From: Psammoneis japonica
Taxonomy: Eukaryota
Direction of reading: 5' to 3'
NCBI GenBank assembly: GCA_008632985.1
Contig: QPGO01000368.1
Span: 1-38,180 of the forward strand
Length of the DNA stretch: 38,180 bases
The notes below the pieces were generated by a model, which made no database searches, was not told the DNA's origin, and saw nothing but the letters and a program-made list of their open reading frames with translations. This document shows positions 1 to 38,180 of this stretch, piece by piece. The position numbers were made by a program, and so were the translations under genes. Each line of letters begins with the position of its first letter. Positions within the stretch are counted from its first letter, which is position 1.

Positions 1-625
1 CCGGAAGATCCTTGCAGTTCTTCAAGTGATTAAACTTGGTTTCAATCTTTTCACGGAAGGTTTCGGTGACACGCGACTTGACGATGAGTTGTGATGAGCC
101 GATGTCATCGATTTCATGCTGATCGTAGCCTTCGTCACCTGCAGCCGCCACACGGGTCTCACATTCCTTCTCAAGGTCTTTGACAGTGAAGGCGTGAAGA
201 TGATCAAAAAGGTGCACGACCTTGCCGTCGACTTTCTTGAGATGGCAGAAAGTTTCTTGTCCGTGCGACTCGATTAAGTCCTGAATGGTCTTGACGAAGT
301 GGTCTTTGTCCAGTTCAGTGCTGGAACCGTTGGATGACTCAATCTGGCCGTTGAACTTGGATGTGGTTGCCGAAGCGAGTTGATCTCGGAGAGATCGCTC
401 GATAGAGTCGACAGCTTTCGGATGGCGACGTTGCGAGGCAAAATGGCAGGTGCGGGTGTCGGTCTGCTCGTGCTTGTTGTTCAGAGCCGAACCACCCAGA
501 TGCACTCCATGAGAGTGGTGGATACCGCCGCGAAGCGGCGTGGGGATCGTAGGAGGGTTGGTCGAGGTTTGCATCTTGGCGAAGGCCTCAGCAAACATCT
601 TGACGGCATCAGGATCCATGGACAT
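1..625 (-). CDS. Gag-like protein of Copia/CoDi retrotransposon (partial, 208 codons, open at window edge; missing from the ORF track)
   Basis: Manual translation from ATG 625: MSMDPDAVKMFAEAFAKMQ...LGGSALNNKHEQ...FASQRRHPKAVDSIERSL...KFNGQIE...ELDKDHFVKTIQDLIESHGQETFCHL...HAFTVKDLEKECETR...GYDQHEIDDIGSSQLIVKSRVTETFREKIETKFNHLKNCKDLP. No stops. The blocks GGSAL, FASQRR, FNGxxE, ELDK, YDxxE and DLPG resemble diatom Copia Gag as I recall it. Confidence 0.72.
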   Translation of the reverse strand, partial: MSMDPDAVKMFAEAFAKMQTSTNPPTIPTPLRGGIHHSHGVHLGGSALNNKHEQTDTRTCHFASQRRHPKAVDSIERSLRDQLASATTSKFNGQIESSNGSSTELDKDHFVKTIQDLIESHGQETFCHLKKVDGKVVHLFDHLHAFTVKDLEKECETRVAAAGDEGYDQHEIDDIGSSQLIVKSRVTETFREKIETKFNHLKNCKDLP

Positions 626-669
626 GGTTGTGGATGATTCGACATAGAGGATCGATTAGTGGGTGGGGA

Positions 670-721
670 TTGCGACATAGATGATCGCCGTTGGATTGCG
701 GTGTAGAAGATCGCCGTTGGA
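670..721. repeat. 2 x 26 bp tandem repeat in the retrotransposon 5' UTR
   Basis: ttgcgacatagatgatcgccgttgga / ttgcggtgtagaagatcgccgttgga, with a partial third copy near 640-654. Confidence 0.8.
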
Positions 722-790
722 CAGGATGTCGTCTGCAACGAGACGAACGAGTGGCAGCAACTCCGTTGCGAGTTGACACCGGTGCGTGGA

Positions 791-805
791 TTGGGGTCGC
801 AACCA
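791..805 (-). promoter_or_regulatory. Putative primer-binding site of the LTR element
   Basis: Minus strand TGGTTGCGACCCCAA lies 2 nt after a CA and about 170 nt upstream of the Gag ATG; its complement ends in ...GCAACCA like a tRNA 3' end. Confidence 0.45.
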
Positions 806-1349
806 CTTGGGACACAACAATGCACTGTGTAGGATGGAGAGTTCAGGACTCTCTTGAGGTTGTACAACACAACAGAGGATGATAAGAAGTAGTTTTGGGA
901 CAATAAGATACGCTAAAGATACGAATTGTGAGAAGATCTCACGAGGGATTGGAGATGACATTATGACCTAACGGTCGTGTGTGTCACTCCGATTACTATC
1001 GCTAGAAGACTCAACGGACATTTCTTCCGGAAGAAGAGATCCATGACCGGAAGCGTCATCCGTGAATCAGACTCGGTTGTTGACTCGTGACTGAGGATCG
1101 AGTCGTCGTCGCGTCGCTTGCGGATCTTTTTTCCAATCGCGCGAAAAATGCGATATGTTTAGCATATGAAAAACCTCGAAAGCGATACTTATTTTCCTAC
1201 ATTTCTTCGCGCTTTTTTGAAAGAAAATAATCACGACAAGAAAGGTCATGAGCTTCAAACATCATCACAGAAAAAAATATCAAAGATCTTTTGACCGACT
1301 GTTATGTTCTTGTTGTCAGACACAAGCATACAAGAAGCCATTTCTTGTG

Positions 1350-3107
1350 ATGGCTGACTCTACGATGCTCCTGTTAGCAGCTCTCTGCTCGATTTGCCTT
1401 GTCCATGCTTGGGGGTTTGCTGTCCCGAAATCTTTCGGAGCGGGCCCCCGTCAGCGAGTGCATTACGATGATCGAAACGCCTGGGGCTTGGCTTCCCCAA
1501 CGAAGACGTCTTCAACTCGCCGGCATGCCGAGCAAAAGGCTGCTGAGAAAAAGAAGAAGGGCCGAAAAATTCTCTTCATCACCACTGATATGATGAGATG
1601 GGATTCACTTGGCTACTATGGAGATCCTTACGCGAAGACTCCCAACATTGACAAGCTTGCTGCCGAAGGTATTCGCTACGACAATGCCCGTAATCCGAAT
1701 CCGCTGTGTATGCCCTGTCGGAACAGCATGATTACCGGACAGTACACGAGAACGCACGGAAGCTGGAACAACGGGATCCCTCTTCCTCATGATACCGAGA
1801 CCATTGCCCATGTGCTCCACGATAACGCCAAGTATCGCACGGCGATTATTGGTAAAGCACACTGGGAGCCCTTCTCAGCACCGACATCTCTAGAATCAGA
1901 ATTGGGAAACCTGAACCGCTATGGTCCGATTCGGGGGTTTGACTTTGCGAAGCTACATGCTCATGGGTCCGTTCCTTTCAACTCACACTACAGCATTTGG
2001 TTGCGTGAGAACTACCCGGAATATGTCGGTGAGTACTACCAGCTACTCAATCTAGCTGGTGATCATTCAGAAATGAATGTCAAGGGAGGGGGAGAGACAG
2101 GTGCTGTGTTCGTCAAGGACAACAAGATGCCCCGAGAAGTCTACCAAACTGACTGGACTACCGACAACACCATTCGGTACATTGACTCGTTAGATGATGA
2201 AGAAGACTGGTTTGTCTGGGCCTCTTACGGAGATCCGCATCACGCTTACGATCCACCCTCTTCTGAAGATTACATTTCCTGGAAAGATATTGAACCCTAC
2301 AAGGCTTTTGGCAAGTCAGAAGAAGAGCGGCTTGCGTGGCTCAAGGAAAAACCCTGGCACTGGGAACCTTGGTGGACTGGCGAGAAGTTTGTGTCCTTTG
2401 AAGCATGCGAGGGATTCTCCTACAGGGACAAACTCACCAGTGATCACATTCGGGAAATTCATCAAAAGATTTACACTTCAAACAAGCTCATCGACGATGG
2501 CGTTGGCAAGATTATTGACCACCTCGAGAAAAAGGGTGTCTTGGAAGATACCGACATCTTCTTTGTACCTGATCACGGCGGCATGGACGGTGCCTTTGGT
2601 TGTCTATTGATTGGTCCCAGCATGACGGATCACATTTGTAAATTGCCATTGATCTGGAAACCATCCAGCAGCACCAACACTCCTGCTTCAGTTGTGACAA
2701 AGCCAGTGAATTCGATTGACTTGGCACCCACGTGGTGCAGTATTGCGGGCATTGACGTGCCCGAGTGGATGGACGGCGAGCCGTTGCCAACTTCAGACAC
2801 GGAAGCCGAGGACCAAAACCGAGAATATTCATTTACTCAATACGAGAGTCACACACCGGATGCAAGTATTGTTATGAATAGCATGTTTGCAGACAACATC
2901 AAGTGTGTCGTGTACGAGCGTAGTAAAACCTACGACGGAACCGAAGGAGAATTGTATGATTTGAACGAGGATCCTGGCGAGTTGAAGAACCTGTGGAATG
3001 ACCCAGGTTATGCGGGAGTCAAGGCTGATATGATCGAGACGATTCGCAAGGACTTACTAGCGAGGCCCATGTTTCACAACAAGCCGATCCCTGGAGCTTT
3101 GATTTAG
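1350..3107 (+). CDS. Type I (formylglycine-dependent) sulfatase with N-terminal signal peptide and transit-like segment
   Basis: Intronless ORF with KILFITTD, the CMPCR (CxPxR) catalytic motif followed by xxxxTG, YRTAIIGKAH, PHH, DHG and ELYDLNEDPGELKNL. Likely start is MADSTMLLLAALCSICLVHA at 1350 (the ORF track starts at 1248). Confidence 0.9.
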   Translation: MADSTMLLLAALCSICLVHAWGFAVPKSFGAGPRQRVHYDDRNAWGLASPTKTSSTRRHAEQKAAEKKKKGRKILFITTDMMRWDSLGYYGDPYAKTPNIDKLAAEGIRYDNARNPNPLCMPCRNSMITGQYTRTHGSWNNGIPLPHDTETIAHVLHDNAKYRTAIIGKAHWEPFSAPTSLESELGNLNRYGPIRGFDFAKLHAHGSVPFNSHYSIWLRENYPEYVGEYYQLLNLAGDHSEMNVKGGGETGAVFVKDNKMPREVYQTDWTTDNTIRYIDSLDDEEDWFVWASYGDPHHAYDPPSSEDYISWKDIEPYKAFGKSEEERLAWLKEKPWHWEPWWTGEKFVSFEACEGFSYRDKLTSDHIREIHQKIYTSNKLIDDGVGKIIDHLEKKGVLEDTDIFFVPDHGGMDGAFGCLLIGPSMTDHICKLPLIWKPSSSTNTPASVVTKPVNSIDLAPTWCSIAGIDVPEWMDGEPLPTSDTEAEDQNREYSFTQYESHTPDASIVMNSMFADNIKCVVYERSKTYDGTEGELYDLNEDPGELKNLWNDPGYAGVKADMIETIRKDLLARPMFHNKPIPGALI

Positions 3108-5110
3108 CGCTTATGTCGTTGCAGCATTGGCAGAAACTGTCCGAAGAAACTGCAGTAGTCGAGTCTTTTAAAATTAGTTAACAGTTGTGGAGACTGGCTC
3201 TTGTAGTTTCTTACACAAAAGCAGGAATTTTAGAGGTCAAGAATCCCATCGAGTCATTTTAAAAGTGAAGTTCAATGACGTACGGTAGGAAAACGGCCCA
3301 TTCCAATGAAGATACCACCTGATCTTATCACCAAATGCTTTCCAGAAACCGTTGCTGAATGCGGATTTGAGTTGACAAATGAGCAATGTCATAAAGCAGA
3401 GTCGTTTTTTGCTTGTTGGTCATTCACTCGTAGCGTGGATGTAAGACATGCATTCACGCACCGGGCTCGTCGCTCTCCCCACTGTTTGGTCTTCAAATGA
3501 TGGCTTGAGTTGAATCATCCGGCATGAACCCTCCCCACTCGAAATTACATCAGTTCAACCTTGGAAAAGACTTGTGGCTGCATCAGGCAAGTGTGGCTGG
3601 CTCAAAGTGTTGTTGAAAAGCTGACAGGCTCATGCTGTCACCTGGGAAAATGGACCCAATGGAAAATCATCTTGAACTTGCTGGGAGGAGGGTTTGGATG
3701 TGAGCCTCACTTTCCTTGACTGTTGCCAGTCATGGAACAAGTGGGAGGCTTGATTGCCCAAACCAACTTGAAAAGCTCAGGCTTGCAATGTCACAGCTGA
3801 GCCCATGCATCCCAAGGCAGGAGCTCAGACACGCACTGCTCTCAGAGGAAGGCAAGTGGCTTCACCAAAGAAGAGCCTCTGTCTTCATTTGATGTGCTCA
3901 GCACTGCTGCCCATCAGGCATCTTGAAAGCAAATGTGCACAGTTTTGTTTGATGTGTGCATTTTGCATTCTATGACACCACACATTTGGACCTGGTCCAA
4001 CAAAAAATCAGGGGGCCCACCAGGGGAGGACGAATCTCCAATCCACACAAAAAGAGCTGGTCCAATGCAGAGCAACAACTGCAGCTAGAAACTGCTGGTG
4101 TGTGTGCTGCTGAGGGTGCATGATGCAGAGCCAGTGCCAGGCACCATCCACTTTGTGATGAACAAGGGCTGAGTGAAAACAACATGTCAGTCTCATTGCA
4201 GTGGCTTTGTCACCATTGCAGTCGACAGAGTGCTCACTTGTTCACAATGGAAATGCTCACGAAGTGTGCAGCATCAAAATGCACACAATGCAAGACATGC
4301 AATGATTTTGTGATGGTTGCAGTCAGTGGGGGGGGGGGGGGCTCAACTGCACTAAAAATGCTGAGGAGGGGTGCTGAAATGCTTGCGTGAACAAGGTTCA
4401 TTGACATCATCAGAGGTTCTACAGGCAACTCTGTGCAATGGCCAAACGATTGTCACAGGATGCTCAGGGCCTGACAGTGAATCTAAATCCATGTGTTGCA
4501 GGAGTGACCTCCACACTGAAATCTGTGAACACACATCTGCAGGGCAGTGGCTCAGCTGGAGTCTACGTCTTGCTCTCATGGTGCAAAAGCCCTTGTTTCT
4601 TTCAAACGGGCTTTCTGGTGTGCAAAAGCAAAAGGAGCTGCAGAGAATCTGATCTGGGGTTGCATCAACATGAGATGTGCTCAAGCATTTGCACACAATG
4701 GACAGGCTGATGTGCAAAAGACTTGACAGAAAAGAGGTGAGAGCCTGCATGAGGCAATTGGAAGCTCTGGAGGTTGAGATTGAAGTGGCAAATGATGAAC
4801 TCACACCACTGTGGAAAGAGACCAGTGGCACAGAGTGCAATGACTGGCATGCAGAGCAGCCCCCCAGTGCTCACATGTGATCAAATTGCAGATGGAGGGA
4901 TGCTGCTTGCAACCAGTGCATGCAGAAATGCTCGGCAATTCAGAAAATGAAAGAATTGAAGTTTTCAAGAGCCAGTCTGAAGGATCTTGTTTTGATGTCC
5001 AGGGAACTTGAGCTCAGAAAAAGAAAAAAGAAGAGCACAAAATGAAGCATGTCCAGACAGACAACCCTGTCCAAAGAGCTCATGTCAAGTGCAGCTGTGA
5101 TTGCCATGTT

Positions 5111-5592
5111 GACAATTCAAAGAACAAAGAGGCAACATTTGAAGTTCAGTTGAGCAGCTTCTTTTGCTGGGCCTTGACTGCAGCCAGAGGAAAAAGGCAA
5201 GTGACAAGGAGGTGAAAACTTTGCACTCAAAAGTGACAAACTTGCATGCAAATTGAATTTTGTGCTCTCCACTCAGCATGTGCCAAGTGTCACACCAGCA
5301 AAAGCCAGCTGCAAAGAACCTTGAGAAAGGAAGAAGCAAATGCCATGCATGGTGACAATTCAAAGAGCAAATGGCCAACATTTGAAAGTTCAGTTGAGCA
5401 GCTTCTTTTGGGCCTTGACTGCAGCCAGAGGAAAAAGGCAAGTGACAAGGAGGTGAAAACTTTGCACTCACAAGTGACAAACTTGCATGTGAAATTTAAT
5501 TTTTGTGCTCTCCACTCTGCATGTGCCAAGTGGCACACCAGCAAAAGCCAGCTGCAAAGAACCTTGAGAAAGGAAGAAGTAAATGCCATGCA
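5111..5592. repeat. Tandem duplication, ~243 bp unit x2
   Basis: gacaattcaaag...gaaaggaagaag(c/t)aaatgccatgcat starts at 5111 and again at 5354. Confidence 0.9.
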
Positions 5593-8500
5593 TTGCACAC
5601 AAAACAGGAAATTAAAAAGCCTTGGTGACAGGCTTGGTGATGCACTTGAAGACAGCATTAAAAAGGCTGTCGTGCATTCTGCAGCATTGCTGGAGAGAGC
5701 AGCCAGGTTGAGAGGTGTGTGCCCAACAGCACCAGCAGTCAAGTGCAAGCTCCTTTGGAAAAAAGTGCACAATGCTGAAGACAAGCAACATGGGAGAAAA
5801 GACAAGAAACAAGACAAGATGAAACTCAGCAAGGGAGACATCAAAGAGGGGGAGTTGCAAAGCATTTTGAAGCACTTCTTGAAAAACCCAAACCCAAAAG
5901 GTCCATGACCAAAGATTGAGTTTCTTTTGAAAAAATGAACAAAAAGAGCACAAAAGCAATGGCACTGTGACAAAAATCACTTTCCATGCTGGAGTGCCTT
6001 AAGATGGGCACCTGCAGCCTGCAAATGATCCCATCATCTGAACATTTGGTTTTTGCAGCTGTTGTTGGCCCTGGACACCCAGCAGAAAGGCACAAAAACA
6101 TGCCTTGACATGCCAGCACTCAGCTCCCACAAGATTGGCAGCACAAGCTCTCTGCTCAAACAGAGAACAGTGCTTCACATGCTCTTGTTGGTGGCTGCAT
6201 GCCAGATTTCAAAATGATGTGTCTCCAGAAAATTGCAGCCAAAATGATGCCTTGCCCAAGATTGAGGAACTCTGTCTCTTTTCAATGCCTTTTGCAGAGA
6301 CTTTCTGTCATTTTGTCATTGATGTGCCACACTCATGTCCCTGTCCAGACAACCAAACACAAAACCCACTGCGAATCTCTTCAGCACACTTCTGCAAAAG
6401 CTGTGTGAACTCTGGGCAACATCTTTGGAGCTGCAGTCACAAAGTCAAGTTGCTGCACAGAAGCTCCCCATCCAAACACCCCACATGAAGTGCATCTTCA
6501 CATGGCAGTTTCACAACTCATGGCAACATGCCACATGCCACTGTCGCACCCATTTGCAGCAGCCTCTTGTGGCTCATTCACCAACAAAGTGATGATGATG
6601 ACACACCAGTGTCTCCCAAAACACAGCTCTGGTGCCTCCTCCTCTCAGCAGCCCCAAAGCATTGAATGAGTTCCTGGACACATCAATGACATGACCAGTT
6701 TGAACCCTGGAGCCACACTGATGGAGAGTTCCTTGCAGGAGCAAGGTTGGAAGTGTGCTGAAAGACACCGCACCAATGCTGCTGGCAAAAGAACATGGTG
6801 TGACATGTTGAGCACCATCTCCCAGTGCTTTTAGCAAGTTTTCATTTTTTCTTGCAACAACAGCTGCACCAGCAGTTGTGCATGGACCAGCACATTGTTG
6901 GCTTCAAGAAAGAGGCAACACAGGCCAAGTCACTTCCAAATCTGTGCCTGTGCTTTACAATTGCTGGGTGAGCAGGCACCAGCACTCAAGCCTTTGTGGG
7001 CTCTGTGGCCTTCCAAGCTTTTTGATGTTCTGCTGTGACTTGTCATCCCATGCCACCCCTCATCATCTCAGTGCTTGCAATCATTTCACAAACTGGCAGC
7101 CAGCACTGCTCCTGCCCCTGCCAAACACCACATGTTGCTCTTGGCATGTGACCTCTCCAGATCAAAAAAACATGGTGGACACTCATGTGACCAAGCTGAC
7201 TGCAAACATCAGGGAGATGATGAGAGCAGGATCTGATGGCCAAGCAAGGAGGGAAGAAGCTCAAGATGGTGGTGGCCCTGGGAGATGCTGAGTGAGGGTC
7301 AAAACTTGTTCCTGAAGGAGAAAGACAGAGGCAGCTCTGTCAAAGCCAAGGAGACAGATGAAGCAGCATGAGCCAAGCTGTTCCAGGACTTCATCCACAG
7401 GGAGGGTTGTCAGCCCCATTCAGCACACAACCTGGGCACAACTCTTCCTTTTCTTTTCTGCTTGCTTTTGCCATTTCTGCTCTGCCTTTGGCTTTTTTCC
7501 AACTCACACCAGCAAACAACTCTTCAGGAGATGTTTGAGAAGGAGGAGCATCTTTGCACCATGAAGGCATGGGATGGAGGAGCTGTTGCCAGATGAGACA
7601 TGCCACCCAGCCTCATGAGCAGGCATGGAAAGTTGGCCTGGGGGAGCTCCTGGACAATCCAGTGTGCCCAACCAAGGAGACCAAAAGGACTGCCTTATGC
7701 AGCAGGCAGGTTGGCGGCACATGGATGACAGGTGGGGAACACTCCTTTGCACAAAGCACACCTTCAAAAAATCCTTTTGTTTGGCCCAAAAGCAGCCCTG
7801 GGTGCCCAAGCAGACCAGCGTCAGGCAGGTCTGCTGCTGCAGCACCTGCCACAAAGAACAGCAGGAAGCACTCACTTTTCAGCAGCCCAGCAATGTGTTG
7901 TTGTTTGAGTGCTTGGCAACTTTAGAAAGGAAGGACAAAGTTTGGCACAGCTGATTGGAGCAGGTGTGGCATTGGCCAAAGAGAACAGTGAGCACACCAC
8001 AAAAAAAAGAGCACCAAAAGTGGCAAAACCAACTTTTTTCAGGGACAGGGAGGGAATGCACACACAGCCCACAGTTTGGAGTCACTTCACAAAGCTGCAC
8101 ACAGGATCCACATTGTGATGTTTTGTCCTCAAGGGATGGTGAAACCTTCTGTTGGGGTTGAGATGCCATGTCATCAGCCAGCTTCTGGGGTGCTGCTTCA
8201 CTCATTTTGTGCTTTGCCAGTGGCCATGTCAGCCACCAGCTGCTGCTTTGTTTGCTGTGGTGCCACATTGGCAGCAGCCAGCCAGCAGCTGCTTTGTTTT
8301 GTGCAACTGGTGGGAACAGAGAGTGTCACACCAGGCTGGGAAATGAGCACTTTGTGCAATGCTTGGGGCTGATTAAGAAGGTGTACACAACTTGCCACCT
8401 TGACAAGAAAAGAAATGACTCCATGATCTGGAAAGTGCTTTCTTGACACAAACTGCTCATTGCCAATGCAAGGGCTGTGGTCGTGGCAGCCACAATGACA

Positions 8501-9108
8501 AGGCAGGCATCTCACCACACTGTGACACTTTTTTCTTCAGGAAGAACTCTGCCAGTGCCAAGCAACTCAGTTGCTCCACAAAGCAACCTGGAGCTCTTGT
8601 GTGGCTTCATCCCTGTCACAAGCCAGACACTTTTCTGCAGATCACCTCAGCACAGAAAAAACTCATGGACAGTCTGCCAGACATTTGTTGATGCCAACCG
8701 TGTGATTCTTTGCCGCTTGAGAGACACGTGGGGTGATGGAATGCAGCATCACTGACACTTTGTCATGCTTGGTCTTCAGTGTTTTGAGAGGGAGATGTGC
8801 TGGTTGCACTGCTGCTGTGAGTTTGTCAGTTTTGATGATGTTGTTTGTGTGCTGAGAGTCAAGGGAAGGTGAGCAGCTGGGAAAGCTTTCCACTTCAATT
8901 GGTTTGTTTAATTGAGATTTCTTTTTCTTTTTGCTTGGAGCAACAAGCCATGCTTTGGCAAGGTCAGCTTCAGCCCATTGTTCACCACTTGGGTGATGCA
9001 TGCAAAAATGTCAGGTGCAATGGATCTCTTAAGATGTCAATGTTTTTTGGCAGCAATGTTGTCACAGTCATCAATTTTTAGAGTGTGTCAGTTGAGAAAG
9101 ACCTGAGT

Positions 9109-9624
9109 GCAAGCAGATGATGAGGGCATCAGGGCAAGCCATCAAAATGAGACATGCAGTTTTCATGGGAGCATTGCAAAAGAAGCTTGCTCTTGGCAAG
9201 AGAACAAGATTCATTTTACAAGGACTTCTGAAGTTTGTGAGTCCACAGACAACATCAAGCCAGCAGAAGTGTCAGAAGAGGACATCAAAGACAGAAGCTT
9301 GTGCACTTCTAAAGGCACAAAGGAGAAAAGAAAACTCGACAAAAGAAGTTGAATGCAGGAGCTCATTGCTGTCAGTGGATGAAGCCAGCACAAGCAGCAG
9401 ATGAGGAGCAGGGTGCCAGGGCAGGCCATCAAATGTGAGATGCAGTCTCCAAGGGGCCATTGCAAAAGAAACAGTTTTGCAAGCCAACAAGATGCACTTC
9501 TTTACAATGACATCTGAGGTTTGTGAGTCAACAGACAACATCAAGCCAGCAAAAGTGTCAGAAGAGGAGGTCAAAGACAGAAGCTTTGGCACTTCTAAAG
9601 GCACCAAAGAAGAGAAGAAAACTC
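9109..9624. repeat. Tandem duplication, ~286 bp unit x2
   Basis: ttgtgagtc(c/a)acagacaacatcaagccagca...acttctaaaggcac at 9235 and 9521. Confidence 0.85.
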
Positions 9625-9935
9625 CCAAAAATGATTTCAGTGGAGGACTCATCATCACCAGATGAAGCCGGGCACACTTGCTTCTTGCCTTTTGCACAAA
9701 CAAAGAAGCTTCAGGTCATGACCAGCTCCTCCCATTTCCACATGAAGTCTTTGGCAATTTGCTCTGCAAAGGGTGGTCAACTTTGGGGGCTGCTTGGCAA
9801 CTTCGGGAGGGGCTTGAGCCACTTGTTGGCTCCAAAGCCAACTCACAGCTCCACATCCCCAAGACAGCACTGCTGCATTTTTGCATGGAATCTGCTCAGG
9901 GCAGAGGAAGAAAAAGATGGAAATCAGAGGGGCTG

Positions 9936-10710
9936 GTCATAAAAGCTGCAGGGTGCAGAAAGCTGTGGGGTGCAGGCTTCATAAAGAAAGCTGCACACAG
10001 AAGCTTTGGGGCATGGGAGCAAAGCTGCAGGGTGCAGCTTTCACAAAGAATGCCGTGGAGTGCAAAAAGCTGCACATCACAGGTTTGGCTCAAAAGCTGC
10101 AGGTTTTGCACAAAAGACATGGGGTGCTGCAAGCTGTGGGTCACAGGTCTTGCACATGCACAAAAGCTGTGGGGCACACAAAGTTGCAAGGCACAGGTTT
10201 TGCTCACAAGCTGGGTGCAGCATGCACAAAGCTGTGTTGCGCAGGTTTTGCACAAAGCTGCAGGGTGCAGAAAGCTGTGGTGTGCAGGTTTCACAAAGAA
10301 AGCAGCGGGGTGTGCAAAGCTGCCAGGTGCAGGTTTTGCACAAAAGCTGCAGGATGCAGAAAGCTGTGGTGTGCAAGTTTCATAAAGAAAGCTGCAGGGG
10401 GTGTGCAAAGCTGCAGGGCACCAGTTTTGCACAAAAGCTGCAGGAAAGTTACACGGTGCAGGTTGCAGGTTTTGCTCAAAAGATGCAGGGCACACAAAGC
10501 TGTGGGGTGCAGGTTTTGCACAAAAGCTGCAGGGTGCACAAAGCTGCAGGTTTTGCACAAAAGCTGCACAGTGCAAACAGCCATGGGGTGCGGGCTTTGC
10601 ACAAAAGCTGAAGGGTGCAGCACAAAGCTGCCAGGTGCAGGTTTTGCTCACAACCTGCAGGGTGTGCAAAGCTGTGGGGATTAGGTTTTGCACAAAAGCT
10701 GCAGGGCACT
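9936..10710. repeat. Degenerate minisatellite built from aaagc-NN-NN-ggg-NN-NN-g(g)ttt units (NN = TG or CA)
   Basis: Many variants of aaaagctgcagggtgcagaaagctgtggggtgcaggttttgcac. Confidence 0.9.
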
Positions 10711-10896
10711 GCTGCAATTGAAGAAGCTCCAAGGTGGCAATTCTTTGCTCTGGTCTTTGCCCTTGCAGGTCTAAATGTTGTGCAGGAAGCTTTGCTGTGC
10801 ACATCTTGGAGATTTGAAAGCTTGCAAGCTGCCAGTCTTCCGCATGTTGTTTTCACACATCTTCCAGCATGCCCAGTGGCACAGTTTCAAGAGAAG

Positions 10897-11466
10897 TGTC
10901 AGATGCCACACCCAGATTGCTTGCACTCCAGCTGTCATTTGTTGACAGGACATTGTTGTCAAAAGATCACATGAGAAGAGCAGGACACACAACTCCAACG
11001 GTCAAGCAGAGGTGTCAACAGAACAGCTTCAGACCTCTGTCAGATGCCACACCGAGATGGCTTGCACTCTGGCCATCATTTGTTGACAGGGCACTTTTGT
11101 CAAAAGATCACATGAGAAGAGCAGGACACACCACAACTCCAACTGTTAAGTGGAGGTGTTGACAAAACAGCTCAAGACCTCTGTCAGATGCCACACCCAG
11201 ACTGCTCTTGCACTTCAGCCATCATTTGTTGACAGGACATTCTTGTCTAAAAATCACATGAGAAGAGCATGACACACAACTCCAACTGTCAAGTGGAGGC
11301 ATTGACAGAACAGCTTCAGACCTCTGTCAGATGCCACACCCAGACTGCTTGCACTCCAGCCATCATTTGTTGACAGGACATTCTTGTCAAAAGATCACAT
11401 GAGAAGAGCAGGACACACAACTCCAACTGTCAAGTGGAGGCATTGACAGAACAGCTTCACACCTCT
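10897..11466. repeat. Tandem repeat, ~142 bp unit x4
   Basis: tgtcagatgccacac... starts at 10897, 11038, 11182 and 11325. Confidence 0.92.
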
Positions 11467-13517
11467 CAAATGCTGTGCCCCAGCAGCTTGGATTGTTTGC
11501 TTGCCATTGCTTGTTGACAGCATGTTGTTGGAAGTGTGCCTGGGAAGAGTGTGGGGTGCATGTCCAAGAAGTTCCAGGTGGAGGTTTCAAGGGGAGGGCC
11601 CTTGAGGCAGCAAAGGAGGGTCTGAATTTTGACTGCAGGTTTTGAAAGTTGCAGATTTTGGAATCATGATGTTGTGAGCAGCTTGAGACTTTGACCACTG
11701 CAGCTTTCAGATGGTGGAGCAACCTGGCCAGGTGACTTGACAAATTGTGGTTTGCCACAGGAACAAGGGCACTCAGCAACTGTGCTGTTTGACAACAGGT
11801 GATTTGTCTCAAGCAAGGCAGCCAGGCAAGCCTGAGTCACTGCTGTTTTTTTCTCTTCTTGCCATCTCTTGATTTGTGTCGCCACAACCCTTCTCAAAGT
11901 TGTCTTGATGATTGACAAAAACCAGCTCCTTGAGCACGACAAATGCAGCAACATCAAAAAACTTGTTTGGCAATGCCAGATGGTGTGAGAGACATCTGCA
12001 GCAGCTGCACATCCTCTCTCAGCTGCTCTCAACTTTGTTGCAGTCCGAGAATGTTCAGGTGGCATTGACAAGGAGACAACAAAAAAGGCTCTCCAGCACA
12101 CCCACCTCAGAAGCCCCAACTGTCAACTCCAGCTGCTCCCAGGGAAAAGACTCTCATTGGCTCAAATCAAGATTTTGTTTGAACAGGTTTGTGTCTGCGA
12201 GTGATGAGGCATTTTGGCCTGCTGACTTTGGAGAACAGCTGGAACAAAAGTGGACATGCGTGCACAGAAAACAAAGGAAGAGTTGAAGGAGGCCAATCAG
12301 GAGGGGCTCATTCTGGAGGCCAATTGCAGCAATGGGGGTGGCAATCAAGCAAAAAAGAAGGAATCAGAGGGTTGGAACACAAGAAAGGACCAGACAGGGC
12401 AAAAATTGGGAAAACGGATTTCAGGAGCAGAGATTGAGCAAGGACACTGACAAGTTCAATGAAGTTTGGTCAAAGGAGCCCTGGGTGCACATGGACAAGA
12501 CAGAAGAGTCCCAAGAAAATGATGGCAAACAGTTGCAAGCAGGCAACAATGTCAAGGATGACATGATCAAAAACCATGGATTTGTGGCTCCCGGAGACAC
12601 AACAACAAGCAGCCATTTAAATTGACATTTGGCGACAATTTGCAAAAATGAAAATGCAAAATCAACAGCAGACTGGGTGGATTGAAAAGGAAATGAAAAA
12701 ACTGTGGATGTGTTGGAGGGCACATAAAAAATGCAACTCAGCACCAGAAACATTCATGCAGCGGAACCTGCACATTTTCATCGAAATGCCCGAATTGTCA
12801 GCGGGGCACCCAAATTGTCAAAACAAAGAATGCCAGTGTGGCTCCCCCATTGAATGCAATGGAACCCCAAATGCAATGAACCCAAGATCTGCGCACAAAT
12901 TGAAAGATGAACCAACATTGATCAAGGCAATTGCCCCCTTTCGGGCAAATTGTTTCTCCCTCTGATGTCTTTTGTGCGGCCAGCCAGCGCTCCTGCGGCC
13001 AAACTCAAAGCTGGGCGTTGCATGCACTGCTCCAAGAAGCAGATCTGTTTTGGGTTACAAAGCCAGGCAAGTCAAACTCCAGCTTGTTCTCTCCTCCTTT
13101 GTGTGTGCTTCTTGTTCGTTTTTCAAAAGTGGCGAGTGTGTGCTCCTCATGTCTCTGCTTTTCCTCCCCAGCTGATCATTTTTTCAGAAGTTTTCAAATT
13201 TTTGACCCAAACAAGGGAGTTAGTTGGTGGCTCTTGTCAATCAGAACTCCAAAGTCCTTCTGCAAATCCCAAAGAGTTGTCTTGTCTCCTGGAGCTGTGG
13301 AGCGCATCTCACCCTGATCGTGTTGGTGGTGGTTTGTCTCGGAAGTGGAGCGGCCCACTTGGACAGCGAGAGACAGCCGTCCCATTCACCGCCCCGCCCC
13401 CACTCCCGGCTTGGGAGGTCCCCCGGCCCGAGCCCCGCGAGACGCGAGAGCGAGGAGGAGAGTCCTGTCTTCTGCCTGCCTGGAGGGAGCAGGAGTCTGC
13501 AAGCAAACGACAGCACC

Positions 13518-15383
13518 ATGAGAAAGAACGACAATGCAAGGAGTAAAATACAAATAAAGATGGCTCTGTTGGTTGTGTGCCCTCTTTTTCCCCCTGTCGG
13601 TAGCATATGGCCATCGCTCGAGCCTGCTGGTTCCTTCCCTCCCATCATCTCTGCCTCGGCTTTTGTGCTTCCAATGAACGGGGATGTCGTGGCAACAAGA
13701 ACGCAGATTCAAAAGAACCACAAGTTCAGACGTTGTCCTCGACAGCAACAACCATCAAGAGTTCTTGTTGGGAATGGTGATAATTTACTTCCAAGCGAAT
13801 CGACAAAGTTCGTGCACACAGAAGACGATGCTCCGGAAGAACAGGAACGCTACTGGGGAGAGGAGGACGAGGCTCGAATTGCTCAAGACGTGATGAAGAT
13901 GCTACTACCTATGAATGAGACTCTAGATGACCCCACTGATCTACCAGCAAACAACATCACTCTGGACAATATAGAAATGCTGACCGAATCTTCCAACATT
14001 GCTTATTTTTATCTCCAGAACGAGATTGGGTTGTCGGAAACTGCAATGTGGAAGATTACCTTTGAATCGGGATCTGTTTTGGGAATGACTGCAACCAACT
14101 TAAGACATAAGGTAGAGCTTCTGCGAAGGACTATGGACTTGACGGATGAAGATATCCGCACGATAATTGAAAAGCTGCCCGCCATTCTTCATTTGAGTGC
14201 CGACAAGAACATCGCTCCTACGATTCTATTCTATGTGCGTGCGCTGGACATGAGCAAGGAGGACTTGAGAACAATTGTTGTGCAGTTTCCAGCTGTTCTC
14301 ACCTATTCCATGGCTAACCTCAAGAATAAGCTGAACTTCTTTACAAAGTTGTTGCTTTTCACGCCAGATGAATTGCGGACGCTCGTCCTGAACGAACCAA
14401 AGCTTCTTACTGCGGGGGTTTCTACTGGCCTCATGCCACGTATCCAGTTCCTTCTCAGAGAGATGCAGATTCCTGTGGAAAAGATTCGAATCATAGTGCA
14501 AAAGAATCCAAGGATACTGCTTTACAGCTTGGACGAGAACTTGAGACCCAAGCTCATTTTTTATTTTATCTTGACGTTGCACATGGAACCGCACCACGTT
14601 CAACGGGTGCTGGTCAGATATCCTCAAATTATTGACTACAATCTCGAAAACCACATTCTTCCAATCACACGATACTTTGTTTCCTTCGTCGAGTTCAGTC
14701 CTCTTGAAGTACGCAATATTCTCCTTAAATTTCCACGGCTGGTGACCCACTCGCTCAACAAGATTAAACACGTGGTTGGATATCTACGATACGAACTGGG
14801 AATGAAACCAGAGCAAATCAAGAGAGTCCTTTACCAAGCACCACAAATCATCGGCCTCAATACGGACGTCAATCTGAAGAGCAAGGTCGAATTCTTGCGT
14901 GATGCATTAGATTTGACAGACGAAGAGCTTCGACGGACTTTGTCCGGCATGCCCACCCTCCTTATATGTGGAATTGATTCCAACCTGCATCCAAAAATTG
15001 AATATCTAAAGGAGAAGTTTGACGGCGATCTAAGTGAGCTACGAGACGCAGTTTTGACTTTGCCAACGCTGTTGGGGTATTCACTCGACAAACGCATTCG
15101 GCCACGAATGGAGCAGTTGCTTGAAGCCGGCTGTAATCCAAGTGGAATCACCATTGGGATTCCCATGAAGGAAGAAAAGTTCGACACGTGGCTTAGAAAG
15201 AGAAAGCTCCGTCTGGAAAGTAATCCGGGCTTTGACAACGCCAAGAAGAAGAAGAAGCACCCGTTTGACAATCGCTCTGGATCCATTACACCTCCACTTA
15301 TTGAGGAAAAGAGACCGACAGGAAATGAGCGAGAAGGCCGAGTTGTGAATTGGACACGGAAGGTACGGAGCCCAACCGATTAG
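13518..15383 (+). CDS. mTERF-repeat protein, probably plastid-targeted
   Basis: Tandem mTERF repeats (P.iL.yS.e.nl.Pk..f). Start at 13518 (MRKND) or 13560 (MALLVV), followed by an ISASAFVLP motif matching the diatom ASAF plastid cleavage consensus. Confidence 0.88.
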   Translation: MRKNDNARSKIQIKMALLVVCPLFPPVGSIWPSLEPAGSFPPIISASAFVLPMNGDVVATRTQIQKNHKFRRCPRQQQPSRVLVGNGDNLLPSESTKFVHTEDDAPEEQERYWGEEDEARIAQDVMKMLLPMNETLDDPTDLPANNITLDNIEMLTESSNIAYFYLQNEIGLSETAMWKITFESGSVLGMTATNLRHKVELLRRTMDLTDEDIRTIIEKLPAILHLSADKNIAPTILFYVRALDMSKEDLRTIVVQFPAVLTYSMANLKNKLNFFTKLLLFTPDELRTLVLNEPKLLTAGVSTGLMPRIQFLLREMQIPVEKIRIIVQKNPRILLYSLDENLRPKLIFYFILTLHMEPHHVQRVLVRYPQIIDYNLENHILPITRYFVSFVEFSPLEVRNILLKFPRLVTHSLNKIKHVVGYLRYELGMKPEQIKRVLYQAPQIIGLNTDVNLKSKVEFLRDALDLTDEELRRTLSGMPTLLICGIDSNLHPKIEYLKEKFDGDLSELRDAVLTLPTLLGYSLDKRIRPRMEQLLEAGCNPSGITIGIPMKEEKFDTWLRKRKLRLESNPGFDNAKKKKKHPFDNRSGSITPPLIEEKRPTGNEREGRVVNWTRKVRSPTD

Positions 15384-15442
15384 GATTACACTGAGTTTCA
15401 ATTCAATACATACCATAGAATCACGATAACATGTCAAACAAT

Positions 15443-15971
15443 TCATTTTGTTTTCCCTCGTTTCGTCATGATTGCTATCAGATCTTTTAACGTTTGATCG
15501 CGAACGTGTTGCGGTACCAGAGATGGTCCCTGCTCCAAAAGCTCAGCGCTCATTTCGTCAACAGTAACATCGATTATACCTCGATCTCTCGCTACAGTTA
15601 TCGCCAAGTCTGTCATTTCATCACGCCACCCACATTGAACTAGTCTCGCTGCCAAACGGTTTTTCAGTCTACATTCGGGAAAAAAGAGAACCTCATAAGG
15701 TACAAATTATAGTTAAGAAAATGGACGGTTCACGAATTCAGACTCACTCATCTATTTCCCCAGAGTGACGCAGACGGTCCATCAATTCAGCCTTCATGAG
15801 CTCTTCTTTTTGAGGCAAGCGCTTATCCAGGCGCTGCACCTTATCCTCGCTAAAACACGGACGGGAAGGGGGTATGAGGTATTTGGAGAACCACTCACAA
15901 CATTAACGAGAGCAAACATTGTGCAAGCTGAAAGGATATCTTAATTCATCTCACCTGTTTTTCACCGTCAT
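15443..15971 (-). CDS. ENY2: Transcription and mRNA export factor ENY2/Sus1 (3 exons: 15971-15955, 15849-15748, 15668-15443)
   Basis: Spliced with two GT..AG introns: MTVKNSEDKV...LMDRLRHSGEIDELKNRLAARLVQCGWRDEM...VTVDEMSAELLEQGPSLVPQHVRDQTLKDL. The SGE...L..RL..CGWRDE and VP signatures match ENY2. Confidence 0.88.
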
Positions 15972-16393
15972 TGTCAAAGCGTCAAAGCGCTGTTTGCTGT
16001 GAGCTGCGGGCGGGGATACGAGCCATTTTCGCGCTTTGTCGCGTGATGGCGTGCGGGCGGGCGGACGTCCCCTTTTGCATACGTCATACCGGTACTACCA
16101 TACAATATGATATAAAACTTCTCAGATCTGATGGTTTGGATTGAACCATGAATGACCACGTTGATGAACTTCAACATGAGACGCTCTTGTTTCTCGTGCC
16201 ACGCACACTTCTTTTCTGCTGTTCCCGCCCACTCCATTCATTCACTGCCAATGTGGATTCCGCGTTGCGTTCCATAGACCTGATCGCCTCACTTGCAATT
16301 TCAGGCAGCGTTTGTCGCTCCAATAATTTCGATAGCAGAGACTAATCGAAAACTCTGATTCTCGCGCGAGCATTGGAAGGTGATTGAAAAAGA

Positions 16394-18434
16394 ATGGTGA
16401 GTTCAAAAGCTGCCTTGTCACCGTGCCCAAGTCGTCCTTTCGAAATTGTGACCGAGTTCTTCTCACATGTCGAAATCCGTTTCATAGAGTTTTCTTGCTC
16501 GTCGAGTCTTCGCGGGTACAAAGATCGCAGCCATACGAGCGAGGCAACTTAGTTCCGCTTCAGGCTCCGGAGGTACAAGCGATTATGCAACGTTGCTGAA
16601 GACAGGGCTCGCAACGAGCTTGGTCGCAACATCGTTGTTTGCGTATTATGGAAGTCAGGTGGACAGCGTCGGAGGCATAACAACGGACGATTCAACTTCT
16701 TTCCAAGTAATGGCTGCTTTGGAGATGAAAGACGAGGTACAAAAAGTAAGGCTGGCTCAGATACTTCACGAACTACATGAGATTGCGAGAGAGCAAGGGC
16801 AGGGGCTTCAGCGACGCAGCACGGTCAAATGGATGATAAATGCTTCTAGCAAAGCCCTTTTTGCCGGAAAAGAACCTCCTGTTGCTACGGACGGTTTGAT
16901 GTCGTTAAAGAAGGTGAAGCTTTCAAATTTGACTCCGCAGAAAGCTCAGACGCTGATAGATGCGTTGCTCGACGGTGGAAGGTTCGAAAGTGACAGCTTG
17001 CAACAGCTTTTGAGTGCCACAGAAACGATGTTAAAGAAAGACCCAACGCTTATTGACCTGTGTGGAGTACCAAATAAAGTTGCGGTAGTTGGGGACTTGC
17101 ATGGCAGTCTCAACTCACTCTCTAATGTTCTGGAGATGCTTGGCGACATCGGAGGCATTGGAGGTCGTCATGGAAACAAAGTAGTCTTCGATGGAGATTT
17201 TGTCGACAGAGGTGCTGAGAGTCTCGAGGTGCTTTGCATCCTACTCCTTTTGAAACTCGCTTATCCCAATGATGTGTATCTTTTGAGGGGCAACCATGAG
17301 GATGTGCTTGTCTCCGCTGCTTACGGTTTTCAGGAGGAAGTCCTCAAGAAGTATGGCAAAGACGCCTCTGTGATCATTTGGGAAAAGTTTAGCCACGTCT
17401 TTTCTGCTCTCCCGGTGTGTGCGGTATCAGACACTGCTGCCATTCTGCACGGGGGGATCCCATCCAAGGACTTCAAGCTAAGTGATTTGGAGGTCATTGA
17501 TAGCGACAGAAGATGCAAGATTAGAACGACCGTCGAGACAAAAGACGAGGTCGATGAAATGGTGAGAAATATCTTGTGGAGTGACCCAACGACTAAGACG
17601 GGCATCCACCACAACACGACCAGAAGTGTGGGTGTTCAGTTTGGCCCTGATGTTGCGAACGATTTTTTGAAACGGCATAATCTCAAGTATCTTATTCGCG
17701 CTCATGAAGTTGTCGAGGATGGAACCAGTGTCCTTGACTGTGGCGATGGACGATCCGTCATCACGGTGTTTTCCCATGCGGCCTACCCAAACGGCAAAGG
17801 TACCAATCTGGGTGCTATCGTTCAACTAGATAAGGATGGAGGTTGTGAAACGACGGAGTTCTCAAGTGAAGCGCCGCATCATCACGAAGGACAAGAGAAT
17901 CACGACCCTTTTGTCGAAGCTCTTCACTCACTTATTGCGAAGAACAAAAACAAGTTGGAACAGAGCTTTCGGGCAGCAGCAAAGGATAAGAAAAAAGATT
18001 ACGTCACAGCGTCACAGTGGGAACACATCATGGCAGAGGTTTTGGAACTCCCAGATGCCCCGTGGCCTGTCTTGCGTACATCCTTGGCTCCTGGCGGATG
18101 CAAACCGGGGGCAGACCGAATCAACTGGCGGGACTTCCTTTCGATGTATTCTTCCCCCGCAGACAACACCAAGGATTGCTCTGTGGATAGTGTCAACCTT
18201 GAAATCCTGCATGCTAACCATGAGATGCTCGTCACTGTGTACAAGTTCTTGGACGTGGATGGCAATGGTACTTTGGATCTTAGTGAGTTTAAAATGGGCA
18301 TTGAACTCTTGAACAAGCGGTTACCCGAAGATATGAAGCTTGGCGACCCTGAAGCGCTTTTCCGTGCAATTGACAAAGATGGCAATGGTACCATCGACGT
18401 TCAAGAATTTGAGAACGCGTTTAGTGTGATGTAA
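16394..18434 (+). CDS. PPP-family Ser/Thr phosphatase with C-terminal EF-hands (PPEF/rdgC-like); exon 1 = ATG only (16394-16396), exon 2 16488-18434
   Basis: GDLHG, GDFVDRG, RGNHE, HGG, LWSDP and RAHE motifs; EF-hands DVDGNGTLDLSEF and DKDGNGTIDVQEF. ATG|GTGAGT at 16394 and ttcatag acceptor at 16487 give an in-frame MSFLARRVFAGTKIAAIRARQLSS N-terminus. Confidence 0.88.
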
Positions 18435-18680
18435 AGTACTCTATTTCAGAGGGTAGGCCAAGATGACACATGGAACGCAAACATGTGATCTTCATCTTAG
18501 AGTACGCTAAGGAGAAAAAGTAGGAGCTTGAAATGCTAGCAATTTGCCGTGCTGCAGCAACCTTTGCAGGATAGAAGTAGCAGCAGTTATCGCTACTCTA
18601 GATTTTCTTGTCCATATTAGTGAAGGAAGAAATTGATACGACTCTAGACGATGGCATCCAGCACTACCGACATCAAAAAA

Positions 18681-18820
18681 CTAGAGAGGCCCTACCGGTA
18701 CCTACTCTAGCTAGTAGCTACAGTAGAGTTACTAGAGTAGAGTAGAGACTCTCTACCCTCTCTCTAGTAGAGAATGAGCTAGTAGGTCCTGCTAGTAGCT
18801 AGAGTAGAGAGAGAGAGAGC
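18681..18820. repeat. TAG/CTA-rich low-complexity intergenic tract
   Basis: ctagctagtagctacagtagagttactagagtagagtagag...; about 22 TA in 130 bp. Confidence 0.75.
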
Positions 18821-18994
18821 GAGTTTGTATTCGTTGTCAGTTGTGAGGACTGCAAGGACGTTCTGTCCGCCAGTCCGCGAGAGACGAGCGATTTTTCTTT
18901 TTATTTCGCATGCCCGGCGCCCGGCGGCAGTTGACGATGACAGCGATCGCCGCTTGACGACTTTTTATGGAGCCCATTATGCGTTTGCAGTACA

Positions 18995-20673
18995 ATGAAC
19001 GGGGGTCAATCGGAACCACATGTTGCTAGACATGGAGCAGAATTGAACGATACCAATTCAAGTCCCGAGGTAGAAGTTGTACTTTCACGCCCTGCATATC
19101 GTCTCGGAGGTACCGTTGTAGGTACAATTCGTCTGGTTGCGAGTAGCAATACTACCTCCCCGCGATCATTTTACAAGTCAGCTCAAGTGTACGTCGCAGG
19201 TCGATGTCGTGTTGATAAACGTTGGCACGATGCAAAACGATACAAAGAGTTGTACGGATCCCACCCGCTGTTAGACTCTGTAATGGACAAGCGAGTCGAG
19301 GAACGCGTTGCACAGACACTCGAGGAATCGACCGGTAGGGATGGAAGCACAGTATGTTTCTGGGCTACAAATGTAGTAAATCTCTTAGAACTAGAAGAAC
19401 GACAGGCTGGGCGATGGGAAGACGTCAAGCCGCAACCTCTGAGGACGAGCGGATCCTCTTGGGAGAAACCTTCTCATATTGGCTCTCGGGCTTCTCACCT
19501 TGCGGAGAATGGGTCGGCACCACATGAGCTCATGTCAGAGGCAAGAACACAAGGATCCGAGGAAAAGTGGTGTGCAAATAGCATAAACGATGATCCACTA
19601 GCCAAACGACAGCTTGCCTTTACGTTTCGAGTTGACCTACCGTTGGATCTTGCACCAACCACAACAGCAACTTCCTGTAGATACATGTACTCAGCAGTGG
19701 TGTGTGCCAAAACTTCAGAGGGAGAGGTGAGATACTTTCCTTCGCATTGAGTTTTGGTCTATTGTGTTTCATACTGACTAATGACACATCGCTTGACTTG
19801 CAGCTCTTTGTGGTGCAGGCTCCATATATCGTTATGTCTCCGCTAGCTGGAGGCAAAGCAAACACGTCGTCGCCGGCGCCAACTGTTAGACTACGAGTGG
19901 GAACATGCATTGCAATGGCGCATTCAATGGGTCTACCATGTCACGTCTCAGCAACGGAATTAAATCAACCTTCGGGCCAAATTACTGTGAACCGTCACGT
20001 TGGGTTGCTCTCGGCCTCCCGTGATTGTCAAACGATGCGAGTAGCTGATGGAGACGGTACACTATGCTGTGTCCTGACCGCTATGGGCTCTTCCGTTGTC
20101 TACCCAGGTGGTCGAATACTTCTCCAGTTTGATTTTCCTCGACACAGAGATGATGGGGTCAAAGACAATAGTCTCGACTCGTCGTTTCTTCCGTGTGCCC
20201 AGGTCAGCGCTTGCTTTGAAGGAGAAGAATTTGTTGTTAACGAAGATGGGACAAGAAACAGAGCGAGATCGTATTTCTTGGGCGGAACTTACGAGGTTGT
20301 CGAATCTGGATACACAGATAAAGCGACGTTAAGCCTCTGTCTTCCGCTTGATTGTCCATTCACTGTCCAGACAGAGCTACTCAAAATTGATGTCAGGTGT
20401 AAGGTAGAAATTACCGTGACATTGCCAGATACCAAAGGATACAGCATTCTCCGACTTGATCTACCTTGTCAGGTCGTACCAAGTCCAACGGCCGACGAAA
20501 TGAGGGACGACGAGGAAGACGATTTGTCCCAAATGACTAGCCTAGAAGAGCTGATACGTGGACCGAGTGAAACACAAAGCGATTCTCGGGCACCGCACAC
20601 ATTCAGATCGAGTGACATAATGAGTGACTTGAAAGTGCTTTCAACACTAATGATTGACGACTCTGGACTATGA
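18995..20673 (+). CDS. Rgp1-like / arrestin-fold protein (intron 19727-19803)
   Basis: Two ORFs joined in frame by a GTGAGA..CAG intron. VEVVLSRPAYRLGGTVVGTI and FTFRVDLPLDLAPT...RYMY blocks, plus C-terminal LPLDCPFTVQTELLKIDVR, are typical of Rgp1/arrestin-like proteins. Confidence 0.6.
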
Positions 20674-20724
20674 GAGGAAGGTTCCGTAAATGCTTGTAAT
20701 ACAAGAATAATGTGCTACAAAATT

Positions 20725-21273
20725 TCAATTCGAGTACGCCGCCAGGCCAGGGACAGTAAACTTGTAAGGCACGCCCATCTTTTTCACACTTTTGACCACA
20801 AATGCGGGACTGCTCCAGCCATCGTGTTGTTCGATCGGATAGCCCTCACCAATCCTAATTCTTTCAGTTTTCCCGTCCTCCGAAGGCTTAAAACTTGCAT
20901 ACGCCGCGTCTCCATCTGGAGCGAGGAATTCAACGAAAGATACTTCTCCTTTGTCCATTCTTTCCAAAAACTCCTTATAAGGAATGGAAGGTTCGTTCAG
21001 CTCTGAAGCATCAAGTCCTCCGTATTCACCACCACGGTAGTTGTAAATGAGTCCATTGAACGGTGTGACCTTCACTCCACCTCGGGTCCCATCGTCGTAT
21101 TCAGCACGCGCTGCTTCAGACGAGAACGCGGTCGACAATCCGGCAGCACCAGCCAACGTCTTGAAAATCGCAGACCTGCGCGATACTGGTCTTGTTCCCG
21201 AAGGAGCCAGCGCATTGGACTTTTCGCCTCCAACCACGGCGAACAAGAAAATATATTTTACAGAGACTTTCAT
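20725..21273 (-). CDS. Putative thylakoid-lumen protein with FtsH-extracellular-like segment
   Basis: Signal peptide, then SRRSAI...hydrophobic...AARA (twin-arginine signal with AxA site). Mature part contains IPYKEFLERMDKGEVSFVEF. Confidence 0.65.
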   Translation of the reverse strand: MKVSVKYIFLFAVVGGEKSNALAPSGTRPVSRRSAIFKTLAGAAGLSTAFSSEAARAEYDDGTRGGVKVTPFNGLIYNYRGGEYGGLDASELNEPSIPYKEFLERMDKGEVSFVEFLAPDGDAAYASFKPSEDGKTERIRIGEGYPIEQHDGWSSPAFVVKSVKKMGVPYKFTVPGLAAYSN

Positions 21274-21682
21274 TTTAAAAAATAAGAAGTGAAGTTAGAA
21301 ACCAACCTTGCCAAAGCCAAAGAACGCTTCTTTGCAGTGGCGGCAGCTTGGAACACGAGCAAAAAATGAGCAGGTTTGCTCACCACGTTGCTCTCATGTA
21401 CAGTACAGTACCAGTACCGTACGGTAGATTCGTGACGTCCGCTTCAAGTTGCATCGTCACGACTCGTGGAAAACAGATCATTTCAGTCACGAATCGATTG
21501 TGACAAAGAGCGCGCACGACGATCTACGATAGGAAAACCAGAGCGGAATGAACATGATGAATGATGCATGATGCATGCCGCGTTGCATGTTGTATCTCGG
21601 ATCTCGGTATTACTGTATTTAGTCTGCGTCCTGCGTTGGAGATACTGTAGAGCAAGAGAGAGATTGATTGCATATTCCCATC

Positions 21683-23291
21683 ATGGCTGAGAAACAAAGC
21701 GGTGGTTGGAGGAGCTTTCTCGACAGTGTTGGCAAGTCGGTCGCCAGCAAAGCGGAGGAGGTTCGAATTGCAAAAGAAGCCAAGGCCGCTGGGCAGGTAT
21801 GGGACCCCGAGACGAAGCAGTGGTCTTTTTATTTCCTTGACCAGGAGTGGGAAGAATTGAAGGCGATGGACGAAGCAGCTTCGGATGCTGGTGCTGTTGT
21901 ATCAGAAGAGGAGGAACGCGAGGTGAAAGACCGCGAGTACTACGATCTTCTCAAGGTCTCGACCAACGCCAGTCAAGGCGACATCAAGAAGGCCTATTAC
22001 AAGGAAGCAAGAAAGGTACACCCCGACAAGAATCCCGACGACCCTGAAGCAGCGGCGAAATTCCAACAACTTGGGCATGCCTATCAGATACTTAGTAATG
22101 AACAGTCCCGTGCAGACTACGATAAGAACGGAAAGAAGGAAGGAAACGAGGGCGATGCCGCGCAAGATGTTGACCCTTTCGTCTTTTTCAATGTCATGTT
22201 TGGGTCTTCGTTGGTCGAGCCATACATTGGCGAGCTATGGATTGCCAATACAGCTGATAGCATGATGAAAGACGACGGGTTAGCTACAGCCGTGGAGGCG
22301 GAGAACATGACAGAGGAGGAAAAACAGGAGCTCATGGCGGCGAAAATCAAGGAAATGAAGCAAAAGGACGAAATCAAGCAACGCAAGAGGCAGGTCAAAT
22401 GCGCACAGAATTTGAGAAAAAGAATCGAGCCCTTTGTCGGCGTCCCTGCTGAAGAGAAGGAGAAGGCTACGCGAGAATTCGTCTTGGCGGCAAAGGAAGA
22501 AGCCTTGAAGATTACCGAGGGGGCATTTGGAGAAGTGTATGCCATAACGATTGGTACTGCTCTCCAACTCGGTGAGTGAAATACGACCAAGATGCCGGTT
22601 GCTTTGTCGTTGCGGCAATATTTCCGATTCTCTTATTCTATGCTTTACTCTTTTTTCAGACGCCGAAGAGTATCTCGGATTCCAAAAGACGTTCTTGGGG
22701 TTAGGTGGTCATTTCGCCAAGACACGAAAGAATGCCTCAGCTTTTAACAACAATATGAAACTGCTTGGTGCTGGCATCAAAGCTGCAGGCGCAGGAGCGA
22801 AAGCTATGCAACAAGCTGAAGACATGCAGCGGGGTATGGAAGAGGGCCAGGAGCTAGATCCAGAGAATGCTGCCGCCATGGAGGAAACTATGAATGAGTC
22901 GCTCCCAGCGTTCTTGGGTTTGGCTTGGGCGATCAACAAACGAGATATTCAACAAACCCTCAAGCAAGTGTGTAAGAAGCTCTTTGCGGATGCAGCCGTG
23001 CCCAAAGAAGCTCGTATTGAACGAGCGGAAGCTGTCCGCATCCTAGGTAGAGAGTTTACAACAATTGGAAGGATGGCTGAAAGTGCCAAATCCGAAGATG
23101 ACTTTCACCCAGAAGAGATTAAAACGCGCATGTCGGTTGCTGCGATGACGACAATGGCAAAAGCTCAAGGTCAGGAAGTGACCAAGGAAGACCAGGAGGA
23201 AATGATCAAGCAGGCAAAGCAGATGAGCGTTGATGCACAGGAAAAACCGCCCGACGAGCCGAAGACTGACCCTCAGACTAGAACAGTGTAA
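21683..23291 (+). CDS. DnaJ/Hsp40 with DnaJ-X domain (ATJ10/Djp1-like; intron 22572-22659)
   Basis: J domain YYDLL...IKKAYYKEARKVHPDKNP...FQQLGHAYQILS; FNVMFGSSLVEPYIGEL; DIQQTLKQVCKKL. The G|GTGAGT..TTTCAG intron restores the frame. Confidence 0.9.
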
Positions 23292-23347
23292 CTTCAATAC
23301 CTGTACGTATTAGACTACCTCGTACTTAACGCGTACCTGGTAGTATT

Positions 23348-24499
23348 CTAGTCTTTGCAAATTGCGTCCCCTCGCTCCTCACATTTGTCTCGCTTTACCC
23401 CACAATTCACGTGTTCTGATGAGCACTCCGGGGCCATAGCCTGGGCTACGCGACGAGCGACGGGAGAGAGAACGGTCGGATTCCGTTTCTCACCGACAGT
23501 CCAAAAAGACTCACAGGGCCATGCCGACAGGTCGTCCGTGGCTTTCAGCTCCTCCGCAATCACAGAATTCAGCACCGACTCCATACTCTCTGTGCCCGAT
23601 TCCCGGTCCACCTTGTTTAGCAGATCACTTGCATGATCAAGGATAGGCTCAACGGATCGCATTAATTCGTCTTCGTCCATATGCTTTCCTTCTTCTATAT
23701 CCTCCATCTCACCAGACTCCCTCTTTGAAAAACCTAGGAAGCCGCATAATCGCTCTTCAATTTCCCACGGGTCTTCAATGAGGCTCTCCATCGTAACAGT
23801 CAAGAGCGGGGTGTGTGCCGAAACATGGGACAAACGACAATGCCAGCGGACAACCTGTCGTGATACCTCCTTCATATCTTCCAAACCAGCATCATGCTTT
23901 TCACCCCCTTTAGACGACAATGCGAACTGCACCGTGTCGGCCGCAGCTAGACTCATTGGAAATGAAGCCACGCGAATGATCTTCTGAAATCCGTGGCTCT
24001 TTCCGTACCCATACGCTGGAACGTGACTCGAATTCAAAAGCACAATTTCAATATTGTGGTTCTGCTCTCCAGCGCTATGAAACTTTACAGCGGATCTGAC
24101 CCACGATGCGACGAAATCAGCGATCGACCCAGGAGGACTAAGTACGGCTACACGGTGGGTCGAGAGACCCACTGGTTCCTTACACTTGCTACCAGCTGTC
24201 GAGGGTTCACAACTTTTCAATGTCCGAAATAAATCATAAGTTTCGGTGTCATCTGGCCAGATATCAAATGGTGAAACTGGCAACAAATCGTTTGCATTGT
24301 CTTTTGAAACAACTGGACCCGGCATCCTTACTGCCGAGCGAGAAGCCCCATCAGATGCAGCTAGCATGGATCCAATCCAGAAAGACATTAATGCAATCCA
24401 AACAACAGCTGCGGCAACCGAAACAACTATTACGAGCGTTGGAGAGCCACCATGTTTCCGACGCCGTCGCAGACTGTAGCTCTTTTCACGGGACTTCAT
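23348..24499 (-). CDS. Hypothetical type II membrane protein (possibly sulfotransferase-like fold)
   Basis: 383 aa ORF with a basic N-terminus and a single TM helix. LTVTMESLIEDPWEIEERLCGFLG resembles the sulfotransferase v.yEdl..dP...l..FLG segment (weak). Confidence 0.6.
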   Translation of the reverse strand: MKSREKSYSLRRRRKHGGSPTLVIVVSVAAAVVWIALMSFWIGSMLAASDGASRSAVRMPGPVVSKDNANDLLPVSPFDIWPDDTETYDLFRTLKSCEPSTAGSKCKEPVGLSTHRVAVLSPPGSIADFVASWVRSAVKFHSAGEQNHNIEIVLLNSSHVPAYGYGKSHGFQKIIRVASFPMSLAAADTVQFALSSKGGEKHDAGLEDMKEVSRQVVRWHCRLSHVSAHTPLLTVTMESLIEDPWEIEERLCGFLGFSKRESGEMEDIEEGKHMDEDELMRSVEPILDHASDLLNKVDRESGTESMESVLNSVIAEELKATDDLSAWPCESFWTVGEKRNPTVLSPVARRVAQAMAPECSSEHVNCGVKRDKCEERGDAICKD

Positions 24500-24852
24500 A
24501 GCTGATGGGCTCAGCCCATGAGCGGCATCGTGAACTGTGAAACCCGAATTTTTCTTTTTTATCTATCTTTTCAGTGCAGTGACCGCCCGCCCGCCGACCG
24601 CATAGTACGACACGACCAGTTGGGAGCGAGGAAGCTTAAGTAGACCAACTGCTTCACTCTACTACTCGTCTTCTCTCTCTAGAGAGAGGGCCTTACACTA
24701 TCATGAGAGAGACTCTGTAAAGAGTGTAGCCTATTACCTATATTGCCTCGCTACATCAGACCAAGAAAGTCACCATAATATGCGCCCTCTCATTTTGATA
24801 GGAAAAGCTACGGAAAACATTTTGTCTCGCAGTCACCTTAGCTACTTCTAGT

Positions 24853-26091
24853 CTACTGGTACACAACCTGTTTGAGGGACTTTTCAAAAATTTCTAATCC
24901 CTCGTCCACTTCATTGTCGCTGACGTTTAGAGGAGGGATAAATCGAACGGTAGGATGAATGCTTGCAGGAAGCAGCAGCATTCCATTTTCGAAACAAGCT
25001 TGTGAAATGCTCTTGTTCGTGCCAGGCGGGGCATCCTTTTGAAGTTCCAATCCCACCATGCAGCCAGGACCACGCACATCACGAACAATGTCGTGCTCTT
25101 TTTGTAGAGCCTTCAAGCCACTCCAAAGCCTCATTCCCTGTTTCTTGGAGTTCTCCAGGAGTCCCTCTTCACGAATAACTTTTTGCGTGGCAATGGCAGC
25201 AGCACACGAAATAGCGTTGCCAGCATAAGTCCCTCCCATTGTGCCGGGAGCTTGCATGTCCGTCAACTCAGACCGTGCTGCGACGGCGCTCAGCGGAAAA
25301 CCAGAAGCTAATCCTTTTGCCATCACCAAAATATCTGGCGGACACTCCGGATGAAGATTTGACGCAAACAGCTCTCCAGTCCTTCCGAAACCTGTTTGAA
25401 CTTCATCCATAATAAGTTGAATGCCGTGTTTATCACAAATCTCACGAAGGCCCTTTAGAAACGGAGCAGGCGCTGGAACATAGCCGCCCTCGCCAAGTAC
25501 TGGCTCAATAATCACAGCGGCAACTTCCTCTGGTAAGGTCTGCGTCTTCAAGATCGTTTGTAGGTCGTCAAGGCAATTCTCTACCGTTTTGGAATGAAGC
25601 TCATAGGGAAAAGGCGCAACAAAGACGTTCGATGAAGTTGTCATCTTCTGTCTGTAAATTGTTGAGGACGTAGTTAGCGCCATTGTCAAAGATGTTCTTC
25701 CGTGATACCCGCCTTGAAAGACAATTACATTGGGGCGACCAGTGGCATACTTTGCTAGCTTGATAGAATTCTCTACTGCTTCGGCTCCCGTGGTTGAGTA
25801 AAATATTCTATCAAGCTGCGGATGAGGCATGACGCCGGGACGCATCAATTCTTCCGTGAGTTCAATCATTGGGGCGTGGTATCCGAGGTTGACTTGTCCA
25901 TGAACGAGATTGTCACATTGTTCCTTGGCAGCAGCAACTACTTTCGGGTGGTTGTTTCCCGTATTCGTGACTCCAATACCAGACACAAAATCTAAGAGAG
26001 TGCGGCCACATTGGGTGCTGACATAGGTTCCCGATGCTCTCTCCATCACAACCTCCGAGAGACGTCCAACTCCTCTGAACATGTGATTCAT
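24853..26091 (-). CDS. Class III PLP aminotransferase, 4-aminobutyrate aminotransferase (GabT)-like
   Basis: LDFVSGIGVTNTG, TGAEAVENSIK, YHGRT, EPVLGEGG, DEVQTGFGRTG, MAKGLASG, GGTYAGN and RFIPPL motifs. Confidence 0.9.
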   Translation of the reverse strand: MNHMFRGVGRLSEVVMERASGTYVSTQCGRTLLDFVSGIGVTNTGNNHPKVVAAAKEQCDNLVHGQVNLGYHAPMIELTEELMRPGVMPHPQLDRIFYSTTGAEAVENSIKLAKYATGRPNVIVFQGGYHGRTSLTMALTTSSTIYRQKMTTSSNVFVAPFPYELHSKTVENCLDDLQTILKTQTLPEEVAAVIIEPVLGEGGYVPAPAPFLKGLREICDKHGIQLIMDEVQTGFGRTGELFASNLHPECPPDILVMAKGLASGFPLSAVAARSELTDMQAPGTMGGTYAGNAISCAAAIATQKVIREEGLLENSKKQGMRLWSGLKALQKEHDIVRDVRGPGCMVGLELQKDAPPGTNKSISQACFENGMLLLPASIHPTVRFIPPLNVSDNEVDEGLEIFEKSLKQVVYQ

Positions 26092-28141
26092 TTTTGAAAC
26101 TCAGGCAATTTATCGCTTCCTTCTTGGCCTGAAGCTTAATCAAGAATGTTTCGGAGGCCTTGCCGAAAAGTAAGAAGGGGAAAGAGCAAGAGGAATGTCT
26201 ATCGTGTCAAATCTTGTGTGTCGAAGATCGGAGACGAACGAACACAACGCTGAAGTTTCGGTTTTCGAGGTGGACGACGCAACCGACCGTGCGCGCTCAA
26301 TCGTGCGTAATTGAGTCGTGAATCACGACCACCAGTCGCCAGTCGCCCGGTGGGCTCGAGTGAGTTTGTGATACGATCGTTCCTTGGCCTTTCTATCTAT
26401 TCTATCGATTCCCGAGGCGCAAGCATATTTAATTTCTTCCTTCTGACCATCTCATCAGGACGAGGAAGCCTATAAAAAGCTTAATGTGAAGGAACCTGGC
26501 TCCATGTTCTTTTCATCATGTCTTTCATTGGAAAGGTCTCAGCTCGGGGCAATTTCAAGAGCTACGGAGATTCAACATTTTCGCGCTCATTACATAGGAC
26601 TTTCAAACTTCTCACTCATGTAATCCGAAAGAGCATTGCAGGCAAGTGCTTCAAACAGAGACACAACAAATCTGCATCAAGGCTAGCACAAACCGAAAGA
26701 AGAAACAGTGAGAATGGACACCACAACACATTGAACAGCCGCCAACAATAAACTACGGCGGCATTCGACAAAGCAAGATCTCAGATATCATCCCCATGGT
26801 ACACTGTGCTGCCTGATGTTGTAAGACCGTTCCATGCAAGTCGAGCCCGCAGCTCTAAGGGACGTCCACCAGCAAAACACGACTCGCCGTTCTCAGGGTG
26901 CGTCAACAGGCGAATGAGCTACAGAAATCGTTTCCCATTCTCATGCTGACATTTGCCCGCGATTCGACAAATCAAGATACCAGAGCATATCCCTAATTTA
27001 CATTGTTGCATGCCTTTCCCAACAGGCTTCAACATACTTGCAAGGATGTCACAGCAAGCTCGGCACTGGTCATACCAGAAGCAAGCCACACGAATCGAGG
27101 GAAAACGTCACCGAGGCTCCATTAACCAATGGAAGGGGATATGCATGCCCTCCTTCACTCTTGAAAGAGCACAAGAAAGCAAAGCACAAGATGGAAAAAG
27201 GCTGCCAAGCTAGACATGCATCGGCGTGAGCCGCAGAAACAAGAGACTTGAACGCCTCCCACGTGGTAGATCTTGGGCCGCAATCACAGAGGAGAAGGAA
27301 TCTCTCCAACGTGGCTTCCCGCAATACCGACAGCACATGCCTCGATCTAAATCCTCATGATGTTGCGCATTTCTCCCACTGAAAAGTGATCACAATACGC
27401 AGCACCATGGGAACGAGTCGTTTCTGCTGAAAAGGCTCCAACCAAAACATTTCCAACTAACAAGACCTTCTTCAAGGTGGGTATAACACGGTTAGGGTTG
27501 GGGCTTCCCGCTTGAACAGCCAGATTGCGCCCAAAGGCCATATCCGAGCCATTAAGACAGGCACTCGAGGGTGACTTGACCGGCTTTCCCAGCTACGTGT
27601 GACTCTGTCTCGTGGTGTACCGATCATATCAATCATCATTGATCTCGAATGGCCGTCAAAAAAACTTTCGCATCTGAATAGTCCAACAGCGACAAATCAT
27701 TGTTGACGTTGACATACCTGACTTTCGGATCGTCATCTCCGGTGCAAGCCTTTACCGGTGACTAGTTCGATCTCTGCCAGCGTATGGAGCTGGCTGATGA
27801 TGATTCTGCTGCATCGTGCATCGCCGTCACACTTTGCATTTTTGCTTCCGCTAAGTTCTAGCAAAGTCGTCTTGAAGATTCAATCTGACATCGAATTTCG
27901 CTTTAGACGTGGCTATTGACGTCTATCATGTCGCACGTGCAGAAAGGGTAGCAACGGTAATACAAGTGAAAGTGAAGGGCGAGGCCATGGTATGTAGCGA
28001 GTTTGCGAGCGGATTCTCCAACTTTCCAAAATTTGTCTGAAAATGGCAGAAATTGACCGAATTCAGGCGGAATTGGAATGATCGATTTTATTTTACGTAT
28101 TGCCCATTTTGTTAGATTCGGAACTGCTGTCATAGTACAAA

Positions 28142-29364
28142 ATGACGATGGCAACGATGTCTCGAAGCGATTGCGGCGTCGGCGTCATGATGCTTTTCTG
28201 TTTTGTGCTGTTGCTGTCAGTGGGTGTCAAGGCAGTGCTGAGGGAAGAGGATCGTTTAGCAGAGTACTACAAGCGAGGCTATACGTGGCCACCAAAAGAA
28301 TTCGTACCCAACACACCGGGATGGGCAAAGCTGATGCAGCGAAGGCTTGCGCAGGTCCAAGAAATTAAAGACAGAGGAAACCGCTATGACGGCTGGGTAG
28401 AGACAGTGACGGCTGCCTACACTCTTCACAATTTTACCGAGAATGGATGGGCACTGACGCGACCCTCGCAGGAGCTGGTGGACACCTTGCGAAAAGCCAT
28501 ACGAGATGGGGTCGCCACGGCAGGATACGAAGCCGACCTCGAAGCCATTGATGGACCACCAGCTCGCTTTATTTCTCGGAACGACTTAACAAATCGGGTG
28601 CTGAAAGAGCTCCTTCCTATTCACGAGGCCTGGGCCCACCAGAAGCTGGTTCCGTATCTCGCATACGGATTTCGATTGTACCAGAACAACTCCAGATTGC
28701 TCATGCATGTTGACAAGACTTCAACACACATTATTTCATGCATTCTCCATATCGATTCGAGCGATGATGCAGAACCGTGGGTAAGTGACGAACCAGTCAT
28801 TTTTCCACAAACGTATTTACCCCCTCTCACGTTCTCGTTTGCTTGATCTTGTTCTCTACGAGCACAGCCAATCGTCATTGAGGACCTGCAAGGGAACACC
28901 AATGAAGTAATTTTGAAATCAGGCGACATGCTGCTGTACGAATCTGCAAAGTGCTTTCATGGACGACCGCACAGGTTCAAAGGCAGTTGGTATTCTTCCG
29001 TATTCGTACACTATTATCCAGTCGGGTGGTTGGTGAGTAGCACTTGCTTGCATATCTGTCTCTTCTGGAGAAGCTCTTTAGTCATGTCGAAAACTTGTCT
29101 CGCTCATCTTGCCCGTAGGATCATGACCATGACCGCGAGGGTCACTACGGCGTTCCTCCCATTTGGGCACAAGATCCGACAGAGGAACCCAAGTACCCGC
29201 CGCTCGAGGTTCGTGGCACGACCATGTATGAACCAACGTGTGAGCCTGATTATTGGTGTGCATTGGAAAACGCTGTAAAGTGGACCGGACCCGGCGAGAA
29301 AGACTACATTATCACCACAAATGGAAAGTTCCCTCTTTATGAAAGTGAAGCTCCGGAACTGTAG
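28142..29364 (+). CDS. Secretory-pathway 2OG-Fe(II) dioxygenase-like protein (exons 28142-28780, 28868-29032, 29119-29364)
   Basis: Signal peptide; YGFRLY...MHVD (HxD)...CFHGRP (distal His)...FVHY. Two GT..AG introns keep the frame. The C-terminus is APEL-stop. Confidence 0.72.
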
Positions 29365-29759
29365 GACAGGACTATGTTTACTCAAACATGTGGGCTTTGA
29401 GATAGTTTAGTTCCTAGATAGTAAATACCAACCAAGTCTCAGAGAGAAAAAGAAACTAGGTCGTGTTCCACAGTGATGGTATCTTTCTCTCTCGAGGGAG
29501 AAAAGGACGAGTTGTTGAATGAATCCGTCTGTGTCTCCCCCCTGCCCTGACCCCAAACGGACCGGAGACAGACGGGTAAGACGAAGTCGAGGTTTATTGG
29601 GGCTGACAAAATGGACCAAATTCGCAAGCGGTCTTTTGAAAAATAGAATGAATGCAATGACTTTCGCATGGTTCGGGGTTTCATAAAAATTACTTTGTTT
29701 ACTAACATGCAATATATTCCGAATTTTATATTGCCTTAGTCATTTTTTGGTTGGGATGC

Positions 29760-31470
29760 CATTGACAGTTGCTTTTGTCTTGTTTTGCACCCTCAATCAT
29801 GCACTGTGTGTGACACAGCCCTTTTTTCCGTTGAGATGATGGATGCGGTGATTTTGGGCTTTTTGCGCACTCGCTCGCTTTCAAACCAGCGCAAACAACT
29901 CACTCAACACCCTTGTTTCTACGCCTGACAAGGACAATCACATGATGCAAGCCCAGATTGTTGATGAATTGTCAAAATTAAAAGTCATTGTCTGATGATT
30001 GCAACCTTCAGTTGTGAATGCCTTGCACAGTCATTTGCAGCACCAGAGGAGCCTGGCAGCTCTCTTCTTGGAGCCCTCTCTTGTGCTTCTGAAGTGACCA
30101 AGGAACTCACTTGATGCCAATGGCATGCCCTTCATTTTCCTGCCATTGAACTTCCAACTTCTTCCTGAGACAAAGTCCCTTTCTTGTTGTCACTCCAGAC
30201 AGAACCACACAAACCCAGCTGTCTGTGTGGTCAAAGTTGTTGTTGGACAACAACCAGGCTCTCAATTTTGCACCCCCTGGAGCTTGTGCACAGTTGCTGC
30301 GTTGTTGCACAAAACTGGGAACTGGGTCAATTGCTTCCTCTGACTGATTCTTGGTTTTTTTTGTGAATGAAACCCATCACAGGGACAGGAAAGTTGACAA
30401 CACAGCATGTCTCTCTCCTTGGGGCCACACAAGAAAACAGCTCTCATCCTCCTGCCTTTTCCTCATGCCTCAAGACAATCGACTCAACTTGCAAAACACA
30501 GGCTGACCTCACCCAATGACCATCAATCTTCATCAACTCCAAATCATCCAAAGAAACACATTCCTTCAGCTCAACTCCCTGAAAAAAGCCAGCAGTGCCA
30601 CTGGCCTCCTTTTTCTCCACATGTTCTCATCGAGGTTCATTGTCACAGGGCGGCCATGCAAAGCTTCAGAAGTGAGCCCACATGCCTTGATTCATTTCCG
30701 GCTCATTTGACGTGAGCATCTGGACAAACTGCAAACAAAATGTCCTTGGACAGTTCATCTTGAAAATCCACATGCTTGCATGACCTGGTGTTCCATTTTT
30801 TCCACTTGAGGTTCTTGCTTGCTCAGAGGACAATGGCGTGGGTTGGAGGTGACTGTGCAAGAGATTTTGAGCATGTTCCCTCTAGCACCTTCTTGAAAAT
30901 GCCGTTGTTGACTGCATTCCTGTCAAGACCAGTGGCAACAGCGCAGGTTGCATTGCTTGGGATGTCACTTTCCATGAGGAAAAGATTGCTGGCAGATCAA
31001 GGTTTTCAACTTTCAGATGTTTCCACAAAAGTCAGTCAGTGCAAAAATGATGAAAATCCAGAGGAGAATGGCTGGCGCCTGTCAGGACTCATCTGATCAC
31101 AATGAACAATGAAAACACCACCAAATCATGTCTTCAGCTTTGTCAGTTCATCAAGAGTTGGGCAACAAAGCACAAAGAAGAGATGACAAAAGTGCAAGAC
31201 AGAGCGTGTTGCTGATGGTGCATTGTGCAACATTGTGCACTCTCCACCTGCTGCACCCAACCATTGTGGGTCACTGTCAAGTTGATTGGAGAGGTGTGTG
31301 ATGAAGATGACACTGATGAAACATTTCATGAAACTTGCGCAGATGTCGAGAAGCCATGATTTGCTGGTGGCTGGCGAGTGTCTCCAAATGAAACAAAAGA
31401 GCACCGCGGACATCCTTCTCATTGCTTGACATTTTGACAATTGCAATGTCATTGTGTTGTTTGAAGCATC
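29760..31470 (-). mobile_element. Decayed Helitron-like element with PIF1 helicase remnants (30107-30990)
   Basis: Frameshifted minus-strand fragments in the correct order: DIPSNATCAVATGLDRNAVNNGIF, LLKLC/HGRPV...EASGT, QFPVLCNNAATVHKLQG (motif V) and WVCVVLSGVTTRKGLCLRKKL (motif VI, YVxLSRV). The block is TpA-depleted. Confidence 0.8.
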
Positions 31471-31681
31471 TGATGTTTCATCTTAAATGTTTGTAAATAA
31501 AGACAACGAGACACAGCCGTTCAGCGAAGCGTCCAATCTGGACTTCAGATTGTGACCCGCAAAAAGAAATGACCGACGAACCATGCAGGATCATCGCATC
31601 GATCGACGTACTGACCGTGCGTCTTTCCGTCATCATTATTCTGTCTGTCCGTGCCCTGTGTGTTATTTGCCTCCGACATTT

Positions 31682-31689
31682 TTTGGCGC
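31682..31689 (+). promoter_or_regulatory. E2F consensus site (TTTGGCGC), adjacent to ACGCGT
   Basis: Exact TTTSSCGC match about 140 bp upstream of the Cdt1-like ATG. Confidence 0.45.
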
Positions 31690-31825
31690 GACGCGTTATC
31701 TCGCTTCTCGCTTTCCTCCCGTCACCTCGCAATAGCCAACAGACAACATTTCATCCATTGCACCCTCCAGCCTCTTTTTCGATTGTGCCATACAGTTATA
31801 TTCGCATTGAATCTCTCGATTAAGA

Positions 31826-33476
31826 ATGTCCTCTCGTTCCAAAATCTCGAGAAACAAACGACAGCGCGTCGGTAGAGATGCTCGCGCTGCGGATGCCGAA
31901 TCGATTCCAATTCCGTCCTTCACGTCCACGGTTTCTTCGTCCTCTCCTTCTTCGCATGGATCCAATGACCTGGTCGAAGTTCGAACGAGCATATCACAAC
32001 TCGTCAAAGCAGAAGGAGCCTTGCAAGTGCACCTTATGACACAGCGTCGTATGAAGCGAATCGCCTCGTTGAACCACGTGCCGCTGCAAGATTTTTACGT
32101 GATGGCCAGAAAGCTCAAGCTCGCAGAAACAGCGCAAGAGGGAAGGCCAAAGACTCAAAATACGGACACTTTTTCCAAGGAAGAGCGTCTCTTGTGCGAT
32201 ATGGTGTGTATTGGAACGCCGTCGTTGTATCGTTTGTTTCAACAAGATGAGAGCGATGCTTTATCGAAAAAGTCGAAGTCAAGTTGGTGCTTGGAGCTTG
32301 TGCCCTTTGATGGAAAACGTATGGAGGAACTCAAGCGTCTAGCAAGTCGACCCCAGGTCCATGAAGATGAAAAAGGGTTCATTGCCAACGCAATAGAATC
32401 CCACCGAGAAGCGTCGCAGCCAAAACCTCACGAGCCGTCCAATCAGAAGTCTTCCGCCCGCACTGCGAAACTAGGAGACGAGCCCACCATTCTACCGGGA
32501 ATGACGTTGGAAGAGCGCGTACAAGCTCGTGCAGATGTAAGGCTCACTCGTCAGAAACAGCAGCAGCAAGTCAATCAAGAAGGCGCCGTGGACAAGACGG
32601 TACTTCTCGCAATGGCGGATGCCATTTGGTCTCATACGAGACATCTTCTGAATCGTCAAGATCAGCTTGGTTCTTCCACACGAAGCATCTTTCAGTCAGA
32701 TCAGAAAGCCTCCAAGCACCGGTCCCATCAAGAACGCAGCTGCATCATGACGCTCGAAGACGTTATGAAAGCCTTTTCTCGAACTCAGAGCAAAGACTCC
32801 AAGACGAAAAAGAAGCAAATGATCAAAGCTTTACAAGAATTGGAACGTGTGGTGCCGGGTTGGATTCAAATTCAAGATGATCAACAGGAACAGTCCGGCC
32901 GTTTGAGCATGCATGCCACAGTATGGATCAAGCCTCAAGAGTATCAGGCTATCCGATTTCAGATCTCTGGCACGGACGGATCGAACGTACCAACCCGTAA
33001 GCCGCCCATTGCACTCGGTCACTCGCCCAAGTCTGCCTCTGTCCATCGCAGGGCTACCACTCTCGCCGACGGTCCTCGTCTGGAAGAAATCCCTGTACCA
33101 CGCGGAGTGGCCAGAGTGTCGCTCTCTCCATCCATAGACGCGAAACGGCGATTCAAGGCTGAAAAAGCCCCTGAAGTGTTTCCACGAGCTCACAAGAGAT
33201 CCCGAACATTGGTTTCAACAGCACTCTCGTCTGAAATGCATGCCGAAGGAACTAGCAGTCGTGCTGGTCCTCATGTAAGTGGTACCAAGCGTCCAGCTGC
33301 GGGTGAGATTCTTCGCGGTATGCACTCCCAGAAAGCGTCGTGGCCTTCGCATCAACCGAAATCTCATTCTTTCGGACGCCGATCATGATGGAGTCGAATG
33401 CATTCAGCCAATCGGCAATAGTCCTCGTGGGCTCAAGATGCTCTTTTCAAGATTGAAGGAAGGACATCGAATTTAG
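31826..33476 (+). CDS. Cdt1-like replication licensing factor (C-terminal winged-helix similarity); 3' end frame-disrupted
   Basis: 520 aa ORF with TLEERVQAR (cf. Cdt1 LxERIRxKE) and ALQELERVVPGWIQI (cf. Cdt1_C LxxLxxxxPxW). An overlapping frame 33279-33476 gives a more protein-like tail (LRINRNLILSDAD...PRGLKMLF). Confidence 0.55.
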
Positions 33477-33549
33477 TGTTATGGCTAGCAAGACATTAGT
33501 TAGCTTTTAGCTACTACAATTAGTCAGTGCCAGTACTTGTACTCGTAGT

Positions 33550-34779
33550 TTAGTTCGAATTCAATATACGACGCGACTGGAGTCGCCGTTGATATAATTT
33601 AACATACGCCACCCGCAGCAACACGATTATCTGTTCATATGTGAGGAAAGTGAAGGCTGCCGTCAAGACTGTTTGAAGCAGTTTTGCTTCCAATCCTCGA
33701 AATAAACCAGCAACACCCCCTTGTTTGAAGAGTTTGCGAAAACAATCCCATGTACCATTGTAAACCATGAGAGTTCTATCTTTGGATTCTGCGTCCTGCT
33801 CTTTATGCTTTTGCTGTATTCTCAGCAGGACTTGAGCAAGCTGTAGTGGATAAGTCGCAACCGTGGCTGCAGCCTTTGCAGTGGCTCCCAGAAGGAATGC
33901 TTCGACAGGAGTGAGCCCCAACACTGTTGCTTGCTGATTTTGTCTCGGTGTTATGCGTCCCTGAAGGCTTCGAGAGATACGGTTGGCTTTCAATTGCTCG
34001 TAAAGAAAAAATTGAATTACAGGATTGGACACGAGCAAGAGGGAGGCCCATGTTCCATTCCACAAGCGAGATTTTCCTTCAACTCTTAGAATGGAATGTA
34101 CTTCTTGAAACAAGGAAGGTGTCTTGGACTCGCCTTGAACAAAACGTAAGTTCGCCACCCACAACGGATTGGTAATTAGAACATTGGCAATACCGGCTAG
34201 ACAGGAAGCGAACAACGACCTCGAGAGTGACGGGGTTTTCTTGCCTATCGAACTGGCGACGGGGAAGAGGTATCGCTTTGCCACAGCGTGCGCGTAAAAG
34301 AAAACGAAGTTGGATGCTGCCATGGTAGTAATTACAGGTGACACCCCTCTGTACAGTTCACCTTGATTTTTTAATCCAACAAGACAAGATATCAACTCAC
34401 TCCTGTTTGCTGCCGCGGACCTGTCTTCAATTGACTGCGAATGCGACGACATGGACCACGAAGCCTCGTCTTCATCGGCGGCCTCGCTTCGTTTGCGATC
34501 TTTCTGTTCCGCAAATTGAACCCAAGAATCGTCTTTTTGCTGAACACAATCCAATTTATTGTTAGATTCGTCATCACTTGATGATTCGATGTCGTCTGAA
34601 TGCTTCTCTGGTTGTTGTGCTGCTGCCGCCGACTGCATTTCGATTCGCGCCCGTTCCAACGGGAAGAACAATAACAGCGCCAAGGCCGATCCCAAGGAGC
34701 CTCCAACTGCATGAAAAATGGGTGGAAGGGCTACAGGCGCATCGCTGGGGGTTGCATATGATGCGGTTCTTGCCGCCAT
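33550..34779 (-). CDS. Mitochondrial carrier family protein, peroxisomal PMP34/SLC25A17-like
   Basis: Three carrier repeats (FPLERAR, NPLWVAN, YPLQLAQ) plus SNFVFFY, LLLVSNPVIQF and KLLQTVLTAAFTFLTYE typical of PMP34. True start is most likely MAART at 34779, not 35472. Confidence 0.88.
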   Translation of the reverse strand: MAARTASYATPSDAPVALPPIFHAVGGSLGSALALLLFFPLERARIEMQSAAAAQQPEKHSDDIESSSDDESNNKLDCVQQKDDSWVQFAEQKDRKRSEAADEDEASWSMSSHSQSIEDRSAAANRSELISCLVGLKNQGELYRGVSPVITTMAASNFVFFYAHAVAKRYLFPVASSIGKKTPSLSRSLFASCLAGIANVLITNPLWVANLRFVQGESKTPSLFQEVHSILRVEGKSRLWNGTWASLLLVSNPVIQFFLYEQLKANRISRSLQGRITPRQNQQATVLGLTPVEAFLLGATAKAAATVATYPLQLAQVLLRIQQKHKEQDAESKDRTLMVYNGTWDCFRKLFKQGGVAGLFRGLEAKLLQTVLTAAFTFLTYEQIIVLLRVAYVKLYQRRLQSRRILNSN

Positions 34780-34920
34780 GGCGTCCGATGTTACTTCTAC
34801 AAGCACATGTAACCTTACAGTAAAAGAGAAATGAGCAGTTCGGAATTTGCGGCGAGCGCGCGCTTCATGCGAAAAGCTCGGGCGCCGCGGGGGGGGGGCG
34901 GCCGCCCGTCCGTCCCGAAA

Positions 34921-36290
34921 CCAAGCATTTTGATTTCCAGGAGGAACACAACGCTCAAGTCTCGTTCCGACATCAGCGCTGATGGTTGGTGAGCTGTTTG
35001 GGACATGCCAAGTGCAAGCCACTTTCCAACTTTGCAGGCAGAGAGTAGTTTGAAGTTGTTGCCCCACAACCACAACCTTCGTTGGCAGCTCTGGGTTTGT
35101 GCAACATTGCTTTTCACACCAGCAGGATTCATCACTGCCTCCAGCAATGATTTGGTTGCACCGTTGCCGACATGGCATGAGGGAGCTGTCTGCATGAGCT
35201 TCTTTGCTTGTCACATGAACTTTCCTGCAGCATGCAAACAAGAAAAAATTCAGTGTTTGGAGAGATGTGGCACCCCACCTTTGCTGTGATCCCACTGTTG
35301 CTGAGAGCAGATTCATCATTTTGTGCATTGAACAGGTGGAGGGCAGTGTCTGTCCTTTTCTCAAGACTGCTGGCATGCATGTGAAGCAGCAACACAAGTT
35401 GTGGGCTTGGCAAGAAAGCCCCTCATGATGAGAGCTCACTTTTTCCAATCCTGTCAAACTGGAAAAGAGCAAAAGACGGTCAATGTCAACAAAGACTTTG
35501 GGTTGGTCAATTTGGCACTGGATTGCTCAGATCAGGCTTGCCAGAATGCCACCTTTTGCTGCATTTCTTCTGTGGTGTGATCCTTCATCTTCTTTGTTGT
35601 TCTTGCCACACGTCTCTTGCAGACCATGCACTTTTTGCAACAAGCCCTCCCTTTGTCTCGATCCATGCCCAAAAGTTCACGCAACAGACCATCCGTCTTT
35701 TGTGCAAGGACATTCAAGGCTGCTTGGTGCATTTGCAACTTCTGTCAACAGCTGGACTCAGCCCACACAAGCCCTGCATGTGTGGAGACCCTCGCCATGC
35801 ATGCCCTGAGGGATGCCACTGATTGAATGAGATGTGCCGGCTCCACTCAAGGCAGCAGCCTCACAAGCAATGGCACCCAAACAAGAGCTTTCCATCAAGT
35901 TTTCCTGCACTCTTCCAATCCATCATGGAGTGAGCTTTCTGATCAAGGCATTGGTTGAGTGGCTCTCCCCATGGCATGGATGGGTGCTTGGCATTGCATT
36001 CCATGCAAAAGGCAGCCAAAGTCGCCGACTTCTCATGAACAGACTTTGCTTCTTCACTGTTTGCACACTTCCACAGTGCTCAGCAACACAAGCAATCTCC
36101 AATGCAAAGTGATGGGGTAACTTCACCTCCTCTTCTGCATCCACAACAGATGGATCCTCCTTTCCAAATTGGCGTGCTTCAAGGACTCGCTTTGCATCAT
36201 TTGCGCGGATGCCACCAAGTGTCAAGACAGACTGAGTGGCTGCAGACACTGTGGTTGATTGGGTTTGGGCGTCCATGCTGACAGTTGATG
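34921..36290. other. Third TpA-depleted decayed block (element of unknown type)
   Basis: Manual tally of 2 TA versus about 21 CG in 1370 bp; no recognisable intact gene. Confidence 0.75.
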
Positions 36291-36377
36291 AGATAGATCC
36301 GAGGATGCTTCACTTTTCCAACGCTACAAAGGACACCTCTGCGACAGAAAAGAGATGTTAAGCTTCTCTATATTTTT

Positions 36378-38180
36378 CTAGGACGATCTTGTGATGACAC
36401 TGTTGAATGCGGCTTGGCTGAGGGTGACTCTTCCAGTAGATTGCTGTCGTTTTTTGCCCCGTTTCTGCTTCTCCAAGAGCTTCTTCTTTCTCGTCACGTC
36501 ACCTCCACCTACGGATTTAGAGCCACCGGTAATCAAAACGTTTTTGCGATAAGCTTGAATACGAGCACTTGCAATAATTCGCCCCCCATTTTCCGCAGCC
36601 TGAATCACAGTTACGAACTGCTGGCGCGGCAACGTTTCTCTGAGTTTTCACAGACAACTCTTCCTTCTGTCTGTGCAACGCTGACATGACAAACAAACGA
36701 AAGAGGCTCTACGATTTCTCCGTTCAACATGATATCAACCTTGGACAAATTTGCTTCTTGCAGCGGTGGGTCAGCCTCCCACGTATCAAGACTTCCGTAG
36801 CCTGCTGTGACATTCTTCAGATCGTTATCAAAATTCGTGACCACTTCACCCCAAGGCATGATTGCTTGGAAACCCACGTATCCTCGTCCATGGGGTGACT
36901 TGACAGGTCCGCCCTCGTTTACGTTTCACTAGGCTCCATTATATTGCCGNGCATGCTCCATGGGGGCGACGATCCGCACATGCACCACAGGTTCTTGGAC
37001 TGTAAATCTAGTCCCTGGTTTGGGCCAATCCGTTAGGTTTTCTACAACGTATGTGTAAGGTTCTGTTATTCTGTTGTTCTTGCTGGGGAAACATTNTTGA
37101 TGGTATATGGAACTTTCGGAGGGGTTACAACTGCATCGAGATTGAATTCATCAAGAAGTCGTTGACGGAATACTTCTACATGCAATAAGCCTTGAAACCC
37201 GACTCGTAGACCAGGCCGAGAAAGGGTCCGCCGCTGTTCCATCGTGATTTCCGGTGGATGACGTCTTGGAGACTTCCAAACCTGTATCATTCAACGCCAG
37301 CTTATCAACCGCGTGGGCAAGCTCTTCAAAGCCATCAGCTTCGGTTGGATGAACCGATGCGTACAAACTGATACCTGTGCCTTTCTTGTAGTTTCATTGT
37401 CGATAAGTAGATGTGAAGGTAAGGCAATTCCCACATGCTGTCGTCGTGTCAAGATGGTACCCGGCATAGCTTGTCTTGGGTCTCGCAGTCCAAAGCGAAC
37501 GTAACCCATTGGCCTCGACTCAGCTTTTTCGTTCGGAAGTTACTTTGGCAGCAGTATCCCGACTTCCTGCACAGAAAAAATGACCGGGTACTGTCTCCAT
37601 CAGTTCCATCTTGATTGTTACAAATTGCAATTTTGTCCCCCTCCTCCATGGGACCCTGAGAGGATTTNGCACGACACACTCCACACCACGTAGCGGGTCA
37701 AAATAGGAGTCTACAACTTGCGCTACAAGCTGGTCGTCATTCTCAAGCGATAACGCCGTCGGTGAAGGTACGTTTCGACAAACAGCATCCAATACCTTGG
37801 CTATCCCTATAACGGTTCCGAGCACTTGTCCACAAGATATCATCAGGTCATCCCAAGACAACCACTCAGACACTGTCAAGGCAACCATGAATGGGCCGAG
37901 CAAGATTCAAATCTACTTTTGTCAACGCCACCAATAGTTTGAGCTGCGCCTGACGTTGTTCGAGCTGACGTTTCTGAATGGCCATTACCTTTTCGTGAAC
38001 ATTCCATGTTGAGCTTGAATACCCTGAGTGGCATCCAGGAGCAAAATTGCACCCTGAACGAATGAAAGTGACCGCGAGACTTCGGTTCCGAAATCGCTGT
38101 GGCCTGGGGTGTCCCACCATGTTGAGCAACAACACACCAGAGGGCCCACAGCAGAAGGGTGCTTGTAAAGCATGGTGGCA
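36378..38180 (-). CDS. GUF1: Translation factor GUF1/LepA (EF-4), 5' end beyond window; many apparent frameshifts
   Basis: Fragments [62 protein letters not shown] and [20 protein letters not shown] occur in LepA order. N bases nearby suggest poor sequence quality. Confidence 0.85.

Follow-up and report, generated by a model that had tools for sequence, protein, structure and literature searches.

In the accessible part of the literature, hypermutation of foreign DNA restricted to TpA has been reported once so far, in a 2026 chlorarachniophyte preprint. Two integrated viral regions gained 231 mutations in mutation-accumulation lines of Bigelowiella natans, 230 of them A>G or T>C, all on TpA, and coding sequences low in TpA showed an enrichment for reverse transcriptase and DDE domains (10.64898/2026.01.13.699255). 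This source is a preprint, and its host belongs to a different supergroup (bioRxiv 10.64898/2026.01.13.699255). The locus described here lies at the start of a window of 38,180 nt, the window being the whole stretch of DNA that was analysed. It resembles the B. natans case in that A:T>G:C changes appear only at TpA, giving CpA or TpG, with TpA loss coupled to a rise in CpA+TpG, and in that the changes are confined to foreign or mobile DNA beside normal genes. It differs in its host, which is diatom-like rather than chlorarachniophyte, and in its target, a multi-copy Copia-type family of which the edited form has been amplified. CpG, which goes unmentioned in the available text of the preprint, is also erased in saturated blocks of the window, and the rate measured in real time in B. 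natans is here inferred from sequence.

Several better-known systems share part of this pattern. Ascomycete RIP likewise degrades repeated or mobile DNA by context-specific transitions and leaves a footprint of dinucleotide skew, but it runs in the opposite direction, from CpA to TpA, yielding TpA-rich DNA and new stops, whereas in the window TpA is destroyed and frames stay open (PMC2621366, PMC7296669); fungal RIP was rejected as the cause on both counts. Vertebrate APOBEC editing is similar in being a host deamination that leaves a strand- and context-biased footprint in LTR elements, of which sublethally edited copies can persist, but its target is cytosine in other contexts, and here it is the A:T pairs of TpA that are affected (PMC4866542). 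CpG methylation of a diatom Copia element has been mentioned (PMC2806351), and the CpG decay of methylated transposable elements has its counterpart here in CpG>TpG/CpA differences at 5 of 76 sites and in the near absence of CpG from the blocks.

Results

The insertion and its family

We consider it probable, jointly with the TpA-specific process discussed below, that the minus strand of positions 1-1092 is the 5' end of one multi-copy Ty1/Copia-type insertion consisting of a candidate LTR, a leader and 208 codons of Gag (Table 1). The reading frame starts with its ATG at 625 and is open past the window start; the element runs off the window there, and its second LTR lies outside. The surrounding genome looks intron-poor and diatom-like, and the host genes look diatom-like too; a host aminotransferase matched only clusters of bacterial type in a protein atlas, which gave no taxonomic guidance.

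Table 1. Features of the window discussed in the text.
Feature	Position	Strand	Details
TA-poor, CG-normal zone over Gag and leader	1..830		10 TA; Y-R dinucleotide total 245.8/kb vs 235.0/kb in ordinary parts
Gag ORF, first 208 codons	2..625	-	ATG 623-625; from ORF listing and phmmer homologues
Codon 177	95..97	-	window TCA (Ser), other unitig TTG (Leu); family Leu 67%; a TTA ancestor fits both
Codon 61	443..445	-	window CAT (His); CGT (Arg) at 781.6 of 843.2 counted depth; family R43/K34
Codon 52	470..472	-	window CAC (His), other unitig TGC (Cys); family Tyr 95/121
Leader	626..805	-	26-nt tandem repeat 667-692, 693-718; partial third copy 630-660
Candidate primer-binding site, TGG first	805-788	-	read from sequence only
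Candidate 5' LTR	806..1092	-	outer end of repeat ~1092; inner end inferred from depth step ~793-836
Block nearly without TA and CG	3545..13000		by composition; similar blocks ~30000-31500 and ~35000-36000

The copies were represented by contigs of one public run, probably from the sample behind the window assembly; contigs drop rare variants. Two further runs contributed no aligned contigs, and no RNA data set was listed as containing the stretch. When 270 of these were aligned to positions 1-1300, the summed depth, which is not a copy number, was 760-12944 over 1-1100 against 55.9 in the flank, identifying 1-1092 as multi-copy. The step is sharp: summed depth is 4139-12944 in the bins covering 837-1100 and 55.9 from 1101 on, loose contig ends begin at 1092, and a contig of depth 55.9 matches 1096-1300 with 0 differences. 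The flank beyond ~1092 is thus single-copy (depth 55.9), and its TA content is uneven, with 6, 2 and 4 TA in the 100-nt bins 1101-1200, 1201-1300 and 1301-1400, respectively. ARAGORN detected no tRNA genes in the 38,180-nt window that could be compared with the candidate primer-binding site.

A phmmer search of 1.84 billion representatives returned 200 homologues of the Gag ORF at E<=1e-3, the best at 2.7e-36. Pfam returned only RH1 for this ORF, at E=0.1 and below cut-off, so the Gag domain is without a Pfam model, and 18 long homologues yielded one zf-CCHC match and nothing else. In long relatives the CCHC knuckle lies beyond residue ~340 (364-381 in P0036, by eye in others), and the Gag in the window extends over 208 residues. 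Its closest relative, 50% identical and the sole protein from the near-homologue search, is P0151; a search for longer homologues returned none. Family alignments of 24 sequences (A1) and 8 sequences (A2) were built, and a search for related loci with A2 found 2. At the related locus L001, a Gag homologous to that of the window (36% identity, E=1e-30) adjoins a Pol with RVT_2, gag_pre-integrs and an SH3_retrovirus domain, and the protein P0030 joins this Gag to a protease region for which the Copia-type L001 Pol gives an alignment at E=9e-19. A second copy within the window was not found by tblastn with the ORF, the L001 Pol and the L001 Gag.

Through these relatives, the assignment of the Gag to a Ty1/Copia-type element is supported, in agreement with the preliminary description, which had named it a Copia Gag: the 200 homologues, the L001 Pol and the P0030 fusion all place its kin in such elements. 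The order protease-integrase-reverse transcriptase is seen in L001; the window contains the insertion only as far as codon 208 of Gag. The relatives, with Gag followed by protease, integrase and an RVT_2 reverse transcriptase, and the diatom-like host recall the diatom Ty1/Copia elements of the CoDi groups (PMC2806351). The Gag domain here differs from them in being without a Pfam model, and the likeness is drawn from the relatives rather than from CoDi reference sequences.

TA depletion in Gag and leader

Positions 1-625 contain 6 TA (observed/expected 0.17), 45 CG (1.07), 37 CA and 58 TG, and the 208 codons of the Gag ORF encode 1 Tyr, 15 His and 4 Cys. These TA, CG, Tyr, His and Cys counts are exactly those claimed earlier; the peptides quoted with them are all present, and the claimed CA/TG difference between the 26-nt repeat copies (667-692 vs 693-718, 85% identical) is found as ACA in one and GTG in the other. 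TA observed/expected is 0.36-0.73 in the remaining 11 long ORFs.

Fixing the protein sequence does not remove the depletion. Resampling synonymous codons of the same protein with host-ORF usage gave an expectation of 21.1 +/- 3.6 TA against the 6 observed (ratio 0.28), compared with ratios of 0.65-1.13 when the same model was applied to the 11 host ORFs. The nominal p of 0.0002 is too strong because for most host ORFs the model expects more TA than they contain (8 of 11 with observed/expected <=0.75); with the expectation scaled to 15.8 TA, the Poisson P is 0.005. This result counts against chance or lineage drift, according to which a Gag branch happens to use His and Cys and its low TA follows from amino-acid content and codon usage.

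The TA-poor zone actually covers 1-830, where 10 TA amount to 12.0/kb against 37.1/kb in ordinary parts of the window (P=1.3e-5). In the same zone CG stands at 74.7/kb (ordinary parts, 56.5/kb) and CA+TG at 159.0/kb (141.4/kb). The candidate 5' LTR of the same insertion has a TA density of 45.8/kb, an ordinary level that is not accounted for by a process working uniformly on the integrated copy. A second zone in which TA seemed low and CG back to normal, at the right edge of the first block (13301-13500), was discarded as simply G+C-rich.

Low TA alone is not diagnostic in this family, because the Pol of L001, an apparently intact element with an open frame of 1678 codons, is also TA-poor (6-15 TA per 500 nt); what is diagnostic is the loss of tyrosines together with the spectrum of differences between copies. 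The TA-poor Pol with its frame intact also agrees with an alternative in which selection acts on the active element against UpA in RNA or TpA in DNA, for example as an escape from a UpA-cutting RNase or a TA-directed defence, and TA-poor variants with Tyr replacements among them are favoured.

Loss of conserved tyrosines

Across 150 homologues Tyr is the commonest residue at 8 positions, and these are H, H, H, C, C, H, Y and H in the window copy, i.e. His or Cys at seven of the eight. The preliminary description had proposed asking whether the His/Cys positions are Tyr in the family; at these seven they are, and P0151, which covers 6 of the positions, has retained Tyr at 5 (39, 42, 52, 60 and 127). 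Eighty-one homologues span 6 or more of the 8 positions; their number of His/Cys is 0 in 45, 1 in 30, 2 in 5 and 4 in 1, so that none comes near seven of eight; the single case with 4 (P0080) was dismissed as an artefact of alignment register. At positions with a consensus of at least 50%, the window copy deviates at 5 of 6 Tyr and at 19 of 72 others (Fisher p=0.0095). Two other family proteins, P0095 and P0141, likewise look as if Tyr had given way to His or Cys.

The earlier reading that the His and Cys residues derive from Tyr holds in part. Seven of the 19 trace to Tyr, with His outnumbering Cys 5 to 2 at the former Tyr codons; five other His (36, 121, 142, 144 and 200) are family-typical, occupying positions where His is the commonest residue, and His61 comes from Arg (CGT).

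Two of these comparisons lend something to drift: His68 and His61 are common to P0151 and the window Gag, and His occurs at position 39 in 22 of 111 homologues. The Tyr retained by P0151 at all five positions named above speaks against it, as does the failure of any of the 81 homologues to approach the count in the window copy, and the split of codon 52 described below would need a TA intermediate. We regard drift as very improbable.

Outside the tyrosines the protein looks constrained, because its agreement with the family at non-Tyr consensus positions (0.74) equals the mean of 43 homologues (0.74). This favours selection on the element, as does the presence of the TA-poor version in many copies. 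Selection would not be expected, however, to exchange conserved Tyr for His or Cys only: Phe is the usual family alternative to Tyr, and the two homologues with equally few Tyr have Phe or Trp at the Tyr positions, not His or Cys. It had also been proposed that stripping of tyrosines would inactivate the protein. The evidence leans against this, since the 0.74 agreement suggests a protein still under constraint and the Tyr-stripped version is the multi-copy one.

Differences between copies

Of the 31 listed differences between the window and the other copies, 30 are transitions, and 30 lie inside the Y-R dinucleotides TA, CG, CA and TG, where ~47% would be expected (p=2.5e-9). By way of control, L001 and L002, related elements from other samples that are 99.3% identical, have 15 differences, only 6 of them in Y-R context. 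Ten of the 31 differences are transitions at TA sites of the window (8 sites); TA sites thus vary by transition in other copies at 8 of 23, as against 5 of 76 CG sites (p=0.0016). Taken with the CG and TA contents of 1-625, at 1.07 and 0.17 of expectation, this bears out the earlier claim that TA loss is not a by-product of CpG decay; CpG decay was rejected as the cause of the TA finding, since CpG depletion is restricted to the separate blocks. The copies show the B. natans-type feature, transitions on TpA, with a minority of differences at CpG (5 sites).

The differences also indicate a direction. At four sites the window has TG and other copies have CA (95/96, 319/320, 471/472 and 767/768), double differences that imply either TA or CG as ancestor; TA agrees with the family residue at the three within the ORF, including codon 103 (319/320), where the family, judged by eye in A1 and A2, mostly has Thr. 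Two TA sites of the window (403/404 and 969/970) are CA in some contigs and TG in others. Three differences have CA in the window and TA elsewhere; in the leader, position 643 is CA in the window and TA in 4 contigs, and position 736 is CA in the window and TA in all counted depth. Differences of the types C>T and G>A are accounted for by CpG (5 sites), the second half of the TG/CA double changes (4) and window CA becoming TA (3). The directional conversion of TA to CA or TG claimed in the preliminary description is therefore upheld by copies that differ almost only by transitions in these contexts and by the four TG/CA sites. The polarity of the changes rests on a protein family of 40-50% identity and not on a nucleotide consensus of the family.

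Codon 52 is the clearest case. A single contig carries both changes, 471 T>C and 472 G>A, with a depth of 714.2 of 714.2 counted, and the ancestor was probably TAC because only TAC reaches both states by one transition each and matches the family. Codon 61 is a CpG>CpA change, private to the window copy or to its minority lineage. The earlier statement that CpG is intact is accordingly correct for composition (CG observed/expected 1.07), but not wholly so, because His61 is Arg (CGT) in most of the counted depth.

Of the 7 codons derived from Tyr, 6 show no alternative base at 5% or more of the multi-copy depth, and the changes therefore appear subfamily-wide and older than the amplification. 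This does not fit the description of the copy as caught mid-process. Nor can the element be called young on account of its open ORF: neither TAA nor TAG can arise from a process that erases TA, and the openness of the frame is thus a poor guide to age.

ADAR hyperediting converts A to G with a loose preference for the 5' neighbour, U or A over C and G. ApA would then be an expected target, yet AA observed/expected is 1.06 in 1-625 and A>G in ApA context accounts for 1 of the 31 differences. The strict restriction to TpA speaks against a loose ADAR-type preference, although the numbers are small.

Selection also fits these differences poorly, as near-identical copies differ in the same TA/CG contexts with the non-coding leader and LTR included.

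Blocks nearly free of TA and CG

The blocks elsewhere in the window (Table 1) contain, per kb, 3.4 TA, 6.2 CG, 118.2 CA and 104.1 TG (CA+TG 222.3). TA and CG are at ~10% of normal, and CA+TG is raised by the same amount, leaving a Y-R total of 232.0/kb against 235.0/kb in ordinary parts; an unchanged total is the outcome that would be expected of transitions alone. Among 44 block frames of at least 100 aa, Pfam gave no match at E<=0.001, two hits at ~0.009 being well below gathering scores, and no block-to-block similarity was found among the three blocks. The idea that they are old copies of the Copia or another element was dropped, as they have no Pfam match and are mutually dissimilar. That these blocks, in which no genes are recognised, show the same conversion at saturation is a further point against selection, which we consider an unlikely explanation in its own right; it could act on top of a biased mutation supply.

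Discussion

A TpA-specific A:T>G:C process acting on the leader and Gag of a multi-copy Copia-type element is, in our view, the probable explanation of these observations. Such a process would turn TpA into CpA or TpG by transitions confined to TpA and mostly spare CpG. In coding sequence the Tyr codons TAY would become CAY for His or TGY for Cys, the Leu codon TTA would become TCA for Ser or remain Leu as TTG, and frames would stay open because no TAA or TAG stop can arise in this way. The process probably hit the lineage before the present subfamily amplified, since most His/Cys codons appear common to the copies. Its action on single copies would continue to the present, to judge from changes that are private and from ancestral TA sites that were resolved one way in some copies and another way in others. 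The likeliest chemistry would be enzymatic deamination of adenine after T on either DNA strand, whether chromosomal or reverse-transcribed, as has been proposed for the identical signature of B. natans. A slower, separate loss of CpG to TpG or CpA, probably through deamination of methylated cytosine, would then drive foreign DNA to the TA- and CG-free state of the blocks. The data show the composition, the Tyr>His/Cys pattern, the presence of many copies and the spectrum of differences between them; from these we infer the direction of change at sites without family information, as well as the enzyme, the stage and any role in defence.

The editing could take place within the retrotransposition cycle, with a TpA-preferring adenine deaminase acting in APOBEC3-like fashion on single-stranded minus-strand cDNA or on sense and antisense RNA, and sublethally edited copies re-inserting; this rival is a variant of the preferred explanation that differs only in stage. 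Re-insertion of edited genomes is suggested by the Tyr-derived codons, most of which appear common to the multi-copy subfamily. The coding strand has an excess of CA (58 observed vs 49.5 +/- 4.0 expected) and none of TG (37 vs 37.8), which together with the His:Cys ratio of 5:2 is the polarity expected of adenine deamination on the minus strand. This asymmetry is not significant, because both polarities occur among copies, with TA>CA at 4 and TA>TG at 6 on the plus strand. The LTR is the least edited part of retroviral cDNA in the HIV literature, and the candidate LTR here keeps a normal TA density. On the other side, the TA- and CG-free blocks have no retroelement domains, and the B. natans process hits single-copy integrated DNA in real time (10.64898/2026.01.13.699255). 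Editing within the cycle is a possibility that we entertain only tentatively.

A different chemistry would have thymine rather than adenine attacked, the thymine of TpA being modified (5-hydroxymethyluracil or J-type oxidation) or mis-repaired to give T>C. Because TpA is its own complement, this route would give the same outcome as adenine deamination, A>G on one strand being indistinguishable from T>C on the other. In dinoflagellate DNA, TpA is the preferred site of thymine hydroxylation. The sole report based on experiment points instead to an ADAT2-like adenine deaminase, by homology only (10.64898/2026.01.13.699255), and we regard attack on thymine as quite unlikely.

We suggest, as a speculative extension of the TpA-specific process, that diatoms, like B. 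natans, might run a TpA adenine-editing defence on mobile and foreign DNA, an 'inverse RIP' that together with CpG decay would in the end leave insertions free of TA and CG and poor in stops. The Copia family would be in an arms race with this defence, amplifying with seven of eight conserved tyrosines lost and an interior exhausted of TA, a depletion of targets that may be protective, and the contrast between LTR and interior would reflect editing of single-stranded cDNA. A full-text literature search found no report of TpA-only hypermutation in diatoms or other stramenopiles. If such a process is indeed at work in a diatom-like genome, it would either be ancient or have arisen by convergence in separate eukaryotic supergroups, and it would have a many-copy target from which rates, polarity and stage can be read in LTR pairs. 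It would also explain blocks of 1-10 kb without TA or CG, whose missing TAA and TAG stops result in long false ORFs on both strands that can mislead gene prediction. It would further represent a genome defence that damages proteins through the loss of tyrosines and of TTA, ATA, GTA and CTA codons while leaving their frames open.

Loss of TA from the Gag frame

The TA depletion of the Gag ORF is beyond chance and statistically solid. A recount of positions 1-625 returned exactly the 6 TA and 45 CG dinucleotides of the preliminary description (observed/expected 0.17 and 1.07), together with 37 CA and 58 TG; the single Tyr, 15 His, 4 Cys and all quoted peptides were present in the 208-codon translation, and the two 26-nt tandem copies in the leader (667-692 and 693-718) do read ACA and GTG. 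The 11 other long ORFs of the window have TA observed/expected values of 0.36-0.73 and Tyr contents of 0.6-4.7%. When the Gag protein was kept fixed and synonymous codons were redrawn with host codon usage, 21.1 +/- 3.6 TA were expected versus the 6 observed (ratio 0.28), and the same redraw gave ratios of 0.65-1.13 for the 11 host ORFs; for most host ORFs this null model predicts too many TA, and the ratio is therefore used rather than a p-value. With the protein fixed, such a ratio means that synonymous sites and codon junctions are short of TA as well, beyond the scarcity of Tyr. Binned at 100 nt, the TA-poor zone extends over 1-830 (10 TA, 12.0 per kb versus 37.1 in the ordinary parts of the window; Poisson P=1.3e-5), and CG stands there at 74.7 versus 56.5 per kb.

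Coordinates of the Gag frame, variable codons, TA- and CG-free blocks and tandem repeats
Feature	Position	Strand	Description
Gag ORF	2..625	minus	ATG at 623-625; 208 codons open; runs off window start
Gag codon 52			CAC (His) in window, TGC (Cys) in unitig of depth 714; family Tyr
Gag codon 61			CAT (His) in window, CGT (Arg) in 781.6/843.2 counted depth
Gag codon 102/103 junction			C/A in window, T/G in other copies; family mostly Thr at 103 (24- and 8-sequence alignments A1 and A2, by eye)
Gag codon 177			TCA (Ser) in window, TTG (Leu) in other copies; family Leu
Blocks 1, 2 and 3	~3545-13000, 30000-31500, 35000-36000		TA 3.4, CG 6.2, CA+TG 222 per kb
Tandem repeat, block 1	5105-5593		~243 nt x2, 93% identity
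Tandem repeat, block 1	9112-9652		~284 nt x2, 80%
Tandem repeat, block 1	9938-10709		diverged array, ~90-140 nt
Tandem repeat, block 1	10897-11466		~142 nt x4, 88-92%

Tyrosine positions in the Gag family

Eight query positions (39, 42, 52, 60, 127, 128, 167 and 170; 47-79% Tyr) have Tyr as the most frequent residue in a query-anchored alignment of the 150 listed Gag relatives; the query itself carries H, H, H, C, C, H, Y and H there, in that order. The proposal that its His and Cys residues stand for consensus Tyr holds for 7 of the 19; the other 12 lie elsewhere, with His the family's commonest residue at 36, 121, 142, 144 and 200 (30% at 142, 54-90% at the others) and the remainder at variable positions. 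Where the consensus reaches at least 50%, the query deviates at 5/6 Tyr positions versus 19/72 others (p=0.0095). Its agreement with the family at the non-Tyr consensus positions, 0.74, is the same as the average over 43 homologues (0.55-0.90), and by this comparison the protein does not give the impression of general decay. Homologues without Tyr at the Tyr positions carry Phe or Trp. In P0151, the closest relative (50% identity), Tyr is retained at 39, 42, 52, 60 and 127, and position 128 is Cys. Of the 81 homologues whose alignment spans six or more of the 8 positions, 45 have no His/Cys there, 30 have one, 5 have two and 1 has four; this last proved to be an alignment-register artefact. 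The Ser at codon 177, where the family has Leu, fits TTA>TCA.

Two further homologous Gag proteins, P0095 and P0141, contain 1.2% and 0% Tyr and 9.4% and 11.4% His+Cys, with His/Cys at family-Tyr positions and Cys/His at family-Arg positions. Their appearance hints that the process may extend beyond this single copy or genome.

Variation among copies

Other copies were taken from contigs of the public run X1, probably the source sample of the window, placed at >=80% likeness. The 270 contigs over 1-1300 have a summed depth, which is not equal to copy number, of 760-12944 in 1-1100 versus 55.9 from 1101 on; loose contig ends start at 1092, and a contig of depth 55.9 matches 1096-1300 exactly. 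The depth step and loose ends indicate that 1-1092 is multi-copy and that the outer end of the element lies near 1092. Counting only differences that reach at least 5% of depth (n=31), 30 were transitions and 30 lay within pyrimidine-purine (Y-R) dinucleotides, for which ~47% would be expected (p=2.5e-9). As a control, L001 and L002, related loci from other samples that are 99.3% identical over 2273 nt, show 15 differences, 6 of them in Y-R context.

TA sites of the window read CA or TG elsewhere in 8 of 23 cases, versus variation at 5 of 76 CG sites (p=0.0016), which supports the claim that TA>CA/TG change is a process distinct from CpG decay and, per site, the faster of the two. Three sites (643, 736 and 813) are CA in the window and TA in other copies; a further four are TG in the window and CA elsewhere, a split that requires an ancestral TA or CG changed one way in the window copy and the other way elsewhere. 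CpG, described as intact, is so in its overall frequency across 1-625, but at codon 61 the window copy has lost at least one. The finding is real and was correctly read as TA>CA/TG.

The timing read into it is not supported. Six of the seven Tyr-derived codons have no alternative letter at >=5% of the multi-copy depth, which speaks against an element caught mid-process; a missing difference row does not prove identical copies, although no bin is without depth. The Tyr-to-His/Cys changes seem older than the amplification of the subfamily, and the Tyr-stripped version of Gag has spread. Nor is the open frame evidence of youth, since TA>CA/TG never creates TAA or TAG.

The candidate LTR (831-1092) has a normal TA density of 45.8 per kb, and at seven of its TA sites CA or TG stands in other copies. 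The contrast between this TA-normal LTR and the TA-poor interior is not explained by a process that acts evenly on the integrated copy. We consider it probable that a TpA-directed A:T>G:C process lies behind the footprint. Its chemistry may be adenine deamination or thymine modification, and it may act on chromosomal DNA, cDNA or RNA. Editing of minus-strand cDNA would fit the TA-normal LTR, the weak excess of CA on the coding strand of Gag (58 observed versus 49.5 expected; TG 37 versus 37.8) and the 5 His versus 2 Cys at former Tyr codons, but both polarities occur among the copies (4 and 6), so the strand asymmetry is not significant.

Identity of the element and its host

No Pfam model covers the Gag ORF. 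A phmmer search of 1.84 billion representative proteins returned 200 Gag relatives at E<=1e-3, 94 of them at E<=1e-10 (best match E=2.7e-36, 40% identity), and a CCHC knuckle is present in long relatives (by Pfam in P0036, by eye in others). In the relative P0030, Gag runs on into a D-T-G-A protease region, and this region aligns with the L001 polyprotein (E=9e-19); the domains of that polyprotein, gag_pre-integrs, SH3_retrovirus and RVT_2, follow the Copia order. The assignment to Copia is upheld through these relatives, because they join this Gag to protease and Copia-order Pol; the insertion's own Pol lies outside the window. On the metagenome contig L001 (1-7779), ~800 nt with a higher TA content separate the end of a Copia-type Pol from a homologous Gag that comes after it, an arrangement suggestive of either two tandem elements or an LTR-collapsed assembly. 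In the open L001 Gag frame, the final ~60 residues look unrelated to Gag.

Long intron-free genes in the window encode a sulfatase, an mTERF protein, an EF-hand phosphatase, DnaJ, an aminotransferase and a mitochondrial carrier. Among named sequences, those closest to the phosphatase belong to Seminavis, Amphora, Epithemia and a Bacillariaceae MAG (best match overall 53% identical), and by these similarities the host looks diatom-like.

Blocks almost without TA and CG

Three blocks of the window look like the saturated end state of TA loss plus CG loss. The ordinary parts hold 37.1 TA, 56.5 CG and 141 CA+TG per kb. CA+TG in the blocks has risen by as much as TA and CG have fallen, and the Y-R total is unchanged at 232 per kb versus 235, which is what change by transitions alone within Y-R steps would give. 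In 1-830, by comparison, most TA has disappeared and CG remains. The blocks share no similarity with one another, and Pfam gave no match at E<=0.001 for their 44 frames of >=100 aa (two at ~0.009, far under gathering scores).

Overlapping frames of 100-318 codons occupy both strands at 4355-12962, and such frames are many because TA-free DNA has no TAA or TAG. In the 608-codon 'mitochondrial carrier' ORF (33550-35376), Mito_carr matches only residues 489-587, and the N-terminal part, extending into block 3, is probably a false extension. The edges of the blocks against normal genes are sharp, within ~100 nt at 3545; at the right edge of block 1 (12750-13500), CG is back from ~12750 and TA stays rare until ~13500, with 13301-13500 merely G+C-rich and promoter-like. 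The 42 TA that survive in the blocks, a small number, are context-biased, with TTAA at 0.56, CTAA/TTAG at 0.30 and ATAT and ATAC/GTAT at 0 of normal density. Block 1 also contains a G run of ~15 (4327-4342), and single N letters occur at 36950, 37096 and 37668.

Relation to known hypermutation

Full-text searches yielded one directly relevant paper, a 2026 preprint on Bigelowiella natans (10.64898/2026.01.13.699255). It reports that in mutation-accumulation lines two integrated viral regions mutate ~1000x faster than the remaining genome and that 230/231 changes in them are T>C or A>G, always at TpA; low-TpA coding sequences show an enrichment of reverse transcriptase and DDE domains, and an ADAT2-like adenine deaminase is proposed from homology. 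As described there, the footprint is the same as in this Copia-type element. Here, unlike in that account, the host is diatom-like, the target is a multi-copy retrotransposon, there is evidence of edited copies amplifying, and CpG erasure, of which the preprint makes no mention, is added in the blocks. Fungal RIP is the inverse, creating TpA and stop codons. A full-text literature search, which cannot prove that none exists, found no diatom report of such hypermutation. We suggest classing the finding as a new case of a kind of targeted hypermutation that was described only very recently, this time on a Copia family in a diatom-like genome.

Follow-up and report, generated by a model that had tools for sequence, protein, structure and literature searches.

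The locus analysed here raises the question of why long stretches of DNA lying between ordinary genes should be almost devoid of two dinucleotides, TA and CG. The window (the whole stretch analysed, 38,180 nucleotides of Psammoneis japonica contig QPGO01000368.1) represents a diatom-like nuclear genome and contains three non-coding stretches in which nearly every TA and CG step is now TG or CA. Features given below without a sign carry no strand assignment. Block 1 (3547..13220; 9.7 kb, non-coding) had TA and CG nearly erased and TG/CA almost doubled, with 35 TA observed against 359 expected from host flanking-DNA rates, and 50 CG against 546. Block 2 (29980..31483; 1.5 kb) contained 1 TA and 16 CG (55.8 and 84.9 expected from host rates), and block 3 (35047..36117; 1.07 kb), upstream of a mitochondrial-carrier gene, contained 0 TA and 12 CG (39.7 and 60.4 expected). 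Frequencies per kb of TA, CG, TG and CA were 37.1, 56.5, 68.0 and 73.8 in host DNA, 3.6, 5.2, 103.1 and 119.9 in block 1, 0.7, 10.6, 107.1 and 110.4 in block 2, and 0, 11.2, 109.3 and 118.7 in block 3; Poisson log10 P values for the blocks against host rates ranged from -13.5 to -165. CG loss was less complete than TA loss in blocks 2 and 3, TC was not depleted in these two (75.8 and 68.2 per kb; host 68.8), and CpG observed/expected (o/e) in genes was near 1.

Over the 9.7 kb of block 1, o/e was 0.00-0.13 for TA and about 1.4-2.5 for TG/CA. The longest TA-free gap measured 1370 bp in the blocks vs 183 bp in host parts, and the longest CG-free gap 946 bp vs 124 bp. When 500-bp windows were scored for erasure, 110 in this window were positive and merged into three intervals; none of 7,214 such windows from 757 kb of unrelated metagenome loci, scored as a control, was positive. 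The first-pass annotation had described a TA/CG-poor block at 3541-13260, which was borne out on recounting (37 TA, 50 CG, 1000 TG, 1163 CA), as was the lack of either dinucleotide at 7021-7620 (0 TA, 0 CG); its figure of 27 TA in 600 bp of the neighbouring sulfatase gene lay inside the recomputed range of 12-28 per 600-bp window. The recurrence that it had placed at 29760-31470 and 34921-36290 was also found, with coordinates that proved slightly wide (sharp edges at ~29980/31484 and 35047/36118).

The left edge of block 1 was abrupt (between 3442 and 3546 for TA, at 3540 for CG). Its left neighbour, a host sulfatase gene (1248..3107, + strand; Pfam Sulfatase, E 2.2e-35), had normal TA and CG, with 64 TA in the ORF (34.4 per kb). 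On the right, a margin at 12592..13543 was still TA-poor (4 TA), had regained CG (32 CG), showed a weak TG/CA excess and reached the 5' end of a host mTERF gene (13518..15383, + strand; Pfam mTERF, E 1.5e-51; first in-frame ATGs at 13518 and 13560); part of this margin may be just a GC-rich promoter. TA and CG were back to normal from about 13544 onward.

The lost dinucleotides were accounted for by the gained ones. TA+CG per kb fell from 93.6 in host DNA to 8.8, 11.3 and 11.2 in blocks 1, 2 and 3, and TG+CA rose from 141.8 to 223.0, 217.5 and 228.0, a loss of 82-85 per kb that matches a gain of 76-86 per kb. The share of YpR steps was 0.229-0.239 in the blocks (0.232 in block 1) vs 0.235 in the host. 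Since loss equalled gain and the YpR total was unchanged, the balance is one of transitions at TA and CG only. GC per 500 bp (0.44-0.53) was close to the host value of about 0.48, and purine/pyrimidine 5-mer spectra of blocks and host differed by JS x1000 values of 1.0-3.8, with split-half values of 1.3-2.7 as sampling noise. TG and CA were randomly interleaved (runs-test z 1.02, -0.16 and 0.54 in blocks 1, 2 and 3; heterogeneity p 0.31), a pattern consistent with each strand being hit independently.

Tandem copies inside block 1 were aligned and compared column by column. A 44-bp array (9918..10709; 13 in-register copies used) gave 10 TG/CA columns, some of which kept a residual CG or TA copy; a 141-143-bp array (10873..11602; 4 copies aligned) gave 5 TG/CA swap columns; a 243-bp duplication (5105..5593; 93% identity) gave 1 swap column plus 2 in which TA faces TG/CA; and a 286-bp duplication (9112..9652; 80% identity) gave 1 swap column. 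TG and CA were thus both present in 17 dinucleotide columns, and control double-transition swaps in the same copies occupied 3 (GT/AC), 1 (AG/GA) and 2 (CT/TC) columns. TA was paired with TG/CA in 5 columns and CG with TG/CA in 4; in pairwise alignments CA/TG made up 6 of 18 adjacent double differences.

Contigs of a public sequencing run (X1) contained 79% of the 31-mers sampled from the block, 83 of 148 aligned contigs, with word depths of about 29-56, were alike to >=99%, and the left junction of block 1 was spanned by a single contig of 2,666 nt. The sequence thereby has the raw-read support on which the first-pass annotation had made its reading depend, from a run that is perhaps the source sample of the window and so is not independent. 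X1 and the window differed at 327 positions in all, and 36 of the 40 listed differences fell in block 1, 10 of them making up 5 CA<->TG swaps. From window to X1, the listed differences included TA>CA at 4564, TA>TG at 6957 and CG>TG at 4566 and 4607, and in the reverse direction (window CA or TG, X1 TA or CG) 4603 and 7570; TA opposite CA/TG accounted for 3 of the 36 listed block 1 differences, all unpolarised. The divergent contigs may represent alleles, paralogues or a different strain.

Together, the swaps in the tandem copies and in X1 point to mutation later than duplication and not to inherited composition. With YpR steps kept and loss equal to gain, they agree with the first-pass annotation, which had attributed the loss of TA to T:A>C:G transitions yielding TG/CA. 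The ancestral base at each TG/CA site is not known and CpG alone could yield every TG/CA swap, so that direct support for TA becoming TG or CA comes from few sites (5 tandem columns and 3 X1 sites).

Loss of TA and loss of CG differed in their dependence on flanking bases, an observation that is new here. TA survival was 0.007 at RTAY (0.7%; 1 site), 0.048 at RTAR, 0.069 at YTAY and 0.261 (26%) at YTAR (chi-square p 1e-8), and CG survival was flat at 0.09-0.14 (p 0.66). The earlier proposal of a TA process distinct from CpG decay is upheld by this difference. The residual-TA flank pattern, together with an excess of RCAR/YTGY, can also be produced by ordinary dipyrimidine C>T change (YCA>YTA) followed by fast resolution of the new TA; therefore the flank pattern by itself does not give the specificity of an enzyme. 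An RTAY-first, YTAR-last rule would offer a concrete specificity against which candidate deaminases or dioxygenases could be tested.

Block origin was examined at the level of proteins, RNAs and repeats. None of 119 ORFs or 23 read-through frames gave a Pfam match or a domain of a TE or viral protein; a relaxed search (E<=2) returned just two chance-level matches in 10 frames; and neither coding periodicity nor an Rfam family was found in the blocks. Searches for LTRs, LTR-like direct repeats and inverted repeats of >=40 nt returned internal tandem arrays only, with no tandem repeats in block 2, and blocks 1, 2 and 3 showed no similarity to one another, also in purine/pyrimidine space. The description of the blocks as repeat-targeted or as TEs, made in the first-pass annotation, was not sustained: within the window there was no sign of a TE or repeat family, with no terminal repeats, no TE proteins and no block a duplicate of another. 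A foreign (viral or transposon) target likewise drew no Pfam match, and the purine/pyrimidine spectrum was host-like; heavy decay could conceal a foreign origin. The blocks bore no mark of being foreign, repeated or silenced, and their foreign or silenced status is presumed. If their non-repeat, non-viral nature holds, the trigger would be chromatin state or something other than RIP-like sequence duplication.

The first-pass annotation knew of no eukaryotic pathway of this kind, a statement now outdated, as integrated viral DNA in Bigelowiella natans is reported to undergo TpA>TpG/CpA hypermutation (Mettrop et al., 2026; bioRxiv 10.64898/2026.01.13.699255). According to the available text of that preprint, two integrated viral regions acquired 231 de novo mutations, 230 of them A>G or T>C; the GC-biased ones were confined to TpA, with a rate about 1000-fold that of the background; 124 TpA-poor, CpA+TpG-rich clusters were present in the genome; and an ADAT2 candidate was proposed (10.64898/2026.01.13.699255). 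The present blocks resemble these regions, as described there, in apparent both-strand TpA>TpG and TpA>CpA, in their discreteness beside normal host DNA, in long-term TpA depletion with CpA/TpG gain (clusters >=3 kb) and in high local diversity. TpA was down with CpA+TpG up to match, as in clusters of the B. natans type; blocks 2 and 3, each <3 kb, fall short of their size of >=3 kb. The hosts differ, B. natans being a chlorarachniophyte (Rhizaria) and the present host a diatom. In the available text, NCLDV and virophage inserts can be recognised as the B. natans targets, and RT/DDE domains are over-represented among low-TpA CDS; such remnants were not detectable, and such domains not found, in the present blocks. 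The B. natans regions also retain TpA (3.3% and 9.2% of dinucleotides; rho 0.45 in the NCLDV region, against o/e of about 0.00-0.10 here), that text reports no CpG loss alongside the TpA process, and the B. natans rate comes from measurement in MA lines, whereas the present blocks are known by their footprint (10.64898/2026.01.13.699255). This is the one description of TpA-directed hypermutation so far; a saturated diatom-like footprint would extend the process beyond one alga and show it capable of reaching completion, and genetically tractable diatom species make a hunt for the enzyme and targeting signal realistic.

Other known systems were compared in the same way. A diatom DNMT5a, which serves CG methylation, is required for DNA methylation and TE repression, according to the available part of one report (PMC9998398). 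Decay of 5mC at CpG, as in vertebrates and plants, is strand-symmetric CpG>TpG/CpA change in silent DNA with genes keeping their CpG, and both CpG depletion and TpG/CpA gain were present in the blocks; it cannot remove TpA, which the blocks have lost. Fungal RIP is similar as a region-specific, sharp-edged transition hypermutation that wrecks its target. It changes C to T mainly at CpA, makes TpA, lowers GC and requires duplicated sequence; the blocks are its opposite in losing TpA, gaining CpA/TpG and leaving GC unchanged. RIP was rejected, with TpA down about 10-fold in block 1 and >50-fold in block 2 and absent from block 3, CpA enriched, and the blocks not mutual duplicates. Animal ADAR/APOBEC editing of viruses and retroelements is likewise deaminase hypermutation serving as defence, with a 5' U preference in ADAR; these enzymes act on RNA or single-stranded DNA and leave strand-coordinated clusters, none of which was seen in the blocks, and APOBEC yields C>T, not A>G. 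Dinoflagellate 5hmU is a TpA-preferring modification of the SAR lineage, enriched on repeats and linked to silencing; it is a modification and not a fixed mutation, and the available text does not mention TpA erosion (PMC11572971).

The composition of the blocks is very probably the product of mutational erasure of both dinucleotides, and this erasure was likely locally targeted and carried out at the DNA level, whatever the enzyme. Two separate context-specific transition processes, each with TG/CA as end product, would have brought the blocks near saturation. For CpG>TpG/CpA, the simplest candidate would be 5-methylcytosine deamination in presumably methylated silent DNA. For TpA>TpG/CpA, local targeted hypermutation of the kind measured in B. 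natans mutation-accumulation lines may have been at work, and on balance we favour a process of the same kind. It would hit either strand of the palindromic TpA, lack a long-range strand preference, and act most efficiently at R-T-A-Y and least at Y-T-A-R. The likeliest chemistry would be enzymatic deamination of the adenine of TpA to inosine, read as G, perhaps by an ADAT2/TadA-like polynucleotide deaminase recruited by a putative signal to silent or foreign chromatin; this chemistry is put forward tentatively, at somewhat less than an even chance. It is distinctly unlikely that a single chromatin-targeted DNA-editing defence across SAR (Rhizaria, diatoms and perhaps alveolates) removes both self-complementary YpR steps. 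One machinery, for which a dual A/C ADAT2/3-type deaminase or a 5-methylpyrimidine dioxygenase is a candidate, would then target CpG and TpA at the 5-methylpyrimidine or at its partner purine. Silenced DNA of any sort, beyond repeats and viruses, would become TG/CA-only, lacking TAA/TAG, TATA and CpG.

Thymine rather than adenine may have been the modified base: a TET/JBP-type dioxygenase would oxidise the T of TpA (perhaps also the 5mC of CpG) to 5hmU/5fU, and 5fU mispaired with G would give T>C, hence TpA>CpA on one strand and TpG on the other. Such an enzyme class, acting on purine-followed 5-methylpyrimidines, would explain exactly the two self-complementary YpR losses, and the symmetric, strand-random outcome fits as well as under deamination. 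In the available texts, 5hmU replaces T preferentially in TA and TC in the dinoflagellate C. cohnii, its loci in A. carterae are concentrated at repeats and arise through a TET/JBP homologue (PMC11572971), and 5-formyluracil in DNA mainly gives A:T>G:C through mispairing with G (PMC7051996). The retention of TC in blocks 2 and 3 is unlike this TA+TC preference, and the differences between TA and CG loss in flank dependence and completeness speak against one enzyme for both. We know of no TET/JBP gene or 5hmU in diatoms, and thymine chemistry is on the whole rather unlikely. Inherited or selected composition would mean that the blocks, as foreign elements or functional non-coding RNAs or DNA, had always avoided TA and CG, for example by the kind of UpA/CpG avoidance seen in RNA viruses and in cytoplasmic RNAs, or by anti-nuclease word avoidance. 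Sharp block edges are what inserted DNA would give, and the available text of one report documents selection-driven CpG and UpA suppression in RNA viruses and mRNAs (PMC3829696). This reading is nonetheless very unlikely: TG/CA compensates the loss exactly with YpR steps conserved, the purine/pyrimidine spectrum is the host's, neither a coding signal nor an Rfam family was found, and TG/CA swaps, which must cross a 'forbidden' TA or CG, were 6-17 times commoner than control swaps. The depletion also goes about 10-fold beyond any case of selection known to us.

Editing at the RNA level, in which retroelement transcripts would have been hyper-edited (ADAR-like A>I with 5' U preference), reverse-transcribed and inserted already mutated, is highly improbable. 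ADARs are known as metazoan enzymes. One-strand editing should favour TG or CA, and the two were equally common and randomly interleaved; tandem copies within a block differ by swaps, which places changes after duplication; and the blocks yielded neither a reverse transcriptase or integrase nor an LTR. ADAR-type hyper-editing fixed by retrotransposition was therefore rejected, there being no strand-coordinated clusters and no RT/LTR, although ADAR does prefer U 5' of the edited A (10.64898/2026.01.13.699255, available text). A sequencing or assembly artefact, such as systematic miscalls at modified bases, would accord with three isolated N in the window and with the many block sites at which X1 differs. 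It is barely credible given the exact block 31-mers in X1 (share 0.79), the contig identities and word depths noted above, the single contig across the left junction, and X1 variant contigs that were just as TA-poor at listed sites (X1 being perhaps the source sample and not independent).

Erasure of this kind also affects annotation, hiding where block DNA came from and, through the shortage of TAA/TAG, giving rise to long spurious ORFs. An ORF of 640 aa on the minus strand (33550-35472), with a Mito_carr match at residues 521-619, runs into block 3; its coding periodicity ends near 34950, and it stays open inside the block only because TAA/TAG are absent there.

The window has a GC content of ~48% and consists mostly of densely packed host genes, rich throughout in TA and CG. 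In host DNA, that is, outside the three non-coding erased blocks, TA, CG, TG and CA were present at 37.1, 56.5, 68.0 and 73.8 per kb, respectively, versus 3.6, 5.2, 103.1 and 119.9 per kb in block 1 (3547-13220), 0.7, 10.6, 107.1 and 110.4 per kb in block 2 (29980-31483), and 0, 11.2, 109.3 and 118.7 per kb in block 3 (35047-36117). Block 1 retained 35 TA and 50 CG (359 and 546 expected from host rates), block 2 retained 1 and 16 (56 and 85 expected), and block 3 retained 0 and 12 (40 and 60 expected), with Poisson log10 P values for the deficits across blocks of -13.5 to -165. The 37 TA that the first-pass annotation had counted in 3541-13260, and its statement that 7021-7620 is devoid of both TA and CG, were reproduced exactly on recount, and the sulfatase gene was TA-rich as it had described (12-28 TA per 600 bp). 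The longest TA-free gap was 1,370 bp in the blocks and 183 bp in host DNA. Depletion criteria were passed by 110 windows here versus 0 of 7,214 from unrelated metagenome DNA (757 kb), a composition control made up of 80 loci, nearly all of 38-52% identity and apparently bacterial. These loci were rejected as orthologues for synteny for being distant or apparently bacterial, the only two close ones being too short. The block edges were abrupt, the left one of block 1 falling within ~100 bp.

The combined drop of TA and CG in the blocks (82-85 per kb) was approximately balanced by the gain of TG and CA (76-86 per kb). The share of pyrimidine-purine (YpR) steps was constant (0.229-0.239 in the blocks, 0.235 in host DNA), GC content was the same as in the host, and purine/pyrimidine 5-mer spectra of the blocks were indistinguishable from those of host DNA. 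The blocks thus have the appearance of ordinary DNA whose TA and CG steps were turned into TG or CA by transitions alone. A mutational double erasure of TA and CG is, in our judgment, highly probable, and the best explanation is a TpA-specific T:A>C:G process layered over CpG decay. Loss of CpG is what CG methylation would be expected to cause. The first-pass annotation had proposed these same two layers together with targeting to repeats or transposable elements (TEs); the proposal is partly supported, this bookkeeping and the tandem-copy swaps described below favouring the layers, with the targeting unsupported. As a separate compositional feature, the + strand was purine-rich in block 1 (A 0.289, G 0.255) and pyrimidine-rich in blocks 2 and 3 (T 0.27, C 0.25-0.26).

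Tandem arrays within block 1 (unit sizes 44 bp, 141-143 bp, 243 bp and 286 bp) and comparison with run X1, a public sequencing run with contigs matching block 1, indicate that the block composition arose by mutation and was not inherited. In aligned tandem copies, 17 columns had TG in some copies and CA in others, versus 3, 1 and 2 columns for control double-transition swaps; leftover TA was found opposite TG or CA in 5 columns and leftover CG in 4. Among 40 of the 327 differences between the window and run X1, 36 were in block 1, including 5 CA<->TG swaps that account for 10 changes. The differences listed also comprised window TA>CA at 4564, TA>TG at 6957 and CG>TG at 4566 and 4607; at 4603 and 7570 the change ran the opposite way. 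A TG/CA swap arises when an ancestral TA or CG is resolved independently in two copies or when one copy passes through TA or CG, which points to a fast resolution of TA and CG into TG or CA. Contigs of run X1 carried 79% of sampled block 1 31-mers, and one contig spanned the left junction of block 1; the sequence thus has read backing, although this backing is not independent if, as may be the case, X1 is the source sample of the assembly. On the stretch, 83 of 148 X1 contigs were at least 99% alike and 65 only 90-99% alike, and some block 1 contigs diverged by 2.4-3.7% (8 in 340 nt; 12 in 327 nt). In the flank at 2501-3546, 3 differences in ~1 kb were among those listed, so that, as judged from part of the difference table, diversity in block 1 seems much above that of the flank.

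The losses of TA and CG are best read as two processes and not one, judging by their flank dependence and completeness. With purine (R) and pyrimidine (Y) flanks, TA survival in the blocks was 0.7% for R-TA-Y (a single site remaining), 4.8% for R-TA-R, 6.9% for Y-TA-Y and 26% for Y-TA-R (chi-square p 1e-8), and TTAA made up 9 of 36 residual TA sites versus 3.9% of TA sites in the host. CG survival was flat over the same flank classes (9-14%, p 0.66), and in blocks 2 and 3 TA was more fully lost than CG. The products were also skewed, the gain of R-CA-R and Y-TG-Y being ~5 times that of R-TG-R and Y-CA-Y. This skew could reflect a preference for a pyrimidine 3' of the mutated A, equivalent to a purine 5' of the mutated T, or else continuing ordinary C>T change at dipyrimidines that turns YCA into YTA, which the TA process in turn resolves. 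TG and CA were interleaved at random (runs-test z about -0.6 to 1.0), which argues against long-range strand-coordinated action, and the runs test found no strand-coordinated clusters in the blocks. In block 1, TGCA was present at 18.4 and CATG at 8.9 per kb, where paired YpR steps would be expected to yield both equally; the GC step stood at 79.5 versus 58.8 per kb in the host and the AT step at 45.7 versus 61.3 per kb. These skews fit the RCAR/YTGY product bias, with part of the inflation coming from the tandem arrays.

A process of this kind has been described already, very recently, in a 2026 preprint on Bigelowiella natans, and the first-pass remark that no such eukaryotic pathway was known is superseded in that respect. 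In the available text of that report (10.64898/2026.01.13.699255), 231 of 302 nuclear point mutations in mutation-accumulation lines fell in integrated giant-virus and virophage regions, 230 of these 231 were A>G or T>C, and the GC-biased mutations were all on TpA at a rate ~1000-fold over background. The same text describes 124 TpA-poor, CpA- and TpG-rich clusters in the genome and an enrichment of RT and DDE domains in low-TpA coding sequences, and proposes an ADAT2-like adenine deaminase, citing amphioxus and trypanosome ADAT2 as editors of DNA. The footprint is the same as in the window (TpA loss with CpA and TpG gain), and the B. natans viral region is likewise reported to have high local diversity. 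The window differs in lineage, in that CpG is also lost and no viral or TE remnant was detected, and in extent, TA o/e being ~0.00-0.10 in the blocks versus 0.45 in the B. natans viral region. New from the window are the saturation of TA loss, combined with CpG decay, in a genome of diatom-like affinity, and the flanking-base rule, by which RTAY is hit far harder than YTAR and which sets the TA process apart from that acting on CG.

Thymine oxidation could alternatively underlie the TA step: according to the portions of the sources available, dinoflagellate 5hmU favours TA and TC and is a mark of repeats (PMC11572971), and 5-formyluracil yields mainly A:T>G:C (PMC7051996). TC, however, was undepleted in blocks 2 and 3. 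Fungal RIP makes TpA and so runs in the direction opposite to that of the blocks. As to the CpG layer, CG methylation in a diatom is described in PMC9998398 as dependent on DNMT5a and repressive of TEs. The literature searched contained no account of diatom TpA erosion; PMC4504042 was rejected as one, the match being to 'Tpase'.

A TE or viral origin of the blocks was unsupported by Pfam, periodicity, repeat and similarity searches. Pfam gave no match on 119 stop-to-stop ORFs of at least 60 aa or on 23 frames with TGA read through as X, and just two matches, both chance-level, at E<=2 on 10 frames. Coding periodicity of the sort able to outlast transitions was absent (block 1 R/Y period-3 <=3.2 versus 4-16 in host genes). 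Neither blastn nor comparison in purine/pyrimidine space, where transitions are invisible, revealed similarity between blocks, only the internal tandem arrays; the remaining matches were at or under the reversed-sequence decoy (up to 91 bits). No inverted repeats of at least 40 nt, terminal direct repeats, Rfam families or tRNA genes were found in the blocks. No RNA data set was listed for the block, and run X2, a run of unrecorded kind, was placed on the flanking genes and not on the block; neither result is evidence on silencing.

The blocks are intergenic; next to the mTERF gene and the carrier gene they extend as far as the 5' end. The flanking ORFs (sulfatase, mTERF, EF-hand phosphatase, DnaJ, class-III aminotransferase, DTW-domain protein and mitochondrial carrier) are ordinary eukaryotic genes. 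Best identity in the protein collection for the aminotransferase was 72%; its nearest named relatives were two pennate diatoms, Gedaniella (69%) and Thalassionema (62%), and then further diatoms and oomycetes at about 53%. The host is not Bigelowiella. TAA and TAG were near-absent from the blocks (2.0 and 0.8 versus 7.9 and 9.3 per kb in the host), which results in long spurious ORFs such as 9896-10804 and 33550-35472 (both - strand). The latter, the mitochondrial-carrier 'ORF', runs several hundred codons into block 3, and its coding periodicity ends near 34950. Two gene-proximal margins were TA-free and very CG-rich, 13300-13543 (18 CG in ~240 bp) and 34822-35046 (20 CG in 224 bp). They may be ordinary, naturally TA-poor GC-rich promoters, or else TA erasure may extend there past CG erasure; as proof of the latter they were dropped because a clear TG/CA excess was absent. 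Strongly coding sequence at 1-500 had just 4 TA (o/e 0.14) and a normal level of CG (o/e 1.12), probably owing to codon usage of the gene there. Isolated N were present at 36950, 37096 and 37668 within otherwise normal host sequence.

What the first reader, a model, noticed from the sequence alone, without database searches (positions are those of the whole stretch)
30107..30990. Helitron PIF1 relic gives the direction of mutation: conserved Tyr codons now Cys
Seen: minus-strand codons TGT (30211-30209) in WVCVVLSGV, TGT (30172-30170) in KGLCLRK, TGC (30660-30658) in LLKLC and TGC (30945-30943) in ATCAVAT. Known: PIF1 motif VI is YVxLSR, so the first Cys stands where a conserved Tyr belongs; from my recollection of related Helitron helicases the other three sites are also usually Tyr. 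Each change is TA>TG. In 30901-31440 I count 0 TA and 9 CG. This independently polarises the change as loss of TA, and shows it acts on a rolling-circle DNA element as well as a retroelement. That argues against editing of an RNA intermediate.
Basis: partly seen in the sequence, partly recalled or inferred. Interest (0 to 1): 0.75.

Follow-up and report, generated by a model that had tools for sequence, protein, structure and literature searches.

The report
TA-erasing mutation of a diatom Helitron
A dead rolling-circle transposon in a diatom genome has had almost every TA step rewritten to TG or CA after it landed, the mark of a DNA-level, transposon-targeted mutation process whose enzyme is unknown and whose only published match found is a 2026 preprint on an unrelated alga.

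Summary
Confirmed. The region is the helicase remnant of a ~2.0-kb non-autonomous Helitron2-type element (window 29524-31537, minus strand, 30+ copies) in a diatom genome. At the motif-VI site relatives carry Tyr (196 of 199), and the genome's own copies carry TGT, CAT or, once, TAT: TpA became TpG or CpA. Two of the four sites are polarised only by outgroups, and CpG decay is a second process in this relic. Younger elements separate the two. In 21 Helitron copies TpA transitions run at 0.395 per base, against 0.060 (CpG) and 0.006 (other A/T). In 20 copia LTR pairs, 134 of 179 differences are TA versus TG/CA. Both strands are hit equally, without strand runs, so the change is chromosomal and post-insertion, not RNA editing. 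In partly hit copia copies it fills a 5' domain that also shows 4-fold more CpG decay. Best mechanism (inferred): an adenine-editing enzyme on silenced chromatin. The signature matches Bigelowiella natans TpA hypermutation (2026 preprint); I found no diatom report. This scan found the same process earlier on other pieces of this genome, Helitrons included. Four of 29 metagenomic relatives also show it.

The parts
29524..31537 (-). Non-autonomous Helitron2/HLE2-type element (internal-deletion derivative), about 2.0 kb
   Evidence: 55 matches in G000, 30 fetched; copies share the same 5' start and 3' end with unrelated flanks; contigs of run X1 have loose ends at 31537
30152..30978 (-). Relic of the C-terminal half of the RepHel PIF1 helicase, in four frame pieces (30978-30658, 30626-30441, 30450-30274, 30244-30152)
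   Evidence: Profile of relatives hits three minus frames, E 1e-19 to 9e-7; 144 of 235 relatives hit it by tblastn at E<=0.01
30209..30211 (-). Motif-VI Tyr now Cys (TGT)
   Evidence: Tyr in 196 of 199 relatives; copies CAT 14, TGT 12, TAT 1, other 2
30170..30172 (-). Cys (TGT) at a Phe/Tyr column; ancestral TAT shown by copies
   Evidence: Relatives F94 Y82 H10 of 199; copies TGT 18, CAT 4, TAT 3, other 3
30658..30660 (-). Cys (TGC) at a Tyr column; polarised by outgroup only
   Evidence: Tyr 159 of 220; copies TGC 19, TGT 2, no CAY or TAY of 25
30943..30945 (-). Cys (TGC) at a Tyr-modal column; Arg origin not excluded by DNA
   Evidence: Tyr 140 of 231; copies TGY 15, CAY 5, CGT 1
30227..30229 (-). 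His (CAC) at a Tyr column: the opposite-strand outcome TA>CA
   Evidence: Column 70% Tyr; copies TGC 17, CAC 8, CGC 1, other 3
30516..30518 (-). His (CAT) where close relatives have Tyr (Phe or His in some)
   Evidence: Pairwise alignments; copies CAY 16, TGY 9, other 2
29740..31483 (.). TpA- and CpG-depleted core
   Evidence: 3 TA against 127 expected, 23 CG against 92
29524..29739 (-). 3' tail of the element that escaped: keeps 12 TA and 11 CG
   Evidence: At these 12 TA sites other copies read TG 73, CA 64, TA 8, other 55 of 200; a contig of spliced run X2 bridges the neighbouring host gene into the tail (29118-29677)
29525..29575 (-). 3' terminal stem-loop
   Evidence: -9.6 kcal/mol with DNA parameters, no shuffle control; a 9-bp inverted match to the 5' subterminal 31508-31516

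Best explanation
SHOWN (confidence about 0.95): after insertion, transposon DNA in this diatom genome undergoes clean A:T>G:C transitions at TpA. Each site resolves to TpG or CpA, independently in each copy, on either strand, as single events. The process runs far ahead of CpG decay, makes no stop codons, and removes Tyr codons, including the catalytic Tyr of the Helitron Rep domain. The window relic is an old end-state that has gone through this and then through CpG decay. SHOWN in young copia copies: the change fills a contiguous domain, usually from the 5' half, with a border inside the element; CpG decay is raised in the same domain; the edited A prefers 5'-T (near-absolute) and 3'-C/T. 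INFERRED: the domain is silenced, CpG-methylated chromatin. A host adenine-editing activity, most likely a TadA/ADAT2-fold deaminase acting distributively on chromosomal DNA (A to hypoxanthine, read as G), is recruited or left unrepaired there over many cell divisions and disables mobile elements without breaking reading frames.
For: Helitron family A, 21 copies about 95% identical: per-base transitions at TpA 2321 of 5879, CpG 339 of 5678, other A/T 169 of 28322, other G/C 62 of 23063; 6 transversions at TpA; TG share 0.47-0.63 in every copy; no correlation between neighbouring sites beyond 10 bp. At 16 columns that are >=80% Tyr in outgroups, four full-length frames carry Cys 23, His 21, Tyr 7, other 6, while Phe, Trp, His, Cys, Asp and Gly columns are kept; both Rep motif-3 Tyr are Cys or His. 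Twenty copia LTR pairs: 134 TA-vs-TG/CA, 12 TG/CA, 2 mixed, 15 CpG, 11 other transitions, 5 transversions. Young copia family against two natural TA-rich copies: TA 2550, TG 1070, CA 808, CG 9, other 27; conversion per 500 bp from 5' to 3' 43, 67, 75, 67, 68, 61, 46, 35, 38, 29, 29, 12, 10%; neighbour concordance at null. Fitted sense/antisense 0.96; +1 base C 4.4, T 3.9, G 1.6, A 1. Within 9 copies holding both zones, hit versus unhit: CpG decay OR 4.15, non-CpG G/C OR 0.98, off-motif A>G after C OR 3.4 (p 0.005), after A 2.15 (p 0.04), after G 1.76 (n.s.). An engineered TadA deaminase on genomic DNA gives 91-95% A>G/T>C with TA preference (PMC13225742, passages). The genome holds an ADAT2-like and a TadA-like gene.
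Against: No enzyme is shown. The deaminase inventory is ordinary: 9 PF00383 matches, 5 PF14437 and 4 PF02137 matches at 2 loci, with no expanded or unusual family seen (family names from motifs, recalled). Methylation was not measured; CpG decay is only a proxy. TadA-type enzymes need single-stranded substrate (recalled), which sits awkwardly with silent chromatin and no strand runs. A>G and T>C cannot be told apart from sequence. The two context fits differ (+1 T 4.9 > C 2.4 and sense/antisense 1.16 in Helitron A, where TA sites were inferred and so ascertainment-biased). One copy (L173) has the 3' LTR hit and the 5' LTR spared, and another copia family spares the 5' LTR, so 5'-first is not a rule. 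Copies are not fully independent.
Confidence: 0.5

Rival explanations
1. Error-prone repair synthesis: a polymerase-eta-like enzyme fills gaps made during mismatch or excision repair in methylated transposon DNA and misinserts G opposite T at TA steps.
For: Pol eta is error-prone at WA/TW motifs after mismatch excision (PMC6423074, passages). CpG decay, a source of T:G mismatches, is raised 4-fold in the same zones.
Against: WA predicts AA near TA. Here A>G after A is 0.009-0.019 per base against about 0.40 after T, and is no higher than after C in copia. Transversions are 22 of 1718 changes at TA. Patch synthesis predicts same-strand runs; none were found. The review notes a quarter of in-vitro Pol eta errors at C/G; non-CpG G/C is not raised (OR 0.98). 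I did not search G000 for Pol eta.
Confidence: 0.17
2. A base mark at TpA, then chemistry: adenine methylation at TpA followed by deamination, or a thymine modification (oxidised or alkylated T pairing with G) laid on silenced DNA.
For: TpA is palindromic like CpG. Strand symmetry, single events and domain-wide saturation fit a duplex-DNA writer. The genome has many C5-methyltransferase-domain genes (27 matches). Sequence cannot say which base is attacked.
Against: No TpA-specific writer is known to me (recall). ApT outside TA contexts is not depleted, so ordinary ApT 6mA is not the cause. Weak off-motif A>G with the same 3'-pyrimidine taste looks like enzyme preference. I did not search for 6mA or thymine-modifying enzymes.
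Confidence: 0.25
3. Editing of a mobile intermediate (RNA, cDNA or Helitron single-stranded circle) before insertion.
For: The four reported changes are all sense-strand A>G. Helitron A shows a small sense excess (1.16).
Against: TA>CA is nearly as common as TA>TG in every copy, and context-corrected strand ratio is 0.96. The two LTRs of one insertion, with intact 5-bp target duplications, differ strongly (TA 3 vs 17, 4 vs 18, 6 vs 19). Repeated DNMT-like gene copies are hit as well.
Confidence: 0.03
4. CpG decay alone, from Arg (CGY) codons, plus ordinary TpA avoidance.
For: The relic is CpG-poor. Of 124 TG/CA-polymorphic columns, 56 keep a CG in some copy and only 19 a TA; 47 keep neither and 2 both. 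The allelic contig differs in the relic at 13 CpG and 0 TpA sites.
Against: Younger families lose TA while keeping about 88-95% of CpG. The outgroup residue is Tyr, not Arg. TA is seen directly in one LTR of a pair.
Confidence: 0.01
5. Base-calling or assembly artefact at modified bases.
For: Modified DNA can be miscalled by long-read platforms (recalled). The library type of the runs is not on record.
Against: Contigs of run X1 cover all 30 bins; of 13 listed differences inside the element only 3 make a TA. The allelic contig shares TG/CA states except one swap. The same signature occurs in 4 of 29 metagenome loci. X1 may be the source sample.
Confidence: 0.01

Closest known systems
TpA hypermutation of integrated NCLDV and virophage DNA in Bigelowiella natans (Mettrop et al., bioRxiv 10.64898/2026.01.13.699255; read parts 1-3 of 5: abstract, introduction, results, discussion; supplements closed)
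   Same: A>G/T>C transitions on TpA, giving TpG and CpA; confined to foreign DNA; opposite to the usual AT bias; ADAT2-like deaminase proposed but not shown; TpA-poor CDS there are enriched in RT and DDE domains.
   Different: That is a rhizarian, measured de novo in mutation-accumulation lines on two viral regions (one single-copy). Here it is a diatom, seen as a historical record on Helitron and copia elements, near saturation, with flanking-base preferences, strand symmetry, domain structure and overlap with CpG decay that the parts I read do not report. Shared enzyme or origin untested.
Repeat-induced point mutation (RIP) of ascomycetes
   Same: Mutational inactivation confined to mobile or repeated DNA, dinucleotide-specific, after insertion. 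Diatoms have DNMT4 genes related to RID (PMC9998398, passages).
   Different: RIP is C>T at CpA and creates TpA and stops (PMC2621366, listing only). This destroys TpA and keeps frames open. Identical LTRs of one element have unequal fates, unlike pairing-triggered RIP (recalled).
TadA8e / ABE8e genome-wide off-target deamination (PMC13225742, passages)
   Same: 91-95% A>G/T>C with TA preference on chromosomal DNA.
   Different: An engineered enzyme, scattered through the genome; no natural DNA-acting TadA/ADAT is shown here.
Helitron2 / HLE2 rolling-circle transposons (PMC11417382, passages)
   Same: PIF1-type helicase homology; start at TT, 3' stem-loop, short inverted match between ends; related full-length family carries Helitron_like_N, PIF1 and DUF6570.
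   Different: The window copy lacks the Rep domain and is frameshifted; it is a non-autonomous relic.

Membership tests
Helitron-like elements (HLE2/Helitron2) | RepHel-type PIF1 helicase | tested here: met
   Profile hits E 1e-19 to 9e-7; most of the 105 full-length relatives carry PF14214 and PF05970
Helitron-like elements (HLE2/Helitron2) | HUH Rep domain (and DUF6570) in the element | tested here: inconclusive
   Absent from the relic, as expected of an internal-deletion derivative; no autonomous member of this family was found among fetched copies. Present in family A, which is only 30-67% identical to the relic over short pieces
Helitron-like elements (HLE2/Helitron2) | HLE2 ends: short inverted repeats, 3' stem-loop, T-T insertion, no target duplication | tested here: inconclusive
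   Starts at TT; stem-loop -9.6 kcal/mol and a 9-bp inverted match, both without shuffle control; TT follows the 3' end in the window and about 9 of 21 copies; family A ends in TT in 4 of 4. No empty site examined
Canonical Helitron (HLE1) | 5' TC and 3' CTRR | tested here: not met
   Copies start TT and end GGA
B. natans-type TpA hypermutation | Almost exclusively A>G/T>C transitions | tested here: met
   1696 transitions and 22 transversions at TA in hit zones; 2321 and 6 in Helitron A
B. natans-type TpA hypermutation | Restricted to TpA, yielding TpG and CpA | tested here: met
   0.40 per base after T against 0.003-0.019 after other bases; weak off-motif excess exists
B. natans-type TpA hypermutation | Confined to foreign or mobile DNA | tested here: met
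   Host genes TA o/e 0.58, host PIF1 with normal Tyr; repeated DNMT-like gene copies are also hit
B. natans-type TpA hypermutation | About 1000-fold raised de novo rate, on in only some lines | not testable with these tools
   Needs mutation accumulation; near-identical copies in graded states suggest recent activity
B. natans-type TpA hypermutation | Acts on single-copy integrated viral DNA | not tested
   No viral insertion was looked for
Fungal RIP | C:G>T:A at CpA, raising TpA | tested here: not met
   C>T before A 17 of 9525; TpA is lost
Fungal RIP | Triggered by pairing, both repeat copies hit | tested here: inconclusive
   LTR pairs unequal, 5' fewer TA in 10 of 13 unequal pairs (Wilcoxon p 0.03); TA-intact copies coexist with hit ones; LTRs are short (347 bp)
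ADAR/ADAT editing of an RNA intermediate | A>G on the transcript strand only | tested here: not met
   Sense/antisense 0.96; TG share 0.47-0.63

The most novel reading that the evidence does not exclude
Diatoms, and probably other SAR algae, carry an undescribed genome-defence pathway in which a natural DNA adenine-editing enzyme is coupled to CpG-methylated chromatin. It nucleates on the 5' half of newly inserted transposons, spreads as a domain and kills them by stripping tyrosines without making stops. It would be the same ancient system as in Bigelowiella and a natural counterpart of adenine base editors.
Probability: 0.35. Interest if true: 0.92.

Novelty: new variant of a known kind. Interest (0 to 1): 0.72.

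Why it matters
No natural enzyme that edits adenine in chromosomal DNA as a defence has been established in the papers I found; the only matching signature is one 2026 preprint on viral insertions in a rhizarian. A second, distant lineage with dozens of dated copies in graded states makes the question testable. It gives a motif (T-A-pyrimidine), a spatial rule (domains overlapping CpG decay), an order (TpA long before CpG) and an outcome (catalytic Tyr lost, frames open). It also warns annotators: long open frames here are dead elements, and divergence-based ages of such elements are inflated.

Tried and rejected
Pfam on the relic's nine frame pieces and on the two other depleted blocks found no transposon family. 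No TA-intact copy of Helitron family A appeared among 42 matches (best non-self identity 97%), nor of the window family among 30 fetched. Strand-coordinated runs: none in either data set; a weak 2-10 bp correlation in Helitron A (0.088 against null 0.005 +/- 0.039) was not repeated in copia. Spill-over into flanks: TA in the adjacent 150 bp falls with 5' LTR conversion (Spearman -0.85, n 16), but five such flanks are TA-poor throughout, and the one flank searched is itself repetitive with no empty allele, so direction is unresolved. A simple '3' pyrimidine only' rule failed: TA>CA occurs in TTAT. Deaminase inventory gave nothing unusual. No RNA holder listed; run X2 has no cover over the core, which is no evidence on expression. 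Prasinoderma's atypical spectrum (PMC11884799, passages) is not this process. Low-Tyr relatives P0205, P0147, P0204 and P0115 have few or no Cys/His at Tyr columns and were not counted as hit. Of 80 metagenome loci only the 29 close RepHel matches were scored by match; the other 51 were scored whole and none had TA o/e under 0.3.

Full report
OBSERVATION. The four codons and the 0 TA / 9 CG count are correct. The window alternates between host genes (TA o/e 0.58, CG o/e 0.95) and blocks that have lost both TA and CG: about 3520-13400, 29740-31483 and 35000-36200. In the finding's block TA is 3 against 127 expected and CG 23 against 92. The host is a diatom by inference: 24 silicon-transporter matches up to 697 bits, compact genes, and a weak atlas lead to Bacillariophyta. 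The window is G000:C370.

WHAT THE ELEMENT IS. The block has 55 matches in G000, of which 30 were fetched. Copies share ends at window 31537 and about 29524, giving a 2.0-kb minus-strand element. Pfam misses its broken frames. I therefore took a full-length Helitron from the same genome (family A; Helitron_like_N, PIF1, DUF6570 in two of three frames scanned) and collected 235 outside relatives. A profile of these hits the three minus frames at E 1e-19, 9e-10 and 9e-7. The ends (TT start, 3' stem-loop, short inverted match, no TC or CTRR) resemble HLE2 as defined in PMC11417382 (passages), without shuffle controls. It is a non-autonomous Helitron2-type relic.

THE FOUR SITES. Relatives have Tyr 196 of 199 at 30211; Phe 94, Tyr 82, His 10 of 199 at 30172; Tyr 159 of 220 at 30660; Tyr 140 of 231 at 30945. 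The three relatives with Cys at the first site are themselves Tyr-poor. Copies in G000 read CAT 14, TGT 12, TAT 1 at 30211 and TGT 18, CAT 4, TAT 3 at 30172, so both descend from TAT. At 30660 and 30945 no copy keeps TA, and one reads CGT at 30945, so these rest on outgroups. The relic is also eroded elsewhere: 25 of 67 conserved non-Tyr columns differ. Its 124 TG/CA-polymorphic columns (controls 20, 22, 8) include 56 with a surviving CG and 19 with a surviving TA, so CpG decay is a real second process. The element's last 215 bp keep 12 TA; other copies read TG 73, CA 64, TA 8, other 55 there, some in poorly aligned A/T runs. A contig of run X2, which skips GT..AG introns, bridges the neighbouring gene into this tail. 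One case only, but it fits escape by lying in active chromatin.

SEPARATING TA LOSS FROM CpG DECAY. A PIF1 search gave 56 matches; of 30 fetched, the host PIF1 had normal Tyr, and 29 had 0-7 Tyr in frames of 377-1014 aa, most with CpG retained. In 21 family-A copies (median identity 94.8%), transitions per base are 0.395 at TpA, 0.060 at CpG, 0.006 at other A/T and 0.003 at other G/C, with 6 transversions at TpA. The TA sites were inferred from the copies, which biases towards two-way sites; the inferred state has 30 Tyr in 1012 codons, like outside relatives. Independently of that inference, 16 outgroup-conserved Tyr columns hold Cys 23, His 21, Tyr 7, other 6 in four natural frames; Phe, Trp, His, Cys, Asp and Gly columns are kept, Arg 100 of 108; both Tyr of Rep motif 3 are Cys or His. 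TA loss cannot create stops, so 1700-1870-aa frames stay open while dead.

CHROMOSOMAL, AFTER INSERTION, BOTH STRANDS. Of 150 copia RT matches listed, 30 were fetched; TA o/e ranges from 0.09 to 0.83 while CG o/e is 0.73 or more. In 20 LTR pairs, 134 of 179 differences are TA against TG or CA, 12 are TG against CA, 2 mixed, 15 CpG, 11 other transitions and 5 transversions. In one young family (18 copies compared with two natural TA-rich copies; 42 matches listed), TA sites read TA 2550, TG 1070, CA 808, CG 9, other 27. The apparent TG excess is context: the fitted strand ratio is 0.96 (LRT 0.46), with +1 preferences C 4.4, T 3.9, G 1.6, A 1 and a mild -2 A preference. Helitron A gave T 4.9, C 2.4 and ratio 1.16. 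Neighbouring events are not strand-coordinated. This excludes RNA editing and makes editing of a single-stranded intermediate unlikely.

DOMAIN STRUCTURE. Conversion in that family averages 61-75% from 0.5 to 3 kb and falls to 10-12% in the last kilobase. Six copies are nearly saturated in the 5' half and almost untouched at the 3' end. LTRs flanked by intact target duplications differ, for example 3 vs 17, 4 vs 18 and 6 vs 19 TA, with one reversed case, 17 vs 6; another family spares its 5' LTR. Within the 9 copies that have both zones, CpG decay is higher in hit zones (123 of 3512 vs 11 of 1838, OR 4.15) and non-CpG G/C change is not (OR 0.98). Off-motif A>G is weakly raised after C and A. 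Three lightly hit copies show no 5'/3' CpG difference (4 of 1120 vs 6 of 906). Spill-over into flanks is unresolved. In the old relic the allelic contig differs at 13 CpG and 0 TpA sites: TA is exhausted and CpG decay continues.

BREADTH AND ARTEFACT. Four of 29 close metagenomic RepHel loci (L181, L192, L196, L200) have TA o/e of 0.11 or less, Tyr columns mostly or partly Cys/His, and no more than 65% nucleotide identity to the G000 loci held; their hosts are unknown. Six of 235 proteins (P0001, P0126, P0138, P0179, P0188, P0227) show several Tyr>Cys/His at conserved columns; whether any come from this species was not checked. Contigs of run X1 cover the stretch, and 3 of 13 listed differences in the element make a TA, so a base-calling artefact is unlikely; X1 may be the source sample.

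MECHANISM. Shown: target, direction, timing, strand symmetry, context and domain. Inferred: the domain is methylated, silent chromatin (DNMT5-dependent methylation silences young transposons in Phaeodactylum: PMC9998398, abstract and passages). The chemistry is most likely adenine deamination, because the product is a pure transition with T >> A, C > G at -1, and a TadA-derived enzyme on DNA gives the same class of change (PMC13225742, passages). Pol eta (PMC6423074, passages) fits the overlap with CpG decay but not the TA/AA selectivity, purity or lack of runs. A TpA base mark remains open. The genome's deaminases look ordinary. I give the deaminase-on-silenced-chromatin model 0.5, a base mark 0.25 and Pol eta 0.17.

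KNOWN AND NEW. The signature equals that reported for viral insertions in B. natans (bioRxiv 10.64898/2026.01.13.699255; parts 1-3 of 5 read; supplements closed). It works like RIP but fails RIP's defining chemistry. Searches for a diatom or transposon report found only that preprint. The library lacks most subscription papers, I did not open diatom genome papers, and supplements may bear on this. The scan's own notes (AI, unchecked) report the same process on many other pieces of this genome, including Helitrons, and list none in another genome. A search of those notes for the gradient and strand terms together returned nothing. I reached this reading before consulting them.

VERDICT. New variant of a recently reported kind; interest 0.72.

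Noticed in passing
window 1-940 (minus strand): 5' part of a copia element, 82-100% amino-acid identity to L134/L137/L139/L140; TA low (4 in the first 500 bp) with CG intact (36): the early state of the same process.
   Followed up: partly
window 3520-13400 and 35000-36200: Blocks lacking both TA and CG, with no Pfam hit in six frames; a tandem-repeat stretch near 9800-11400 is visible in the translations; identity unknown.
   Followed up: partly
L159, L160, L161, L165, L168 (G000 C301, C297, C28): Repeated copies of a C5-methyltransferase-domain gene, 91-96% identical among C297/C301 copies, with TA o/e 0.00-0.05 and almost no Tyr, while other DNMT-domain loci are normal (0.46-0.69). Either cargo of a mobile element or amplified host genes that became targets.
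   Followed up: partly
window 21545-38180 vs G000:C89 (L081, L082): Allelic or duplicated contig, 98.5% identical over 16.7 kb; both depleted blocks are shared, with CpG differences dominating in them.
   Followed up: yes
window 28779-28867 and 29031-29118: Run X2, labelled 'DNA?', skips two GT..AG introns of the host gene, so it behaves as spliced RNA; one contig runs into the Helitron's TA-retaining tail.
   Followed up: partly
L181, L192, L196, L200: Metagenomic Helitron loci with the same TA loss; L181 has Cys/His at 7 of 8 Tyr columns; hosts unknown.
   Followed up: partly
L066:2146-4437: Host PIF1 gene with N-terminal HRDC domains and normal Tyr content.
   Followed up: no
G000:C38:226311-230342: Three silicon-transporter domains in one 1511-aa open frame.
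   Followed up: no
L061-L064, upstream of the RepHel frame: Family-A Helitrons carry internal direct repeats of about 120-250 bp near their 5' end and end in a shared sequence finishing in TT.
   Followed up: no
L032/L067, L033, L035-L036 group: Further Helitron families in G000, also nearly Tyr-free with CpG retained.
   Followed up: partly
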